In this document: in pieces, positions 1-64,000 of the stretch
Layout: each line of letters starts with the position of its first letter
Numbering within the stretch: the first letter of the stretch is position 1
Source: Patescibacteria group bacterium
Lineage (GTDB): Bacteria > Patescibacteriota > WWE3 > UBA101185 > UBA10185
Length of the DNA stretch: 64,000 nucleotides
Reading direction: 5' to 3'
Assembly (NCBI GenBank): GCA_049322215.1
Contig: JBMORU010000001.1
Coordinates: forward strand, 324,023-388,022
Translations under genes and position numbers: made by a program
Notes under the pieces: generated by a model
Told to the model about the DNA's origin: nothing
Database searches by the model: none
What the model saw: only the letters and a program-made list of their open reading frames with translations

Positions 1-1121
1 TTAAGTTTATTGCTTCTGGTGCTTCTTCAGTTCCTGAAAGTATTGGAATCTTAGTTCCTACAAGAAAACAAATTAACCAGTTATCAGCAGGTGAGGTAGG
101 TTATGTTTCTACGGGTTTAAAAGATATTACGAGTGTAAAGGTTGGGGATACTTTAACAGTTGTTTCTGCACAAAATGTTGTACCGTTGCCCGGATATAAA
201 GAAGTTATGCCGTTTGTTTTCGTTTCAATATATCCTTTAGAAAATGATAGATTCCCTGATTTAAGAACTGCTTTAGAAAAACTTTCACTATCTGATTCTG
301 CTTTAACATATGATCCGGAAAACAACAGTGCTTTAGGTTATGGATTTAGATGCGGCTTTTTAGGTTTGCTTCATGCTGATGTAATACAAGAACGCTTAGA
401 GAGGGAGTTTAATTTGGAACTTATTTCTACAACCCCAACAGTAGAATATAAGGTTGTTACAACTAAAGGGGAACAAATATCGGTAAAAACCCCCGCACAG
501 TTGCCTGATCCAACTTTTATAAGAGAAATTACAGAACCCTGGATTTTATTAACCATTATTGCCCCAACAGAGTATAACGGTAGTATTATTCAGCTTTGTG
601 AAAATAGAAGAGGCATTATGCGGAAAATGCATTACACATCAGAAAGTACAGTTATGTTTGAGTATGAGCTTCCTTTAGCCGAGCTTGTTTACAATTTTTT
701 TAGTGATTTGAAAACAGTATCTTCCGGGTATGCAAGTTTAGATTATGAACTTTTAGATTTTCGTTCTGTTAAAGCTGTTAAACTAAACATTTTAATTCAT
801 GGGGAGGCCATTGAACCCCTATCTCACATTGTTTTAAAAAGTAAAGCCGAAGAGGTGGGAAGAAAATTACTGATAAAACTCAAAGATGTGATACCAAAAC
901 AACAATATCAAGTTGCCTTACAAGCCTCAGTTGGCGGGAAAATTGTCGCGAGAGAAGACATTCCCGCTATGAGAAAAAACGTTTTGCAACATATTTATGG
1001 AGGACACCGCGAGAGAAAAGACAAACTACTAGATAGACAAAAAAAAGGAAAAGAACGTTTGAAACGTTTAGGTAAAGTTGATATTCCTCAAGAAGCTTTT
1101 AGGCAAATATTAAGCGTTTAG
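1..1121 (+). CDS. lepA: Elongation factor 4 (LepA), C-terminal portion; the gene continues upstream of the window (codon frame starts at nt 3)
   Basis: Frame 3 is open from nt 3 and reads ...GEVGYVSTGLKDITSVKVGDTLT..., typical of the LepA domain II/III junction. The listed ORF 186..1121 carries LepA-specific C-terminal motifs (GFRCGFLGLLH, unique LepA CTD). Basis: motif recognition, no search run. Confidence 0.85.
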   Translation, partial: KFIASGASSVPESIGILVPTRKQINQLSAGEVGYVSTGLKDITSVKVGDTLTVVSAQNVVPLPGYKEVMPFVFVSIYPLENDRFPDLRTALEKLSLSDSALTYDPENNSALGYGFRCGFLGLLHADVIQERLEREFNLELISTTPTVEYKVVTTKGEQISVKTPAQLPDPTFIREITEPWILLTIIAPTEYNGSIIQLCENRRGIMRKMHYTSESTVMFEYELPLAELVYNFFSDLKTVSSGYASLDYELLDFRSVKAVKLNILIHGEAIEPLSHIVLKSKAEEVGRKLLIKLKDVIPKQQYQVALQASVGGKIVAREDIPAMRKNVLQHIYGGHRERKDKLLDRQKKGKERLKRLGKVDIPQEAFRQILSV

Positions 1122-1182
1122 TTGCTTAATTCAAAAATTGGTGGTATTTAAACACCACAAGTAAAATCCAATCAAAAGGAGA

Positions 1183-1902
1183 ATGATAATGACTAACAAT
1201 ATCGTAGTTGTTCAGTTAGGTGCTCCCGGTTGTGGTAAAGATACACAGGCAGCACTATTTATTGAAATGTACGGCAAAGCAACAAAAAATACTGCAGAGA
1301 GATGGGATGTTATTTCAACAGGTGCTCATTTTCGCAGGCATCGCCGTGAAGGAACCGCATTAGGTAAATTAGCCAATCACTATATCCAACAAGGGTTGTT
1401 GGTTCCTAATGATGTTACGTTAGACATGCTTCGTGACGCGTTTTTTGGTTCTGAAGTTTTTGGTAAGAACGCATTACTAAACGGATTTCCGAGAAACACA
1501 GATCAGGCTAAGGCATTAGTTGCTCTTTTAAAAGAAAAAGCAATTAAGAGAACCTTAGCTGGCGTTGTTTATTTTGATGTACGTGATGATATTTTATTAG
1601 AACGCCTTACTGCAAGACGTGTTTGTAAAGCATGCAGTCACACTTACAATGTTTTATTTACACCTCCTTCCCAAGAGGGTGTTTGTGATCATTGTGGTGG
1701 TGAAGTTGTTCAACGGCATGATGATACACTAGAAGTACAACAAGTTCGCCTCGCCGTTTATCAAGAAGAAACATCACCACTAATTGCTTACTACCAAAAA
1801 CGCGGTGAGCTTGTAGCCATTGATGGAAATCGACCTATTGATGTTGTTTATAAAGATTTTGCATCGGCAGTGTTGGCTTTGGTTTCTGCTGTACGCTCTT
1901 AA
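1183..1902 (+). CDS. adk: Adenylate kinase with zinc-binding lid (CxxC...CxxC)
   Basis: P-loop GAPGCGKDTQA resembles GxPGxGKGTQ. NMP-binding and LID regions carry CKACSHTYN...CDHCGG, the four-Cys zinc lid. Length 239 aa. An RBS-like aaaggag lies 8 nt upstream. Confidence 0.8.
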   Translation: MIMTNNIVVVQLGAPGCGKDTQAALFIEMYGKATKNTAERWDVISTGAHFRRHRREGTALGKLANHYIQQGLLVPNDVTLDMLRDAFFGSEVFGKNALLNGFPRNTDQAKALVALLKEKAIKRTLAGVVYFDVRDDILLERLTARRVCKACSHTYNVLFTPPSQEGVCDHCGGEVVQRHDDTLEVQQVRLAVYQEETSPLIAYYQKRGELVAIDGNRPIDVVYKDFASAVLALVSAVRS

Positions 1903-1913
1903 CTTTAATTCAG

Positions 1914-1956
1914 TTTGGAGATAAACCCTTTAATTATAAGGATTTTTATCTCCAAA
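1914..1956 (+). terminator. 12-bp stem hairpin downstream of adk (tttggagataaa ... tttatctccaaa), without a clear U-tract
   Basis: Perfect inverted repeat read directly from the sequence. Its position after the adk stop suggests a terminator or RNA-stability hairpin. Confidence 0.35.
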
Positions 1957-1968
1957 CTATGTACTTCC

Positions 1969-1996
1969 TTGACACCTTTAGCACTCATGCTATATT
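1969..1996 (+). promoter_or_regulatory. Sigma70-like promoter upstream of hrcA (TTGACA, 16-nt spacer, TATATT)
   Basis: TTGACA at 1969-1974 and TATATT at 1991-1996. The hrcA ATG at 2006 implies a very short leader. Confidence 0.4.
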
Positions 1997-2005
1997 ACTG
2001 ATAAT

Positions 2006-2737
2006 ATGCTCTCAGAACTAACAGAAAGGCAAATAGTACTATTACAGGCCATAATAAATGAATATTTAGAATCCTCTAACCCTGTTGGTTCGGGTACTAT
2101 AGTAAAAAAGTATGGGATAAAATATTCAGCAGCTACTGTCCGCAATGATATGGCTGAGTTGCTTAAAAAAGGCCTATTAGAAATGATCCATACTTCATCT
2201 GGTAGAATCCCCTCCACCTTAGCTTATAGAATTTTTCTAGATGATCTTATGGAAGAGGAAGAACTTCCTGTATTACAGGAAGTTGCTATTAAGCAAAGGT
2301 TATGGGCAAGCCGTTTTCAATTAGATAGGCTTTTAAGGCAGTCAGCCTTAGCTTTATCTGACTTAACTAAAGAAGCAGCATTTGCAACTACTGATGATGG
2401 TTATTTAGTTCATGCAGGAACTGTTAACCTTCTTGATTATCAGGAATTTTGGGATATTAGTGTTACAAAATCTGCTTTATTTTTACTAGATCGTTACGAA
2501 TTACTTGAAAAAATTTTAAATAGTGTGCCTGCACCTCAAGATGTAGCTTGTTTAATTGGTGATGAATTAGCCAGTAATGATCTAACATCCTGCAGTATAC
2601 TTTTTTCAAGATTTCGTTTAGATTCTACATCTGGTTATATCGGGGTATTGGGTCCTGCAAGAATGCAGTATGCTAGCGTAGTACCTTCGATTAGATATAC
2701 TAAAAGTTTAATTCAAGAGTTAGCAGGATCCTGGTAA
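2006..2737 (+). CDS. hrcA: Heat-inducible transcription repressor HrcA (short form, 243 aa)
   Basis: N-terminal winged HTH typical of HrcA (LTERQIVLLQAIINEYLESSNPVGSGTIVKKYGIKYSAATVRNDMAELLKKGLLE). Lies immediately upstream of grpE-dnaK, the canonical hrcA-grpE-dnaK order. Confidence 0.75.
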   Translation: MLSELTERQIVLLQAIINEYLESSNPVGSGTIVKKYGIKYSAATVRNDMAELLKKGLLEMIHTSSGRIPSTLAYRIFLDDLMEEEELPVLQEVAIKQRLWASRFQLDRLLRQSALALSDLTKEAAFATTDDGYLVHAGTVNLLDYQEFWDISVTKSALFLLDRYELLEKILNSVPAPQDVACLIGDELASNDLTSCSILFSRFRLDSTSGYIGVLGPARMQYASVVPSIRYTKSLIQELAGSW

Positions 2738-2749
2738 TATTTTAAAGCT

Positions 2750-3214
2750 ATGAATAAAGATAAAAAACAAACAGAAAACAAAAATGATGAAATTGAGCAG
2801 TTAAATGCCAAAATTGAAGAATTAGAAAATAATTGGAAAAGAGCTTTAGCTGATTATATAAATTTGCAAAATAGAGTGGCTGATTTGAAAGAAGATTATA
2901 TTTCTTTTGCCTACAGTAGTATTTTGCAAAGGTTTTTACCTATTCTTGATAATTTGGAGATGGTTGAGAAACATGTAGATGATATGGGGATAAAATTGGT
3001 AGTTAAGGAATTTAAGCAAATACTAAGTGATGAAGGTGTGGTTGAAATTAAATCAGAAAATCAAGATTTCGATATAGAAACTATGGAAGCTACAGAAACA
3101 GTTGAAGGAGAAAAAGGAAAAGTTGTAGAAGTAGTGAAAAAAGGATATTTATATAAAGAAAAATTGTTGCGCCCTGCTTACGTAAAAGTTGGGCATGGCG
3201 CTGAAAAGGAATAA
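2750..3214 (+). CDS. grpE: Nucleotide exchange factor GrpE
   Basis: Coiled-coil N-terminus followed by a GrpE-like beta domain. Position between hrcA and dnaK. Confidence 0.8.
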   Translation: MNKDKKQTENKNDEIEQLNAKIEELENNWKRALADYINLQNRVADLKEDYISFAYSSILQRFLPILDNLEMVEKHVDDMGIKLVVKEFKQILSDEGVVEIKSENQDFDIETMEATETVEGEKGKVVEVVKKGYLYKEKLLRPAYVKVGHGAEKE

Positions 3215-3237
3215 TTAGTTTATTTAGGAGGTAAAAA

Positions 3238-5130
3238 ATGGGGAAAATAATTGGAATTGACCTTGGAACAACAAACTCAGCCATGGCTGTTATGGAAGGT
3301 GGTCAGGCAAAGGTTATACCTAGCCATGAAGGTACAAACACAACACCTTCTGTGGTTGCTTTAGGAACCAATGAGCTTGTTGGTGTTCCTGCAAAAAGAC
3401 AACAAGTAGTAAATCCAAAAAATACTGTATACAGTGCTAAGCGTTTAATGGGACGACGTTTTAAGGATGAAGAAGTTCAAACAATGCTAAAGGATGCACC
3501 ATTTGAAATAGTAGAAGGTAAAAATGGCCTTGCTGCAATAAAAGTAGAAGGTAAGGTTTATACACCTCAAGAAATTTCTGCGAAAATTTTAGGTAAATTA
3601 AAAGCTGACGCAGAAAAATACTTAGGACAACCAGTTACTGAAGCTGTAATTACTGTTCCTGCTTACTTTGATGATGCTCAACGAAATGCTACAAAAGAGG
3701 CAGGTCAAATTGCCGGCTTAGAGGTAAAACGAATAATAAACGAACCTACTGCCGCATCATTGGCGTATGGATTAGATAAAAAATCTAATGAAATAATTGC
3801 AATTTATGACTTGGGAGGCGGTACCTTTGATGTGTCTATTCTTGAAGTTGGGGATGGCGTTTTTGAAGTTAAAGCCACCAATGGAGACACTCACCTAGGT
3901 GGTGATGATTTTGATCAAAAAATAATTCAATGGCTAATAGAAGAGTTTAAGAAAACTGAAGGTATTGATTTATCTAAAGATAAACAGGCTCTACAAAGAT
4001 TAAAAGATGCTGCAGAAAAAGCTAAACAAGAATTATCTAGTGCTCAAGAGACCGAAATAAATATTCCGTTTATTACAGCGGATAACACAGGACCTAAGCA
4101 CCTAAACGTTAAGTTGACAAGGTCAAAGCTTGAGCAATTAGTTGATGATTTAGTTCAGAGAACAATAAAACCAATGGAAGCAGCACTTAAAGATGCAGAG
4201 CTTTCAAAGGGCGATATTAATGAAGTAATAATGGTAGGTGGCATGACACGTATGCCTAAAATTAATGAGGTAGTAAAAGAGTTTTTTGGTAAAGAACCCC
4301 ATAAAGGTGTAAATCCCGATGAAGTTGTAGCCATTGGTGCTGCTATTCAAGGAGGAGTGTTAGGTGGCGATGTTAAAGATGTTTTACTGCTTGATGTTAC
4401 ACCTTTAACGTTGGGACTTGAAACGCTTGGCGGTGTGAGCACCCCATTAATTAAGCGAAATACTACAATTCCAACATCCGCATCTCAGGTTTTTAGTACA
4501 GCTAGCGATAACCAGACTAGTGTTGAAATAAACGTACTGCAAGGTGAACGAGAAATGGCTTCTGATAACAAATCTTTAGGTAGATTTATATTAGATGGTA
4601 TTCCCCCAGCACCTAGGGGTGTTCCTCAAGTCGAAGTTAAATTTGATATAGATGCAAATGGTATATTAAAAGTTTCTGCTAAAGATAAGGCAACAGGAAA
4701 AGAGCAAAAAATAACGATTCAAGGTGGAACAGGCTTAAGTGATGATGAAGTTGAAAAGCTAGTAAAAGAAGCTGAGATAAATGCAGAAGCAGATAAAAAG
4801 AAAAAACAAGAAGTTGAGGCACGTAATATGGCAGATACTCTTGTTCACACTGCTGAAAAGTCACTTCGCGATGCTGGTGATAAAGTACCCGAAGACTTAA
4901 AGAAAGAAATTGAAGATCAGGTTAAAAAAGTAAAGGAAATAACTCCTACCGCAACTTTAGAAGAATTAGATGTTGAAACTAAGAAACTATCTGACTCTTT
5001 ACAAAAAATAGGTGAAATTATGTACAAAGATGCGGGTAGCGAAGAGGCACCTAAAGGTGAAACCTCTAAACAACCCGAATCTGAAGGAAATGAAGAAGAG
5101 CCTATTGAAGGCGAAGTAGTTGAGGAGTAA
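3238..5130 (+). CDS. dnaK: Chaperone DnaK (Hsp70)
   Basis: Hsp70 signatures [26 protein letters not shown] and an EEVD-like acidic C-terminus. Strong RBS ggaggtaaaaaATG. Confidence 0.95.
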
Positions 5131-5151
5131 GTGTTAGTAATTGGAGGATAA

Positions 5152-5181
5152 AAAAAGCCCGCTTTTGCGGGCTTTTTCTTT
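5152..5181. terminator. Rho-independent terminator (aaagcccgc tttt gcgggc ttttt), likely bidirectional between dnaK and a convergent small gene
   Basis: GC-rich 7-bp stem plus a T-run on the + strand and an A-run on the other side. Read directly from the sequence. Confidence 0.7.
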
Positions 5182-5191
5182 GTTTCAAAAG

Positions 5192-5446
5192 TTACTCTAC
5201 TTCTTCTGGGTCGTCGTACATGCTGGATGCAGTTTCTTCATCAAGAACATCGTCACGAATCTCTGCGCTTGTTGTCGGAAGATCCTCACCTGAAAAAGCG
5301 GTTTCTAAATCAACAGGTTGTTTCTGAACTTCTTGTGCTGCGATTTTTGCATCTACACGGTCTTCAACACTTTGCATAAATGTATCAGCACCTTCATCGT
5401 CTTCTGGTAAGTCTTCATAATCATCAGGTCTTCTCATATTTTCCAT
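5192..5446 (-). CDS. Small highly acidic protein (84 aa), function unknown
   Basis: ORF with GGAG about 9 nt upstream of the ATG on the minus strand. Composition is very D/E-rich with no TM segment and higher GC than its surroundings. Encoded antisense between dnaK and dnaJ. Confidence 0.4.
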   Translation of the reverse strand: MENMRRPDDYEDLPEDDEGADTFMQSVEDRVDAKIAAQEVQKQPVDLETAFSGEDLPTTSAEIRDDVLDEETASSMYDDPEEVE

Positions 5447-5563
5447 AGTAAAATTCTCCTGTAATCAATTACTAAAAGAAGTATAATTAATAACTACACA
5501 AAATGGTAGTTTTATAGCAAATTGCATCTAGCAAACAACTTACTTAATTGCTAAAATCCGCTT

Positions 5564-6481
5564 ATGACTCGAGATTATTACGAAGTGCTTGGAGTCGACA
5601 AAAAGGCTTCGGCAGAAGAAATAAAAAAAGCATATAGAAAACTTGCCCGCGAACATCATCCTGACATGGTAGCTGATCATGACAAAGATGGTGCAGAAGA
5701 ACGTTTTAAAGAAATAAATGAGGCATATCAGGTTTTAAGTGATCCTCAAAAGAAGCAAATGTACGATCAGTACGGACATGCTGGGTTTGGTGCGCAACAG
5801 AATGGTTTTGGTGGGAATCAGGGAGCACAAGGACAATGGGGTCCTTTTACATATACATACACCTCAGGGGGTAATAATGCTTACGGAAATATTGATCCTT
5901 TTGATGTGTTTGAAGAGTTTTTTGGTTTTAGGGGTTTTGGTGGTAATAGAAAGCCAAAGAGAGGTAAAAACCTTTATTATGAGTTTCATGTTACTTTTGG
6001 TGAAGCTGTTCACGGTGTAGAAAAAACTGTAGAAGTTGAAAGTGGCAAAGTAAAAATTAAAATACCTCAAGGTGTTAGAGATGGAAGTGAATTAAGATTT
6101 GCGGGTAAAGGAATGCCTGGTCCCGACGGACTTCCTTCAGGTGACTTGCTTTTAACTATAAGAGTTCCTACTCCAAGTGAATTTAGACGTGTTGGTGATA
6201 ACTTAGCCACTTTAGTAGAAATAGACTTTGTTCAAGCGATATTAGGCGATAAAGTAGAAATTCCCGTAGTAGACCTTGATTCGAAAACAGGCATAGGCAA
6301 AGTAAAGGTTAAAGTTCCTTCTGGAACACAGCCCGGCGCAACTATTCGCTTAAAAGGTAAGGGTATGCCTAAACTACATGGCTATGGTAGAGGTGATGTG
6401 TTAGTGCAGCTTTCAGTTGTTTTACCAAAAAAAATCAGTAGAAAACAAAAAAAGATTTTGGAAGATTACACAAAAGCCTAA
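5564..6481 (+). CDS. DnaJ-family co-chaperone lacking the CxxCxGxG zinc-finger domain (type II / CbpA-like architecture)
   Basis: J-domain with HPD (DYYEVLGV...EHHPD), a G/F-rich region and C-terminal DnaJ substrate-binding domains. No Cys repeats anywhere in 305 aa. Confidence 0.85.
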
Positions 6482-6487
6482 CTTTTT

Positions 6488-7204
6488 TTAGGTTTGTTGG
6501 TCAATTTCACTTAAATAGGTATAAGCAGTCATATATTCTTTTTTTATTTCATCTTGTCTTTGTAACCCATTTAATCGTTCTTTATAACCTTCTTTTGTAG
6601 GGCCTTCCGCGGCTTCGATTAGCCCGTTCAATTGCTTTATGCGTTCTTGTCTTTTTTGTGCATGCTGAGCTACTATTTCCCAAATTTCGGTTTGATTTGT
6701 ACCTGTTCTTAACGCAAGTTGTTTCCGTGCAAATCCTTTGCCTAGTTCATTTACATCTACGAGTTTTGATACGCGCATATACTCTAATAAATCGTTATCA
6801 CTTCCAAGAAAAAACGGTTCGTTTTTTGTTAAAGACTCCCATTCTTGAGGCAAATATTCTATTCTCACCTCATTTAAATGCGTTTCTGCTTCTTTAAGTT
6901 TAGGTTCAAAAACAGCTACATCTTGTGCAGCTTCAAGTAACACTTGCCCTGGTGTTTTATTGACCTCAGCCAATGGATTATTTTCTCCATCAATTGCTGC
7001 CAAAACTGCATCGGTTTCAGGGCTTTCTGAGTGATATGAAGTTCCCATATTTTTTTCTAAAGCTGTTTTTACTGTTTTAAGTGCTATGGTGTGTCCCTCT
7101 TTAAGTACCTCATACTCATCTTTAGCTTTTTCGTAATCGGCTTTTGTATAGGGTGTTTCTTCTTCAATCAAGTTTACTAATTTTTCAGTTACGCTCATTA
7201 ACAA
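6488..7204 (-). CDS. Hypothetical cytoplasmic protein (238 aa)
   Basis: Long ORF convergent with dnaJ (stops 6 nt apart). No motif recognised; a possible HTH-like stretch (KQLALRTGTNQTEIWEIV). Confidence 0.5.
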   Translation of the reverse strand: MLMSVTEKLVNLIEEETPYTKADYEKAKDEYEVLKEGHTIALKTVKTALEKNMGTSYHSESPETDAVLAAIDGENNPLAEVNKTPGQVLLEAAQDVAVFEPKLKEAETHLNEVRIEYLPQEWESLTKNEPFFLGSDNDLLEYMRVSKLVDVNELGKGFARKQLALRTGTNQTEIWEIVAQHAQKRQERIKQLNGLIEAAEGPTKEGYKERLNGLQRQDEIKKEYMTAYTYLSEIDQQT

Positions 7205-7338
7205 AATGATAGCCTAGTGCATGTTGGTGTTCAATAGCGGTTGATATATTTACATCTATATGTTAAGTTTGTAACCAGGTTTATAATGCGATTGCATTTG
7301 GAACAGCGGTTTAACCGGTTAGTTTCATAGAATTTTAT

Positions 7339-7365
7339 GAGGTGGGTATTTCCCGCCTTTTTAAT
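7339..7365 (+). terminator. Hairpin plus T-run in the nusA leader (GGTGGG tattt CCCGCC ttttt), possible attenuator
   Basis: 6-bp GC-rich stem (one G-U pair) followed by T5, 27 nt upstream of the nusA ATG. The upstream gene is on the opposite strand, so this is a leader element rather than an operon terminator. Confidence 0.35.
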
Positions 7366-7391
7366 TGAGTAATTTTAGGTAAAATAAAAAT

Positions 7392-8555
7392 ATGGCGATA
7401 ACAGAATTTAATTCAGCACTAAATCAAGTAGCAACCGAAAGAGGTATTTCGGTAGATAGTGTGTTGGAAACAATAAAACTAGCTTTAATTTCTGCATATA
7501 AAAAAGACTATGGTGATGACGAAGACGAGGTTGAGGGCGAAGTTGAGGAATCTATTGAAGTAGATTTAAATCCTGATACAGGTGAAGCACGTATTTTAAA
7601 AGAAGGCAAAGACATAACACCATCAGGTTTTGGAAGAATAGCAGCACAAACAGCTAAACAGGTGATTTTGCAAAAAATCCGTGAAACAGAAAAAGAAGTA
7701 ATTTTAGATGAATTTAAGTCAAAAGTTGGTACTTTAATTCGCGGAACTATTTTTAGAATTGAAAACGGTGTAGTTATTTTAGACCTAGGCCGTGCTCATG
7801 GTATTTTACCCCAGTCAGAACAAGTTCCTTCGGAAGATTACAAACTAAACCAAAGATTAAGAGTCTTAATAAAGGATATTAGAAAATCTAACAGAGGCAC
7901 CGAAATAATTGTTAGCCGCACAGATACTGACTTTATTGTAAAACTTTTTGAACAGGAAGTTCCTGAAATAGCCTCTGGTGTTGTAACTATTGAAGCTATT
8001 GCCCGTGAACCTGGCTCTCGTACAAAAATGGCTGTATCTTCCAGTGATGACAAAATTGACCCTGTTGGAAGTTGCGTTGGCCAAAAAGGTGTAAGAGTTC
8101 AAGCAATAATAACTGAAATATTTGGTGAAAAAATAGATATAGTTCCTTATTCACCAATAATTGAAAAATTTATTGCGGCAAGTTTATCTCCTGCTAAAGT
8201 TACCGAGGTAGACGCCGATTTAGAAAATAAAGAAGCACATGTTTCTGTTCCAGAAGATCAGTTGAGTTTGGCCATAGGTAAAGAAGGACAAAACGTACGG
8301 TTAGCGCACAAACTAACAAAATGGAAAATAGATATTAAAGGTGCTCCTAGCTTATTTGGTAGCATTGATTCTACTTTAGAAGTGCAAGAAGATGATGATA
8401 CTGTTGTAAGAGGTGTTTGGGACGAAGATATTAAAGCAAAAGAAGATGAAGTTGAATCTGAATCTTTAGAAGACGAAGTATCTGATACAGCTACTAGCGC
8501 TGAAGAGGAAGATATTGCCTCAGAAGATAGTAATCCTGAAAATGAAAATGCCTAA
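7392..8555 (+). CDS. nusA: Transcription termination/antitermination factor NusA with an acidic C-terminal tail
   Basis: NusA N-terminal domain, S1 and KH regions (GTLIRGTIFRIENGVVILDLG; VGSCVGQKGVRVQAIITE...). Confidence 0.9.
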   Translation: MAITEFNSALNQVATERGISVDSVLETIKLALISAYKKDYGDDEDEVEGEVEESIEVDLNPDTGEARILKEGKDITPSGFGRIAAQTAKQVILQKIRETEKEVILDEFKSKVGTLIRGTIFRIENGVVILDLGRAHGILPQSEQVPSEDYKLNQRLRVLIKDIRKSNRGTEIIVSRTDTDFIVKLFEQEVPEIASGVVTIEAIAREPGSRTKMAVSSSDDKIDPVGSCVGQKGVRVQAIITEIFGEKIDIVPYSPIIEKFIAASLSPAKVTEVDADLENKEAHVSVPEDQLSLAIGKEGQNVRLAHKLTKWKIDIKGAPSLFGSIDSTLEVQEDDDTVVRGVWDEDIKAKEDEVESESLEDEVSDTATSAEEEDIASEDSNPENENA

Positions 8556-8591
8556 CTTAAAAGACGCCAAAAGTAAGTTATATAGTTTAAT

Positions 8592-10085
8592 ATGTCAATG
8601 GAAAAAAACGCATCTACAAATGAATTATTATCAAGACCCCCAATTGTGGCCGTTATGGGGCATGTTGATCATGGAAAAACAAGCATACTCGATGCTATTA
8701 GACACACAAACGTAACTGCTAAAGAATATGGTGGAATAACCCAGCATATTGGTGCTTATCAAGTTTCTCACAATTCAGAACTAATTACATTTATAGATAC
8801 TCCTGGACATGCCGCTTTTACACAAATGCGTGCTCGAGGAGGAAAAGCTGCAGACATTGTAGTTTTAGTTGTTGCTGCTGATGATGGTGTGATGCCTCAA
8901 ACCAAAGAAGCTATTTCTCATGCTAAGGCAGCGGGCGTTCCTATTATAGTTGCAATTAATAAAATGGATACTGTAGGTGCTGACCCTCATAAAGTAAAGC
9001 AAGGGTTAGCTTTAGAAAATGTTTTAGTTGAAGATTGGGGTGGCGACGCTGTGGCGGTAGAAGTTTCTGCCAAAGAGGGTACCGGTCTTTCTAACTTACT
9101 GGATGCAATATTGGCAATTGCTGAGTTGTCTGAATTAAAGGCTAATTCTAGAGGGGAACTTGAAGCAATAATAATTGAGTCTAAATTGGATAAACGAAAA
9201 GGTGTTGTAGTAAACGCCATAATCCGAAACGGAACACTTAAAATTGGGTCAGAAGTAGTTGCTAGCGGTTTTAATGCACGTGTAAAGTCTTTAATGGATG
9301 ATAAAGGTAAAATGATTAAAGAAGCAGAGCCTTCTAAACCTGTGGAAGTTTTAGGTTTTAAAGAAGTTCCAAATATTGGGGACTTAATAGTTGAGCAAGG
9401 CAGTGAACTCGCTGAACTATCATTAGATGAAGGTCGTACCGAGATTGTAGGTCAAAATACTAAACGTGTAGTTGGCGTTATTGTTAGAGCAGATACTCAA
9501 GGTACCTTAGAGGCTGTAAAAGGTGGTTTATCTAAACTAGTTAGCGAAAACGTAGATGCTACTTACTCTATAAAATTTTTGCTAACAACTACGGGTGATG
9601 TTACAGAATCTGACGTTTTGCTTGCATCTAGTACTGGGGGCTTAATTGTTGGTTTTAATGTTAAAATACCCAATTCGGTTGACGAACTGGCTAAAAGTCA
9701 GAAAATTCCTTTAAAAACTTATAAAACAATTTATGAATTAATCGAAGAAGTAGAAGCAGTGCTTGCAGGAACAGCTTTTGATGAAGAGTCAAAAATTAAG
9801 GGAAGAGCTGAAGTTTTGAAAACGTTTAAGCTACCTTCAGGAGATATAATTGCAGGATGTAAAGTTATTGCAGGTGCTTTAAAAGAAGGTAAGCGTATTG
9901 CTATTTACGATAAAAACCCTTCGGATTTAACAGAACTCGATGAGCCTTTATATAGAGGAGCCATCAAAAAGCTTAAAATAAAGAAAGATGACGTTTCCAT
10001 AGTAGGAAAAGATGTTGAGTGTGGCGTATTGTTAAAGCCACAATATGATGATATTTCGACGGGGCAGTATATCGAAATGCTGTAA
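8592..10085 (+). CDS. infB: Translation initiation factor IF-2, short form lacking N-terminal extensions (497 aa)
   Basis: G-domain ([20 protein letters not shown]) followed by the IF2 beta-barrel domains. Canonical position after nusA. Confidence 0.9.
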
Positions 10086-10158
10086 TCCATTGACCCATAG
10101 TGTTTTTACCTCTATAATTACTACCTAAATCAAATAAAAATAATAAGGAGAGTAAATA

Positions 10159-10635
10159 ATGTTTTCACCATTGTTCATTCTAATTGGTGTTGTCGTTGCT
10201 TTACTTAGTAAACAAAAACAGCAGCAGTATGGTTTAGGTATGAGGTTGCTTTCTCTAATTTTCGTCTTAGGTATGCTGATTGCTTTGCGTGTAGTTACTC
10301 AGCTTGACTACTTCGCATATGCTGGTCTTGGGTACAGTGTTGTTAAACTTGTTTTACTTTACCAGCAGGTACAAAGTGAGGCTGTTCGCGTAGGGCCAAA
10401 AGGTGCCTATTTTGTGCATACTAAAAGTACTTTAGGCCAACGACCCATATATAAAATCGTACGCGCTTTTAAGGTATACCCGGTTTATGGTCACTACATT
10501 GGTATTGATCGCGAAAAAAACCGCGCTTTATTTGGTTACTATAATGAAAAAGGAGATTTTATAAAATCGGCACTTTCTCCTTGGGATTTTGTAACCATCG
10601 AGCACATAAACCGCGAGCGGCGTATTTTCAACTAA
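10159..10635 (+). CDS. Hypothetical membrane protein (158 aa)
   Basis: Two N-terminal hydrophobic helices and an RBS aaggagag. No recognisable motif; not RbfA despite its position. Confidence 0.5.
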   Translation: MFSPLFILIGVVVALLSKQKQQQYGLGMRLLSLIFVLGMLIALRVVTQLDYFAYAGLGYSVVKLVLLYQQVQSEAVRVGPKGAYFVHTKSTLGQRPIYKIVRAFKVYPVYGHYIGIDREKNRALFGYYNEKGDFIKSALSPWDFVTIEHINRERRIFN

Positions 10636-10653
10636 GACAAAAAGGAGTAGAAA

Positions 10654-11157
10654 ATGTCTGGGTTAGTACTGTTATTTACGACTTTGCTTGGAGTGGCTAT
10701 TGGTTACAAAGTTTTTGTGCTGGAGCCAACTTACACTGATGCGGGTTTGTTTATAAGGGGCAAAATTACCCTAGCGCTGCTAGTTGCTATGGGAGTGGCG
10801 TGTTTTATAAGCATTTACATAACAAGTGTACTATTGGGTTCTATAATTATCTGGGTACTTGAAAATTATAAAACCCTAACTCAAATATCGCCGTTGCTCA
10901 ACAAAAGAGGCATGTCGTTTGTTACGTCAAAATCGTACCATGTTTCGTATGCCCTTTTAATAAAGCCAAATGATACTGCTGGTACGCTAGTGGTGGTTCT
11001 TACTAACACTCCTGACAAATGGCCCGCCACCGTAGTTGATGCTGTAGTTTGGGCAGAAAATTCTACCTACAGTGACGCTAATGTTGAAGTTCCTGGTGAA
11101 AGTATTTACCAAGTAGGTAAGTATGATCTGATTCGAATGATGCATAAGCGCTTCTAA
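10654..11157 (+). CDS. Hypothetical membrane protein (167 aa)
   Basis: RBS aaaggag. Two or three TM helices followed by a soluble C-terminal domain. Followed by a strong terminator. Confidence 0.5.
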   Translation: MSGLVLLFTTLLGVAIGYKVFVLEPTYTDAGLFIRGKITLALLVAMGVACFISIYITSVLLGSIIIWVLENYKTLTQISPLLNKRGMSFVTSKSYHVSYALLIKPNDTAGTLVVVLTNTPDKWPATVVDAVVWAENSTYSDANVEVPGESIYQVGKYDLIRMMHKRF

Positions 11158-11162
11158 TTACT

Positions 11163-11210
11163 AAAGCATGTGACCTTAAATACATAAAATATAAGGTCAC
11201 ATGCTTTTAT
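11163..11210 (+). terminator. Rho-independent terminator with a perfect 16-bp stem (aaagcatgtgacctta / taaggtcacatgcttt)
   Basis: Perfect inverted repeat with a 13-nt loop followed by ttt, immediately after the stop at 11157. Confidence 0.7.
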
Positions 11211-11252
11211 CCAATAATTTGACTCTATAAGTCCTCTATAATATAATCCACT

Positions 11253-11957
11253 GTGGCTCAAAACTTTAAACCCACAAGTAATTCGTATTCCATGCCCAAT
11301 AAAGTTACTAATATGCAAGTAGATGACTTCAGTGTAGGTCAAATTTCTAAATTAATACAAGATGCAAAAGAGATTGCCGTTATACCTTCGGAAGGTTCTT
11401 CTATTGATGGTTTTTGTGCAGCTGTTGGTTTGTATCAAATGCTAAGGCGCAAAAAGAAGGATGTGCACTTTGTTTTTACTAAAAAACGACCTGAAGAAGC
11501 AAAAGACATAATCTCATTAGGGGAAATAACCTCTAACATTTCTCAGAGAGAACTTACAGTTAGTATTAACTATGCAAGTACAACTGCTGCAAAAGCTAAA
11601 TATTCTACAGAAAATGACGTACTAAAAGTTACTTTAGGTCCTGTTCCTAAAGAGTTTGATTTAAGTAATATTACATCAGAAATAACTGGCTACGATTTTG
11701 ATTTAGTATTTGTTTTGGGAGCAAAAAAGTTGGAAGATTTAAATGATATATATTCTTCATTAAAAGAAGAAATAAAAAAGGCAAAGGTTGTGAACGTAGA
11801 TATTTCTAAACATAATTCCCGTTACGGTACAGTGAATATTATAGATAACGAAGCCGATTCATTAAGCTTTTTAGTTTTTAATAAAGCGCCTTTATGGGCT
11901 TTAAAACCAGATAAAAAAGCAGCTAAATCTTTGCTAACAGGCTTATCTGTAGCCTAA
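11253..11957 (+). CDS. DHH-superfamily-like protein with degenerate catalytic motifs (NrnA-like N-terminal domain only, 234 aa)
   Basis: Resembles the NrnA/DHH N-domain layout (IAVIPSEGSSIDGFCAAVGLYQML ... VVNVDISKHNSRYGTVNIID ... LLTGLSVA), but DHH is replaced by SKH and no DHHA1 domain follows. Sits where rbfA/truB normally precede rpsO. Confidence 0.45.
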   Translation: MAQNFKPTSNSYSMPNKVTNMQVDDFSVGQISKLIQDAKEIAVIPSEGSSIDGFCAAVGLYQMLRRKKKDVHFVFTKKRPEEAKDIISLGEITSNISQRELTVSINYASTTAAKAKYSTENDVLKVTLGPVPKEFDLSNITSEITGYDFDLVFVLGAKKLEDLNDIYSSLKEEIKKAKVVNVDISKHNSRYGTVNIIDNEADSLSFLVFNKAPLWALKPDKKAAKSLLTGLSVA

Positions 11958-11961
11958 ACAG

Positions 11962-11989
11962 TTGATTTCTTGCCGTATTTTGTTAAAAT
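11962..11989 (+). promoter_or_regulatory. Putative promoter for rpsO (TTGATT, 16 nt, TAAAAT)
   Basis: Hexamers read from the sequence. About 14 nt upstream of the corrected rpsO start. Confidence 0.3.
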
Positions 11990-12002
11990 TGCTATTGCAT
12001 TT

Positions 12003-12272
12003 ATGTCTCTAAATAAAAATGATAAAAACAACATAATAAAATCTTCTAGATTACATCAAGAAGACACAGGTTCCCCTGAGGTTCAAGTTGCAATACTTTC
12101 AGAAAGAATAACGAAACTATCTGATCATCTAAAAGTGCACAAAAAAGATAATCACTCTAGAAGAGGACTGTTACAACTCGTAAATAAACGCAGACGTCTT
12201 TTAACATTCCTTAAAAATAAAAATGAAGAGCGATATCAATCACTTTTAGAAAAGTTAGAACTTTCTAAGTAA
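12003..12272 (+). CDS. rpsO: 30S ribosomal protein S15 (89 aa). The track ORF begins at 11970, but the conserved N-terminus MSLNKNDK... begins at 12003
   Basis: S15 signature ([51 protein letters not shown]). Canonical rpsO-pnp order. Confidence 0.85.
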
Positions 12273-12350
12273 AGTATTCTTGATATTATAGGTAATAAGA
12301 TAATAAATTAATCGGGGAGTGTATTGTTTGTAGAGATTAGGAATTGCAAT

Positions 12351-12372
12351 GATTTATCACTTTTGATAAATC
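12351..12372 (+). promoter_or_regulatory. Perfect 9-bp hairpin in the rpsO-pnp intergenic leader (gatttatca cttt tgataaatc)
   Basis: Read from the sequence. No U-tract, so this is more likely an RNase III-type processing or autoregulatory hairpin of the pnp leader, as in E. coli, than a terminator. Confidence 0.3.
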
Positions 12373-12415
12373 CTTACACCTCTTAATCTCAAGCTGTGCA
12401 TTTTCTCAGTAAAAA

Positions 12416-14620
12416 ATGAATAACAAAATAATAAAAAAAGAAATTGAGTTTGCCGGAAAAAAAATCACTCTTGAAACTGGTAAATTAGCTCCCATGTCAA
12501 ATTTGGCTGTAAAAGCAAGCTATGGTGACACTGTAATGCTTATCACAGCAAACTCTGGCGGGTATAACCCTGAGCTAGATTTTTTCCCATTAATGGTTAA
12601 TTACAATGAAAAGTTGTATGCAAGTGGAACTATTAAATCTTCTAGATTTGTAAAACGTGATGGACGTAGCACTGATGATGCTATTATTACAGGCCGTTTA
12701 TGCGATCATGCAATTCGTCCCTTGTTTCCTAGTGATTTCAGTGACGAAACACAAATTGTAGGTTCTGTAATGTCTTTGGAAGAAGATGCCGACGCAACAT
12801 TTTTATTTTTAAATGCTGTATCAGCTACTTTACAAGCTTCAACTATTCCTTGGAACGGCCCTATGCTTACAGCACGCGTTGGGTATATTAACAATGATTA
12901 CGTACTAAACCCAACAAGACATCAATTACATGATGAATCTACTTTGGATATGACTGTTTCATTTGTGGGTAAAGAAATGAAGTTTTTAGCTATAGAAGCT
13001 GAAGCTAATGTTTTACCTGAAAATGTTATTTTAGGCGCAATTGAGTTTGCAAGAAATGGCTTGAAACCTATTTATGACTTAATCGAAGACTTCGCTAAAG
13101 CAGTGAATCCTAAACATGAAAAGTTTGGGTACGAATCTGTAGCTTTAGAAGAAGACTTAACTAAAGATGTTCACGCTATTGCAAAAGAAAAAGTCATAAA
13201 ATTAATGCAGTCTGGTTTAGACAAGGTAGAAATGTCAACCAAACTAAGTGAACTTTTTGAAGAAGTTTACACTTCACTAGAAGGTAAATACAAAAAAGCT
13301 CGTATTGAAAAGGCTTTTTACGATATTGAAAAACACGCCTTACAACAAATGATTTTAGATCAAGGTAAACGCCCTGATGGTAGAGCTATAGACGAAGTTC
13401 GCCCCATAACCGTTGATATAGATGTTTTGCCTAGAGTACACGGTAGTGGTTTATTTACACGTGGTGTTACTCAAGTAATGACTATTGCAACTTTAGGTTC
13501 TCCATCGGATGAAATGTTGGTTCAAGATATGTACGGCGAAGTTTCTAAAAAATATATGCACTTTTACAACTTTCCTCCTTATGCAAGTGGTGAGATAGGA
13601 AGAGTAGGCGGTTTTCCTAAAAATAGAGAAATTGGTCATGGGATGCTTGCTGAGAAAGCACTAAAACCCGTATTGCCTGACACAAAAGATTTTCCTTACA
13701 CAATAGTATTGGTATCTGAAACATTATCATCAAGCGGTTCTACCTCTATGGCGGCTACTTGTGGTTCTACGTTGGCATTAATGGCTGCCGGTGTTCCTAT
13801 TAAAGATATGGTTGCCGGCATAGGAGTAGGTTTAATAGTTAACGACGATATGAGTAAACAGTTAATTATGACCGACTTAGCTTACATGGAAGATGCTTTT
13901 GGATTCTTAGACTTTAAAATGACTGGTACAAGAAATGGTGTTACTGCAATTCAGTGTGACATGAAAGCTGAAGGTATACCCATGGATTTACTTCCAAAAA
14001 TATTTGAGCAGTCAAAAGCTGGTAGATTACATGTTTTAGACAAAATGGAAGAAGTAATTAAGGAACCAAGAAAAGAAGTAAGTGAATATGCACCTAAATC
14101 AGCAATGACAAAAATTGATCCTGATAAAATTGGTATGGTAATTGGCCCAGGCGGAAAGGTAATTAAAGAGCTTCAGGAGCGTACTTCAACAGACATTTCT
14201 ATAGAAGAAGACGGTACAGTTGTTGCTACTGGTTTTTCACCCGAAGGTGTTGCAGAAGCCATAGCGCATATTGATGGAATGACTAAAGATGTTGAGGTTG
14301 GTGAAATTTACGATGGTGTAGTTAAAGAAATAGTAGACTTTGGTGCATTTGTTCAAATATTACCTGGTAAAGATGGCTTATTACATGTAAGTGAGATTTC
14401 TTCGGAATATGTTGATGATGTACGAAATGTGTTGTCTGAAGGACAAGAAGTACGTGTAAAAGTCATAAAAACTGAGGATGGAAAAGTAAGCTTGTCTAAA
14501 CGTGCTATTGATGACCCCGAAGGATATGAAAAGGCTGCTTCTAGGCCAAGTAACCGTGGTGGAAATAATAGAAGAGGTGGTCGCTTCAATGACAGAAAAG
14601 GACGTAACAACCGAAGATAA
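12416..14620 (+). CDS. pnp: Polyribonucleotide nucleotidyltransferase (PNPase) with a C-terminal RGG/RN-rich tail
   Basis: Two RNase PH domains plus KH (GMVIGPGGKVIKELQ) plus S1. 734 aa. Confidence 0.95.
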   Translation: MNNKIIKKEIEFAGKKITLETGKLAPMSNLAVKASYGDTVMLITANSGGYNPELDFFPLMVNYNEKLYASGTIKSSRFVKRDGRSTDDAIITGRLCDHAIRPLFPSDFSDETQIVGSVMSLEEDADATFLFLNAVSATLQASTIPWNGPMLTARVGYINNDYVLNPTRHQLHDESTLDMTVSFVGKEMKFLAIEAEANVLPENVILGAIEFARNGLKPIYDLIEDFAKAVNPKHEKFGYESVALEEDLTKDVHAIAKEKVIKLMQSGLDKVEMSTKLSELFEEVYTSLEGKYKKARIEKAFYDIEKHALQQMILDQGKRPDGRAIDEVRPITVDIDVLPRVHGSGLFTRGVTQVMTIATLGSPSDEMLVQDMYGEVSKKYMHFYNFPPYASGEIGRVGGFPKNREIGHGMLAEKALKPVLPDTKDFPYTIVLVSETLSSSGSTSMAATCGSTLALMAAGVPIKDMVAGIGVGLIVNDDMSKQLIMTDLAYMEDAFGFLDFKMTGTRNGVTAIQCDMKAEGIPMDLLPKIFEQSKAGRLHVLDKMEEVIKEPRKEVSEYAPKSAMTKIDPDKIGMVIGPGGKVIKELQERTSTDISIEEDGTVVATGFSPEGVAEAIAHIDGMTKDVEVGEIYDGVVKEIVDFGAFVQILPGKDGLLHVSEISSEYVDDVRNVLSEGQEVRVKVIKTEDGKVSLSKRAIDDPEGYEKAASRPSNRGGNNRRGGRFNDRKGRNNRR

Positions 14621-14686
14621 GTGCTAAAATTAACTTAATGCTATTTTTGTGCTGCCCTAGAGTAGTAAGTTATTTGAATATTTGTT

Positions 14687-15607
14687 ATGTCTAGAGTTTG
14701 CTCTAACTGTAATTCTACTTTAGGTAATTACGATAGTTTTTTCTGTTCTGAGTGCGGAAATTTGTTGCCCGAAAATGTAGTGCGTATTGATCCTGGTTTA
14801 CGTACAAAGGTTTTTGAGCCCCAATATCAAAAAGTTGCAAGTAAACACTCAAATAACTTAAATAAAGTATTTAATAAATCTACTGTTAAACTATTTCTAA
14901 CACTACTTCCGTTATTTTTATTAGCCGTTGTTTTATACTTAGGCATTCCATTTATAAACGCTTTAATAAACACAAAAACCTTGTCTGTTGAATTAGTTGA
15001 ATTACCTACAAACCTTAGTGTTATAGAGGTAGAAAATGATTTACATGAGGATTTTTTTGGAGCTGATTTAATTGACTCGTATGTTCCGTTTGATGCTGAC
15101 TTATATGTTGAAATCAATGATTTACAAGGTGTACTAAATAGTTATGTGCAAGATACTTCTTTAGGTGATGACTTTTCTAAAGAGTTTTTATCTCAGGTCA
15201 GCGATCATTTTGCTATATTTGCTATAGTTGACGAAAGTAATGTTTCTTGGGGAGCTGTGTTTATACCAAATTCTCCTGATGAAATAGCAACATTAGTAAA
15301 CTCGGTAGAAAACTCAACATGGAAATTTAAACTAATTGGTAACAGATTAATTGTTGCAAACAATGATCAAATTTTTAACGAAGTTGAGGCTGTTAGCACT
15401 AAACTTAGTAGGAGCTTATCATTAAATCCTTCTTATGCTAGGGTTAAAGCAGTACTTCCAAAAAGCGGTAAGTCGCTGATTATGTTTGTTGGTGATGAGG
15501 GTTTTCAATCTCTTAATACTATAAATCCTAATAGCGTAACACCTGAAATGCTTGATATTATTAATTTGGTTGCAGAATCAAATCTGCAGGCAGTTGTTAT
15601 TAAATAA
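14687..15607 (+). CDS. Zinc-ribbon (CxxC...CxxC), single-TM protein with a large extracytoplasmic domain (306 aa)
   Basis: N-terminal CSNCNS...CSECGN ribbon, a TM helix at about aa 65-90, and a C-terminal domain rich in N-glyco-like NxS/T. The stop is 2 nt from the next ATG, suggesting a co-operonic pair with the Lon-like ATPase. Confidence 0.55.
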   Translation: MSRVCSNCNSTLGNYDSFFCSECGNLLPENVVRIDPGLRTKVFEPQYQKVASKHSNNLNKVFNKSTVKLFLTLLPLFLLAVVLYLGIPFINALINTKTLSVELVELPTNLSVIEVENDLHEDFFGADLIDSYVPFDADLYVEINDLQGVLNSYVQDTSLGDDFSKEFLSQVSDHFAIFAIVDESNVSWGAVFIPNSPDEIATLVNSVENSTWKFKLIGNRLIVANNDQIFNEVEAVSTKLSRSLSLNPSYARVKAVLPKSGKSLIMFVGDEGFQSLNTINPNSVTPEMLDIINLVAESNLQAVVIK

Positions 15608-15609
15608 TT

Positions 15610-16734
15610 ATGGTAGCAGAAAATACAATTTCATTAACAGATCAAGATAATACAAATTCAAAAGATGCTGAATTTATTTTTGACGAATTGGCACAAGTAG
15701 CAAAAAAAGTTGAACTATGTCCCGAGCTTCCACAAGATTTAAAAGAACGCGCAGACCAGTTTCTTAACAGATTAAACCGTATGGCACATACAGGTGTGTA
15801 TGGTGCCGAGTTTGATACCATTTCACACTATATTGATGTCATAACTTCTATTCCATGGAATAAATATACAGAAGACAATTTAGATTTAGCGAGAATGAAG
15901 CAACAGCTTGATGCAGGACATTATGGTATGGAAGGAGTTAAAAATCTTATTTTAGAATACATGGCAACCATGCGTTTGCTTAAAGAGCGAAGCGAAATTG
16001 GAGAAGCGCCACGTGCTCCAATACTGCTTTTAGTAGGATTGCAAGGTGTTGGTAAAACCACTATTGCTATTTCTTTAGCAAAGGCTATGGGTAGAGAGTA
16101 TGTTCGTATCGCTATGGGAGCTATCGGAAGTGTTTTGGAAATAAGGGGAAAAAGTAAGGCGTTACCAAGCGCCGAACCTGGTCAAATAATTAAGGGTTTA
16201 ATGAAAGCTAAAGTTATGAACCCACTTATACTTCTTGATGAAATTGAAAAAGCTAGCGGTCAAGAAGGAACGCGAAGTGATATTATGGCTTCTTTACTTG
16301 AAATTTTGGATCCTAGCCAAAATATTGCTTTCAGAGACCATTATGTTGATTACCCTGTTAATTTATCAAAAGCTATGTTTATGTGTACTGCAAACAACAC
16401 AGGCACTTTGTCTGCAGCACTAATGGACAGAATGCACGTTGTAAAAATGCCTTCATATACTGACGAAGAAAAAATTGTAATCTCTCGAGATTACTTGCTG
16501 CCAGGAATTTTGAAGAACAATGGTTTAAAACCAGAGGAGATGCAGATTGACCCAAATTTATGGCCCTCTATTGTTAGACCTTTTGGGTTTGACTCAGGAA
16601 TCAGAAGTTTGGGTAGGACGTTAGAGGCTATGTGTCGTAAAGTTGCAAAAGAACTTGTAGAGGGTAAACACACTGGGGTTTATATAACTGCTGAAAACCT
16701 TAAAAACTATTTGCCCGATACGAGTATAAGATAA
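15610..16734 (+). CDS. Stand-alone Lon-type AAA+ ATPase module with no protease domain and no Lon N-domain
   Basis: Collinear with E. coli Lon residues about 330-600. Matches include YIDVITSIPWN, DAGHYGMEGVKNLILEYMA, Walker A GLQGVGKTT, Walker B LILLDEIEK, LLEILDPSQNIAFRDHY, sensor TANN and LMDRMHVV. The ORF ends exactly where the Lon S-K protease domain would start. Confidence 0.7.
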   Translation: MVAENTISLTDQDNTNSKDAEFIFDELAQVAKKVELCPELPQDLKERADQFLNRLNRMAHTGVYGAEFDTISHYIDVITSIPWNKYTEDNLDLARMKQQLDAGHYGMEGVKNLILEYMATMRLLKERSEIGEAPRAPILLLVGLQGVGKTTIAISLAKAMGREYVRIAMGAIGSVLEIRGKSKALPSAEPGQIIKGLMKAKVMNPLILLDEIEKASGQEGTRSDIMASLLEILDPSQNIAFRDHYVDYPVNLSKAMFMCTANNTGTLSAALMDRMHVVKMPSYTDEEKIVISRDYLLPGILKNNGLKPEEMQIDPNLWPSIVRPFGFDSGIRSLGRTLEAMCRKVAKELVEGKHTGVYITAENLKNYLPDTSIR

Positions 16735-16739
16735 AAAAG

Positions 16740-17372
16740 ATGTCTACAAAAAAATCTACAAAAAGCAAAGGTTTAACCGCGCCTTTAAACGTGGTTTATG
16801 TTTTAGTTTTAGTACTTTTAGCTAGTTTGTTTGGAAATGCTTATCAATATGCTAAAAGTAATCACTTATATCGTTTTGCAGAAGATGCTGTAAACAGTAA
16901 TCCATTATTAACAGGCGTAAACCCAGCTAAACCGATACCAGGTAAACCCTGGACTTTAGTTGGTAAGAGTTTAGGTAGTAAAAAAGGTCAAGTGGTTTTT
17001 AAGCATGAAAACGAAACTATACCTGCAAAAGTAGAATTTTGGAGTGATGTTCAAATTCTTGTTAAAGTACCTGAAAATTTAAAAATTGACACTACTTATC
17101 TAGTAGAAGTGTCTACAGTAGAACAAAGAACAAATGGAGATACATTAACCTTTCCTATAATTTGGGAAAACGGTGGGGAGTATACAACAGATTCGGATCA
17201 CTATTTATACACAGTTCAAACAGGTGATTCTTTATATAAAATAGCCAGAGATGAATTAGGTAGTGAAGCACGCTTTGAAGAAATCATAGAATTGAATAGA
17301 GTAAGCTATCCTGGTTTGTCTCAATACAGCCCTTTGTCTTTAGGGATGGAACTAAAATTACCAAATGAATAA
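16740..17372 (+). CDS. Membrane-anchored protein with a C-terminal LysM domain
   Basis: N-terminal TM helix and a C-terminal LysM-like segment (YTVQTGDSLYKIARDELGSEARFEEIIELN). The last 8 nt overlap the next gene. Confidence 0.6.
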   Translation: MSTKKSTKSKGLTAPLNVVYVLVLVLLASLFGNAYQYAKSNHLYRFAEDAVNSNPLLTGVNPAKPIPGKPWTLVGKSLGSKKGQVVFKHENETIPAKVEFWSDVQILVKVPENLKIDTTYLVEVSTVEQRTNGDTLTFPIIWENGGEYTTDSDHYLYTVQTGDSLYKIARDELGSEARFEEIIELNRVSYPGLSQYSPLSLGMELKLPNE

Positions 17373-18009
17373 AAAAGCTTTAATTGCTCAAGTAGAAGCC
17401 AATGTTAAAAACTGTTCAAAATGCCGTTTATGTGAAACGGCATTAAATGCTGTTCCTGGGGAAGGGAATATAAATTCAAAAATTGTTTTTATTGGAGAAG
17501 CTCCTGGAGCAACAGAAGACAAAACAGGTCGTCCTTTTGTTGGGCGTGCCGGAAATTTATTGGAAACATTATTAAATGAAATAGGTTATAAAAGAGAGGA
17601 TGTTTGGATTGGTAATATAATAAAACACCGTCCTCCCAATAATAGAGACCCCTTACCTGACGAAATTAAAGCATGTGAAGGTTATTTGGCAATGCAGTTA
17701 AAGGCTATAGATCCGTGGGTGGTTGTTACCTTGGGTAGATTTTCTATGAACTATTTTTACAAAGATGGAAAAATAACTAAAGATCACGGTCATCCGAGGA
17801 AAATAGGTGATTTAGTTTTATATCCTGTTTATCATCCTGCAGCTGCTCTACGCAATAAAAGTTTTGCAGATGCTTTAAGAAAAGACTTTAAAAGAATACC
17901 TAAGCTTATGGAGTATCTTAATAAGAATGGTTTTGGGAAAAGATCTAGTGATAAAACTCCCACCTCGGTAAGTGAAACCATTGATGGGCAATTAGGTTTA
18001 AGTTTTTAA
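17365..18009 (+). CDS. Uracil-DNA glycosylase, family 4 (Fe-S type)
   Basis: CSKCRLCE...GEGN...IVFIGEAPGATED..GRPFVGRAG...HP are UDG family 4 motifs. Confidence 0.8.
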   Translation: MNKKALIAQVEANVKNCSKCRLCETALNAVPGEGNINSKIVFIGEAPGATEDKTGRPFVGRAGNLLETLLNEIGYKREDVWIGNIIKHRPPNNRDPLPDEIKACEGYLAMQLKAIDPWVVVTLGRFSMNYFYKDGKITKDHGHPRKIGDLVLYPVYHPAAALRNKSFADALRKDFKRIPKLMEYLNKNGFGKRSSDKTPTSVSETIDGQLGLSF

Positions 18010-18010
18010 A

Positions 18011-18532
18011 ATGACTTCCATTAACTTAGATAAACTTAATGATTTGCGTAAACAGGGCTTTAGGCCTGTGGTTGTTGCAGCTATAGTGAAAAATTACAAA
18101 ATACTTATGTTTTATCATAAAAAATACTCAGTTTGGATGTTACCACAAGGGGGTATAAGCAGTGGAGAATTACCGCAAGAGGCATTACAAAGAGAACTTT
18201 CGGAAGAAATAAACTATACTTTTGTTGAAAATTTAAGATTTCCAGCAAAGCTTTTCCACGAACACAGATTAAAATTTCCACGCCACCAGCATGGCTCTCG
18301 TACCTTATTTGATGACTCTGGCGTTTATTATGAAATGAAAGGTAAGCACTATTTATTTCATGTTTTAGAGGCTATAGCACCTGTAAATACCCTAGCGGAA
18401 GAATTTGATGATGCCGCGTGGTTAGGCTATGAAAATGCACGTAATCTAGTGTTAGAGATGCCTCAAAAAAATAAAAAAGACATTATTTTAAAACTACTTG
18501 ATATGCTAGTTTCTGCAAACTATATAAAATAA
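18011..18532 (+). CDS. Nudix hydrolase
   Basis: Nudix box GGISSGELPQEALQRELSEEIN (Gx5Ex7REUxEExGU). Confidence 0.75.
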   Translation: MTSINLDKLNDLRKQGFRPVVVAAIVKNYKILMFYHKKYSVWMLPQGGISSGELPQEALQRELSEEINYTFVENLRFPAKLFHEHRLKFPRHQHGSRTLFDDSGVYYEMKGKHYLFHVLEAIAPVNTLAEEFDDAAWLGYENARNLVLEMPQKNKKDIILKLLDMLVSANYIK

Positions 18533-18594
18533 GGGTGTATAGCTTTGCTTGGTTAAGGTAAAATATAATAGTGAGAGAACGATATTAGTAAAAT

Positions 18595-20304
18595 TTGGAG
18601 CATTTGATGTTTAGTATTGCAAAAAAGAAACCGGAATTAAAAATAATTAAGTTAGGTGCAGAAGTTGGCGCAACTAAAAACTTAACCGTATATGAATGTG
18701 GTGACGATATTATTATGGTTGATTACGGTATAGGATTCCCTGACTCAGACTTACCTGGAGTTGATGTTGTTATACCTGATTACACTTATTTAATAGATAA
18801 TCAGGAAAAGATACGTGGTTTGATTATAACACATGGGCATGAAGATCACTTCGGCGCAGTTCCATACTTATTAGAAGAAATAAACGTTCCCATTTATTGT
18901 AGCGATTTGGTTGAAGGTTTTATTAGAAAAAGAATTGAAGATCGAACCAAGGGGGATGTTTCTGGAGTAAGTTTTCACAGGCTTGCTGCGAATGAACCCG
19001 ATATAGTATTGGGTAACTTTTCAATAAGCGCTTTCAAGGTTAATCACTCCGTTCCAGGCTCGCTAGGCATTGTAATACGCACACCACAAGGAACTATTTT
19101 ACATATGGCTGATTATAAAGTTGATTGGTCGCCTGTTTTAGATGATCCCATCGATTTAGGGCGCATTGCCGAATTAGGTGATGAGGGTGTTTTGTGTTTA
19201 TTATCCGACTGTTTAGGTGTTACTCATGAGGGTTATTCGGCTTCAGAAAAATCCCTTGCGGCCACTTACGACAGAATAATTGGCAACGCTGAAGGAAAAG
19301 GAATATTTATTACTACTATTTCTTCAAACATTTCCAGAATGCATCAAGTTATTGAAATAGCTATAAAGCATGGAAGAAAAATAGTTTTTGATGGAAGGTC
19401 AATTAAACAAAGTGCAGAAGTAGCAATAGCCTTAGGTTACTTTCCTTTTGCTGAAGATATATATGTGGATATAAAACATACTGACCAATACCGACGTGAC
19501 GAACTATTATTTATAGTTGCAGGTTGTTATGGTCAACCAAATTCAGCCCTTTACAAACTTGCCCATAACGAGCACAAATATTTAAGTTTAGTTGATAACG
19601 ATTTGGTAATATTTTCTGCTGACCCTGGTCCACCAAGCTCATATGAGCCAGTAGAAAACATACTACACTTTTTAACTGTTGCAGGGGCAGAAGTTATTTA
19701 TAGTGCTATTCAAGAAAATCTTCATGTTTCTGGGCACGGGATGCGTGGTGATTTGCAACTTGTTGCCGCCACTGCACGTGCAAAATTTCACATACCAATT
19801 GGCGGTACTGCTGCCAAAATGCGTGCGTACACACATATGATTGAAGAGTTAGGGCACGATGCTGAAACTGTTTTTGAATTATTAGAAGGCGAAACCGTAG
19901 TTTTTAATGACGGTTATGCTGAAAGATCAAAACCAGTGCCTGTACGCCAAATTTACGTAGATGGTCAAAGTGTTGGAGAAATAGGAAACGTAGTAATAAA
20001 AGACCGTGAAAAACTATCTGACGAAGGTTTATTTGTTGCCGTGGTTCCAATAACCGAAGACGACTCAGGTTTTCAGGTGGCGGGTAAAGTACAAGCTATA
20101 ACCCGAGGATTTGTTTATGTAAAAGAATCAAAAGCACTAATTGGACGTGCTCGTGACATAGTTTATAAAACAATAGATAAAAACACTTCTAGTGTAACTA
20201 CCTGGCAGGCCATGAAACCTTTAATTGAAAAAGATTTGGCTAAGTTTTTGTATGCAGAAACAGGTAGAAGACCCTTAGTAGTAATATCCGAAGTGCGAAT
20301 ATAA
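18595..20304 (+). CDS. rnj: Ribonuclease J (metallo-beta-lactamase/beta-CASP RNase)
   Basis: HGHEDH motif plus beta-CASP and a C-terminal domain; RNase J-like N-terminus (KIIKLGAEVGATKNLTVYECGDDIIMVDYG). Confidence 0.85.
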   Translation: MEHLMFSIAKKKPELKIIKLGAEVGATKNLTVYECGDDIIMVDYGIGFPDSDLPGVDVVIPDYTYLIDNQEKIRGLIITHGHEDHFGAVPYLLEEINVPIYCSDLVEGFIRKRIEDRTKGDVSGVSFHRLAANEPDIVLGNFSISAFKVNHSVPGSLGIVIRTPQGTILHMADYKVDWSPVLDDPIDLGRIAELGDEGVLCLLSDCLGVTHEGYSASEKSLAATYDRIIGNAEGKGIFITTISSNISRMHQVIEIAIKHGRKIVFDGRSIKQSAEVAIALGYFPFAEDIYVDIKHTDQYRRDELLFIVAGCYGQPNSALYKLAHNEHKYLSLVDNDLVIFSADPGPPSSYEPVENILHFLTVAGAEVIYSAIQENLHVSGHGMRGDLQLVAATARAKFHIPIGGTAAKMRAYTHMIEELGHDAETVFELLEGETVVFNDGYAERSKPVPVRQIYVDGQSVGEIGNVVIKDREKLSDEGLFVAVVPITEDDSGFQVAGKVQAITRGFVYVKESKALIGRARDIVYKTIDKNTSSVTTWQAMKPLIEKDLAKFLYAETGRRPLVVISEVRI

Positions 20305-20398
20305 ATTCATTTTTACTCATAACAGTTACCTCAAGATAATTCTATGGGTTTATAACAAAAAGGGATTTTTTGCCTTACATTTGCTAATATAAGTCCAC

Positions 20399-22669
20399 AT
20401 GGCACGAAGAGGAAGAAAGAAAGCAATCAAATTAAAAATGAAGCCAGATACGGCTAAATCTATCCTGTCTATTATTTTAATTGTTACAGGAGGGTTAGTG
20501 CTAGTATCTTTTATTACTCCTGACTACGCAATAAATTCTGTAATTCAAAAAGGCATTCGCGGTTTATTTGGCATAACTTCTATATTTTTAACCCCAGTTT
20601 TAATTGTTTGGGGTCTAATTTATATTCCATCAATAAAGTGGAAGTTTGCAGAACTACGTGTTTTATTTGGCTTATTGGCCTTACTAATTGGATCAAGCGG
20701 TTTGGTGCATACATTTTATAGTAGAGAGGACGCTAAGAGCATAGCCCAAGACGGTTTAGGTGGTGGTTTTGTTGGATACTTAATATCTAAGGTTTTAATA
20801 AATACGCTTAGTATATACGGGGCTGTTTTAATTTTATTAGCCTTTTTAGTAGTTACTCTTATATTTATCTGGGATAAGCCTTTAGATGAATTAATGTCCC
20901 GTTTACCTTCAAACTTGGGTTTTTTGAATAAGCTTAAGTTTAAGCGCAAAGCTAAACTTTCTGGTGAAATGGCAGAAGATGCGCATCAAGACGAAATTAA
21001 AATAAGCACTGGCGTGGCAGAAAGCGCTGTAGAAGTAAACTCTCACCCTGAAGAGGCTAAAAAACCAGCTAAAAAAGTCGTAGAAGAACCTTCTTTTGAA
21101 GTAATTCCTTCAATGGCAGAACCGCAGGCAGGTCTTGTAGTTCCTCAGCTTCCAACGGGTACTGAAGGTATAGCGCTTACTCCAAATTTGCCTTATAGCG
21201 ATAGAATTTGGGAACCACCTCCACTAGACATACTAAACCCACCATCAAATGCACCAGTTGACAGAGGAGATGTAAAAGCACGTGCCAAAATAATTGAAGA
21301 TACTTTAAGGTCATTTGGAATAGAGATTTCTGTAAAAGAAATAAATTATGGGCCTTCTGTAACTCAATACGCTCTTGAAACTCCTTCTGGAACAAAAATA
21401 GCTAAAATATCTAATTTACAATATGATTTGGCATTAGCATTAGCTTCACCTACAGGATCAGTACGTATAGAAGCTCCTATTCCTGGAAGATCTCTAATTG
21501 GTATCGAAGTTCCTAATAATAATCGTTTAGTAGTCAATTTTAAAGAAATTCTTACGTCTGATGCTATGAAGGGAAATAAAGCTCCTTTAGGTATTGTGCT
21601 AGGAAAAGATGTAAGCGGAGCTTCTAAAGTTTACGATATAGCAAAAATGCCTCACCTACTTGTTGCAGGAGCTACAGGTTCTGGTAAATCTATATTTTTG
21701 CAAAGCATAATGTTTTCTCTATTATTTAAAAAAGGGCCTGATGAAGTTAAATTCATACTGGTAGACCCCAAAAGGGTTGAATTAGTTTATTACCAGGATA
21801 TTCCCCATTTGTTAACTCCAGTCGTAACAGATAGTGAAAAGGCTCCTTCTGTTTTTGGTTGGTTAGTAGATGAAATGGAACGTCGATACAAGTTGCTAGA
21901 AGCAGCTAGAGTGAGAAATATTGTTGGATATAATGAAAAATCGGGTTTTCAGGCTATGCCTTACATTGTAGTTATAGTTGACGAAATGGCTGAAATAATG
22001 GTTAGAGACCCTGCTGCTGTAGAAAAAAACATCATTAGACTTGCGCAGTTATCTCGTGCAACGGGAATTCATTTAATCTTGACAGTACAGAGACCCTCTA
22101 CAAATATTATTACTGGTTTAATTAAAGCAAATATACCTTGTCGTGCTGCTTTTAATGTTACTAGCCAGGTAGACTCTAGAGTTATTATTGACCAGCCTGG
22201 TGCGGAAAAACTTTTGGGTAAAGGAGACATGCTTTTTGTTCCACCTGATGCATCTAAGCCGGTTCGTTTACAAGGGTCTTTTATAGACGAAAAAGAAATC
22301 AATCAATTAGTGTCTTATTTAAAAAGCACTGGAATGCCTCCTTCTTATAATGCGGAAATTTTATCAAAGCCGCCTATTGATACAAATAAAAGTATTTCTG
22401 CCGGGGGAGACGCAACTGATGATTTGTTTGATGATGCCGTAGAAGTGGTTGTTACTGCAGGTAAAGCGTCTGCATCTTTGTTGCAAAGACGTTTATCTAT
22501 TGGGTATGCTAGAGCTGCCCGTATTTTAGATGAACTAGAAGCTAAGGGAGTTATTGGACCTGCAAGAGGCAGCAAACCAAGAGATGTTTTAATGAGTGAT
22601 ACCTCTGCAACCGATCCATTAAGTGATACACTTGACACCGAGATTGAAGATCTTACTTTTGACTCATAA
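20399..22669 (+). CDS. ftsK: DNA translocase FtsK/SpoIIIE
   Basis: N-terminal TM helices, a linker, a motor domain (GATGSGKS, VVIVDEMAEIM) and a C-terminal gamma (winged-helix) domain. Confidence 0.85.
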   Translation: MARRGRKKAIKLKMKPDTAKSILSIILIVTGGLVLVSFITPDYAINSVIQKGIRGLFGITSIFLTPVLIVWGLIYIPSIKWKFAELRVLFGLLALLIGSSGLVHTFYSREDAKSIAQDGLGGGFVGYLISKVLINTLSIYGAVLILLAFLVVTLIFIWDKPLDELMSRLPSNLGFLNKLKFKRKAKLSGEMAEDAHQDEIKISTGVAESAVEVNSHPEEAKKPAKKVVEEPSFEVIPSMAEPQAGLVVPQLPTGTEGIALTPNLPYSDRIWEPPPLDILNPPSNAPVDRGDVKARAKIIEDTLRSFGIEISVKEINYGPSVTQYALETPSGTKIAKISNLQYDLALALASPTGSVRIEAPIPGRSLIGIEVPNNNRLVVNFKEILTSDAMKGNKAPLGIVLGKDVSGASKVYDIAKMPHLLVAGATGSGKSIFLQSIMFSLLFKKGPDEVKFILVDPKRVELVYYQDIPHLLTPVVTDSEKAPSVFGWLVDEMERRYKLLEAARVRNIVGYNEKSGFQAMPYIVVIVDEMAEIMVRDPAAVEKNIIRLAQLSRATGIHLILTVQRPSTNIITGLIKANIPCRAAFNVTSQVDSRVIIDQPGAEKLLGKGDMLFVPPDASKPVRLQGSFIDEKEINQLVSYLKSTGMPPSYNAEILSKPPIDTNKSISAGGDATDDLFDDAVEVVVTAGKASASLLQRRLSIGYARAARILDELEAKGVIGPARGSKPRDVLMSDTSATDPLSDTLDTEIEDLTFDS

Positions 22670-22693
22670 ATTTAGTGTTAATATACAAAAGTT

Positions 22694-23401
22694 ATGATTA
22701 CTGTAGGTGAACTTTTACGTTCCCAACGCGAAAAGAAAAAATTAACATTGGATGATATTCATAAGTTTATAAAAATTCATCCAAAGTTTTTGCTAGCCTT
22801 AGAAGAAGGTAACTATTCTGTGTTTTCGGATAAAGTACATGCGAAAGGTTTTTTAAAAAATTACGCTGAGTTTTTAGATTTAAATGTTGATGAAGTTTTA
22901 GCTTTTTGGCGTAGAGAGTATGGTGGGGAATTTGACAAAAAGACAACCTCAAAAGGGGCGGAGTTTGATTTAAAACCTTTACATTCAACCAAATTGGCTT
23001 TTACACCGGGTGTTATATTTGCATTTCTTTCAATTATTTTGGTGCTTGGGTTTTTTGGTTATTTATTTTTTCAATATAGCACTTACTCAGGCGCCCCAAA
23101 TTTAGAAGTGTATACTCCTGAAAACAATGCAGTTGTTTCTAGCGATTTAGTTGATATAACAGGTTTAGCTGAAAGAGATTCTGTATTATCTATAAATAAT
23201 CAGCGTGTTGTACTAAACACTGATGGTAGCTTTGCCACCACACTAAAGTTAAATGAAGGTCTAAACACACTCAACATACGTGTAGTCAATAATTTAGGGA
23301 GAGAAACAGAAAAAGTTTTGACTGTTATTTATAGACCAAATTTATTAGAAGTTACAGAAGTTAAGGAATCTACCGAGTCTTCGAGTGCCGTAGAACTTTA
23401 A
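22694..23401 (+). CDS. RodZ-like cytoskeleton protein (XRE-type HTH, TM helix, extracytoplasmic domain)
   Basis: N-terminal HTH (LTLDDIHKFIKIHPKFLLALEEGNY...HAKGFLKNYAEFL), a single TM helix and a C-terminal beta-rich domain. Confidence 0.6.
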   Translation: MITVGELLRSQREKKKLTLDDIHKFIKIHPKFLLALEEGNYSVFSDKVHAKGFLKNYAEFLDLNVDEVLAFWRREYGGEFDKKTTSKGAEFDLKPLHSTKLAFTPGVIFAFLSIILVLGFFGYLFFQYSTYSGAPNLEVYTPENNAVVSSDLVDITGLAERDSVLSINNQRVVLNTDGSFATTLKLNEGLNTLNIRVVNNLGRETEKVLTVIYRPNLLEVTEVKESTESSSAVEL

Positions 23402-23467
23402 GTTTACAAAGTGATGCCAAGCTAAAGTTTGTTGACGTGGTTGACTGAAAGTGCGACCATTTAAGTA

Positions 23468-23761
23468 ATGTCCGACGCCTCGCTTTATACTGATAAAGAT
23501 AACATAGAAACAATTTCTTCTTTAACTAGTGGTTTAGTTGTTGAATCAGAATCTGACACTAATGCACACCGAAGATCTGTATTATTTAACTTATTTACTA
23601 GTGTAGGTAGGTATACATTGCTTTTCATTATGTCTGCAAGTTTTTTGGTCTTAAGTGCGGGTTTAATGCTAGGTGAAAGCGCTTCTAGACTTAAGTTACA
23701 GGTCACCCTTAGTGGTTCTGGTTACCCTAGAATTGCTAATATAATTGTTACAGAACTTTAA
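23468..23761 (+). CDS. Small hypothetical membrane protein (97 aa)
   Basis: ORF with one TM helix and no motif. Confidence 0.35.
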   Translation: MSDASLYTDKDNIETISSLTSGLVVESESDTNAHRRSVLFNLFTSVGRYTLLFIMSASFLVLSAGLMLGESASRLKLQVTLSGSGYPRIANIIVTEL

Positions 23762-23775
23762 TGTAAACTTTACTT

Positions 23776-24813
23776 ATGGATTTACTGCCCTACAAAGAAA
23801 ACACAGCGAGCATTAACCATATTTTAATTCAGAGCTTTAATGCAATTGGTTTGCTAATTTTAATTTTTACAGCCTCTTCAGGTTTACTAGTGCTTAGTGG
23901 ATTTTTAACTTTTAAAAACAGTGTTCTTGATATGCAAAGCGTACAAAGTGAAGTTTTGGGGGCAAAAACATGTTCTGCCAACTTTAAATCAGTAAGTATG
24001 CCCCTAACGGGTTTAGCAGACTCTTACGTTACCATGGAAGGCCGCAAATTTGATTTAGAGGGGGGTCTTTATCCCAATTCCCAAAACAAATATTCAGTCG
24101 AACACGAGGCCTTAGGTTTGATGGTCGCTAATGAAGTAAGAGAAAACGAAAGTAATTTTGGTATGCTTGCTATTGGTGGTGATTCAGCATCAAAAATATT
24201 CACACACTTTATTCCTTTGCTTGCTACCGACTTGAGTGTTAACTCTAAGTTACACGTGATAAATGGTGCTTATGCAAATAGCACAATTTTGAGTTGGGCA
24301 TCTTCAGAAAATACAGCTGTTTGGGATAATGCTGTTAAGCATGTATATGATGCTGGAATTTCTCCCGCTGACGTTTCCATACTGTGGATTCAAATGGAAC
24401 CTGATCCATTTTTATTACAAACAGTTGAGTTTCCTAAAAACATAACGCTTTATAGTGAAAACTTGTCTAAAATAATGTCTACTGCGTTAGAAAATTTTCC
24501 AAGTATTGAGTTGGTCTATGTAACAAGCAGCTATCGTAATTATAGTTACGACAAAAATGTTCTTTCAGAGCCTGCATTTTTTGAAACGGGCTACGGGGTT
24601 AAGTCATTTGTAGCAAATAATTTGCATAATACATCTCCGTGGGTTTCTTGGGGCCCTTATTTATGGAGTAATTCGTCTGACTGGTCTGCAGCAAACCTAG
24701 ATACAGACTGCATATCTTTATCAAATAAGGGCGCTGCAATACTTAGTGAAACTTTAGTGTCCTTCTTTAAAGCAGATAAAGTCTCTTCTTTGTGGTTTTT
24801 AGATAGCAATTAG
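23776..24813 (+). CDS. Hypothetical exported/bitopic protein (345 aa)
   Basis: N-terminal TM/signal anchor and a large N-x-S/T-rich domain. No motif recognised. Confidence 0.5.
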   Translation: MDLLPYKENTASINHILIQSFNAIGLLILIFTASSGLLVLSGFLTFKNSVLDMQSVQSEVLGAKTCSANFKSVSMPLTGLADSYVTMEGRKFDLEGGLYPNSQNKYSVEHEALGLMVANEVRENESNFGMLAIGGDSASKIFTHFIPLLATDLSVNSKLHVINGAYANSTILSWASSENTAVWDNAVKHVYDAGISPADVSILWIQMEPDPFLLQTVEFPKNITLYSENLSKIMSTALENFPSIELVYVTSSYRNYSYDKNVLSEPAFFETGYGVKSFVANNLHNTSPWVSWGPYLWSNSSDWSAANLDTDCISLSNKGAAILSETLVSFFKADKVSSLWFLDSN

Positions 24814-24834
24814 TCAATAGACGCTATTGTCATC

Positions 24835-24865
24835 TTGACTTAGCCTAAGTTGGCCGTGGTATACT
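24835..24865 (+). promoter_or_regulatory. Putative extended -10 promoter (TTGACT ... TGgTATACT) ahead of the DUF948/YtxH/T4CP operon
   Basis: TTGACT at 24835-24840, TGgTATACT at 24857-24865, spacer 19 nt (a little long). It is the only promoter-like signal in the 130-nt gap before a run of tightly packed or overlapping genes extending to 32574. Confidence 0.35.
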
Positions 24866-24943
24866 TTTTAAAGTAGAAAGGTTACTGCCCTAACCCGTTT
24901 TGACTTTTAATTAAGTTTCTACTGGCCAAAGGCTAGATAAATT

Positions 24944-25231
24944 TTGGATATACAGGTAGTTTTAGTCATTTTATTAGCTCTTCTTACTGTCAATCTTCTT
25001 GTTGTCGGTGTTTACGTAGTTTTAGTTTTAAAAGAATTTCGCGAAACTGTAAAAAAGGCAAATGTAGTTTTAGATGATGTTGAAGCAGTTACCTCTACTG
25101 TAAGTAAAACTTTTTCCAGCCCAATTTCTACTTTAATCGGAGTTGCCACTGCTGCTTTTCAAGGTATGAGGGCAGTAAAATCTTTAGGATCTATAAGTAG
25201 TTTAGCGGGTAGTGACGAGGAGGAAGATTAA
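24944..25231 (+). CDS. DUF948-like small membrane protein
   Basis: N-terminal TM followed by a VRETVKKANVVLDDVEAVTSTV-type coiled segment, characteristic of DUF948 proteins that pair with YtxH. Confidence 0.55.
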   Translation: MDIQVVLVILLALLTVNLLVVGVYVVLVLKEFRETVKKANVVLDDVEAVTSTVSKTFSSPISTLIGVATAAFQGMRAVKSLGSISSLAGSDEEED

Positions 25232-25656
25232 TGTCTAAAAAACATACTCACGATGATGGAAGTTTTCATTCATTTGTAAATGGTGCAGTATTTGGTGCCA
25301 TTGCAGGTGTTGTATTAGGTGTTTTGTTTGCCCCAACTTCAGGTGTTGAATCGCGCAAAAAGTTAAAAGAAGTTTCAGACGATGCAGCTGAAAAATTTGA
25401 TGAGGTTAAAATAGCTGCAGAACCTTTAATTGCAGAAATAGAACAAAAAGTTGCCCCAGTAATGCAAAAAGTTAAAGAAGCTGAGGGTCCAATTAAATCT
25501 GAGGTTTTAGAAAGAGTAGCTCAATTGGTGGAAGAAGTAGATGTTATGACCGATGGAGCCGTTACTGAAAAAAAAGAAAAATTACAAAGCACTAAAGCTA
25601 AATTCTTTAAAAACACAAAAAAGTCCGAATCTGATCCTTCTCAAGAAAACGCTTAA
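25231..25656 (+). CDS. YtxH-like protein
   Basis: GAVFGAIAGVVLGVLFAPTSGVESRKKLKE is the YtxH glycine-zipper/APKSG motif. The stop overlaps the ATG (taATG). Confidence 0.6.
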   Translation: MSKKHTHDDGSFHSFVNGAVFGAIAGVVLGVLFAPTSGVESRKKLKEVSDDAAEKFDEVKIAAEPLIAEIEQKVAPVMQKVKEAEGPIKSEVLERVAQLVEEVDVMTDGAVTEKKEKLQSTKAKFFKNTKKSESDPSQENA

Positions 25657-25673
25657 AATGCTAGAATTGTCCT

Positions 25674-26582
25674 ATGCAGGACTTGCCCACAGATAACACA
25701 AACAATAATAATTCTGGTAGTCAGCACCCAAACCCATTTTATATTGATGATAGTACAGAAATTGATTTAAACTCTACCCAAGAGCAAGTATCTACGCTTA
25801 AACATGAAAGTGCTGTTGAACCTACTCCACCGACTGTTGCAGAACCTGTGCCTTCCCCTGATCCTACTTACATAAATCCTCAACCCGTTGTTGTTGCCGA
25901 GCCAGTACCTTCGGCACCTATACCTGCAGTACCTATACCCGTGCCCGAACCTGTTATACCAGAACCCTTGCCATCAGTGCCTTCCCCACCTGAGGTTTCT
26001 GCAATGCCCAGTATTTCAAGTACTACTATAGAAAATTCTGCCCCCAATGATTTTACACAAGAGAATGTTCCCGAGTGGATGCAAGTGCAACCAATAGCAG
26101 ATAGTAATATGCCTTCTCCCGATGAAGAAGAGGGTTTACTTGAGGACGGAAATCCGTTTGCTGAACCCTCAGATACCGCTGTGTCTCAGCCACCTGTTAC
26201 GCCTCAAACCCCTATAGTATCTAGCACTACAAGTGGAGGTTTAGAAGGAGTTGGAAGTGAAAGCTTAAGTTCATTTGCACCTGTTGAATCAGTACCTGAA
26301 GCTCTACCAAGCGAACTTGCCCCCGAGGTTTTGAGTACGTCTGAATCTGCAGAGTTTCAAACTCCGGCACCCGCAGCACCAACACCAGCCATGCCTCAGC
26401 AAGCGCCTGAAAATATTGTTCCTCAACAAATGCAAGCTTCTGATTTACAAGGGCATTTAATAGATAAAAGAACCTCCCATGAGCAGCTACACGAGGTTTC
26501 TAGCGTAGATCCTACTACCAAGTGGGCTGACGAAGAAGAGGAAGAGTTTATAGTTGGGGTAGAAGAAGCCCATAAACACTAA
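25674..26582 (+). CDS. Proline-rich, acidic, predicted intrinsically disordered protein (302 aa)
   Basis: Low-complexity PxPxP/EPVP repeats, no TM helix, acidic C-terminus (DEEEEEF). The stop codon overlaps the ATG of the downstream ATPase (TAATG). Confidence 0.55.
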   Translation: MQDLPTDNTNNNNSGSQHPNPFYIDDSTEIDLNSTQEQVSTLKHESAVEPTPPTVAEPVPSPDPTYINPQPVVVAEPVPSAPIPAVPIPVPEPVIPEPLPSVPSPPEVSAMPSISSTTIENSAPNDFTQENVPEWMQVQPIADSNMPSPDEEEGLLEDGNPFAEPSDTAVSQPPVTPQTPIVSSTTSGGLEGVGSESLSSFAPVESVPEALPSELAPEVLSTSESAEFQTPAPAAPTPAMPQQAPENIVPQQMQASDLQGHLIDKRTSHEQLHEVSSVDPTTKWADEEEEEFIVGVEEAHKH

Positions 26583-29008
26583 TGCAAGATATAACCACAA
26601 TATTCACGCTTTTGATAATAATAATTATTGTAGTTGGCGTTATAGCAGGTATTGTTACTTTTTTACTAAATAAAAAGCGCCGCCAATTAGAACAAAGCGA
26701 TCAATATAAATTAACTTTTTTACAGGTAAAGGTGCCTCCTAGTGATGAAAGCGAAATAAAGGTAGCAGAAAGTTTATTTTCTAGCTTAATGGGTATTTCG
26801 TCTAGTAATGCCTCATGGTTATTAAAGGGACATAGTCGTGTGTCTTTCGAAATTGTATCTAATACAGAAGGCATAAGCTTTTATGTTGTTGCCCCAGATG
26901 ATATTGCCGTGCTCGTTGAAAAACAAATAAACGGAGCTTATCCCGATGCTGAAATAGACATTATAGATCCCCAAGAAGTATGGGATAGAGGTGAGTATAC
27001 TTCAGTAGCCGAGTTAAGACTAAGTGGGCCTCACTACTATCCAATAAAAACTTATGAATCTCTAGGGAGCGATTCGTTAAGTGGCATTACTACAGCCATG
27101 AGTAAGTTAAAGCCCGATGAAGTGTTAGCCTTACAAGTAATTATAAAACCAGCCGGGGACTTTTGGCGTGACAGAGGTAGCCAATATATTTACGATGTGA
27201 AAAACAAAGCATCTGCAACAGAAAATTCAGCACCGGTAGACCAAAATTTAGTTCAAGGCATAGAAAAGAAAATATCTAAACCTGGTTTTTACACAACTAT
27301 ACGTGTAATTTCTATAGCCAAAGATCGTTTTTCTGCAGAAAGTAATGTTACAAACTTAACTAATGCGTTCGAGCAATTCACGGACCCCACATTTAATAGG
27401 TTAACACGCAAAAGTGTGAAAACAGCAATTTTTATTGATGACTTTATATACAGACGTCCTAATTTCACGGACATTCGCATACCTGGTTTAGGTTGGCAGA
27501 TCAAAAGAAACACATCGGTATTAAACATTGAAGAATTGGCAACTATATTTCATTTTCCAAACAAAAATGTTAAAACACCAAGCATTAATTGGCTGCGTGC
27601 GCGTAAATCTTCGGCGCCCATTAATTTACCTACTGATGGCTTATATTTAGGACAAAGTTTATTCAGAGGTGTTTCTACAGATGTTTACATTAAAGATAAA
27701 GACCGTAGGCGCCATATGTATATAATTGGACAAACAGGTACAGGTAAATCTGAGTTTTTAAAGGGTATGGCTTTACAAGATATTGTGAACGGTGAGGGGC
27801 TTGCAATAATAGATCCACACGGTAGTGCTGTAGATGACATAATGCAAAAAATCCCAAGAGAACGGGCTGAAGATGTTGTTTTGTTTAATGCTTCAGATAC
27901 CGAAATGCCTATTGGTTTAAATGTTCTTGAGTGGAAAGACGAGCGCGAAAAAAACATTATTATTAACGCTTTTATTGGCTTGCTAAAAAAACTTTATGAT
28001 CCTAATAATCAAGGTGTTGTGGGGCCAAAACTTGAACGTGCCGTTAGAAACGTAATGTTAACCGCAATGTATGATAAAGACTCCACTTTAATAGATGTGT
28101 TGCGCTTACTAATTGATTCTGAATATTCAAAGAAGTTTTTTCCTTTAATTAAAGATCCTCTTGTAATGCGTTACTGGACAGATGAAGTAGCAAAAACAAG
28201 TGATTTTCATAAAAGTGAAACCATGGGATATTTTGTTTCTAAGTTTGACAGATTTATTACCGAAAGATCTATGCGAAATATGTTAGGCCAACCACATTCG
28301 TCACTTGACTTTGAATACATTATGGAAAACAAAAAGATTTTATTGGTCGACCTTTCTAAAGGTAAAATAGGTGAGGAAAATTCAACTTTCTTGGGATTAA
28401 TTATCGTTCCACGTATATTAACTGCCGCCTTAAAAAGAGCACAGGTGTTGGCAGAAGGGGGAGATTTTCCTGATTTTTACTTATATGTTGATGAGTTTCA
28501 AAACTTTGCAACTCCTGATTTTGCCACAATTTTGTCGGAAGCACGAAAATATAAACTAGACTTGATAGTTGCTAACCAATTCATAGGGCAACTAACCGAA
28601 GGAATAAAAGATGCAATATTTGGTAATGTAGGTACTTTGGTATCTTTTCGAGTGGGTATTGATGACGCAGATTATTTGGAAAAGCAGTTTGAGCCTACAT
28701 TTATGTCAAATGACTTATTAAATAATGCCATGGGTAACTGCTATATGCGTTTGCTTATCGATGGACATCCCTCAGAACCGTTTTCAATGCGTGTAGATTG
28801 GGATGCAGATCGAGATGATATTTCTACAAAATATGTAAACATTGATAAAAATATTGAAATGGCAAGATATATTCGTCAGCTATCAAGGCAAAAATACGGA
28901 AAGTACTTTGCAGATGTTGAAGCATTTATTCAAAAGCGGGCTGGTTTTGATACACCTCCTCAAATGCCAGAACCTCCCAAACCCAAAAGGCGACGCCCTG
29001 CATTTTAG
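26582..29008 (+). CDS. TrwB/TraD/VirD4-family (type IV coupling protein-like) P-loop ATPase with one N-terminal TM helix and a roughly 350-aa extra N-domain
   Basis: Collinear with TrwB motifs: HMYIIGQTGTGKSEFLKGMALQDIVNGEGLAIIDPHGS resembles HLLVNGATGTGKSVLLRELAYTGLLRGDRMVIVDPNGD. Walker B region FYLYVDEFQNFATPDFATILSEARKYKLDLIVANQFIGQL resembles LWLFIDELASLEKLASLADALTKGRKAGLRVVAGLQSTSQL. Recalled from memory, no alignment run. Confidence 0.7.
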   Translation: MQDITTIFTLLIIIIIVVGVIAGIVTFLLNKKRRQLEQSDQYKLTFLQVKVPPSDESEIKVAESLFSSLMGISSSNASWLLKGHSRVSFEIVSNTEGISFYVVAPDDIAVLVEKQINGAYPDAEIDIIDPQEVWDRGEYTSVAELRLSGPHYYPIKTYESLGSDSLSGITTAMSKLKPDEVLALQVIIKPAGDFWRDRGSQYIYDVKNKASATENSAPVDQNLVQGIEKKISKPGFYTTIRVISIAKDRFSAESNVTNLTNAFEQFTDPTFNRLTRKSVKTAIFIDDFIYRRPNFTDIRIPGLGWQIKRNTSVLNIEELATIFHFPNKNVKTPSINWLRARKSSAPINLPTDGLYLGQSLFRGVSTDVYIKDKDRRRHMYIIGQTGTGKSEFLKGMALQDIVNGEGLAIIDPHGSAVDDIMQKIPRERAEDVVLFNASDTEMPIGLNVLEWKDEREKNIIINAFIGLLKKLYDPNNQGVVGPKLERAVRNVMLTAMYDKDSTLIDVLRLLIDSEYSKKFFPLIKDPLVMRYWTDEVAKTSDFHKSETMGYFVSKFDRFITERSMRNMLGQPHSSLDFEYIMENKKILLVDLSKGKIGEENSTFLGLIIVPRILTAALKRAQVLAEGGDFPDFYLYVDEFQNFATPDFATILSEARKYKLDLIVANQFIGQLTEGIKDAIFGNVGTLVSFRVGIDDADYLEKQFEPTFMSNDLLNNAMGNCYMRLLIDGHPSEPFSMRVDWDADRDDISTKYVNIDKNIEMARYIRQLSRQKYGKYFADVEAFIQKRAGFDTPPQMPEPPKPKRRRPAF

Positions 29009-29049
29009 GTAGTATGGACTTATTCTCCTAACTGTGAAAAAATATTTGT

Positions 29050-32000
29050 ATGCCTGCAGATGTTATTGAAGCACAAGATAAACAAGACGTATTTGAAAAA
29101 GCCCATAATATTGAATCTGAAAACGAACCCGAAGGTCGTGCCTCTAGAGCTACTTCTAGAGCAATAGAGTTTGGTGAACGTGCTATAGAGGGCATGAATA
29201 GAGATGAAAAAAGACACCATCAGGAGATACTAAACTCCTTTAAAGAGCGTGTTCAAAACCTCAACCCTGATCAACAACCGCCTGACTCTCCTGATAACCA
29301 AGCCTATCATGATCTTCCAAATGAAATTAACGATTATTTGTTTGAACAATGGCAGTTAGGTATAGTTGAAGGGCTTAATTTAATTACCGATCAGGCTGAC
29401 GCCGCCTTACAAAATCCAGATGTTAGAGAAGCAGTATTTCAAGTAATGAATGTGATAGCTGAAAATGGGATTGATTTAGATGATGATGATTTAGAATTAA
29501 GTGATAGGTTAACTCCTATTGTTACCGCTGCGAATCAGTATGTGGAAAATCACTTTATTTCTTTTAATGATTTTGTAGAAAGGCATAACTTAAGAGAATA
29601 TGATGAAAACACAGAACTAGATGAAGTTTATGATTTTCGTGCAGAACAAACTGACTCGCGAGAGGCTGATGTTCAAACTTTAAGTGCTGCTTTAGAAGAA
29701 ATTATTCCCGACCCTAACGCCGAAATAGATAGATCCCCCACCATGGAAATGGGTGATACTACCTGGGGACATTTTGTTCCTAACAGGGAGGCATGGAACA
29801 ATACATTTTTTAATGATTCTAGCGAAGTACTATCTGCGGTAGTTTCTGAAGAATTACGAGATAGAAAGGGAGAAATTCCAAAAGATTTACGTCCTTCCCA
29901 ACATGTCAGTTTAGTAAGTGGTTATACTAGAAGAAAGGGCGACAACGCAATTGTACAAGCGCCAATTTTAAGCATTAATATTAAAAAAACAGAGTTACAG
30001 GTACCACATAACGAAGTTGTAACAGATATAAGAAAATTACGTCCCGACCACCCCACTGTAATGAATCGTCGTATTACTAACCCAGGAGCTTTATATGAAT
30101 GGGAACAACAACTAATGAACGCAGTTATAGAAGAGAATGAGTTTAAAAAGCCAGATGAAAGGCGTGTTCGCTTTGTAACAACTAGTGTAGATAAACAAAT
30201 GAAACCCGTAAATAAACTATTAGAAGTCAGTTATGAAGATTACAATCAAATGGTGCGTGCAACTCAAAGTGCTAGAGCTCAGTATGAACGTGTAGGTATA
30301 AAAGTGGAAAAAGATCCTGAGGCTGAGAAAGAAACTTTAACTGAGTTTGGTAAAAGTTTAAATCGTGCTGAGTATTTAAAAACAAGAGAAAGAATGGCGT
30401 CGTATTTAGATGCAGAAATTTCACGTTTACGTGAAGAGGGCAATGATTATTTGGCAGATCAAATGGAATCTTCTAAAGATAGTTTGGTATATATGTATCA
30501 AGAACTTTCAATTCATTATGATAGTGATGCCTACCATAACGCCGCTGCAAAAGAAAACTTACGCAGTCGACTAGAAGGTGATGATTCAATAGCAGAGGGT
30601 AGCGACGAATGGAATACTATGCTTACCGATGAGATTGCTCAATTACGCTTAGAATATTCTTATAAAGCTGTTGTATATAAAGATCATGCAGAATATTTAG
30701 GCTCTCAAATTGATATGTTGCTAGAAAGTGGAGATCGTGCAAGTGCTCAAGCAATGCTGTTAAACTTGGACAAATTAATAGAAATAGAAGCAAGAGCTTA
30801 TTACTTGACCGATGTTCAAGATATAGTAGAAAATCCTGAAACCTCTACAGACGAAGACCCTGATTATTTACCTTTGAAGTCGGTAGATGAGTTTAGGCAA
30901 GAAATGTACGCTTTATCCGAAGGATTTTTACGTAAAGGCACAAACAAAGAAGCTGAGCTAGTTACAATAGGTGCTGAGATGCAAGAAGAGTGGGGAGAAG
31001 CAATTAGTTTATGGCAACAATTAGATGAAACTTTTGGTGATGAGTTGCATAACCTAAGTTTATTCGAATTAGAGGTTTTAGCTGTATTAGAGGATAAGCA
31101 CTTATTAGGCGCAAGAGTAGAGGCTTTGCAACCAAGTGAAGCAGACATACATACCAGCGACTTTTTGGAAACGCAGTTTAAAGGAATGTTTGGTAGAGAA
31201 CCAACTGAGGAGGAGTGGTATTTTGTAACTTTACAAATGATGCGTCAGCAGTATGACGATAATTTAGCTTCTACTACACACCTAAACGGTGGTATAGAAA
31301 GCTTGATGACTTATGTTTCAAATAACTACAATCAAAACTCTTTAGTAGAGCGCTCGAATAATGGGCTTTTTGAGCATGCTCGTTACTTATTAGATGTTAA
31401 TGAGGTATCTCATTTAGAAGCTGAAAGATTAAGATTGCAAACACAAGCAGGATTAGCTGCAGAAAATGAAGATTTAGAAAGAAAAGATCAAATCAGAGAA
31501 TATATGCAAAAACGCGCACGTGATCGTCAAGAGCATAACGCCGCTGTTCGAAAAATGAATGAGCAGGTTGAACTAAATAACAGAGAACGTAAGAATCAAG
31601 AAGAATTAAGAAAAGCTAATGCTGAATTGTTAAAGAAAAGAAATGAAGCGCGGGATCGCCAACAGCAAGAAATTATAGATCAGGAAGCAAAAGCAAAATT
31701 ACGTGAATCAGAGTCACTTGCTCGTGAGGTGGCAAAGGAAAATTCCGCCGCTTTAGATAATTCTGAGCAAATTGCCGAAGCTCGGGCTGTGCTTCGCGCT
31801 GCTGAAGAGAGGGCTCGTGCCGTAGCAGAAGAAAATGCACAAGGGGTGGATAATTCTGAACAAGTAGCTGCAGCTCAAGAAGAATTACGTGCTGCTGAAG
31901 ACCATGTTCGTGAAATAGCAGAAGAAAATGCAGCTGCAGAATCGGAGCTAAATAATTTACCTGAAGACATAGTTGATGAGGTAGAGCAAGTTACAGAAAT

Positions 32001-32574
32001 TGTTGAACCTGAACCTTCGCCAATAGAGTTTCAAGGTTCGGTAGAAGCTGATGTTGCCTCTATTAAAGAGCTTCTTAGCGTAGGGGAACTTCGTGGATTT
32101 GCTCATAACTACAGAGGTTGGGGTGGTGAAGGACAGCGTAATTTTCATGGAGGTATTTCAGGTAACGAGGCCGATTGGATGCATACCTGGCTTGAAGAAG
32201 AAGTCGCTGTTGATGCTGACTTTGTACAAAATGGTGGCTCACAAGTTGACTTGATAACCTCTCCAGAAATTTTAGAACCCTTAGACTTACAACCGGGGCA
32301 AGCAGTTTTACGTTTAACTTACAGAGTAAATCAAACTGAAGGAAACGAACCTGGTGAAGGTGCCACATTTAATGCATATATGGTTGTTCCAGAAGCTGCA
32401 GGAAACGCTTTTTGTGATTCTATAGAAGCCAATGAACAACAATTTGATTATGCTGCACGTGTAATGGCAGAAGCTTTAGACGAAAAGCTTTATTTAGATA
32501 ACGAAGGGTATAACGTTCCTGCTGGACAGGGTAACAATATACTAAACGTCAGTGGAGTTAAAGTTAATCGTTAG
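29050..32574 (+). CDS. Giant (1174 aa) highly acidic, coiled-coil-rich protein with no TM segment; possible secreted substrate or partner of the upstream ATPase
   Basis: Uninterrupted ORF that is D/E-rich throughout, with a central ERK-rich coiled coil and internal imperfect repeats. No catalytic motif recognised. Confidence 0.6.
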   Translation: MPADVIEAQDKQDVFEKAHNIESENEPEGRASRATSRAIEFGERAIEGMNRDEKRHHQEILNSFKERVQNLNPDQQPPDSPDNQAYHDLPNEINDYLFEQWQLGIVEGLNLITDQADAALQNPDVREAVFQVMNVIAENGIDLDDDDLELSDRLTPIVTAANQYVENHFISFNDFVERHNLREYDENTELDEVYDFRAEQTDSREADVQTLSAALEEIIPDPNAEIDRSPTMEMGDTTWGHFVPNREAWNNTFFNDSSEVLSAVVSEELRDRKGEIPKDLRPSQHVSLVSGYTRRKGDNAIVQAPILSINIKKTELQVPHNEVVTDIRKLRPDHPTVMNRRITNPGALYEWEQQLMNAVIEENEFKKPDERRVRFVTTSVDKQMKPVNKLLEVSYEDYNQMVRATQSARAQYERVGIKVEKDPEAEKETLTEFGKSLNRAEYLKTRERMASYLDAEISRLREEGNDYLADQMESSKDSLVYMYQELSIHYDSDAYHNAAAKENLRSRLEGDDSIAEGSDEWNTMLTDEIAQLRLEYSYKAVVYKDHAEYLGSQIDMLLESGDRASAQAMLLNLDKLIEIEARAYYLTDVQDIVENPETSTDEDPDYLPLKSVDEFRQEMYALSEGFLRKGTNKEAELVTIGAEMQEEWGEAISLWQQLDETFGDELHNLSLFELEVLAVLEDKHLLGARVEALQPSEADIHTSDFLETQFKGMFGREPTEEEWYFVTLQMMRQQYDDNLASTTHLNGGIESLMTYVSNNYNQNSLVERSNNGLFEHARYLLDVNEVSHLEAERLRLQTQAGLAAENEDLERKDQIREYMQKRARDRQEHNAAVRKMNEQVELNNRERKNQEELRKANAELLKKRNEARDRQQQEIIDQEAKAKLRESESLAREVAKENSAALDNSEQIAEARAVLRAAEERARAVAEENAQGVDNSEQVAAAQEELRAAEDHVREIAEENAAAESELNNLPEDIVDEVEQVTEIVEPEPSPIEFQGSVEADVASIKELLSVGELRGFAHNYRGWGGEGQRNFHGGISGNEADWMHTWLEEEVAVDADFVQNGGSQVDLITSPEILEPLDLQPGQAVLRLTYRVNQTEGNEPGEGATFNAYMVVPEAAGNAFCDSIEANEQQFDYAARVMAEALDEKLYLDNEGYNVPAGQGNNILNVSGVKVNR
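31729..31950 (+). repeat. Imperfect tandem repeat of about 93 nt x 2.4 inside the giant ORF (encodes AEENAxxxDNSEQxAxAxxxLRAAExxxR)
   Basis: Direct comparison of 31729-31821, 31822-31914 and 31915-31950 shows roughly 60-70% nucleotide identity and a repeated peptide motif. Confidence 0.5.
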
Positions 32575-33300
32575 TTAAACATAGGCTAGTTCTTTAGGAT
32601 AGAACTTTTTATGTTCAACATTTAATTCCTTATATTTTTCCATATCATTTGTAAGCCTTGCTAATATTATGTTACTTTGTTGCACGCGTTCTAATAACTT
32701 TATTCGTGTAGTTTGTTGAGCTTTTTCTATATCGTTTGTTTTGTTGGTTTCCATATCCATGTAATCTCTTAATTCTTGGCGTGCAAGAGTATCTCTGTAA
32801 TCAGTACTATCTCTATATTTTTCAAACTTTCTTGCAGCATTTGCCATATGAGCCATATGCTCTCTTTTTTCTATATAAGCCTTTTCCTCAGTTTGTTGTA
32901 TATCACTCATTAAGGCGTCAGTATATTCTACAAAGTCTAATATTTCTTTTTGTAGTTCATTATTTTCAAATAAGCCTATGTACTCATTTAATATAATTAA
33001 TCTTCTTAGTACTTTTTTTGATTGAGTGGCATGTTGAATATTAAATATAGAATTTAATTCAATATCATGCTCTAGCATAGTTAAAAACGTTTTTAATCTA
33101 ATAAGTTCTGCTTCTAACATTTCTATTAGCTTTCTGGTTTTTTTCTTTTTTTCTACTATTACAGCAATATTTTCACTACCGCTTTTTCTTATATAAGTGG
33201 CTATTATGATTAATAAGGACACTAAAGATAGTGCCCAAATAACCCAAAGGTATTCCTCAGAGTAAATCAGAAAATTGTCTTGAATAAACTGTAAAGTCAT
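32575..33300 (-). CDS. Bitopic membrane protein with a long cytoplasmic coiled-coil domain (241 aa)
   Basis: One TM helix (aa 17-37), the rest E/K/R-rich heptad-like. Convergent with the giant ORF and abutting its stop. Confidence 0.5.
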   Translation of the reverse strand: MTLQFIQDNFLIYSEEYLWVIWALSLVSLLIIIATYIRKSGSENIAVIVEKKKKTRKLIEMLEAELIRLKTFLTMLEHDIELNSIFNIQHATQSKKVLRRLIILNEYIGLFENNELQKEILDFVEYTDALMSDIQQTEEKAYIEKREHMAHMANAARKFEKYRDSTDYRDTLARQELRDYMDMETNKTNDIEKAQQTTRIKLLERVQQSNIILARLTNDMEKYKELNVEHKKFYPKELAYV

Positions 33301-33361
33301 TAAGATCTTTTTAATTTTAAAATTTTAGATATACCTATAGTACTATAGGTCTAGACAAAAG

Positions 33362-35194
33362 TCAATTATTTGTTGTTCTTTTAAGGTAAACTCTTAGTAA
33401 GCCTTTTCCTATTGATTTTTGTTTGTACAGCTTCATTTTAGGCAGCTCGTTAAGGTTTTGCACATGTGGGCCTCCACAAAACTCTTTACTGAAGGCATTT
33501 TCTAGAGACTTGCCAATATAATAAACTTTCACTTTGTCTCCATATTTTTCTCCAAAAAAGTGTAGTGCACCTGTGTTTTTTGCCTCCTCAATGGGTAATG
33601 TTTCATGTTTCATAGGAATATCTTTACCTGCCTTGCTATTTATTAGTTGTTCTATTTGGTCAATTTCTTGTTCAGTCAGTTTCTTGTCATGAGAAAAGTC
33701 AAATCTTAAGCGTTCCCCTGTAATATTGCTTCCTTTTTGTTCTACCGTTTCACCTAAAGTTTCTCTTAATGCCCAGTGCAATAAGTGTGTTGCTGTATGA
33801 TACTTTATAACATCTTCACTATGATCTGCTAACCCGCCTGCAAATTTTTGCTTTGCCCCTTCGCGAGAAAGTTTTTTGTGTTCTTCAATGTATGAATCTA
33901 TTGCCTGTTCGATATTTTTTATATTTGCATCACTAATGTAATCGGCAACATCTTGTACAAAAATTTCTGAGGGATATCCTAGAGATTGATATAAATCGAA
34001 GCCTATTTTAGCTAGGTTTTCAGTGCTAGTATCGTTTAAGCTTTCAAGAATTTTGGTAGTTTCTTTAAAACCTTTAACCAAGACCTTTCTAAACTTTTCT
34101 TCTTCTTTATGAAAAATTGTTTCTATTTCTTCTTGTTTATTATCAAGTTGTGGATATAGCCACTTAAAGTTTTTTATAACTGATTGTACTAGCGATACAG
34201 AAATATCTTTTTCTATTCCTAATACTTTACCTGCGCGCACCATACGGCGTAACAAACGTCTTAAAATGTATCCTTGGTCTTTGTTACCTGGAGTAACTCC
34301 GTCCATTGCCAAAAATGTTGAGGCTCTCATATGATCTGCAAGTACTCTCATTGCTCGAGTAGTTTCTATGGATTCTTTGTACTGTAAACCTGTAATACTT
34401 TGAATTTTTTCAATAATTGGCCAAAAGTTATCAGTTTCGAAAATATCTTGTTTGTTTTGAACTGCCATTGCTATTCTTTCGAGGCCACCACCAAAGTCTA
34501 CGTTTTTTTGAGAAAGCTCTGCCCAGCCGGTTTCGTTTTTTTTGTATTGCATAAATACGCTGTTTCCGATTTCTAAAAATTCGCTCTCGTTTTGGGCAGG
34601 ATTTTTGCCTAAACCATTTCCATCTTTTCCTACGTAATAAAAAATTTCACTATCGGGACCACCTAATTCCCCAATTGCATCTCCACGTTTCCACCAATTG
34701 TCTTTTTTTCCGTATGCAAAAATTCTTTCGCCAACTTTTGCATCAATGCCGTATTTTTTATAAATTTGGGTGATTATCTTTATAGATTCCTCATCTCTTG
34801 GTGCATCATCGTCCCCCTCAAAAACCGAAGCATACATTTTGTTAATATCCAGCTTGAGAACTTCTACCATAAATTCCCAAATCCAGGGCAACTGCTCACT
34901 TTTAAAGTAGTCGCCTAAGCTCCAGTTTCCTACCATATGAAAAGCTACAGTGTGGTTGTAATCTCCAACTTCTTCTAAATCATCAAAGCGCAAGCATCTT
35001 TGTACATTTAAAATTTTTTTGCCCAAAGGATGGAGCTCTCCAGATAAATAAGGAACTAGGGGAAACATTCCCGAATTTACAAATAGCAAGGTTGGGTCGT
35101 TTTCTGGCACCAAAGATACATTGGGCACTTGCTTGTGACCTTTGTCTTTAAAAAAATTCAGATATTTATTAAGTATTTCTTTAGAACTAAACAT
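33362..35194 (-). CDS. alaS: Alanine--tRNA ligase, short form (catalytic, tRNA-recognition and editing domains; no C-Ala domain; 610 aa)
   Basis: N-terminus FLNFFKDKGH...VPNVSLVP..DPTLLFVNSGM..RCLRFDDLEEVG...HTVAFHMVGNWSLGDYFK is the AlaRS class II signature. The C-terminal HTATHLLHWAL...CGGPHV is the editing-site HxxxH/CxxxH pair. Confidence 0.85.
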   Translation of the reverse strand: MFSSKEILNKYLNFFKDKGHKQVPNVSLVPENDPTLLFVNSGMFPLVPYLSGELHPLGKKILNVQRCLRFDDLEEVGDYNHTVAFHMVGNWSLGDYFKSEQLPWIWEFMVEVLKLDINKMYASVFEGDDDAPRDEESIKIITQIYKKYGIDAKVGERIFAYGKKDNWWKRGDAIGELGGPDSEIFYYVGKDGNGLGKNPAQNESEFLEIGNSVFMQYKKNETGWAELSQKNVDFGGGLERIAMAVQNKQDIFETDNFWPIIEKIQSITGLQYKESIETTRAMRVLADHMRASTFLAMDGVTPGNKDQGYILRRLLRRMVRAGKVLGIEKDISVSLVQSVIKNFKWLYPQLDNKQEEIETIFHKEEEKFRKVLVKGFKETTKILESLNDTSTENLAKIGFDLYQSLGYPSEIFVQDVADYISDANIKNIEQAIDSYIEEHKKLSREGAKQKFAGGLADHSEDVIKYHTATHLLHWALRETLGETVEQKGSNITGERLRFDFSHDKKLTEQEIDQIEQLINSKAGKDIPMKHETLPIEEAKNTGALHFFGEKYGDKVKVYYIGKSLENAFSKEFCGGPHVQNLNELPKMKLYKQKSIGKGLLRVYLKRTTNN

Positions 35195-35440
35195 AAAAAA
35201 ACCTCATCACTACAAACCATACACTAAATGATTTGCAAGGACGAGGTTTTTACCACGTGGTACCACCTTACTTTGTATTTATCTTTCAATAAATACCTTT
35301 TTAGCATTTAAGCATCCATATTCCTTTTACCACAGTATGGTTTCTGTGCTTACTCATCGCAAGTAGCTTACAGGTTGGCATTTTAAACCTGGTCATAACT
35401 AGTGCTGCAAATTTACTAGCAATTGCGTTTTATGTCAACA
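35195..35440 (-). promoter_or_regulatory. T-box riboswitch-like leader upstream of alaS (T-box sequence AAGGUGGUACCACGUGG and a terminator hairpin whose U-tract abuts the AUG)
   Basis: The minus-strand transcript reads ...AAAGUAAGGUGGUACCACGUGGUAAAAACCUCGUCC-loop-GAUGAGGUUUUUUU-AUG. This matches the T-box consensus AGGGUGGNACCGCG; UGGU fits an A73 discriminator as in tRNA-Ala. A 9-bp terminator stem lies at + coords 35197-35250. Stem I and specifier loop not mapped confidently. Confidence 0.5.
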
Positions 35441-35482
35441 TACATTTGTCATTATTTGGAGCATCCAATATAATTTTGGTAC

Positions 35483-36697
35483 ATGTCCCTATTTAATTCT
35501 TCAAAAAAACCTGCTCGCTTTTTAACTGTAGACATAGGTTCAAATTTGGTTAAGTGTATGGTGTTTGAAGTTGACCCTGAGCAAAACTCCAAAATAGTAA
35601 ATGTAATAGGTGAAGGTGCCGAATCGTTGCCAATGGGTGCTACTAGAGGTGGTGTTATTGTGCATCCCGAAGAAGTAGAAGATGCCTTAAAAATGGCACT
35701 AAACAAAGCTACCGAAGATTTAGATCACAAAGTTAAAGATGTGATTTTTGGTGTGAGTGGTGATTTAGCTTTAGGTTTAATGACAACTGTAAAAATAGTT
35801 AGAGGTAAAAACGATGCTGTGTCAGAGAAAGAATTAAATAAAGTTTACGACAAAATTTATCAGGCTTCTTTAGACGAAGCCTCTACACAACTTTATGAAT
35901 ATACCGGTAACTCCGATGTAGACCTTGAAATAGTTACTTCTTCTATGGTTTATACTAAGTTGGACGAAAAGCTTGTATCTAACCCAGTGGGTATGGAAGC
36001 GTCTAAAATGGAAATTGCTTTTTACGCCTGCTTTTGTCCTAGTTTTCATATTCAATCTCTTCAGAATTTAGCAAAAGCACTAGGTTTAAACATTATTGCT
36101 ATTGGTTCCCAAATGTATGCTGCAGCAAAAGCACTACAGCTGTCGAGTTCTGAAGTATTAGATTGTGCCTTAATGGATATAGGCGGGGAACAAACCGATG
36201 TAGCCATAGTTTTTGGTGGCGGCATTGTGGCAACACGTAGCTTGCCAATTGGTGGAAATCATTTTACTTCCGAAATTAGTAAAAAAATGAACATCCCTTT
36301 TGCAGATGCAGAAAAAGTGAAGCAAGAATATTCTTTTGGCAATTTATCTGAAAGCGAAAACATGGTTTTGCAGGATAGTATTGTACCAATAATGGAAACG
36401 TGGCTTAGCGGTGTAGAATTGTTGTTTACAGAGTTTACTGGTGTTAAAACATTTGCTTCCAAAATATTTTTAATTGGTGGTGGTGCAGAACTTCCGGATA
36501 TTGAAGAGTTTATAGCCAAAGAACCTTGGACTCGTTCAATACCGTTTAAATCACCTCCGGAATTTAGTAAACTCTCTTTGGCAGACTTATCACATATAGT
36601 AGATAAAACCGGATCCTTACAGTCTATGTCTGATTTACTACCTGCCTCTTTATCTATAATTTATTTGGAGTTAAACGGGTTTTTAGATGAAAGATAA
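35483..36697 (+). CDS. FtsA-like actin-fold ATPase (FtsA/PilM family)
   Basis: Phosphate-1 LTVDIGSNLVK, connect/phosphate-2 DIGGEQTDVAIVFGGGIVATRSLPIGGNHFTSEISKKMNIPFADAEKVKQEY (like FtsA DIGGGTMDIAVY...GG..T.DIA...). 404 aa. Confidence 0.6.
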   Translation: MSLFNSSKKPARFLTVDIGSNLVKCMVFEVDPEQNSKIVNVIGEGAESLPMGATRGGVIVHPEEVEDALKMALNKATEDLDHKVKDVIFGVSGDLALGLMTTVKIVRGKNDAVSEKELNKVYDKIYQASLDEASTQLYEYTGNSDVDLEIVTSSMVYTKLDEKLVSNPVGMEASKMEIAFYACFCPSFHIQSLQNLAKALGLNIIAIGSQMYAAAKALQLSSSEVLDCALMDIGGEQTDVAIVFGGGIVATRSLPIGGNHFTSEISKKMNIPFADAEKVKQEYSFGNLSESENMVLQDSIVPIMETWLSGVELLFTEFTGVKTFASKIFLIGGGAELPDIEEFIAKEPWTRSIPFKSPPEFSKLSLADLSHIVDKTGSLQSMSDLLPASLSIIYLELNGFLDER

Positions 36698-38240
36698 ATT
36701 AGTTTTAGAATTACATGACGATATAGTATCTGTACTTGCACGAATAGAAGATATTAATGTTAATGAAATAACTGTAGAAATTCCTGAAGGGTCTGTACTG
36801 TTTGATAACAGTATAAGTATTAAACTGTTGTTAAAAGAAGCAGAGAAGTTAGGTAAAAATCTAACTTTGGAGACAACCGATTCTAATGGGCAACAGATTT
36901 TGGCTATGCTCGACCAGGGTGTTAATTCTGGTTTTGATGGCTTTAGGTCAAAGGAAATATCGGAATCAGATTTTGAAGAAGCTCCTACAATGTCTAAAAG
37001 GAAGTTTTCTAAACCAAAATTACCTGCGTTTAAAGTTCCTAGACTCAAATTTCCAAAGCTCAATTTTAAACTTCCTTTAATAATTATTGCAATTTTAATT
37101 TTACTGGGTGGCGTAGGTTACGCTTTAGTTTGGCGTGCTCCTGAAGCAACAGTACGCATGATTGTTGATATTGATCCCTTAACAAAAAGCTTAACTGTTA
37201 AAGTTGTTGGTGATGGCGCAAATACTGAAACCGAACTTCCAACATTGCCCGGGAAAACTATAACAGCTTCTGTAAGTGATCAACTAACAATTGAAACCAC
37301 TGGAGAAAAAACAGTAGGTGAGGTTGCTGAGGGTAAAATAACGGTTTATAACCGAACTGATACTGAAGTAAAGTTGGATAAAGGTACAGTTATTACGTAT
37401 AAAGAAGATGATTCAGATTTAAGTTTTAAACTAAATGACGATGTCACTATTCCGCCCGAAACTTTAGAAGACCCTGCAGATTTAACAAGCCCCAGCATTC
37501 CCGGGCAAGCTGATGTAGATGTAACTGCTTTAGAATTTGGAGAAGCATATAACATTGACAATGATGAAACTTTAGAATTTGAAGACTATAAAAAAGGTGA
37601 GCTTTTTGCAAAATCATCGGGAGCTTTTGAAGGGGGTTCTAGCGAAACAGTTAAAGTTGTTACCGAAGAGGATTTAACCGAGTTATCGGCTAAACTAAAA
37701 GAGCAGCTTACTGAATCCAGTTTGTCTTCTTTAGAAAAAAAGCTAAGTAGTGGTACAAAGCAAATTCCAGGATCACAAGAGGTAACAGTTTCAACAGAAG
37801 ATTTTAGCGCAGAAGTTGGGGATGAAGAAGATGAACTTACCTTAACTCAGGTGGCTACAGCTACGGTTCTTACTTATTCTGAAAGCGAACTCAACAAATT
37901 ATTGGACACTTTGGTAGATAACTTAGTTCCAGATGGCTTTGTTTTATCCGACAAAGATAGAGAGGTGAACGTTGAGATACTTGGTTCTACAGATAGCACT
38001 GCCTTAAGTCTTACTGAAGCAGATTTACAAGTGACTTTAAAAGCTTTTGTAGTGCCCGACATAAATGAGGAGTCAATTAAGTCAGATTTAGCCGGTAAGA
38101 AACTTGCTGAAGCAGAGAAAGTTTTAGGTGGTGTTAGAAACATTTACAAATATGAAATTGAATTAAAAAATTCTGTGCCTTTCTTCCAGCGCATGCCTAC
38201 AAATACCGAGAATATTTCAATAAACATCGAAAGAAAATAA
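36687..38240 (+). CDS. Bitopic protein: cytoplasmic N-domain of about 125 aa, a TM helix, and a large acidic extracytoplasmic domain (517 aa). Possible FtsA-partner or divisome protein
   Basis: Overlaps the FtsA-like gene by 11 nt. Hydrophobic segment LPLIIIAILILLGGVGYALVW. No motif recognised. Confidence 0.5.
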   Translation: MKDKLVLELHDDIVSVLARIEDINVNEITVEIPEGSVLFDNSISIKLLLKEAEKLGKNLTLETTDSNGQQILAMLDQGVNSGFDGFRSKEISESDFEEAPTMSKRKFSKPKLPAFKVPRLKFPKLNFKLPLIIIAILILLGGVGYALVWRAPEATVRMIVDIDPLTKSLTVKVVGDGANTETELPTLPGKTITASVSDQLTIETTGEKTVGEVAEGKITVYNRTDTEVKLDKGTVITYKEDDSDLSFKLNDDVTIPPETLEDPADLTSPSIPGQADVDVTALEFGEAYNIDNDETLEFEDYKKGELFAKSSGAFEGGSSETVKVVTEEDLTELSAKLKEQLTESSLSSLEKKLSSGTKQIPGSQEVTVSTEDFSAEVGDEEDELTLTQVATATVLTYSESELNKLLDTLVDNLVPDGFVLSDKDREVNVEILGSTDSTALSLTEADLQVTLKAFVVPDINEESIKSDLAGKKLAEAEKVLGGVRNIYKYEIELKNSVPFFQRMPTNTENISINIERK

Positions 38241-38704
38241 TGGCGGGTAAAAAAAAATTCACTAAAAAGTCGCATACTAACAGCAAAGAAAAAAAACTTG
38301 GAGAAGTTTTACTTGGTATTGATTATGGCGAACGTAACATTGGGTTAGCTTTAGGGCATAATGGGCTAACAATGCCTTTGCATGTTGTTAACGGTGCTGA
38401 CGGTTTGAGTGCCCTTAATGATATTAATATTTTAGTTAAAGAAAATAAGGTAAATAGGCTAATTATGGGTTTACCCTTAAACGCTGAAGGCAAAGAAACT
38501 ATTATGGCAAAAAAAATTAGAATTTTTGCAAAGCTTTTAAAGGTAGAGTTAAAACTTCCTGTTGATTTTGTAAGTGAATATGCAAGTTCTATTGAGTCTA
38601 TGAAAAGTGCTTTAAATCAAGATGTATCTCAAAAAAGACGTCAACTTATTGATCATTTATCTGCTGCTATAATTCTAAAAAATTATTACGAATCTCTAAA
38701 TTAA
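38240..38704 (+). CDS. ruvX: YqgF/RuvX-like Holliday-junction resolvase / pre-16S rRNA nuclease
   Basis: LLGIDYGERNIGLALG ... LIMGLPLNAEGKE matches the RNase H-fold YqgF pattern. An N-terminal K-rich extension is unusual. Confidence 0.65.
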   Translation: MAGKKKFTKKSHTNSKEKKLGEVLLGIDYGERNIGLALGHNGLTMPLHVVNGADGLSALNDINILVKENKVNRLIMGLPLNAEGKETIMAKKIRIFAKLLKVELKLPVDFVSEYASSIESMKSALNQDVSQKRRQLIDHLSAAIILKNYYESLN

Positions 38705-38708
38705 ATTT

Positions 38709-38930
38709 TTAGTCGTTTACTATTGTCATAGTAACTTCTTTAGAATCGCATTTCATGCATTGAAAGTTTTCACCGGGTTTTAAACAAGAAGGACACATAT
38801 ACATTTCGTTTTCGTATATAAGTTCATCTTGACTGCAATGATTGCATAAAAAAACCACATCGTCTCTTTCAAGTTCCCCACAGTTAGGGCAAGTAAATAC
38901 GGCATTTTCATGGTGTTGAGTATCAGTCAT
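38709..38930 (-). CDS. Small double zinc-ribbon protein (73 aa, four CxxC pairs)
   Basis: CPNC...CNHC...CPSC...CMKC read from the translation. Confidence 0.5.
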   Translation of the reverse strand: MTDTQHHENAVFTCPNCGELERDDVVFLCNHCSQDELIYENEMYMCPSCLKPGENFQCMKCDSKEVTMTIVND

Positions 38931-38997
38931 AAATAAATCGTATCATATTGACATTAGAAATCTAGTAAGATAACAAAATTTTTGTTAATCTAATTGT

Positions 38998-39174
38998 ATG
39001 ACTGTAGCAGAAATTGCTTTGTACATTTATTTAGGTATCGGTCTCATTTATGGTCTTTACATTTTGGTTAATGGCCTAGATAGATGGTATGTTTTTCCTA
39101 TTAATGTTTTAGGGGGTCCTATTGCTTTGATTTATATTGTTTATTTGGCTCTTGCCAACAAAATGCCTAAGTAG
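38998..39174 (+). CDS. Unlisted small membrane ORF (58 aa, two predicted TM helices)
   Basis: Hand translation gives MTVAEIALYIYLGIGLIYGLYILVNGLDRWYVFPINVLGGPIALIYIVYLALANKMPK. It lies below the ORF-track length cutoff and fills an otherwise empty 250-nt gap. Confidence 0.35.
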   Translation: MTVAEIALYIYLGIGLIYGLYILVNGLDRWYVFPINVLGGPIALIYIVYLALANKMPK

Positions 39175-39180
39175 GTAACT

Positions 39181-39912
39181 ATGTATAAAAATACTTTTTC
39201 AAACAAAAAAGCAGCAATATTTGATTTAGACGGTACTTTGGTAGATACCGAGAGTTACTGGAAGCGTGCTTTTTTAGCAGTTGCCAATACTTTGACCGGA
39301 TATTGGGTGTATCCTGAAGGTAAAGAGTTTTCAGGGTATTCAATGATAGATAAATGGGAACATGCTATAAGAGAGCAACCCCGAGAGGTAAATATTACAC
39401 TAGGTGAGTTGGTAGAAAAAACTAATCAAAAGTTTTTACAAATGCTTCCTGACGATTTTGATGTAAAAGATGGCTTTTGGCCTTTAACAGTTAAACTAAA
39501 AGATGAACGTGGCTTTAAACTGGGCTTAGTTACAAACACTTATAGAGAAGTAGCTAATGAAATATTAAACAAGCTTGGTATAAAACAAACTTTTGATGTG
39601 GTTATTTGTGGTGATGAGGTAGATGTTAGAAAACCAAATCCAGAAATTTATAAATTAGCTTCGGAAAAATTAAAAATTAACCCTAAACATATGATTGCCT
39701 TTGAAGACTCTGTTGCAGGAGCTACCGCTGCTTCGCGTGCCGGATTGCAAACCATAGTCATTTGGGATGGTATCAACTCTCAAGATGATTATCCTGAGTC
39801 TGTAGTTGATTTCTTACCTGACTTTACACCCATAACAAATGAGGTCATTGATAATACAACTATGGATATTTTAACTAAAGCAAAAGAGTTATTAAGCGGG
39901 AATAGCAATTAG
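39181..39912 (+). CDS. HAD-superfamily hydrolase (beta-phosphoglucomutase/phosphatase-like)
   Basis: Motif I AAIFDLDGTLVDTE, motif II LVTNT, motif IV FEDSVAG. HAD subfamily IA layout. Confidence 0.75.
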   Translation: MYKNTFSNKKAAIFDLDGTLVDTESYWKRAFLAVANTLTGYWVYPEGKEFSGYSMIDKWEHAIREQPREVNITLGELVEKTNQKFLQMLPDDFDVKDGFWPLTVKLKDERGFKLGLVTNTYREVANEILNKLGIKQTFDVVICGDEVDVRKPNPEIYKLASEKLKINPKHMIAFEDSVAGATAASRAGLQTIVIWDGINSQDDYPESVVDFLPDFTPITNEVIDNTTMDILTKAKELLSGNSN

Positions 39913-39938
39913 CTAATTAAAAAGTAAGTTATTAGTGT

Positions 39939-40355
39939 TTATCTAACGCCTACAAGTTCGCTAGCAGCAACTTCAACATCTGCTTCTTCGGTTAAGGTTT
40001 CAATATCAAAGTCTGTGAATTTAATTAACACCTCATCAACTGTAGTTAATACAGGACCAGTTTTTGCCCAACCTACCATTTCCCACAGAACTTTTCTATC
40101 ACCTTCAAAAACAGCTTCTATATGCGTTTCAGAGTGGTGATGAATTACATGAGTAGTTAAACCTAAGGCTCTAGCTTTTCTTAATATATCTGTGTGCACA
40201 ATGCCTCTTTTAACTTTTTTTGTAACGCTTCCCATTGTTTTATCTATGAGATTTGTTTTGGGATCATCAAGCTTAATATTAAGATGTAATTTTTTTACGT
40301 TTTTCATAAATTTATATGCCTCTAACGCGACAGACCACAATACCAGAAATATCAT
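39939..40355 (-). CDS. Acylphosphatase-fold protein with a substituted active site and a 40-aa hydrophobic N-terminal extension
   Basis: ALGLTTHVIHHHSETHIEAVFEGDRKVLWEMVGWAKTGPVLTTVDEV resembles the acylphosphatase core LGLTGWVRNxxDGSVEAVFEGDEEAVEKMLEWLRHGPPxARVDRV. The catalytic VRN...DG is replaced by VIHHH and the upstream VQGVxFR motif is altered. Confidence 0.5.
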   Translation of the reverse strand: MIFLVLWSVALEAYKFMKNVKKLHLNIKLDDPKTNLIDKTMGSVTKKVKRGIVHTDILRKARALGLTTHVIHHHSETHIEAVFEGDRKVLWEMVGWAKTGPVLTTVDEVLIKFTDFDIETLTEEADVEVAASELVGVR

Positions 40356-40374
40356 TTAGTGTCAACCCTGGTTT

Positions 40375-41514
40375 TTAGTTTTGTGTTTTTGGAAATTCGT
40401 AAACAATATGTCTAACCTTTTTGTTTAGATCTTCAAGTGAGCCTTTATTCACAATTCTTATGTGGGGAACAGTTGCGTATTCACGTGCGTCAATGTCTCT
40501 TTCAACTGTAGCAGGAGTAGCTTCGCTTGTGTCTCTTTCTTCGTATTCAGGAGATGCAGGAGAAATTCCTTTTTCTACAACATCTAGTGTGGCAGCTAGT
40601 GTTTCCATTGCAATTTCTTCTTCTGATCTTATTCTTGCCAAGGCATTTTCTTTGGTAGTCACTACGTCAATATAAGTAACATTCATTTCTTCCGGAGGGG
40701 TGTTTAGTTTTTCTGCAACTTTTGCTACAGCGGCTTGTCTTTTACCTTCGGTTAAGTTTGTTGCATCTAAAATTGCCATTCCACCTTGTTCTAGCACTTG
40801 CGCTGCATTTGCATACACTAAATCATAAACTTCTTCTCTACGCTCAGCAGAGTAAAGGCGCTTATTAACTTCGTTGTTAAAAGCTTTTTGAGAAATTTTG
40901 GTAGGGTATCCGGGAACTAATTTTCTTGTTTCTTCTGTTTCGTCTTCTGCAAAGGCTAAATTTAATTCACCGTTTTGGAGCTCTTGCGCTATCTCTTGCA
41001 AAACATCAAGCTTTACTAAGTTTCTTAAATTGTCTGTATTAACGTGATCCACATATAAATCAGGGTTTTCTTCGTTAAGTTTTTGCACTAGCGCTTTTGA
41101 TACACTTCCCTTTCCCGCACGTGGGGGTCCAAATATAATAACTAATTGGTTTCCTTCTGGTTTCAGTTTTTCACTTGGTTTTAACAATTCAGGGGGGATT
41201 CCAAGTTCACGGGATTCTAAAAAGTCTCTGATTTCTTGCGGGGGTCTGCCTTGTGCAACCATTTCATCATAAGCAGTATTTATTTCGTTAGCTTCGTCCC
41301 ACAACTCGTCTCTTAGTTTTATATAGTCATATGCGTCTTCAATTGTTTCTATATCTTCATCATCTAAATGTTTAATTACTTCATGTACTGTAAAAGCTGC
41401 CTGTTCTTTACTTTCACCCTTTTCTATTACATCGTCGTAAATACTATTTATTTCATTTGCTTCATCAAATAAATCAGGATCAATTTCACTTATTGGGGTG
41501 TAGCCTTCTGCCAT
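40375..41514 (-). CDS. P-loop NMP-kinase-like protein (GPPRAGKGS) with N-terminal tandem helical repeats and a long C-terminal extension (379 aa)
   Basis: Walker A IIFGPPRAGKGSVSKAL matches the adenylate-kinase-type GxPGxGKG[ST]. ILDATNL resembles the PNK/AAA_33-type D-x-T-N motif. The N-terminus has two copies of LxDEANEINxxYDxxVxxG. Confidence 0.5.
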   Translation of the reverse strand: MAEGYTPISEIDPDLFDEANEINSIYDDVIEKGESKEQAAFTVHEVIKHLDDEDIETIEDAYDYIKLRDELWDEANEINTAYDEMVAQGRPPQEIRDFLESRELGIPPELLKPSEKLKPEGNQLVIIFGPPRAGKGSVSKALVQKLNEENPDLYVDHVNTDNLRNLVKLDVLQEIAQELQNGELNLAFAEDETEETRKLVPGYPTKISQKAFNNEVNKRLYSAERREEVYDLVYANAAQVLEQGGMAILDATNLTEGKRQAAVAKVAEKLNTPPEEMNVTYIDVVTTKENALARIRSEEEIAMETLAATLDVVEKGISPASPEYEERDTSEATPATVERDIDAREYATVPHIRIVNKGSLEDLNKKVRHIVYEFPKTQN

Positions 41515-41596
41515 ATAACAAATGGTAGACTACATTTTCCTTTAAAACCAGCCACAAACTTTTTATTAAAAAAAAGTATGTTACAATGAGCGGTGA

Positions 41597-43096
41597 TTGG
41601 AGGAAAGTAAAATTATGAATAAAGGATTAAACTATTTAAAATCTGGAGAGATTTTTTCAGGTGATGTAAAAATTATTAAAAAGGCCAAACCAGGTCCAGT
41701 TGTTTTTATTGTAACAAATGGTGCAGGTGCTATTGAAGCTGTTATTAAAGACTCTGACTTTGAAGTGGGAGATGTTGTGTTTTTAAAAGGTCATGTAAAC
41801 GAGCATAGAGGTAGACTACAAATTGAAATCGAAAAAATAACCAAATCTGATATGGATTTTGACACAATTGTTAATGAAAAAGCTAAACCTGTAAGAACTG
41901 AATTTAGTATTGAATCAGACAGATACGAAAAAATGAAACCTGTAATGATCAAAATAGCAACTCGTATAAGACGTGCTATTTTAGAAGGCCAGCCTATTAT
42001 GATACGCCATCACAATGATGCGGATGGGATTACATCAGGAGCTAGTATTGAGCACGCATGTTTAGGATTTATGCAATCTTTAGGTATAGATTCAAGATAC
42101 TTACTATTTAGAAGTCCTTCACGTGCTCCTTTTTACGCTGCGGGTGATGTTTTAAGAGATTTAGTTCTTTCTAAGCGCTTTGTAGAGGGTGATTCAAATA
42201 TTAAACCTTTAATTATTGTTGCAGACAATGGTTCTACTCCCGAAGATGTAATGGGTTTGAAAACACTAAAAACTTTGGGATACGAAGCAATGGTTATTGA
42301 TCATCATAATCCTGTTGTGTTAAATAATGGTGTTACAGCTATTGATGATTATGTTTCATTACATTTAAACCCATATAAACATGATTTAGACAGCAAAACG
42401 TCTGCAGGAATGCTTTGTTACGAAATAGCACGTTTTGTTTATGAAGACTTTAACAACGAAAAGATGCCCGCAGTTGCAGGAATTGCTGACAGATGTGATA
42501 TAGAAGAAACAGAAAAATATATTCAAAAAACGGGTTTATCTAGAGAAGAATTATCAAAAATTGGTACCGCAATGGACTACATTTCTTACCAACTCAGGCA
42601 TGATGCAGGAAAAGGTGTTTACGAGGAACTTTATGAAAATATGGGTTTTGTAAACATAATTAACGAAGAAGTTAGAAAAGGTTCTGAGAACCAATTACAA
42701 AGTACATTACCTTACTTACGTACCTTTAATATTAACGAAATAATCTTTTCTACAATTGACTTAGAAAAGTACACTATGCGCTTTACGTTTCCGGCTCCGG
42801 GTGGTGTTTTAAGCAGAATTCATGAAATAGTAAATTCTAACAATGAATCTAGTCCTGTGCTAACAATGGGTTATTTGTCGGATATGATTATTGTGCGTGC
42901 AAATCAGCCTATTTTACCGGTTCAAGTTATTATTGATCACTTAAAAGAAAAGTTTCCCGCAGCAAATGTAGATGGTGGGGGTCACGAAATGGCTGGAGCT
43001 ATTAAGTTTGTTAGTGCCCATCAAGAAGAGATTTTAGAGGAAATTAAAGAAATGTTAAAAGGTGTTACTTTACCTAAGGCTGATTCTGAAATTTAA
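41597..43096 (+). CDS. DHH-family phosphoesterase with an N-terminal OB-fold (RecJ-like / archaeal-type RecJ architecture)
   Basis: OB-like N-terminus (GDVVFLKGHVNEHRGRLQIEIEKI), motif I IRHHNDADGITSGAS and motif III MVIDHHNP. Confidence 0.65.
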   Translation: MEESKIMNKGLNYLKSGEIFSGDVKIIKKAKPGPVVFIVTNGAGAIEAVIKDSDFEVGDVVFLKGHVNEHRGRLQIEIEKITKSDMDFDTIVNEKAKPVRTEFSIESDRYEKMKPVMIKIATRIRRAILEGQPIMIRHHNDADGITSGASIEHACLGFMQSLGIDSRYLLFRSPSRAPFYAAGDVLRDLVLSKRFVEGDSNIKPLIIVADNGSTPEDVMGLKTLKTLGYEAMVIDHHNPVVLNNGVTAIDDYVSLHLNPYKHDLDSKTSAGMLCYEIARFVYEDFNNEKMPAVAGIADRCDIEETEKYIQKTGLSREELSKIGTAMDYISYQLRHDAGKGVYEELYENMGFVNIINEEVRKGSENQLQSTLPYLRTFNINEIIFSTIDLEKYTMRFTFPAPGGVLSRIHEIVNSNNESSPVLTMGYLSDMIIVRANQPILPVQVIIDHLKEKFPAANVDGGGHEMAGAIKFVSAHQEEILEEIKEMLKGVTLPKADSEI

Positions 43097-43166
43097 CCTT
43101 TAGGTTTAAAAAAAAACCAAGTTGACAAAATATTTTGTTTATATTGCCAACTTGGGTACGTGTTAC

Positions 43167-43613
43167 TTAAAACCCAGGAATTTCAATAAGCATGCTTAAC
43201 CCATAGGTTCCGAGTACGATGTAGGCTAGTGTTTCAGGCATTTGGATTAAGAACTCAATAAAGGTGACGATCGCTATAACCACAACGCCCTGTTTGTCTA
43301 GCAATGTTTCAAGCTCAGTTGGAGGTTGCAGCGCACCTGTAAAGTAGCTTATTACGATCACAATTAGCACCGCGGCATACCAAAGGTATTTATGTGAACG
43401 CACTTCTCTACTTACGAACTCACCAAACAGAATTACCGAGCCGAAGGTTACTACCGCTGGTTCTAATGGGTGTAGCACTCCTGGAGTCTGTGCCAATACG
43501 ATTAGAAACAGAGCTGGAACGATATATAAGATATCTTTTGGCATAAAAACCGTTTTTCCTGCTGGCCAAACTATACGTTTATACGAATTAGTCGGGATTT
43601 GTTTGTTGCTCAT
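43167..43613 (-). CDS. Hypothetical polytopic membrane protein (148 aa)
   Basis: Four hydrophobic helices and no motif. Confidence 0.5.
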   Translation of the reverse strand: MSNKQIPTNSYKRIVWPAGKTVFMPKDILYIVPALFLIVLAQTPGVLHPLEPAVVTFGSVILFGEFVSREVRSHKYLWYAAVLIVIVISYFTGALQPPTELETLLDKQGVVVIAIVTFIEFLIQMPETLAYIVLGTYGLSMLIEIPGF

Positions 43614-43732
43614 ATTATTTATCTCCTTACTCTGACCAATATTTGCATCAAATTATACATCAGTTGACCTATAGTGTAAATACTGTCGTTTATGTTATTT
43701 TCAACTAAGTTGTTTGTGATACTATATCTCCA

Positions 43733-44077
43733 ATGCAAAGCCTTAAAGAAACTATTGAGTATGAAGATTTCGCCAAACTCGACATTCGGGTTGGTACCAT
43801 TGTCTCGGTAGAACCTGTTGAAGGATCTAGTAAACTTTTGAAATTACAGGTTAATTTTGGTGAAGAAGAAAGACAAATATTAACCGGAATGCAAAAGTGG
43901 TACAAACCGGAAGATTTCGAAGGAAAACAGTCTTTATTTATTGTTAACTTAGCTCCTCGCAAAATGATGGGTTTGGAATCGCAGGGTATGTTGCTTTCGA
44001 TTGGATCTGATTTTAGTAAAAAACCCATATTAATTCTTCCTAGTAATCCTGCTGAGAACGGCGACGGCGTTGCTTAG
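43733..44077 (+). CDS. tRNA-binding protein (CsaA/Trbp111/EMAP-II-like OB domain)
   Basis: FAKLDIRVGTIVSVEPVEGSSKLLKLQVNFGEEERQI...NLAPRKMMGLESQGMLLS is the classic tRNA-binding domain signature. Confidence 0.7.
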   Translation: MQSLKETIEYEDFAKLDIRVGTIVSVEPVEGSSKLLKLQVNFGEEERQILTGMQKWYKPEDFEGKQSLFIVNLAPRKMMGLESQGMLLSIGSDFSKKPILILPSNPAENGDGVA

Positions 44078-44136
44078 TGACACCCCATAGTATATAATAC
44101 TCGTACAAAACACAAATCTATAAAAAGGAGGGTAAC

Positions 44137-44727
44137 ATGACGTTACTGCTGTATATTTTAGTCGCCTTCTTCTTAGTTCGTTTTTTTGTTTGGTTTTACT
44201 TGCAAACGCTTATTGCTGAACTAGAAAAAATAGTTGAGGATATTAACGAAAATTTTAGTCCTTACTATTGGGAGGCAATAAAAAATTACCACTTACATGC
44301 AGAAGCTGGTGAAAAAGCACTAAAGCGAGCCTTTAGAGATATTGATGATATTGATGAGGCTGCAACTCAGGCTTTTGGTTATCATATTAAACAACTACGA
44401 AGTTTGAGTGATGTACGCTTTTATATAAAAAGTGAGGCCAAAGCAAGAAAACTTCAAAAGCAAGGTACTTCTTTATATGTTAAGGCTTTGCCTTGTGCTG
44501 CGTTTTTGCATTTAGGTTCCTATGGTGGAAAATTAACCGATTATTTTGTGCGCAGAAAAATTACAAATGTCGGGTACTATAAAAATCAAATGGGATCTTA
44601 CCTAATTGCAGCAGAGCAATTTAGAGGTAGTTTAATTGTAAACGATATAAAGTGGTATCAAGCATTAGCTATGCTAGAAAGCCGACTAGCTGCGTTAAAA
44701 GCTGCTAAAATATTTTTTATCATTTAG
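44137..44727 (+). CDS. Hypothetical protein with an N-terminal TM helix (196 aa)
   Basis: RBS aaaggagg. No motif recognised. Confidence 0.5.
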   Translation: MTLLLYILVAFFLVRFFVWFYLQTLIAELEKIVEDINENFSPYYWEAIKNYHLHAEAGEKALKRAFRDIDDIDEAATQAFGYHIKQLRSLSDVRFYIKSEAKARKLQKQGTSLYVKALPCAAFLHLGSYGGKLTDYFVRRKITNVGYYKNQMGSYLIAAEQFRGSLIVNDIKWYQALAMLESRLAALKAAKIFFII

Positions 44728-44782
44728 GGTTTTACTTGTATGCCTACATGTCATATAAGTTTAACCCTTTTCTTTTGTTATA

Positions 44783-46000
44783 ATGCAACTCATGGCAAGT
44801 TATGCTCCAAAAAAATATTTAATAGAAACGCTTGGATGTCAGGCTAACGTGGCGGACTCTAACACAATGACTGGAATTTTAGATTCTCTTGGATTTGAGC
44901 CTGCAACGTCATTTGATGAAACAGACTTATTTATTGTAAACACGTGTTCTGTAAGGCAAAAAAGTGAGGATAAGGCCTATGGAATGGGAAAAAAGGTTTT
45001 AAAACGTCAGCGTGAAAAAGGTAACAAACCTTTTACTATTATGTCTGGCTGTATGGTTGGTTCTGTAACAGGTGATAGGCAACGCTATGAATTCGAAGAA
45101 CTTCAAAAACGTACTCCCTGGGTAGATGCATATATGAACCCTTCGCAACTTATGGATTTGCCCAGAGTGTTAAAAGAGGGAAATATGTTAAGTGAATGGG
45201 CTTTACAAAAGTTTGACCCAAACAATGTAATTGCTAGTCAATCTGACAATAGGCATGCTTTTGTAAATATATCATCAGGCTGCGACAATTTTTGCACATT
45301 TTGCGTGGTTCCTTACGCCAGGGGACAGGAAACATCAAGGAAAAAAGAACACATTATAGGAGAAATCAAACACCTATTAAAGCGTGATATAACAACAATA
45401 ACTTTATGTGGTCAAAATGTAAATTCTTGGGGTTTAGATATGTCTGAAAAGTTTAATATTCGTACTGGAAGTGATCAAAAGCTTCCTTTTGCACAGTTGC
45501 TTAGGGAAGTGCATGAACTTCCAAACATAGAAAAAATCGATTTTATTTCCTCAAACCCGTTTGATTTCACAAAAGACTTAATTGAAACTTTAAAATTACC
45601 TAAAATTTCAGACTATCTTCATATTGCGGTTCAGTCTGGGAATAACGACGTCTTAAAAAGAATGAATAGAAGACATACTGTAGAGGAATTTATTGCCTTA
45701 ATGGATTTGATAAAAGAAGCAAAGCCTACTGTAGAACTTGGCACAGATGTAATTGTTGGTTTCCCTGGTGAAACCCGCGAACAATTTATGGACACTGTTA
45801 AACTTTTTGAAAAAATTAAATTCAACGTTGCATATATTTCTATATACTCACCAAGAAAAGGTACACCTGCTGAAAAATTTTTTAAGGATGATGTTTCGGT
45901 AGAAGAAAAAAAGTGGCGTCACGCGTATTTAACTGATATTTGGGTTAATAATAAGCCTGAAAGAATTTTCATTAGCAATGAAACAAGTAATATCCAATGA
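44783..46000 (+). CDS. miaB: Radical-SAM methylthiotransferase, MiaB-like (tRNA ms2i6A37)
   Basis: MTTase N-domain (YLIETLGCQANVADSNTM) and radical-SAM CxxxCxxC (SGCDNFCTFCVVPYARG). Adjacent to and overlapping miaA. The C-terminus is short, so the TRAM domain may be reduced. Confidence 0.7.
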   Translation: MQLMASYAPKKYLIETLGCQANVADSNTMTGILDSLGFEPATSFDETDLFIVNTCSVRQKSEDKAYGMGKKVLKRQREKGNKPFTIMSGCMVGSVTGDRQRYEFEELQKRTPWVDAYMNPSQLMDLPRVLKEGNMLSEWALQKFDPNNVIASQSDNRHAFVNISSGCDNFCTFCVVPYARGQETSRKKEHIIGEIKHLLKRDITTITLCGQNVNSWGLDMSEKFNIRTGSDQKLPFAQLLREVHELPNIEKIDFISSNPFDFTKDLIETLKLPKISDYLHIAVQSGNNDVLKRMNRRHTVEEFIALMDLIKEAKPTVELGTDVIVGFPGETREQFMDTVKLFEKIKFNVAYISIYSPRKGTPAEKFFKDDVSVEEKKWRHAYLTDIWVNNKPERIFISNETSNIQ

Positions 46001-46880
46001 AATAAAGGTTATAGTAGGTCCCACTTCTAGTGGCAAGACTTCCCTAGCTATAAAAATTGCAAAAGAGCAAGGAAACACTTCTATAGTTTCGGCGGATTCA
46101 CGTCAAATATATAAACATATGGATATAGGTACAGGTAAAGTACCTGTTGACGCAAGTTACCCTTGGGAGAAAAAAGCAGATAAGTATGTTTTAAATGGCA
46201 TTGATGTTTGGGGCTATGATTTGGCTTTGCCTGACGAACCTTTTACAGCAGTAGATTATGCTAAGTATGCCTTAACAAAAATGAGGGAGTTGTTGAATTC
46301 TGGCGAGAGAGTGTTGCTTGTGGGTGGAACTGGGTTTTACATTGATGTTGTATGTAAAAGAATAGTTTTAGATTTGGGCGAACCTGATTTAGAGCTTAGA
46401 AATACCCTTGAAAAACAAGCACTTAAGGATTTAGTGAAAAAGTTAACGTCGTTAAACCCAGAAGTGACTTTTTCTATAGATTTAAAAAACAAAGTTCGGG
46501 TGGTTCGTGCTATTGAGCGAGAGTTAAACAATTCTAACCCCCCTACCCTACTCCCCTATCTTACTAACGTTAATTTTGAATTTTTAGGTTTAACTTTTGA
46601 TCGTGACATTTTATATAAGCGTGCCGATTTATGGCTCGAACAAATTTGGGAAAATGGGCTAATTGATGAAACGCAAAAATTACTTTCAATGGGATTTGAA
46701 AACTCTCGACCTCTTAGGGGATTGATTTATAAAAGTGTGGTTTCTTGTTTAAATGGAGAACTAACTGAAAAGGAAGCTAAGCAGCGTTGCAAGTTTGACT
46801 TGCATGCATACATTAGGCGTCAACAAACTTGGTTTAAACGAAATAATGAAATAGAGTGGAGCGGGACTAATACCCTATAG
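45978..46880 (+). CDS. miaA: tRNA dimethylallyltransferase
   Basis: P-loop VIVGPTSSGKTSLAIKIAKE and a DSRQIYK-type motif (ADSRQIYKHMDIGTGK). Overlaps miaB by 23 nt. Confidence 0.8.
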   Translation: MKQVISNEIKVIVGPTSSGKTSLAIKIAKEQGNTSIVSADSRQIYKHMDIGTGKVPVDASYPWEKKADKYVLNGIDVWGYDLALPDEPFTAVDYAKYALTKMRELLNSGERVLLVGGTGFYIDVVCKRIVLDLGEPDLELRNTLEKQALKDLVKKLTSLNPEVTFSIDLKNKVRVVRAIERELNNSNPPTLLPYLTNVNFEFLGLTFDRDILYKRADLWLEQIWENGLIDETQKLLSMGFENSRPLRGLIYKSVVSCLNGELTEKEAKQRCKFDLHAYIRRQQTWFKRNNEIEWSGTNTL

Positions 46881-46967
46881 TTTACAGATGGGCTTTACTA
46901 TATTATAATAAGTCTTACTGATATCATTTCTGCCACTTACAAATAAAAAAACATAAGGAGATTAAGC

Positions 46968-47297
46968 ATGAAAATCAAACTTCATGGTTCTGACATTGCA
47001 CGAGGTGTTTTTCAAAAGTTAGCCCCAGGTCTTAAATCCCCCTTACCTGCTAAAGGAAAAACATTGCAAATCAACGTTCAGCTCAATGTACGTGAAAAAG
47101 AAGGCAGTCCGGGAGAGTACGAAGTTGTGCTTGAAAATTTACCGTTGCAAAACTTATTGAAGCAAGCGCAACGCGAAGGTGCTGAAAAAGTAATTGCTAT
47201 GCTTGAGACCAAGCGCACGGTAGCATTCGACTCCTGGTTCACAGATGATTCACGAAAAGCTTGGAGTTGGTTCAACGACTGGAAGCCCTTCAAGTAG
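46968..47297 (+). CDS. Hypothetical small soluble protein (109 aa) with noticeably higher GC than its neighbours
   Basis: Strong RBS aaggag, followed by a strong terminator. No motif recognised. Confidence 0.45.
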   Translation: MKIKLHGSDIARGVFQKLAPGLKSPLPAKGKTLQINVQLNVREKEGSPGEYEVVLENLPLQNLLKQAQREGAEKVIAMLETKRTVAFDSWFTDDSRKAWSWFNDWKPFK

Positions 47298-47310
47298 CCC
47301 ACTATACCAA

Positions 47311-47366
47311 GGGGAATCGGTACTAAGTTAGCTAAAACTAATTTATACCGATTCCTCTTTTTTTTA
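47311..47366 (+). terminator. Rho-independent terminator (ggaatcggta ... taccgattcc + T8)
   Basis: 10-bp perfect stem, 23-nt loop and a T-run read from the sequence. Confidence 0.65.
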
Positions 47367-47408
47367 CTTTAGCTCTACAAACCCTTATAATTCTAGTATT
47401 ATTGAATC

Positions 47409-48401
47409 ATGAATAGAGACATTGTAATTTCTATTAAAACTGTAATTTTCACTCTTCTATTATTTTTAGGCATATATGTTGTGTATTTAGTTGGCCCCTT
47501 TTTAGTGCTAGCTCTTATTTCTCTTATTCTTATGCTTGCATTAGAGCCTGCAATTAAATATTTAATGAATAAGCATTTTTTAAACAAACCAGTTTCAAGA
47601 TCACTAGCGGTTACCATAACTTATTCACTCTTTCTTTTAGCTGTAATTTTTATTTTAGCTACCGGGTTACCTCCTGTTTTGTCACAAGCCAGAAAATTGA
47701 TAGCAAATATTTCAGGAGCTTTAAGCGGAATTCCCGGTTTTGAGCAGTATAGTGATATTTCTTCAAGCATCTTGTCTCAAATTCCTCAAATATCTGATAA
47801 TGCACTTTCAGCTGTTTTTTCGTTTTTTTCAAATGTATTCGCTGCTATTACAGTAATTGTGTTAGCTGTTTATATGTCTTTAGATTGGCCAAACATTAAA
47901 GAACGCTTTTTACAGCTTTTTCCGTCCAAAATTAAAAAAGAGGTAGCTGCAGGTATTATTGAAGTGGAAAGCAATATTGGTAGTTGGATTAAAGGACAAC
48001 TACTATTAATGGTTTTTGTTGGATCTTTAAGCTTTATTGGGTTAGCCGCTATAGGAGTTGATTATCCTCTTGCTTTAGGGCTAATATCAGGTTTATTAGA
48101 AATAGTTCCATTGATTGGGCCCTTAATTTCAGCAGTTTTAGCTGGTGTGGTAGGGTTTTCTGAGTCCCCTTTGCAAGGATCCGCAGTAATAGGTTTATTT
48201 GTTTTAATTCAACAAATAGAAAATAATTTTTTGGTTCCTAAAATCATGCAAAAAGTTGTTGGTTTTAGCCCCTTAGTTATTTTAATAGCAGTATTAATTG
48301 GTAACGATGTTTTTGGATTTTTGGGTGCTCTTTTATCTATACCTGTAATGTTAATTGGAGTTGTTATTGTTAAAAGATTTTTGCATTATTCTGATTCGTA
48401 A
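47409..48401 (+). CDS. AI-2E family (UPF0118/PerM-like) transporter
   Basis: Eight TM helices in a pattern typical of AI-2E family permeases (GxLxxIPLIGP motif: LEIVPLIGPLIS). Confidence 0.65.
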   Translation: MNRDIVISIKTVIFTLLLFLGIYVVYLVGPFLVLALISLILMLALEPAIKYLMNKHFLNKPVSRSLAVTITYSLFLLAVIFILATGLPPVLSQARKLIANISGALSGIPGFEQYSDISSSILSQIPQISDNALSAVFSFFSNVFAAITVIVLAVYMSLDWPNIKERFLQLFPSKIKKEVAAGIIEVESNIGSWIKGQLLLMVFVGSLSFIGLAAIGVDYPLALGLISGLLEIVPLIGPLISAVLAGVVGFSESPLQGSAVIGLFVLIQQIENNFLVPKIMQKVVGFSPLVILIAVLIGNDVFGFLGALLSIPVMLIGVVIVKRFLHYSDS

Positions 48402-48782
48402 TTGCAGGAGGCGTATAAGCCAGATTCTGTTTAAAGTGGCCATCTATCTTTGCCCCGTCTTTTTACCTTGTCGAGCAAACTTCATTCTACTGTGTAGAAA
48501 ACGGTAATGTCGCGGGTTGCTGCGGGTGGGATTGCCCGTTTCACTCCTTTTCCATACCTGAGATATTTTTAGCGATTAGCTAAATGCAATCATGTGGTTT
48601 AGGAAAAAGCTCGTCTCTGCTGCTCTCAAAGAATGTCAATTCATTCTCTGCCTTAATGCCTTTTCAAGCATTAAGTACCAGCTGTTGCCAGTCGGAGGTT
48701 ACCCTCCGTTCCCTTGCTCTATGCAGTCTGGACTTTCCTCTAGCTAAAGTTAGCCAGCGACCACACCGCCTCCTGCGCTGTT
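48402..48782 (-). ncRNA. rnpB: RNase P RNA, bacterial type (rnpB)
   Basis: The minus strand reads 5'-GCAGGAGGCGG...GAGGAAAGUCCAGACUGCAUAGAGCAAGGGAACGGAGGGUAAC... ...ACAGAAUCUGGCUUAUACGCCUCCUGC-3'. P4 halves GGAAAGUCCaGaC / ACAGAAuCUGGCUUA carry compensatory changes versus the E. coli GGAAAGUCCGGGC / ACAGAACCCGGCUUA. A P1 helix joins the two ends. Length about 380 nt; a GC-rich island with no ORF. Confidence 0.8.
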
Positions 48783-48840
48783 AAGTATACCAGTCAAATG
48801 TTATTATGACAATCTTTGCTGCTTATGTTAAGATACTGTC

Positions 48841-49911
48841 ATGGTAGAATTGGATCCCGAAAAATATCACTCATTCAAGGTAAAAAACAAATTAGTTTAT
48901 TTAGTGGTAGTGCTGATTTTTGTGCTTTCGGGTTTGGTTGCTTCAATAAAATACTATGAGTTTGCTGTTAATCGTGCAGCACAAACCGTAGACGAAAGTA
49001 CATTTGATATAAAAAAGGGCGAAGGTATTAGTACTATATCTGAGAATTTGTTTTCTGCAGGTTTAATTAATTCTCCTAACATTTTCAAAATTTATCTTTA
49101 CTTGAATAACTTGTCTAGCAAAATTCAAGCGGGTGTTTATACAATACCCGCAGGTACTTCGGTGGTTGAACTTGCTGAGTTGTTTCAACATGGAACTAAC
49201 GATAAAAGTGTAACTTTAATTGAGGGTTGGCGTGTAGAAGAATTTGCTATTAAGCTTACTGATGAGTTTGAGAATATTGATTACGCCACTTTTGTTTCTC
49301 AAGCACGTCGTTATGAAGGTTATTTATTTCCTGATACTTATAGTTTTGCATCTGATGTAGGTGCTGTTGAAGTGTTAAACAAACTTGTTTCTACATTTGA
49401 AACAAAAACAGAGGATATTCTTACAGATGAAAATTTAGCTAAAGCGGGTTTAACCAAAGAGGAAGCTGTTATTTTTGCATCAATTCTTGAACGTGAAGTA
49501 AATACTAATGAGGATATGCCTATTGTGGCTGGAATACTTATTAAAAGATGGCGCAATGGAGAATTAATAGGTGCTGATGCTACAACCCAGTATGCGGTAG
49601 CTACAGTAGATACTGATTGCACGGCTGCTGACGACTTAACGGTGTGTCCTGGCGAAACGGAAGCTCGTGCTATAACTTGGTGGAAGTCAGACTTATATCA
49701 AACTGATTTGGCTTACGAAAGCCCTTACAATACAAGATTGCGTGCAGGTTTACCTCCTACACCAATATCAAATCCAGGATTAGCCTCCATTGAGGCGGTA
49801 ATAAACCACGTTCCTACGTCGTATAATTATTATTTAACAGATGCTGATGGTGTTACGCACTATGCAGAAACGCTTGAGCAGCATAATTTAAATATCTCTA
49901 CTTATCTTTAA
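48841..49911 (+). CDS. mltG: Endolytic murein transglycosylase MltG (YceG-like)
   Basis: N-terminal TM, a LysM-like segment, and a YceG core (IIEGWRVEEFA...EASIIEREV motif region FASILEREVNTNEDMPIVAGILIKR). Confidence 0.7.
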   Translation: MVELDPEKYHSFKVKNKLVYLVVVLIFVLSGLVASIKYYEFAVNRAAQTVDESTFDIKKGEGISTISENLFSAGLINSPNIFKIYLYLNNLSSKIQAGVYTIPAGTSVVELAELFQHGTNDKSVTLIEGWRVEEFAIKLTDEFENIDYATFVSQARRYEGYLFPDTYSFASDVGAVEVLNKLVSTFETKTEDILTDENLAKAGLTKEEAVIFASILEREVNTNEDMPIVAGILIKRWRNGELIGADATTQYAVATVDTDCTAADDLTVCPGETEARAITWWKSDLYQTDLAYESPYNTRLRAGLPPTPISNPGLASIEAVINHVPTSYNYYLTDADGVTHYAETLEQHNLNISTYL

Positions 49912-50022
49912 TAGTATTTATAGTTAGCCAAATTTGTTTATGGTATTATTTACTAAGATGTTTTTTGGGAAATAAGTTAAAGTAAAATTTAATTTCCAAG
50001 AATAGCAACTTAGATAACTATT

Positions 50023-53000
50023 ATGAGAAAATTTGCAACTGTCTTTATTGTTTTATTAGGCGTTTTTGTTTACTCTTTGGGCTTATTGCCTCAAGGTTTA
50101 GTATCTGTGCCTTCTGCAAAAGGCCAAACTCTTACTCAAGGTCCTACCGTACATGTACACCCTCAAAACCCAAAGTATTTTGCGGATTCTAATGGGAATC
50201 CCTTATATTTAACAGGTTCACACACTTGGGCTTTATTACATCAACATCCTGATATTTCAGCGACCGACACGTCCGACGCGCATATGGCGGAGTTTTTAGA
50301 TACTGTGCAGGGTCATGGAAATAATTTTGTGAGATTTTGGTCTAACAGTTCTTATTTAGAATCAAAGCCATTCCCTTGGAAAAGAACTGGCCCAGGTACT
50401 GCTGCAGATGGACTTCCAAAATTTGACATGAAAAGTTTTGATAATAGCTATTTTACGAACTTACGTAAAAAAGTTGAAATGATAGAAAATAGAGGAATGT
50501 ATGCTTCGGTGATGCTGTTTGGCTCTTACAATGGGATTAAAAGTGACTGGGCAAATAATTCTGCTTGGTATCCAGGGAATAACATTAATCCTGAGTTGGC
50601 TTCTGCTTTTACCAATAGTAATCCACAGTCCTTTTTTACTACAAATTCAGCTGCTTTAGCTATACAAAAGTCATTAGTAAAACGAACAATTGATGAATTA
50701 AACCATTTGGACAACATAATGTGGGAAATTATGAATGAGCCAGATATGCCCCCAAGCGAAGTTTGGCATAATGAAATTATTGCCTATATTCGTGACTATG
50801 AAGCTACTAAACCAAAACAACATTTAATTGTAGCAACAACCGGCGGTGCTAGTGGCAATTTAAATAGCAGTTTATACAAAACAACAGCCGACGTAATTGC
50901 GCCTACAGTACGTGAGGTGAATTATAAAGATGGTGGCCCTGTGAATTACGACGCTAAATTAGTATTTGTTGATAGTGATCACTTATATGGGTATTCAAAA
51001 CTAGCCCAGAAACCCGATATATTAGATACACTATGGAAAAGTGTAACAAGAGGGAATCATTTCATATTTATGGACTCTTATGATACTGTCGATCCTGTTG
51101 GTAATGATGGTTTTGTAGATCCCGCTTGGAATGTTGTGCGAGACTCTATGGGAATTTCGAGAGAGTATTTAGGTAAAATGGATTTAGTCAAAGTTACGCC
51201 TAGCATTACTATATCTAGCACTGGTTATAGTTTAGTAAATCCTGGGAAGGAATATTTGGTATATCAACCTAGCAGTAAAGCTTTTACTGTTAATTTAACT
51301 GCTGGAGACTATGATTATGAATGGTTTAATACAAGTACCGCGAAAGCTTCGAATACAGGTACTATAACTGCTTCTGGTGGTAATTATAATTTCACTTCCC
51401 CTTTTGGTTATCCTGCCCTATTGTTTATAAAGGCTTCTACATCTACACCTCCTCCCCCTCCTGCTGACCCAGTGTGTGGGGACAACCAATGTAATGGGAA
51501 TGAAACATGTAGCACGTGTGCTTCGGACTGTGGTGTATGTGCTCCGCCACCATCTATTCCTCCTGCAGTAGGAAAGTTAGAAGCGGAGGATGCTGCCTTT
51601 GGGGATACATCCGCAGGCACCACTAAAATTTCTCAAGTACACACGGGATATAGCGGTAGTGGTTATATAGATATGAGTGACTTTCCAAACGGAAAAGACA
51701 GTTTTATTGAATGGACCATGGATGTAGCTACTGCCGGGAAATACAAATTAGACTTTAGCTATGCTTTAAATGGAACCACACGTTCTGTAGATCTTTTTAT
51801 AAATGGGCAAAATGTTGGCACTATAAACTTTACTTCAACAGGTTCTTGGACTTCAAGGGTAGAGATTGGGAATGAATATGATTTGCCTAAAGGCATTGTT
51901 AAGGTGCGCATACAGGCTACGGGTTTATATGGCGGGCCTGATGTAGATTACATGCGTGTAACCGAAGTTTCTGTGCTTCCTCCAGCACCCCCTATCTGTG
52001 GAGATAATGAGTGTAATAATGGTGCTGAGACCTGTGATACTTGTTCTGCGGATTGTGGTACTTGCCAAGATCCCACACCACCACCATCTAACACTGGTAA
52101 ACTCGAAGCTGAAGACGCCTCCTATGGAGACAATTACAAATTAGGTACTACTAAAGTGGCCACTGAGCATTCTGGTTACAGTGGTAGCGGTTTTGTTGAT
52201 ATAAGTGACTATCCTAATGGTAAAGGTGGTTATGTAGAATGGGAATTTAATGTAGAGAATGCGGGTACCTACAGCTTAGATATAGCCTATGCCCTGTATG
52301 GAGGTAAGAGGTATATGAATTTGATTGTTAACGGATCTTCGTTGGGAGAATTACCTTTTGCTAAAACTGGCGCGTGGGACAAATGGAGTATGGCAACAAA
52401 AGCTGTGGTGCTTAAGAATGGAACAAACACAGTACGTTTAGAAGGTACTCGAAGTAATGGCGGCCCTAATATAGATTATTTAAACACCCAATTACTAGTA
52501 TCTTCTAGCACTAAGTACGAAGCTGAAAATGCAGTTTTTGGAGATATTGTTGGTGGGGGTAAAACTAAGGTAGCAAAAGATTTTAATGGATATAGTGGCA
52601 CAGGGTTTATAGACTATAGTGATTTACCTGCCGGAACAGGCAGTTTTGTTGAATGGTCTGTAGATACTGGCGACGCAGGTGAATACCTTTTAAAGTTTGC
52701 ATATGCATTAGATTCGAAAAGTACTTGGATAGCTCCAAGCGGGGGTAGACCCTTAGACTTAACAGTAAACGGTAAACTAATTGAAAATATAACCTTTTTT
52801 GGAACCGGGAACTCTTGGGAAGCCTGGGATTCTTTAAGCACTATGGTGCCATTAAATGAAGGTACAAATAAAATTCGATTACAGGCAACCCACATGTCAG
52901 GAGGTCCCAATATGGATTATTTAGAGGTTACTCCCGTAAATGGGCTTCAGCCTACTGGGGGTGCCGCATCAGCTAACTCTTCTGAAGTTACGCTGTCTCC

Positions 53001-53586
53001 ATTTAGTAATAGTTCTTTAAACGCTGTAAACAACACAGTTGATTCTCAAGGTGATGAAGTACCTCAAAGTATTGAGCCTGTAACTTCTTCTGAATCCGAA
53101 TACGTTACTCCAACAGAATCTAATATGGTTTTTAGCACTAGTTTTGAAAAAGATCCAATGGGGGATTTCAGTACAAGCGGGAGACAGGCTGAATTTTCGT
53201 GGGCATCTGATACTGCACATACAGGGGGGCACTCATTAAAAACTGTAGTAAAAGACAGTAGATATTATGGAAGTTGGACAAGCAAACGCACTTATGTACA
53301 AGCTGAGGCTAATCAAACATATGATCTTTCACTATGGTTAAAAGGAGTAAACGTAACCGATGGGATGACTGTAACAATGAGCTATTACGGGGGTTTATCA
53401 GGCACACAATATTTAGGTAGATTTGAAACTACTGTGCCTTCTTCTAAGGTTACTCCCTCATGGAGTCAAACGGCTGTTCAAGGCGCAGCTCCAGAAAACA
53501 CAACATATATACGTGTGTCTATTAGTCTTAAAGGTTCTGGAACCTTATGGGTGGATGATTTAGAGGTGCAAAAGGTTTTGCCCTAA
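50023..53586 (+). CDS. Secreted multidomain glycoside hydrolase: GH5-like (clan GH-A, DUF4038/GH140-like) catalytic domain, 3 CBM6/CBM35-like modules, a CBM4_9-like module, and Cys-rich/Pro-Thr linkers
   Basis: Signal peptide, then a catalytic NEP motif (MWEIMNEP). Three repeats follow of LEAEDAxxGD...GYSGSGxxDxSDxPNGK...WxxxVxxAGxYxLxxxYA...GxR...LxxNG......GPxxDY. The C-terminal ...TLWVDDLEV is CenC-type. Linkers: CGDNQCNGNETCSTCASDCGVC and CGDNECNNGAETCDTCSADCGTC. Confidence 0.7.
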   Translation: MRKFATVFIVLLGVFVYSLGLLPQGLVSVPSAKGQTLTQGPTVHVHPQNPKYFADSNGNPLYLTGSHTWALLHQHPDISATDTSDAHMAEFLDTVQGHGNNFVRFWSNSSYLESKPFPWKRTGPGTAADGLPKFDMKSFDNSYFTNLRKKVEMIENRGMYASVMLFGSYNGIKSDWANNSAWYPGNNINPELASAFTNSNPQSFFTTNSAALAIQKSLVKRTIDELNHLDNIMWEIMNEPDMPPSEVWHNEIIAYIRDYEATKPKQHLIVATTGGASGNLNSSLYKTTADVIAPTVREVNYKDGGPVNYDAKLVFVDSDHLYGYSKLAQKPDILDTLWKSVTRGNHFIFMDSYDTVDPVGNDGFVDPAWNVVRDSMGISREYLGKMDLVKVTPSITISSTGYSLVNPGKEYLVYQPSSKAFTVNLTAGDYDYEWFNTSTAKASNTGTITASGGNYNFTSPFGYPALLFIKASTSTPPPPPADPVCGDNQCNGNETCSTCASDCGVCAPPPSIPPAVGKLEAEDAAFGDTSAGTTKISQVHTGYSGSGYIDMSDFPNGKDSFIEWTMDVATAGKYKLDFSYALNGTTRSVDLFINGQNVGTINFTSTGSWTSRVEIGNEYDLPKGIVKVRIQATGLYGGPDVDYMRVTEVSVLPPAPPICGDNECNNGAETCDTCSADCGTCQDPTPPPSNTGKLEAEDASYGDNYKLGTTKVATEHSGYSGSGFVDISDYPNGKGGYVEWEFNVENAGTYSLDIAYALYGGKRYMNLIVNGSSLGELPFAKTGAWDKWSMATKAVVLKNGTNTVRLEGTRSNGGPNIDYLNTQLLVSSSTKYEAENAVFGDIVGGGKTKVAKDFNGYSGTGFIDYSDLPAGTGSFVEWSVDTGDAGEYLLKFAYALDSKSTWIAPSGGRPLDLTVNGKLIENITFFGTGNSWEAWDSLSTMVPLNEGTNKIRLQATHMSGGPNMDYLEVTPVNGLQPTGGAASANSSEVTLSPFSNSSLNAVNNTVDSQGDEVPQSIEPVTSSESEYVTPTESNMVFSTSFEKDPMGDFSTSGRQAEFSWASDTAHTGGHSLKTVVKDSRYYGSWTSKRTYVQAEANQTYDLSLWLKGVNVTDGMTVTMSYYGGLSGTQYLGRFETTVPSSKVTPSWSQTAVQGAAPENTTYIRVSISLKGSGTLWVDDLEVQKVLP

Positions 53587-54011
53587 GCTTTCTCAACTAT
53601 TTCTTTGGTAACTTTTATAGCTTCTCTATCTAAAACTTCTTGTTCAACAAAAATATCAGAGTCAAACCTAATTGCCAACGCAACGGCATCTGTAACTCGT
53701 GCGTCCACGTCAAGTTCCATTTGACCTAGTTTTAAACGCACATGTGCGTAATAAATATCTTCTTTACTGTAGTAAATCACTGCTGATGTAATTGAGGCTC
53801 CCATAGAGCTTATTAATCGCCTAGTTGTATCATGAATATGCGGTCTGGCGCAGGGTATAGCGTGTTCTGCCATAGTAAGAGCTTTTGCAGAGTCACTTTC
53901 AATATTTATTGGTAATAGTATGTTAGATTGTTCGTCAAACAGATAAACAGTGTATTCTGCTGCGTTGTTTGGGTCAGGAACTATAGCTTTTATAAGCACC
54001 TGTTTTAACAT
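53583..54011 (-). CDS. Bifunctional nuclease family protein (BFN/DUF151)
   Basis: A 142-aa protein starting MLKQVLIKAIVPDPNNAAEYTVYLFDEQSNILLPINIESDSAKAL... matches the BFN-domain pattern (VxxxxDxxxNxPVVLLxxxxxxRxLPIxIGxxEAxAI). Confidence 0.6.
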   Translation of the reverse strand: MLKQVLIKAIVPDPNNAAEYTVYLFDEQSNILLPINIESDSAKALTMAEHAIPCARPHIHDTTRRLISSMGASITSAVIYYSKEDIYYAHVRLKLGQMELDVDARVTDAVALAIRFDSDIFVEQEVLDREAIKVTKEIVEKA

Positions 54012-54080
54012 TTTATTGCTAGAGCAGAATTACAATAGTAATATAACATATCTTGGCTGAATACCTTATAAGTATGTATA

Positions 54081-54542
54081 ATGGTTTTGCTTATGGAAAA
54101 TCTTAACCTGCCCAATTCTCAATTGTCGAAAATTCAAGGCTTAAAGGGCAAAAAATTGATTATTTTCTTATTATCTATTTTTGTGATTTTTGCATCAGTT
54201 GGCGCTGGTGTGGGTTTTGTAATTGTAAAAGATGACAAGCCCGCGCAATCTGCAGATAATAATACTGCGCAGGACGTTCCCATAAATGTGACCCAGGAGA
54301 TTATGTACAAAGGACGTATAACTTTTGTAGAGCCTTTGCTTTATCCAGAAGACGAGATATCATTTGCTTTGGTGAACTCTTCCAGTGAGCGAATTATTTT
54401 ACTCAAGGCCTTTGATCAAAAGTTAGAAGTTGCAGAGGGACATTTTGCAGAAGTTTACGGTAAACTTATAAAGACAAAAAATGGTAAGGAAGATGTATTA
54501 TTAGTAAATAAAGTTGTAATTGCTAATCAGTTATCTAAATGA
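54081..54542 (+). CDS. Hypothetical membrane-anchored protein (153 aa)
   Basis: One TM helix and no motif. Confidence 0.45.
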   Translation: MVLLMENLNLPNSQLSKIQGLKGKKLIIFLLSIFVIFASVGAGVGFVIVKDDKPAQSADNNTAQDVPINVTQEIMYKGRITFVEPLLYPEDEISFALVNSSSERIILLKAFDQKLEVAEGHFAEVYGKLIKTKNGKEDVLLVNKVVIANQLSK

Positions 54543-54543
54543 T

Positions 54544-55230
54544 ATGTCACTATTAAAATTTGAGAATGTAAAAAAAGAATATCCTACCGGAGTTATCGCA
54601 TTAGATACAGTAAACTTGACTGTTGAACCAGGTGATTTTGTTTTTTTGGTTGGACATTCTGGTGCTGGTAAATCTACCTTGGTTAAGTTGCTTATAAGAG
54701 AAATTTTACCTTCTTCAGGAGATATAAAAATTGATGGACAAAGTATTGTTGAACTTTCTAAAGATATGTTACCAACATTACGTCGTAAGGTAGGTGTAGT
54801 ATTTCAAGATTTCAAAGTCTTAAATTCAAAAACAGTTTTTGAAAATGTGGCTATAGCCTTAGAAGTTGTCGATACCCCCTGGCATGAAATAAAAGAGGTT
54901 GTTCCTAATGTTTTGGCTCTTGTGGGTTTAGCAGATAAGGCCGAAAGGTTTCCTGATCAGCTGTCGGGTGGTGAGCTACAAAGATTATCTATTGCCCGTG
55001 CTTTAGCACATGAACCCTTACTTTTGGTTGCCGATGAACCGACAGGCATGATAGATCCAAAAGCATCTGAAGAAGTAATGCAAATTCTTGAAAAAATAAA
55101 TGATTTAGGTACCACTATAATAATGGCTACACATGATCAAGCAATTGTAGACAAAATGAAAAAGCGAGTACTACGCTTAGAAAAAGGGCGTTTAAGTTCG
55201 GATAAGCAAGGAGGTAAGTACCATGCATAA
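54544..55230 (+). CDS. ftsE: Cell-division ABC ATPase FtsE (likely start at MSLLKF..., 54544; the track ORF starts at 54520)
   Basis: Walker A GHSGAGKST, ABC signature LSGGELQR, Walker B LLVADEPTG. Followed by ftsX overlapping by 8 nt. Confidence 0.85.
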   Translation: MSLLKFENVKKEYPTGVIALDTVNLTVEPGDFVFLVGHSGAGKSTLVKLLIREILPSSGDIKIDGQSIVELSKDMLPTLRRKVGVVFQDFKVLNSKTVFENVAIALEVVDTPWHEIKEVVPNVLALVGLADKAERFPDQLSGGELQRLSIARALAHEPLLLVADEPTGMIDPKASEEVMQILEKINDLGTTIIMATHDQAIVDKMKKRVLRLEKGRLSSDKQGGKYHA

Positions 55231-56131
55231 AACTTGGACAGCTTTTACAACAACTTTAAGACGTGAAAAATTACTTAGCCTTACAAATATTTCTGCTATG
55301 ACTGTTACGTTTTTCTTTTTAGGGATTTTTGTTACTGTTGGTGTTATTTCCCAAACAGCTATTACCCTTCTTGAAGATCAAGCGCAAACAACAATATTTT
55401 TTAAAGACGATTTCCCTGAAAATTCTATAATTAATCTAAAAGAAACATTAGAGTCTGATGCGCGCATTTCTTCAGTTGTTTATATATCAAAACAAGACGC
55501 ATTTAATATTTTTAAAGAAATCAACAAAGATGATCCAATTTTGTTAGAAGCTATCACTCCTGATATTCTTCCTGCAAGCCTAGAAATAAAAACAGAAGAT
55601 ATTAACGACCTTTCAATAGTTGCTGGTGAATTTGAGAGCTTAGATGGTGTAGAAGAGGTTAAATTTTTTGAAGATGTAATTTCTCGATTTAGAAATTGGA
55701 CTCAAACCATTTATGCTTATGGAATTATTTTAATGGCTATGTTTTTCTTAATTTCTTATTCCGTTGTGGTTGTGACTCTGCGAATGACAATTAACTCAAA
55801 AGGTGCTGAGTTAGAAATTATGAAGTTAGTTGGTGCTTCAGATTCTTATGTTAAGTCACCTTTGCTGTTACAGGGAGTGTTTTTCGGCTTTGTATCTGCC
55901 ATTGCGTCCTCAGTACTTTTGTTAATTGTATATTTATTGTATTTTGAGTTTAATGTGTTTAATATTTCAGGTTTGATTGGGTTATCAAATTATTCTGTTA
56001 CTGTACTTAGAGGTGTTACTGTTACTCAGTATGTTTATTTAGGTATTTTATCGTTGGTCTTAGTTATATCAGGTGTTATTTTGGGATATTTGGGAAGTTG
56101 GACTGCTGTTAGAAAATACTTAAAGTATTAA
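55223..56131 (+). CDS. ftsX: Cell-division permease-like protein FtsX
   Basis: TM1, a large periplasmic domain, then three C-terminal TM helices. Immediately downstream of ftsE. Confidence 0.8.
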   Translation: MHKTWTAFTTTLRREKLLSLTNISAMTVTFFFLGIFVTVGVISQTAITLLEDQAQTTIFFKDDFPENSIINLKETLESDARISSVVYISKQDAFNIFKEINKDDPILLEAITPDILPASLEIKTEDINDLSIVAGEFESLDGVEEVKFFEDVISRFRNWTQTIYAYGIILMAMFFLISYSVVVVTLRMTINSKGAELEIMKLVGASDSYVKSPLLLQGVFFGFVSAIASSVLLLIVYLLYFEFNVFNISGLIGLSNYSVTVLRGVTVTQYVYLGILSLVLVISGVILGYLGSWTAVRKYLKY

Positions 56132-56133
56132 GT

Positions 56134-57411
56134 ATGAAAAAACTATTATTTATATTTTTGCCCTTTTTAATTTTTACCCTTTTGTATTTTGGAGGGGAAT
56201 TTGTTGTTCATGCTCATCCCGAAGGGTTTTTAAGCCACATAGGGGGCACTGAGTCTGAAGATGCTCCGGTAAAAGATGAATCTACTAAAGCAGCCGAAGA
56301 AGCTCAAAAGGAATATGAAGAAAAAGTTGAGGAGCTTGAAGAAAAAATAGAAGAATATGAAGATAAAATAGATAATTTGCATAACGAAGCTTCCTCATTA
56401 TCTAAAGAAATCGAGCTGACTGACAGCCAAATTGGCTTAACTACATTAAGGATTCAAAGTACTCAAACCGAAATAAATCAAAAAGAACATGCCATAACCA
56501 ATTTGGCAGAAGATATAGATGAATTGAAGCTTCGTATAGAAAAACTTAAAGATAATATGGATTACCAGCAAGTTGTACTTTCTGAAAGACTACGCGCTCG
56601 TTACAAAGTTGTAGATAATTCTTTTGTTTTGGTTTTATTTGGCTCGGATGATTTATCGAGTGCTATACAAAAATCGGAATACTTAAAAATAATGAGTCGG
56701 TATGATCAAAAACTTCTGGATCAAATGCGTGAAACAAAAGAAGCTTTTGGTTTGCAACGCGACATTTTCGAAGAAAAAAAGCAGCAAGAAGAGAGTTTAA
56801 AAGCACAAATTGAGCAACAAAAACAAGAATTAGAAGTTTATAAAGTACAACTTGATCGTCAAAAAGAAGATAAAGAAGATTTACTAGAGGAAACACAAAA
56901 TGATGAGCAGAAGTATCAGCAACTACTGGCTCAAGTTCAGTCCGAGTTAGCTGCGCTTCAATTGGCAATAGACTTGCCCGAAGGAGAAGGTGAAAAAGTT
57001 AAGGAGGGGGATATTATTGGACTAATGGGTAATACCGGCTGCTCCTCTGATGCCCACTTACATTTTGGTTATGTGAAGAATGGGACTGCCCGCGACCCAC
57101 TGTCTCAACTGGACTCTGGTAACATAGCTTGGCCCGTGGACAACCCTAGAATTACGCAGGGTTTTGGGGCGAACTATACTTTTTACATGAATAATTTTGG
57201 TATTCCTGGTCACGATGCTTTAGATTTGGTTTCAGGTCAATGTTATGGGTCTGCATGTGCTGGTGCCCCCATCAGGGCAGCTAAAGATGGCGAGCTATAC
57301 TATGCCAAAGACGCTAAAGTTTACTGCCCACGGTTAAATAACTCCATTGGAAAAGGCGCGATAATCGACCATGGTGACGGAGAACGCACCATTTACTGGC
57401 ATCTACAGTAA
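56134..57411 (+). CDS. EnvC-like coiled-coil protein with a C-terminal M23 metallopeptidase domain
   Basis: Long coiled coil (aa 50-280), then an M23 LytM-like region (GLMGNTGCSSDAHLHFGY; HxxxD/HxH motifs). Adjacent to ftsEX, the conserved FtsEX-EnvC module. Confidence 0.75.
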   Translation: MKKLLFIFLPFLIFTLLYFGGEFVVHAHPEGFLSHIGGTESEDAPVKDESTKAAEEAQKEYEEKVEELEEKIEEYEDKIDNLHNEASSLSKEIELTDSQIGLTTLRIQSTQTEINQKEHAITNLAEDIDELKLRIEKLKDNMDYQQVVLSERLRARYKVVDNSFVLVLFGSDDLSSAIQKSEYLKIMSRYDQKLLDQMRETKEAFGLQRDIFEEKKQQEESLKAQIEQQKQELEVYKVQLDRQKEDKEDLLEETQNDEQKYQQLLAQVQSELAALQLAIDLPEGEGEKVKEGDIIGLMGNTGCSSDAHLHFGYVKNGTARDPLSQLDSGNIAWPVDNPRITQGFGANYTFYMNNFGIPGHDALDLVSGQCYGSACAGAPIRAAKDGELYYAKDAKVYCPRLNNSIGKGAIIDHGDGERTIYWHLQ

Positions 57412-57466
57412 TTCTATTTTTATTAGAGTTTAAACACTTTTTCTTTTTTTTACTCTTAGTTACTCT

Positions 57467-58141
57467 TTGACCATGTTTAAGTTCTTTTCTTTATTTTTTT
57501 TAGTATTTCCCTTAGTGTATGCACAAGAGGCAAACTATATTCAAATTACAGCCTTGAGAAATTATCCCAATTTAGAAAGCAGTATTGATTTTGAGTTTTC
57601 GGGCAATATTCAAAATTACAAAGTACGGCCAAGAGTAAGTAGTGGCTCTGTTAGCGTTTATGACTCCAAAAATGATAAATGGGTTAACTCTACAGAGGTA
57701 TGGAGTAATTTACCTGACATAAATAGCATAATGTCATTTAAATTTACTGGAAATGCTACTAAAGAGTTGCATTTTGAACTTTTTAATATAAACAACGGCT
57801 TAATATATACCTCCGATACATTTAAGGTTAAAGGAGCTACCTACCAAGAACATAAAGTAGACCATATAAATAATTCTCTTAACGAGAACTCAACTAAACT
57901 GCAAGTTTCTAAAGAAAAGTTTGAGCTTTCAGAAACTTCTGTAATTAAACAAAGTAGTATATCTAAGTTAAGTCTATACTACTTACTTGGCAGTTATCTT
58001 GTTAGTGCAGTAATTGGTGTAATTATTAAAAAGCTTAATATAGTGATAAAATTAGCAAATGCTGTACCGGCTTATAAAAAGGTGGTTACCTTCTATATTG
58101 TTAATATCCGTGATTTTTTACTTTTCCACGCTAGAGGGTAG
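57467..58141 (+). CDS. Hypothetical secreted protein with a C-terminal TM segment (224 aa); the 3' end overlaps the vanZ-like ORF and may be over-extended
   Basis: Signal peptide MTMFKFFSLFFLVFPLVYAQ. No motif. Confidence 0.45.
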   Translation: MTMFKFFSLFFLVFPLVYAQEANYIQITALRNYPNLESSIDFEFSGNIQNYKVRPRVSSGSVSVYDSKNDKWVNSTEVWSNLPDINSIMSFKFTGNATKELHFELFNINNGLIYTSDTFKVKGATYQEHKVDHINNSLNENSTKLQVSKEKFELSETSVIKQSSISKLSLYYLLGSYLVSAVIGVIIKKLNIVIKLANAVPAYKKVVTFYIVNIRDFLLFHARG

Positions 58142-58436
58142 CGAAGTAAAACAAGCAGGTTTAGATTCTGAGTCATATCATATTTGGGGTCACATGTTAA
58201 TTTACATGCTTTTAGTGGTTGCTCTTTACCGAGGTATAAAAAGAATTGTTAGTGCTGCAGGGCTGTCTTTTTTGTATGGTTTGAGTTTAGAATATTATCA
58301 GAGTTTTATCCCAGGCAGAGCTCCACAGTGGTTTGATGTTGGTGTGAATGGATTTGGTATATTAATTTCTGCTATTTTCCTATGGAGATTTTATCAAAAT
58401 CTACCGAAGATACTAAAAACTTGGTTAGAAGTTTAA
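58059..58436 (+). CDS. VanZ-like membrane protein
   Basis: Four TM helices with a LEYYQSFIPGRAPQWFDVGVNGFG pattern like the VanZ family (E..Q...PGR...D...N..G). Confidence 0.55.
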   Translation: MLYRLIKRWLPSILLISVIFYFSTLEGSEVKQAGLDSESYHIWGHMLIYMLLVVALYRGIKRIVSAAGLSFLYGLSLEYYQSFIPGRAPQWFDVGVNGFGILISAIFLWRFYQNLPKILKTWLEV

Positions 58437-58825
58437 TTCAACCTATAAAACCTGGTACAATAATTTTGCTTCATGGTGATCTAGGAAGCGGTAAAACTAC
58501 CTTTACACGTTATTTGGTAGAAAGTTTAGGTTTTGATTCTAAAGTACAAAGTCCCACATTCGTTTTAATGCGACAATATAAAGCTTCTAATGCTAAATCA
58601 GATATACATAAAATAAATCATTTAGACTTGTATAGACTTTCTTCTTTAGATGAGGCTGAGGACTTAGGACTATTAGAACTTTTAAGCGACACTTCTGCTA
58701 TTACTATTGTGGAATGGCCGGAAACTGCCTTGCCTATTTTTGATAAATTTGGGAAAAAAGTGATAAATGTCTATTTTGAATATTTATCTATGAATGAACG
58801 TAGAATTAAAGTAAAAGGAATATAA
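58382..58825 (+). CDS. tsaE: tRNA t6A37 biosynthesis protein TsaE (YjeE ATPase)
   Basis: IILLHGDLGSGKTTFTRYLVESLG is the TsaE P-loop signature. Followed directly by tsaB. Confidence 0.75.
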   Translation: MEILSKSTEDTKNLVRSLIQPIKPGTIILLHGDLGSGKTTFTRYLVESLGFDSKVQSPTFVLMRQYKASNAKSDIHKINHLDLYRLSSLDEAEDLGLLELLSDTSAITIVEWPETALPIFDKFGKKVINVYFEYLSMNERRIKVKGI

Positions 58826-59143
58826 ATGTATAAAATATTTATTGACTCAACTAAACGTTTTGAAAAACAAGTTAGCTTGTTTTCAGATGGCAAAGAAATC
58901 GCACATAAGCAAGGGGACATTGATATTGTTGCATCAATTGATTCCCTTTTGAAGGAGTCAAACTTATCGACAAAAGATATCCAAATTTTTGATGTAAATA
59001 AAGGCCCTGGGTCTTTTACAGGGTTAAAAATAGGTGTAACAATTGCCAATGTATTAAATTGGGCACTTAAAGGCATACCTGTTTCAGACTTAGTTTTACC
59101 AGATTATGGGAAAGACCCTAATATTCAACCTCGTAAATCTTGA
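58826..59143 (+). CDS. tsaB: Mini-TsaB (YeaZ-like N-terminal half only, 105 aa)
   Basis: Start (ATG 58826-58828) overlaps the tsaE stop TAA (58823-58825) by one base (TAAATG). NKGPGSFTGLKIGVTIANVLNWALKGIPV matches the TsaB GPGSFTGLRIG motif. The second actin-like half is absent. Confidence 0.55.
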   Translation: MYKIFIDSTKRFEKQVSLFSDGKEIAHKQGDIDIVASIDSLLKESNLSTKDIQIFDVNKGPGSFTGLKIGVTIANVLNWALKGIPVSDLVLPDYGKDPNIQPRKS

Positions 59144-61016
59144 CTTCATTATTTGTAACTTTTTCTTTGGCTATTTGTGAAAACACTTTATTATCATATT
59201 CTTCGCTAATTATATATTTTGCGTTGTATTTTTTTAGCAAATTTAAAACTTCATTTGTATCGTTTGAGAAAAATATCAAATTAATATCTTTTTTTCTTTC
59301 TTCAATATCTTGCGTGTTATTTCTCCAGCCCATTTCGTGGTTTGCCCATCCTAATATTGTTGGAACACCAGAAAATGTTGTGTATAGAGATTTATTATCG
59401 TTTGCATTTCCATAAAATTCTGCAGTTACAGAACTTGACGGCAAACTTTGTAAAAATTTTACGCCTTCTTTTTGACTTTTGCTTAAAAAACTTGTTCCTT
59501 CTAAAGTACTGTTTGTACCTGCATAAAAGGTCCCAAGTATCAAAAACGATGGGTAAATTACACTCATAACAATGACTAGTTCTATGAACAAATATTTAAA
59601 CTTATGCAAGCGGGATTGTACATGCGTTTGTAATATTTCTGTCACCATAATTGCTGAGCTTATTCCCCATAATATCCATGCTTGATACCATAGTTTGTAT
59701 AAAGTATTGGCTCGGTAAAATGGTGTGTTTTCAGAAAAGTAAATATCTTTAACAAAAACCAACTCTCCTATCAAAATAAGCACCAGTGCTGTTAGCAACG
59801 TTGTAGCAATAGTTTTATTTTTTAAATTTTTAAAATAAAAAAAGTAAAACATAGTTATTAAAGCAAAACTACCAAACATTAACCCAATTGCCTTGAAACC
59901 AGAGAAGTTTGTATTTAAACCTATACCCTGAACAGGTACTTTAAATGTTTGTAAAAAGGGTAATACCAAAATAATTGACACCAATAGTGGAATAGCAAAA
60001 TACTTGAAGCCAATTAGCTCTTGCTTTTTGCGTTTATATATTAATATACCAATTCCTAGAAAAACTAGGTAGATAAAAAAATCCCAACTATTTATTAAAT
60101 ACATTAAGGCAAATGCTATTCCTAAAAAATATTGTGCGTTTCGGCTTTTTTCGCTTAAAGATAAAAATATTAAACAAATTGTAAAAATAACTACAGGAAT
60201 ATTCATTACGTGAGCATGAATACCCCCTCCAAAGAAACTATAAGAAGGCATATCATTTATTGTGTAAGGTACTATTCTAGTCGTTTTAGAAAAGTCTAAA
60301 TCTATGCCTGTGGGGTTTGCAAAAAGTAAAATGATTGAATACATATTCCCACTAAGTACTACAAAAAGTACTGTTAAAAGGCCTGTTAAGTATTTTTTTG
60401 AAATTAAAACACCAAGTCCGAAAACTGAAGTTACTGTTTGTGCAAATATTCCCGCAAAACCAAGATTAAAGGCAACTTCTGGAATAGTACTTGTTAACTT
60501 AGTCAGAGTAGCTAAAGTTAAGTGTCCAAAATAATAATAATTTATAGACTTTCCTGAAAACCAAATATCTATAGGAGGCATATGCTCAAATTTAACTAAG
60601 CTATTAAAAATAGCGAAATTGGTGAAGTCTTCGGGTTTTATGAGTTTTCCAAAGTTAGTAGTTAAATAGAAAAGCATAAAAAAGAAGCTGATTACAAACA
60701 TAAGCTCAGATATGGCGAAAACTTTAATTGTATTAAAACTAAATGCGCGGTGTCTATGAAACATGGCTAATGCAATTGCTATAAGGCTTAGTAATAGTAA
60801 TACTATAATTGTTAGTTTTTGACTAAATGCTGTTATATTTGCTATAGAAATAAGCCATGCTATGTAGCTTATCAGTGCAACTCCTAAAACCTTTCCAAAA
60901 AAAACACTTAATTTTAAGTTTTTGGTTGAGGAGTATAAAATTATTGTTCCGATGATTCCTAAGTATAAATATGTCGAATACCAAAGTAACACCTGACCTA
61001 AGTTTTCATAAGACAT
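59118..61016 (-). CDS. Large polytopic YYY-motif membrane protein (DUF2298 / Chlor_Arch_YYY family), putative GT-C-type glycosyltransferase
   Basis: About 14 TM helices, the hallmark SINYYYFGH motif, and a C-terminal soluble domain. Family assignment recalled from memory. Confidence 0.6.
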   Translation of the reverse strand: MSYENLGQVLLWYSTYLYLGIIGTIILYSSTKNLKLSVFFGKVLGVALISYIAWLISIANITAFSQKLTIIVLLLLSLIAIALAMFHRHRAFSFNTIKVFAISELMFVISFFFMLFYLTTNFGKLIKPEDFTNFAIFNSLVKFEHMPPIDIWFSGKSINYYYFGHLTLATLTKLTSTIPEVAFNLGFAGIFAQTVTSVFGLGVLISKKYLTGLLTVLFVVLSGNMYSIILLFANPTGIDLDFSKTTRIVPYTINDMPSYSFFGGGIHAHVMNIPVVIFTICLIFLSLSEKSRNAQYFLGIAFALMYLINSWDFFIYLVFLGIGILIYKRKKQELIGFKYFAIPLLVSIILVLPFLQTFKVPVQGIGLNTNFSGFKAIGLMFGSFALITMFYFFYFKNLKNKTIATTLLTALVLILIGELVFVKDIYFSENTPFYRANTLYKLWYQAWILWGISSAIMVTEILQTHVQSRLHKFKYLFIELVIVMSVIYPSFLILGTFYAGTNSTLEGTSFLSKSQKEGVKFLQSLPSSSVTAEFYGNANDNKSLYTTFSGVPTILGWANHEMGWRNNTQDIEERKKDINLIFFSNDTNEVLNLLKKYNAKYIISEEYDNKVFSQIAKEKVTNNEVKIYEVEY

Positions 61017-61076
61017 ACAACAATTATATATAATTGCCTTTATACAATACAGCTTAAATGATAGAATAATCCCGTT

Positions 61077-62051
61077 ATGAAAGTACTAATCACAGGTGTT
61101 GCAGGTTTTATAGGTTCAAATTTAGCGGAATATTTACTAAATAATGATTACGAAGTGGTAGGTATAGATAACTTTAATGAGTTTTATAAACGAAAAATTA
61201 AAGACTATAACATTAAAGACTTTGTTAACAATCCAAATTTTAAGTTGTACGAAATAGATATTACCGATGAAGCCTCTTTAGAAAATACTTTTAAAGAGGA
61301 AAGTGGTTTTGATGCCGTAGTTCACTTAGCTGCTTGGGCAGGGGTTACGCTTTCTATAGAAAAAGCTGTTGTTTATGTAAAAAACAATGTAGAGGGTACC
61401 GTAAAACTTTTGGATACTATGGTTAAATATGATACTAAGAATATAATTTTTGCTTCTACATCTTCTGTTTACGGAAATAATCCAACGCCATTTAAAGAAA
61501 ACATGATCACAGATCACCCCTTTGCGCCGTATCCTGCTACAAAAAAGGCCTGTGAAATTATGCTTAGCACCTATTCTAGAAATTTTGGTGTTAACGTTAG
61601 TGTTTTTAGAATTTTTAATCCGTTAGGTCCTAGAGTAAGACCCGACTTGGCGATGCCTAAACTTATTAGGTCTTGTTTATATGGCACTGAGTTTCCACAA
61701 TACCAGGACTCAGAAAAAACCGGGCGTGATTACACTTATGTGAAACATCTTTTTGAAGCTATGGAATATGTTTTTCAACATCCTTTTACCTACGAAATTT
61801 TCAATGTTGGTAATTCTTCACCTGTTACTTTAGGAGAATTAGTTAATACAGTAGAAAAGGTAGTGGGTAAAAAAGCAAATATCAAAGCTATGCCTCAACG
61901 TCAGGGTGAAATGGTTCAAACCTATGCAGATATAAGTAAAGCAAAGTCTATGCTAAACTACAATCCTTCTACTACAATAGAAGAAAGCGTTAGTATTTAT
62001 TACGAATGGTTTATAGCCCAGGAAGACTGGTATAAAAAAGGTGAATTTTAG
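61077..62051 (+). CDS. NAD-dependent sugar epimerase/dehydratase (SDR, UDP-glucose/glucuronate 4-epimerase-like)
   Basis: Rossmann GxxGxxG (ITGVAGFIGSNLAEYLL) and the catalytic YxxxK (PYPATKK). Confidence 0.8.
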   Translation: MKVLITGVAGFIGSNLAEYLLNNDYEVVGIDNFNEFYKRKIKDYNIKDFVNNPNFKLYEIDITDEASLENTFKEESGFDAVVHLAAWAGVTLSIEKAVVYVKNNVEGTVKLLDTMVKYDTKNIIFASTSSVYGNNPTPFKENMITDHPFAPYPATKKACEIMLSTYSRNFGVNVSVFRIFNPLGPRVRPDLAMPKLIRSCLYGTEFPQYQDSEKTGRDYTYVKHLFEAMEYVFQHPFTYEIFNVGNSSPVTLGELVNTVEKVVGKKANIKAMPQRQGEMVQTYADISKAKSMLNYNPSTTIEESVSIYYEWFIAQEDWYKKGEF

Positions 62052-62071
62052 CCTGCTCAGATAAGGACATT

Positions 62072-63031
62072 ATGAGTAAATTAGTATCAATAATAATACC
62101 CTGCTACAACGAAGAAAAAAACATTAATAGGACTTTTGAAGGTTTAATGAAACTGGCTGAAACACACAAGTACGATTTTGAAATTATTGCTGTAAACGAT
62201 GGAAGCAAAGATAATACCTGGAACGTAATTAAGGAATATGCCAATAAATATGAAATGATTCAAGGTATTAACTTTATGACCAATTTTGGTCAAAGTTGTG
62301 CTTATCAAGCAGGTTTTGACGCTTCAAAAGGTGACTACGTAATAACTGTGTCTGCTGATTTAGAAATCCCATTGGAAAACATAAACAACGTAATAGATAA
62401 ACTGGATGAAGGTTACGATTTTGTTAATACACACAGAGTAGGACGTTGGTCTGATGAAAAGGCATCTAGGCAGGCAAAAAGCGGTATGGCTAATAAAATT
62501 ATTACTGCTATTTCTGGTGTACATATGAACGATAGAGGTTCGGGACTTAAAGGCTTTAAGCGCGTAATTATAGATAATCTACGTCTTTATGGAGAAATGC
62601 ACCGTTTTATTCCTGATTACGTTTCAGTATATGGAGCAAAAATGACCGAGTTTGAAGTGGAATTTAAAGATAGAGATTTTGGCACTTCAGCATACTCTGG
62701 ACACAAAAGAACTATAAAAGTGCTCTTAGATTTAGTAACACTAGCCTTTATGTTGCAGTTTGCTAAAAAGCCTTTCTTAATGAAGCCTGGGCGTTTATTC
62801 GGTGCTACTGGGGCCGTTATATCAGGATTTGGATTTTTAATTGGCATTTATCTTACTGTGCTTAAATTAATGGGGGAAAGTATAGGGGGAAGACCCTTAC
62901 TACTTGTAGGCGCTATATTAATTATTGTTGGTATCCAGTCAATTATGCTTGGTATGTTTGGTGAGTTGCTTGTACGAATTTACTTTGAATCGTCAGGTAG
63001 AAAAACATACACAGTAAGAGAAAACGCATAA
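62072..63031 (+). CDS. GT2 polyprenyl-phosphate glycosyltransferase (DPM1/ArnC/GtrB-like) with two C-terminal TM helices
   Basis: VSIIIPCYNEEKNI..., a DxD (NDGSKD), a ...SGLKGFKR motif and a C-terminal TM hairpin typical of GtrB/ArnC. Confidence 0.8.
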   Translation: MSKLVSIIIPCYNEEKNINRTFEGLMKLAETHKYDFEIIAVNDGSKDNTWNVIKEYANKYEMIQGINFMTNFGQSCAYQAGFDASKGDYVITVSADLEIPLENINNVIDKLDEGYDFVNTHRVGRWSDEKASRQAKSGMANKIITAISGVHMNDRGSGLKGFKRVIIDNLRLYGEMHRFIPDYVSVYGAKMTEFEVEFKDRDFGTSAYSGHKRTIKVLLDLVTLAFMLQFAKKPFLMKPGRLFGATGAVISGFGFLIGIYLTVLKLMGESIGGRPLLLVGAILIIVGIQSIMLGMFGELLVRIYFESSGRKTYTVRENA

Positions 63032-63051
63032 ATTAATGCATAGTTTTTAAT

Positions 63052-63600
63052 ATGAAGCTCTCATCAATAGCTGCCTTAAATATACTTTTAAAGCTTTTGC
63101 TAATACTAAGTTTTGTCATTGCCTTGTTTTTTGATTTGCCCCAACTTGAGGGTAAAGGTATGTTGTTTAGGGCTCCCTTTTTCATTTTAGGCGCATTTAT
63201 TGTGCCTATTGCTTCGGTTTTTAAGAAACCTGCCAAATATCCTTTTTTTGCCGATATATATTTAACGCTTCCTTTTTTGTTAGACACATTAGGAAACATT
63301 TTTGGCTTATTTGATTCCATAGTTGTTTTTGATGATGTTATTCATATGGTTAATTGGGTTTTTATAGTAATGGCGTTTCAAGCACTTAAATTGGGAAAAA
63401 GATCGCTACTACAAGGAATGTTATTTGGAGTAGGTTTAATTATTATTTGGGAGATTCTTGAATGGACAATATCTGTAGATGGTTTTGGAATTCTAAATGG
63501 TCTTAATCTTTCTTTAGCCGATACTTTAGGTGATTTATTTACTTCTTCATTAGGTTCATTAGTTGGAGCTTATTTTGGAATGAAACACCGGTCTTTATGA
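63052..63600 (+). CDS. Hypothetical polytopic membrane protein (182 aa), possible flippase/accessory subunit of the glycosylation module
   Basis: Five or six hydrophobic helices. Its position between the GT2 and GT-C genes mirrors GtrA/ArnEF-type small membrane proteins, but there is no sequence motif. Confidence 0.4.
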   Translation: MKLSSIAALNILLKLLLILSFVIALFFDLPQLEGKGMLFRAPFFILGAFIVPIASVFKKPAKYPFFADIYLTLPFLLDTLGNIFGLFDSIVVFDDVIHMVNWVFIVMAFQALKLGKRSLLQGMLFGVGLIIIWEILEWTISVDGFGILNGLNLSLADTLGDLFTSSLGSLVGAYFGMKHRSL

Positions 63601-63630
63601 ATTATCTTGAAAATTGCTATTATCTTAATA

Positions 63631-64000
63631 ATGCTTAGTCAAATTATTAGAAAACTTAAAAACCTGAATTTTTATACGTGGTTATTTATAGTTGTCTTTA
63701 TAATTGCAGCCTTTTTTGGCTACTACAAAATAGGTTCCGCTTCGATAAATAACGATGCCCACTTTTGGTATACCCGCACTCAAGATTTTTGGTGGGGTAT
63801 ACAGCATGGTAAATTAAATAGAACTTATCAAGATGCTAAACCTGGCGTAACGGTCATGTGGCTTTCAGGATTGAGTTTGGAGGCATTTTTAAACTTATAT
63901 GAAACTGTATTTAAGTTTAGACCCGAAATATATACTCATGCCACTTTTTATTTAGTACACTTTTCAGTTATTGCCCCATTAGTAACTGTTCACTTATTGT
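63631..64000 (+). CDS. GT-C glycosyltransferase (PMT/ArnT-like, GT39/GT83 family), 5' portion; runs off the window end
   Basis: Not in the ORF track because it has no stop. ATG at 63631 is preceded by an in-frame TAA. TM1 is followed by a first-loop motif NDAHFWYTRTQDF resembling the DE-x-H-F/DE-x-R-Y loop-1 motif of PMT/ArnT enzymes. Confidence 0.5.
   Translation, partial: MLSQIIRKLKNLNFYTWLFIVVFIIAAFFGYYKIGSASINNDAHFWYTRTQDFWWGIQHGKLNRTYQDAKPGVTVMWLSGLSLEAFLNLYETVFKFRPEIYTHATFYLVHFSVIAPLVTVHLL

Follow-up and report, generated by a model that had tools for sequence, protein, structure and literature searches.

What would a cell of the Patescibacteria (CPR), with a contig of about 1.1 Mb, do with a protein of 1187 residues that joins a glycoside hydrolase-like head to four carbohydrate-binding modules (CBMs)? 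The open reading frame (ORF) in question is located at 50023..53586 (+ strand, ATG start, 1187 aa) of the 64,000-nucleotide stretch of DNA analysed here (the window). It is a confirmed gene, since an ORF of such length with hundreds of homologues lies far beyond chance, and its product is identical to the NCBI protein MFZ5424545.1, which is named 'carbohydrate-binding protein' and belongs to a Patescibacteria group bacterium (contig of 1,112,869 bp). The original prediction of a CPR-like organism is in line with this assignment, and the gene is, as had been claimed, the biggest outlay on an extracellular protein within the window. The domain evidence also makes the product a good candidate for the secreted, modular clan GH-A-type enzyme with four CBMs that had been proposed. 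The answer that we consider rather probable is a Sec-exported modular enzyme, belonging to a small set aimed at one extracellular polysaccharide and anchored by its four CBMs.

Module organisation

The N-terminus (aa 1-34, 50023..50124; all features are on the + strand) reads by eye as signal-peptide-like, with MRK, a 19-residue hydrophobic core and A-K-G. Homologues carry comparable hydrophobic N-terminal segments before the conserved domain, and this mature domain starts at aa ~40, directly past the homologues' signal peptides. The signal peptide announced by the original prediction appears to be present and would direct Sec export of the modular enzyme. A catalytic-type (β/α)8 barrel follows at aa ~41-391 (50143..51195), delineated by the AF2 model, Foldseek and homologues, and a β-sandwich defined by AF2 strands (aa ~392-471, 51196..51435) is packed after it as in GH140.

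The remainder of the protein is made of linkers and binding modules. Regular-expression and sequence inspection revealed two six-Cys linker modules of about 22 residues each, CGDNQCNGNETCSTCASDCGVC (51475..51540) and CGDNECNNGAETCDTCSADCGTC (51997..52065), both bordered by Pro-rich stretches. CBM35 repeat 1 (aa ~517-647, 51571..51963; Pfam, repeat comparison and CBM35 signature) lies between them, while repeat 2 (aa ~692-823, 52096..52491; PDB matches) and repeat 3 (aa ~829-970, 52507..52932; Pfam, PDB and repeat comparison) come after the second one. A Ser/Thr/Asn-rich linker visible in the sequence (aa 971-1032, 52933..53118) leads to a divergent C-terminal CBM4_9-like module recognised through its homologues (aa ~1033-1187 plus the stop codon, 53119..53586). 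The Pro/Thr and Cys linkers described at the outset are therefore found as two six-Cys modules, Pro-rich stretches and the Ser/Thr-rich segment. The same six-Cys module occurs in two proteins of the same genome (P0128 and P0135) as well as in P0001 and P0277, the nearest catalytic homologues, while another protein, P0321, displays it ten times in tandem. The Pro-rich and six-Cys linkers thus connect the head to the three CBM35 and the terminal divergent CBM4_9.

The catalytic head and its putative active site

The AF2 model of the head (pLDDT 90.3) predicts a barrel with eight β/α units and a β-sandwich, the strands of which fall at residues 358-437 of the modelled fragment. Its top Foldseek matches (E ~1e-15) are the GH140 apiosidase BT_1012 of Bacteroides thetaiotaomicron (3KZS/5MSY; E 8.4e-16 for 5msy), a second GH140 structure (8t9w, E 3.4e-15; TM about 0.57-0.67 for both) and the GH5 β-mannanase ManDH5 (9gpe, TM 0.65), and these closest solved folds share 13-15% identity with it. 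Pfam places the head near several families and squarely in none of them. Cellulase (PF00150) scores 30.0-32.1 bits for a cut-off of 23.5, over positions 2-177 of 272 only, and Apiosidase-like (PF13204) marginally passes its cut-off of 26.5 (27.4-29.6 bits) over positions 2-131 of 320 only. PF12904 is weak and under its cut-off (E 0.089), and DUF6298 (PF19815) does not reach its cut-off of 28.1 either with the full protein (24.9 bits) or with the domain alone (27.1 bits), the match being partial (positions 207-367 of 487). Among 51 scanned relatives, DUF6298 is nevertheless the commonest match (47/51), ahead of PF12904 (26/51) and Cellulase (11/51), and NCBI and JGI give this label to several homologues; the family's matches to DUF6298 are likewise limited to part of the profile (~207-367 of 487), and even the best of them is weak, at E 1.6e-13. 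A family-profile search of PDB sequences retrieved GH5 at E 0.2-0.7 only and did not find GH140, and no paper on DUF6298 or ManDH5 came up in literature searches.

The head belongs to a family of at least 764 homologous proteins, with 580 loci or more among the species genomes of GTDB, which is spread over Planctomycetota, Verrucomicrobiota, Acidobacteriota, Nitrospirota, Bacteroidota, Omnitrophica, Patescibacteria and some archaeal metagenome-assembled genomes (MAGs). Most members consist of one domain, measure 440-520 aa and are devoid of CBM. The subfamily of the head mixes Omnitrophica, Bacteroidota, Deltaproteobacteria, one Methanosarcinales MAG and Patescibacteria, and its closest relative, among the matches listed, is at most 49% identical. 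Judged from these sequence relationships, the head belongs to a separate, uncharacterised family, distant kin of GH5, GH140 and DUF6298. The GH5 label initially proposed holds in part, in that the domain is a candidate of clan GH-A type; as a strict family assignment it fails on the partial PF00150 match, the lack of the β7 Glu and the separateness of the family.

The MWEIMNEP motif singled out in the original prediction is present at aa 233-240. Its E239 (50737..50739), at the end of β4, is the putative general acid/base, and D317-S318-D319-H320 (50971..50982), at the end of β7, is the putative nucleophile region; in the AF2 model, strand β7 terminates at D317. Across 121 family members (35-49% identity), R104, W106, E235, E239, H267, D317, D319 and H320 are invariant (121/121) and N238 is invariant or nearly so, while the Pro of NEP varies (Ala 48, Ser 34, Pro 9). 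The β4 Asn-Glu aligns with the NEP of the GH5 cellulase Cel5G (1TVN), the NEW of BVU_0362 (4N0R) and the NE of related domains. At the β7 nucleophile position, Glu is absent from all 121 sequences and an invariant Asp-x-Asp-His is found in its place; in the alignment with two related GH-A-like domains, their β7 Glu falls on or beside D317/D319. The head has the fold and the β4 Asn-Glu of clan GH-A, of which it is a candidate member, and bears invariant Asp residues at β7 instead of Glu. The canonical Glu-Glu pair, whose absence the original prediction had associated with a non-catalytic lectin, is indeed missing, and the β7 D317-x-D319-H320 must be taken as a warning. However, the full conservation of the putative active-site residues favours catalysis over a lectin function. 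We infer that the head would cleave glycosidic bonds with E239 as general acid/base and Asp317-x-Asp319-His320 standing in for the usual nucleophile Glu. A precedent for a non-Glu catalytic carboxylate is offered by the neighbouring GH140 family, since BT_1012 uses Asp187 and Glu284 (PMC4032388). The likeness lies in one Asp replacing a Glu, although the arrangement is reversed: BT_1012 has its Asp at the β4 site and its Glu at β7, whereas here the Glu is on β4 and the Asp-x-Asp-His on β7.

Binding modules and a cassette shared within the genome

The three tandem CBM6/CBM35-like repeats that had been noticed in the sequence are real. They are 43-44% identical to each other (E 1e-36 to 1e-44), match CBM_35 (PF16990, 73.6 bits for a cut-off of 28) and CBM_6 (77.7 bits) in three stretches, and are 35-40% identical to solved CBM35s (E 1e-15 to 1e-20), with 5x7o (1e-20) and 2w47, 2vzp and 2w1w (2e-18) as the matches of repeat 2. 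The nearest structures comprise uronate-binding modules (Rhe-CBM35 2W47/2W1W, Chi-CBM35 2VZP, Xyn30D-CBM35 4QB1 and Xyl-CBM35 2W87) and α-1,6-glucan-binding modules (GH31 5X7O and CITase 5X7G), both groups in the same identity range. The CBM35 binding-site signature consists of a region-A Trp and a region-C Asn (PMC9843283). Repeats 2 and 3 keep it (TGAW/NSW and GGPN) together with the basic Arg found in both groups, the residues of repeat 2 being the Trp of TGAW, the Arg of GKRYM and the Asn of GGPNIDY. Repeat 1 retains the Trp and differs from both groups by an Asp in place of the region-C Asn (GGPDVDY). The metal/uronate-contact loop of the repeats also departs from both groups, with a three-residue insertion and altered residues (DxSDxPNGKGG versus YHNEVGG/YDNVAGS), and lacks the His of Rhe-CBM35. 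As a result of the modified loop and of the Asp of repeat 1, the type of ligand cannot be assigned from sequence.

The C-terminal module, scanned as the segment aa 1011-1187, matches no Pfam family at E up to 10, CBM_4_9 (PF02018) included. A full HMMER search returned 385 homologues of it; eight of ten that were scanned carry PF02018 at the matched positions (E 1e-59 to 1e-26 to the module), among them P0127, P0131, P0134, P0136 and P0138, and the two others are P0128 and P0135 of the same genome, in which this module has diverged to the same extent as in the protein studied here. The CBM4_9-like module initially proposed is best described, through its homologues, as a divergent branch of CBM4_9. 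PG_binding_1 domains also occur among the relatives of this module, as well as in the metagenomic cluster L081 described below.

P0128 and P0135 are encoded on the same 1,112,869-bp contig. P0128 contains the full linker-CBM35x3-CBM4_9 cassette (55-56% identity over aa 464-1185) behind a head unrelated to that of our protein, and P0135 has only parts of it (six-Cys modules, CBM35s and CBM4_9; 33% identity over the cassette) with yet another head. No occurrence of the full cassette was found outside this genome. The P0135 head is homologous (phmmer 4e-56) to L081_g2, a right-handed β-helix according to Pfam Beta_helix and NosD, and weakly matches the PL6 structure 6QPS (E 0.0014). These weak or partial Pfam and PDB matches suggest a lyase-like β-helix, a fold that also includes hydrolases. 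L081_g2 originates from a metagenomic contig where the closest homologue of our catalytic head lies directly upstream of this β-helix gene, ahead of a CBM9 protein and two Chondroitinase_B/Pel9A-like genes. Over 54 loci, the enrichment of such neighbours is weak: Beta_helix and NosD account for four and three of the 92 immediate neighbours of family members, respectively, and no family exceeds five.

Sets of this kind have a parallel. Montanier and colleagues are said to have described, in 2009, plant-cell-wall enzymes of Cellvibrio and Clostridium that carry CBM35, in sets sharing one targeting module. In those sets, different catalytic heads bearing the same CBMs imply convergence on one substrate. 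The present case differs in that a whole four-module cassette with its linkers has been copied (55%) in a 1.1-Mb CPR genome, and in that the heads comprise a GH-A-like domain, a β-helix and one without recognised fold (P0128). By analogy, the set formed by our protein and those sharing its cassette would act on a single extracellular polysaccharide, plausibly acidic, uronate-containing and of environmental or host origin. The four CBMs would anchor the enzyme to this polymer in insoluble or cell-bound form, and the breakdown products may feed or serve a metabolically limited cell. On the other hand, the three genes lie apart from one another in the genome. The gene is no lone oddity, as other Patescibacteria possess family members (L019 and L045) and two more proteins of the same genome carry the same CBM modules, as a whole cassette or in parts. 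It is probably one tool of a small polysaccharide-degrading kit and not a stray cellulase.

Alternative readings of function and origin

Some other readings concern the activity itself. An ordinary GH5 endoglucanase or mannanase with CBMs, attacking cellulose or mannan by the classical Glu/Glu retaining mechanism, would account for the PF00150 score above cut-off, for the fit of WEIMNEP to the 'EI.NEP' signature of 1TVN and for the structural match to ManDH5. We regard it as quite improbable, as the PF00150 match ends ahead of the nucleophile strand, β7 invariably bears Asp-x-Asp-His, an extra C-terminal β-sandwich is present, solved GH5 structures share 13-15% identity with the head (14-15% for ManDH5 and Cel5G) with nothing better than the marginal hits of the PDB profile search, and relatives favour DUF6298 over Cellulase. 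Somewhat less improbable, though still unlikely, is a catalytically dead, lectin-like barrel within an adhesin that would attach this small cell to a host or to a surface made of polysaccharide. In favour of it speak the frequent episymbiotic lifestyle of CPR cells, the lack of the canonical β7 Glu, the larger part of the protein being taken up by its four CBMs, and an NCBI name that refers to carbohydrate binding only. Yet the strict invariance of E239, D317, D319, H320, R104 and H267 at such identity levels looks like that of a functional active site rather than of a decayed one, the prevalence of single-domain members fits enzymes better, and an Asp/Glu pair already works in this fold group (GH140). 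A third reading is about what the protein does for the cell and can coexist with the mechanism that we favour: the cassette would recognise a capsule, exopolysaccharide or wall glycan of a host or partner, and the three heads would open this layer so that the cell can attach or take up nutrients, which would make the protein a weapon or a means of grappling. One further large exported protein with these targeting modules, and seemingly a second, represent a heavy investment for a 1.1-Mb genome, given that Patescibacteria MAGs average ~15 predicted extracellular proteins (PMC11495043), and the PG_binding_1 domains mentioned above point in the same direction. It is nonetheless no better than a serious minority possibility, as most carriers of the GH family are free-living bacteria that degrade polysaccharides (such as Planctomycetota, Verrucomicrobiota and Bacteroidota) and the CBM35s nearest to these repeats belong to enzymes active on plant, fungal or dextran substrates.

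The remaining readings bear on the origin and the context of the gene. A recent horizontal transfer out of some bacterial polysaccharide degrader, in the vein of the horizontally acquired enzyme that the original prediction envisaged, could be suspected from the GC content of the gene region (0.39-0.40 versus ~0.35 for the window), the patchy taxonomy of the family and the phylum-mixed subfamily. However, GC3 (0.279 versus 0.252±0.049) and the synonymous-codon score (-1.026 versus -0.981±0.097, within 0.5 SD) are native-like. The raised GC stems from second codon positions (GC 0.462), that is, from a composition rich in Gly, Ser, Thr, Ala and Pro. With a codon usage like that of neighbouring genes, the composition offers no sign of a recent transfer, and the limited identity to the best relative listed, the linker and cassette shared with same-genome paralogues, and flanks made of housekeeping genes in which no mobile-element gene was seen also make it very unlikely. 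The least probable reading is a remodelling of the cell's own envelope glycan, which would be inspired by the position of the gene between YceG/MltG upstream (48841..49911) and FtsE, FtsX and an M23/PcsB-like protein downstream (54520..57411), and by the CBM35 reported for the peptidoglycan esterase Ape1 (bioRxiv 10.1101/2021.09.23.461501). Against it, our gene closes its run of same-strand genes and faces a convergent nuclease gene, which places it outside the FtsEX unit. Moreover, the paralogues are in unrelated housekeeping contexts, and family members elsewhere adjoin GH123, GH140-like and β-helix genes rather than cell-division genes.

Modular organization of the protein

The open reading frame at 50023–53586 (+ strand, ATG start) encodes a protein of 1187 amino acids that is identical to NCBI MFZ5424545.1, a "carbohydrate-binding protein" from a Patescibacteria group MAG. 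In kind, this protein is a modular CAZyme, and its layout follows the textbook design of such enzymes. Its novelty lies in the uncharacterised family to which its N-terminal head belongs, in the unusual motif at strand β7 of this head, and in a targeting cassette that is copied on other proteins of the same genome. The reading frame and the modules of the original prediction are real. The N-terminus (aa 1–34) resembles a signal peptide by eye, with MRK, a 19-residue hydrophobic core and A-K-G; in homologues, the conserved domain begins directly behind comparable N-termini, and the signal peptide claimed from the sequence is favored to this extent. The head comprises a (β/α)8 barrel (aa ∼41–391) and a β-sandwich (aa ∼392–471) in an AlphaFold2 model built from a 51-sequence alignment (mean pLDDT of 90.3).

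The cassette starts behind a Pro-rich stretch with a 22-residue six-cysteine module (aa 485–506, window 51475–51540), which is separated by a first CBM35 repeat (window 51571–51963) from a second six-cysteine module (aa 659–681, window 51997–52065). CBM35 repeats 2 and 3, a Ser/Thr-rich linker (aa 971–1032) and a terminal module of ∼155 residues complete the chain. The six-cysteine module (CGDxxCxxxE[TN]CxxCxxDCGxC) has no Pfam model and serves as an inter-domain linker. It also occurs in two proteins of the same genome (P0128 and P0135), in the closest homologues of the head (P0001 and P0277), in P0133 and at L082:2500-4203, and P0321 carries ten tandem copies. The expected CBM6/CBM35-like repeats are indeed three in number and match solved CBM35s at E values of 1e-18 to 1e-20. 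They share 43–44% pairwise identity (E 1e-36 to 1e-44) and almost nothing at the DNA level, which indicates that the triplication is old; with negligible DNA repeats, a recent tandem duplication was rejected. The terminal module gave no direct Pfam match and no hit in a word-indexed homologue search. A full HMMER scan retrieved 385 homologues, and in those tested the matched residues coincide exactly with PF02018 (CBM_4_9), so that its CBM4_9-like nature is upheld through transitive homology. An NCBIfam search of the protein and its paralogues returned nothing useful.

The head and its putative active site

The head matches the Pfam models of Cellulase/GH5 (30–32 bits, profile positions 2–177 of 272) and Apiosidase/GH140 (27–30 bits, positions 2–131 of 320) only partially, and that of DUF6298 below the model cut-off (25–27 bits). 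More than 764 homologues were found at 35–49% identity, with at least 580 family loci in GTDB species genomes, mainly of Planctomycetota, Verrucomicrobiota, Acidobacteriota, Nitrospirota and Bacteroidota, together with some Omnitrophica, Patescibacteria and archaeal MAGs. Among 51 members scanned, DUF6298 was matched in 47, Apiosidase in 32, PF12904 in 26 and Cellulase in 11, none of them strongly (best E of 1.6e-13). Since these matches are partial and weak for the protein and across the 51 members alike, the head represents a separate family within the GH-A-like fold group. A PDB sequence search with the family-alignment profile did not reach GH140 and returned only 4N0R (E of 0.012) and two GH5s at E >0.2. 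The nearest folds are those of GH140 BT_1012 (5MSY/3KZS), GH140 8T9W, the GH5 mannanase ManDH5 (9GPE), BVU_2644 and BVU_0362 (E ∼1e-15, TM 0.57–0.67, 13–15% identity). In the literature searched, we found no papers on DUF6298 or ManDH5, and the papers on GH140 and DUF4038 contained nothing on the head family.

Alignment of 121 members revealed eight invariant residues (R104, W106, E235, E239, H267, D317, D319 and H320), while N238 and K312 are present in 120 of them and the proline of the "NEP" motif is not conserved. The Asn-Glu pair of the family corresponds in alignments to the NEP of GH5 1TVN and to the NEW of 4N0R, and is located directly after β4 in the AlphaFold2 model, which is the acid/base position of clan GH-A. 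Strand β7 of the model terminates at D317. Two related GH-A-like domains, a 4N0R-like neighbor of a family member ("FETSWE", L031) and the third domain of an Omnitrophica protein ("NNESGDF", L010), do have a β7 glutamate, which profile alignments place beside D317 or on D319. The family thus carries an invariant Asp-x-Asp-His where the nucleophile glutamate would be expected. The Omnitrophica protein (L010:5482-11226, WOR_2 MAG) combines within one reading frame of at least 1914 aa two copies of the family, with Ig-like repeats between them, and the third, GH140/4N0R-like barrel that retains the β7 glutamate. GH140 BT_1012, with Asp187/Glu284 as catalytic pair (PMC4032388), also departs from the Glu/Glu arrangement, yet at the opposite position.

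We infer that the active site of the head may be functional, in which case the acid/base would be E239, and D317 or D319 would serve as the nucleophile or base. The expected catalytic Glu-Glu pair is absent, since β7 carries Asp-x-Asp-His in all 121 members. What stands of the GH5-like assignment is therefore the clan GH-A-like head; GH5 proper does not hold, and a GH5 cellulase label was rejected on the partial Pfam coverage and the missing β7 glutamate. The family spans hundreds of species in many phyla, has no dedicated Pfam model, solved structure or characterised member, and shows a non-canonical residue as its putative second catalytic carboxylate; it is a clear target for enzyme discovery. 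Under the PGAP name "carbohydrate-binding protein", standard-model CAZyme inventories of CPR genomes would miss the catalytic part.

Binding modules shared with proteins that have other heads

The two best matches of the terminal module, P0128 (MFZ5424388.1, 1167 aa) and P0135 (MFZ5424938.1, 1374 aa), are encoded on the same contig of 1,112,869 bp. P0128 carries the whole cassette at 55–56% identity over aa 464–1185, in the order six-cysteine linker, CBM35, six-cysteine linker, CBM35, CBM35, Ser/Thr linker and CBM4_9, behind an N-terminal head unrelated to that of the 1187-residue protein. P0135 (33% identity) displays another head, a CBM9, two six-cysteine modules, CBM35s and the CBM4_9 module. 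No further protein with the complete cassette was found in a collection of 5.8 billion sequences. The protein is thus not isolated in its genome. Of the original interpretation, the clan GH-A-like fold, the richness in CBMs and the CPR host are retained. GH5 proper and the Glu-Glu pair are lost, and there is no sign of a recent transfer. Both P0128 (aa 12–36) and P0135 (aa 13–37) show a 'G-F-(T/V)-H-V + hydrophobic' start reminiscent of type IV pilin-like leaders, unlike the classical-looking signal peptide of the 1187-residue protein, and might be exported or anchored by another route.

The head of P0128 yielded no usable AlphaFold2 model from its single sequence (pLDDT of 33), and gave very weak matches only (Pect-lyase_RHGA_epim, E of 0.042; Sf6 tailspike, E of 0.02). 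The head of P0135 weakly matches PL6 6QPS and is homologous (4e-56) to the second gene of a 34-kb ENA metagenome contig (L081), which scores as Beta_helix/NosD. On this contig (L081:319-10036), that gene lies directly downstream of a family member with LamG, P0277, to which the head of the 1187-residue protein has its shortest BLOSUM62 distance in the family tree (0.496). Next come a CBM9-FN3-PG_binding protein and two Chondroitinase_B/Pel9A-like β-helix proteins, and the cluster looks like a putative polysaccharide-degradation locus. Beta_helix and NosD recur among the immediate neighbors of family members, with a weak enrichment of neighbor families across 54 loci. The GH-like family is thereby tied to lyase-like enzymes of the β-helix type by two independent links, adjacency in one organism (L081) and shared CBM modules in another.

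The nearest relatives of the CBM35 repeats are the uronate-binding modules (Rhe-, Chi-, Xyn30D- and Xyl-CBM35) and CBM35s that bind α-1,6-glucan. From a signature that includes a region-A Trp, a basic Arg and a region-C Asn (PMC9843283), they retain the Trp and the Arg, and repeats 2 and 3 also the Asn. The ligand-contacting GGPN of repeats 2 and 3 and of the equivalent repeat of P0128 reads GGPD in repeat 1, which may display a weak or different binding. Owing to an insertion of three residues in the specificity loop, assignment of a ligand from these signature residues was dropped.

In the most economical reading, lyase-like and hydrolase-like heads would act together on an acidic polysaccharide. 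A further-reaching scenario strikes us as rather unlikely: a new GH family (clan GH-A fold, β7 Asp-x-Asp-His) would work with β-helix lyase-like enzymes, and three heads with one copied CBM35x3-CBM4_9 cassette would serve this CPR cell as a kit dedicated to breaching one acidic capsule or EPS, perhaps the one surrounding its host. The candidate polymer may come from the environment (plant, algal or biofilm EPS) or belong to a host surface layer. The cassette, copied whole onto a second protein and partly onto a third, offers a handle on the polymer or the host of this CPR bacterium. Since one survey predicted ∼15 extracellular proteins per Patescibacteria MAG (PMC11495043), three putative exported proteins of 1,167 to 1,374 aa with the same binding modules represent a notable investment.

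Genomic setting and origin of the gene

The contig of 1,112,869 bp, which also encodes further proteins of the window such as the flanking MltG, MiaA and FtsK, belongs to a Patescibacteria MAG, as anticipated for a CPR-like reduced genome. The rest of the window is of housekeeping nature (DnaK, IF-2, PNPase, RNase J, AlaRS, MiaA/MiaB, MltG and FtsE/FtsX/M23); no tRNA or Rfam element was found within it, and promoter and terminator scans gave no signal above background. The gene is the last of its own strand run and is convergent with a gene for a bifunctional-nuclease (BFN) domain protein (53583–54011, − strand), whose 3′ end shares 4 bp (53583–53586) with its stop region. Because of this position, and since P0128 (or P0276, its alternative-start form) lies in an unrelated context with housekeeping and pilin-like genes only, its proximity to MltG and FtsEX/PcsB-like genes seems fortuitous. 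Two N_methyl (pilin-like) genes are located near P0128/P0276 (L083:14131-14712 and 16498-16935).

Horizontal acquisition had been proposed for the gene. Its GC content is indeed raised (0.40 versus 0.36), with the excess at codon position 2 (0.462), which reflects a Gly/Ser/Thr/Pro-rich composition. Both GC3 (0.279 versus 0.252±0.049) and the synonymous-codon likelihood score (−1.026 versus −0.981±0.097) are ordinary; on these values, a recent transfer was rejected, and nothing in the sequence indicates one. In a rough neighbor-joining tree based on BLOSUM62 distances, the family divides into two subfamilies and the protein forms a long branch. Its own subfamily mixes members from Omnitrophica (L010), Patescibacteria (L045), Bacteroidota (L003), a Methanosarcinales MAG and metagenomes, while a Parcubacteria member (L019/P0063) is found in the other. 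Old exchanges between lineages are plausible from this topology.

Elsewhere in the window, two adjacent large reading frames on the + strand (26582–29008, 808 aa; 29050–32574, 1174 aa, hypothetical protein MFZ5424525.1) have no Pfam match at E≤1e-5. Four short reading frames (10159–11157, 43167–43613 and 46968–47297) stand out by a GC3 of 0.34–0.41, compared with 0.25 on average in the window, and have the least typical synonymous-codon scores; no Pfam match was found in three scanned, and 46968–47297 is likewise without. About 6 kb downstream of the gene, a DUF2298 membrane protein (− strand), a NAD-dependent sugar epimerase/dehydratase and a GT2 glycosyltransferase are encoded side by side (59118–63031) and constitute a small envelope-glycan synthesis group.
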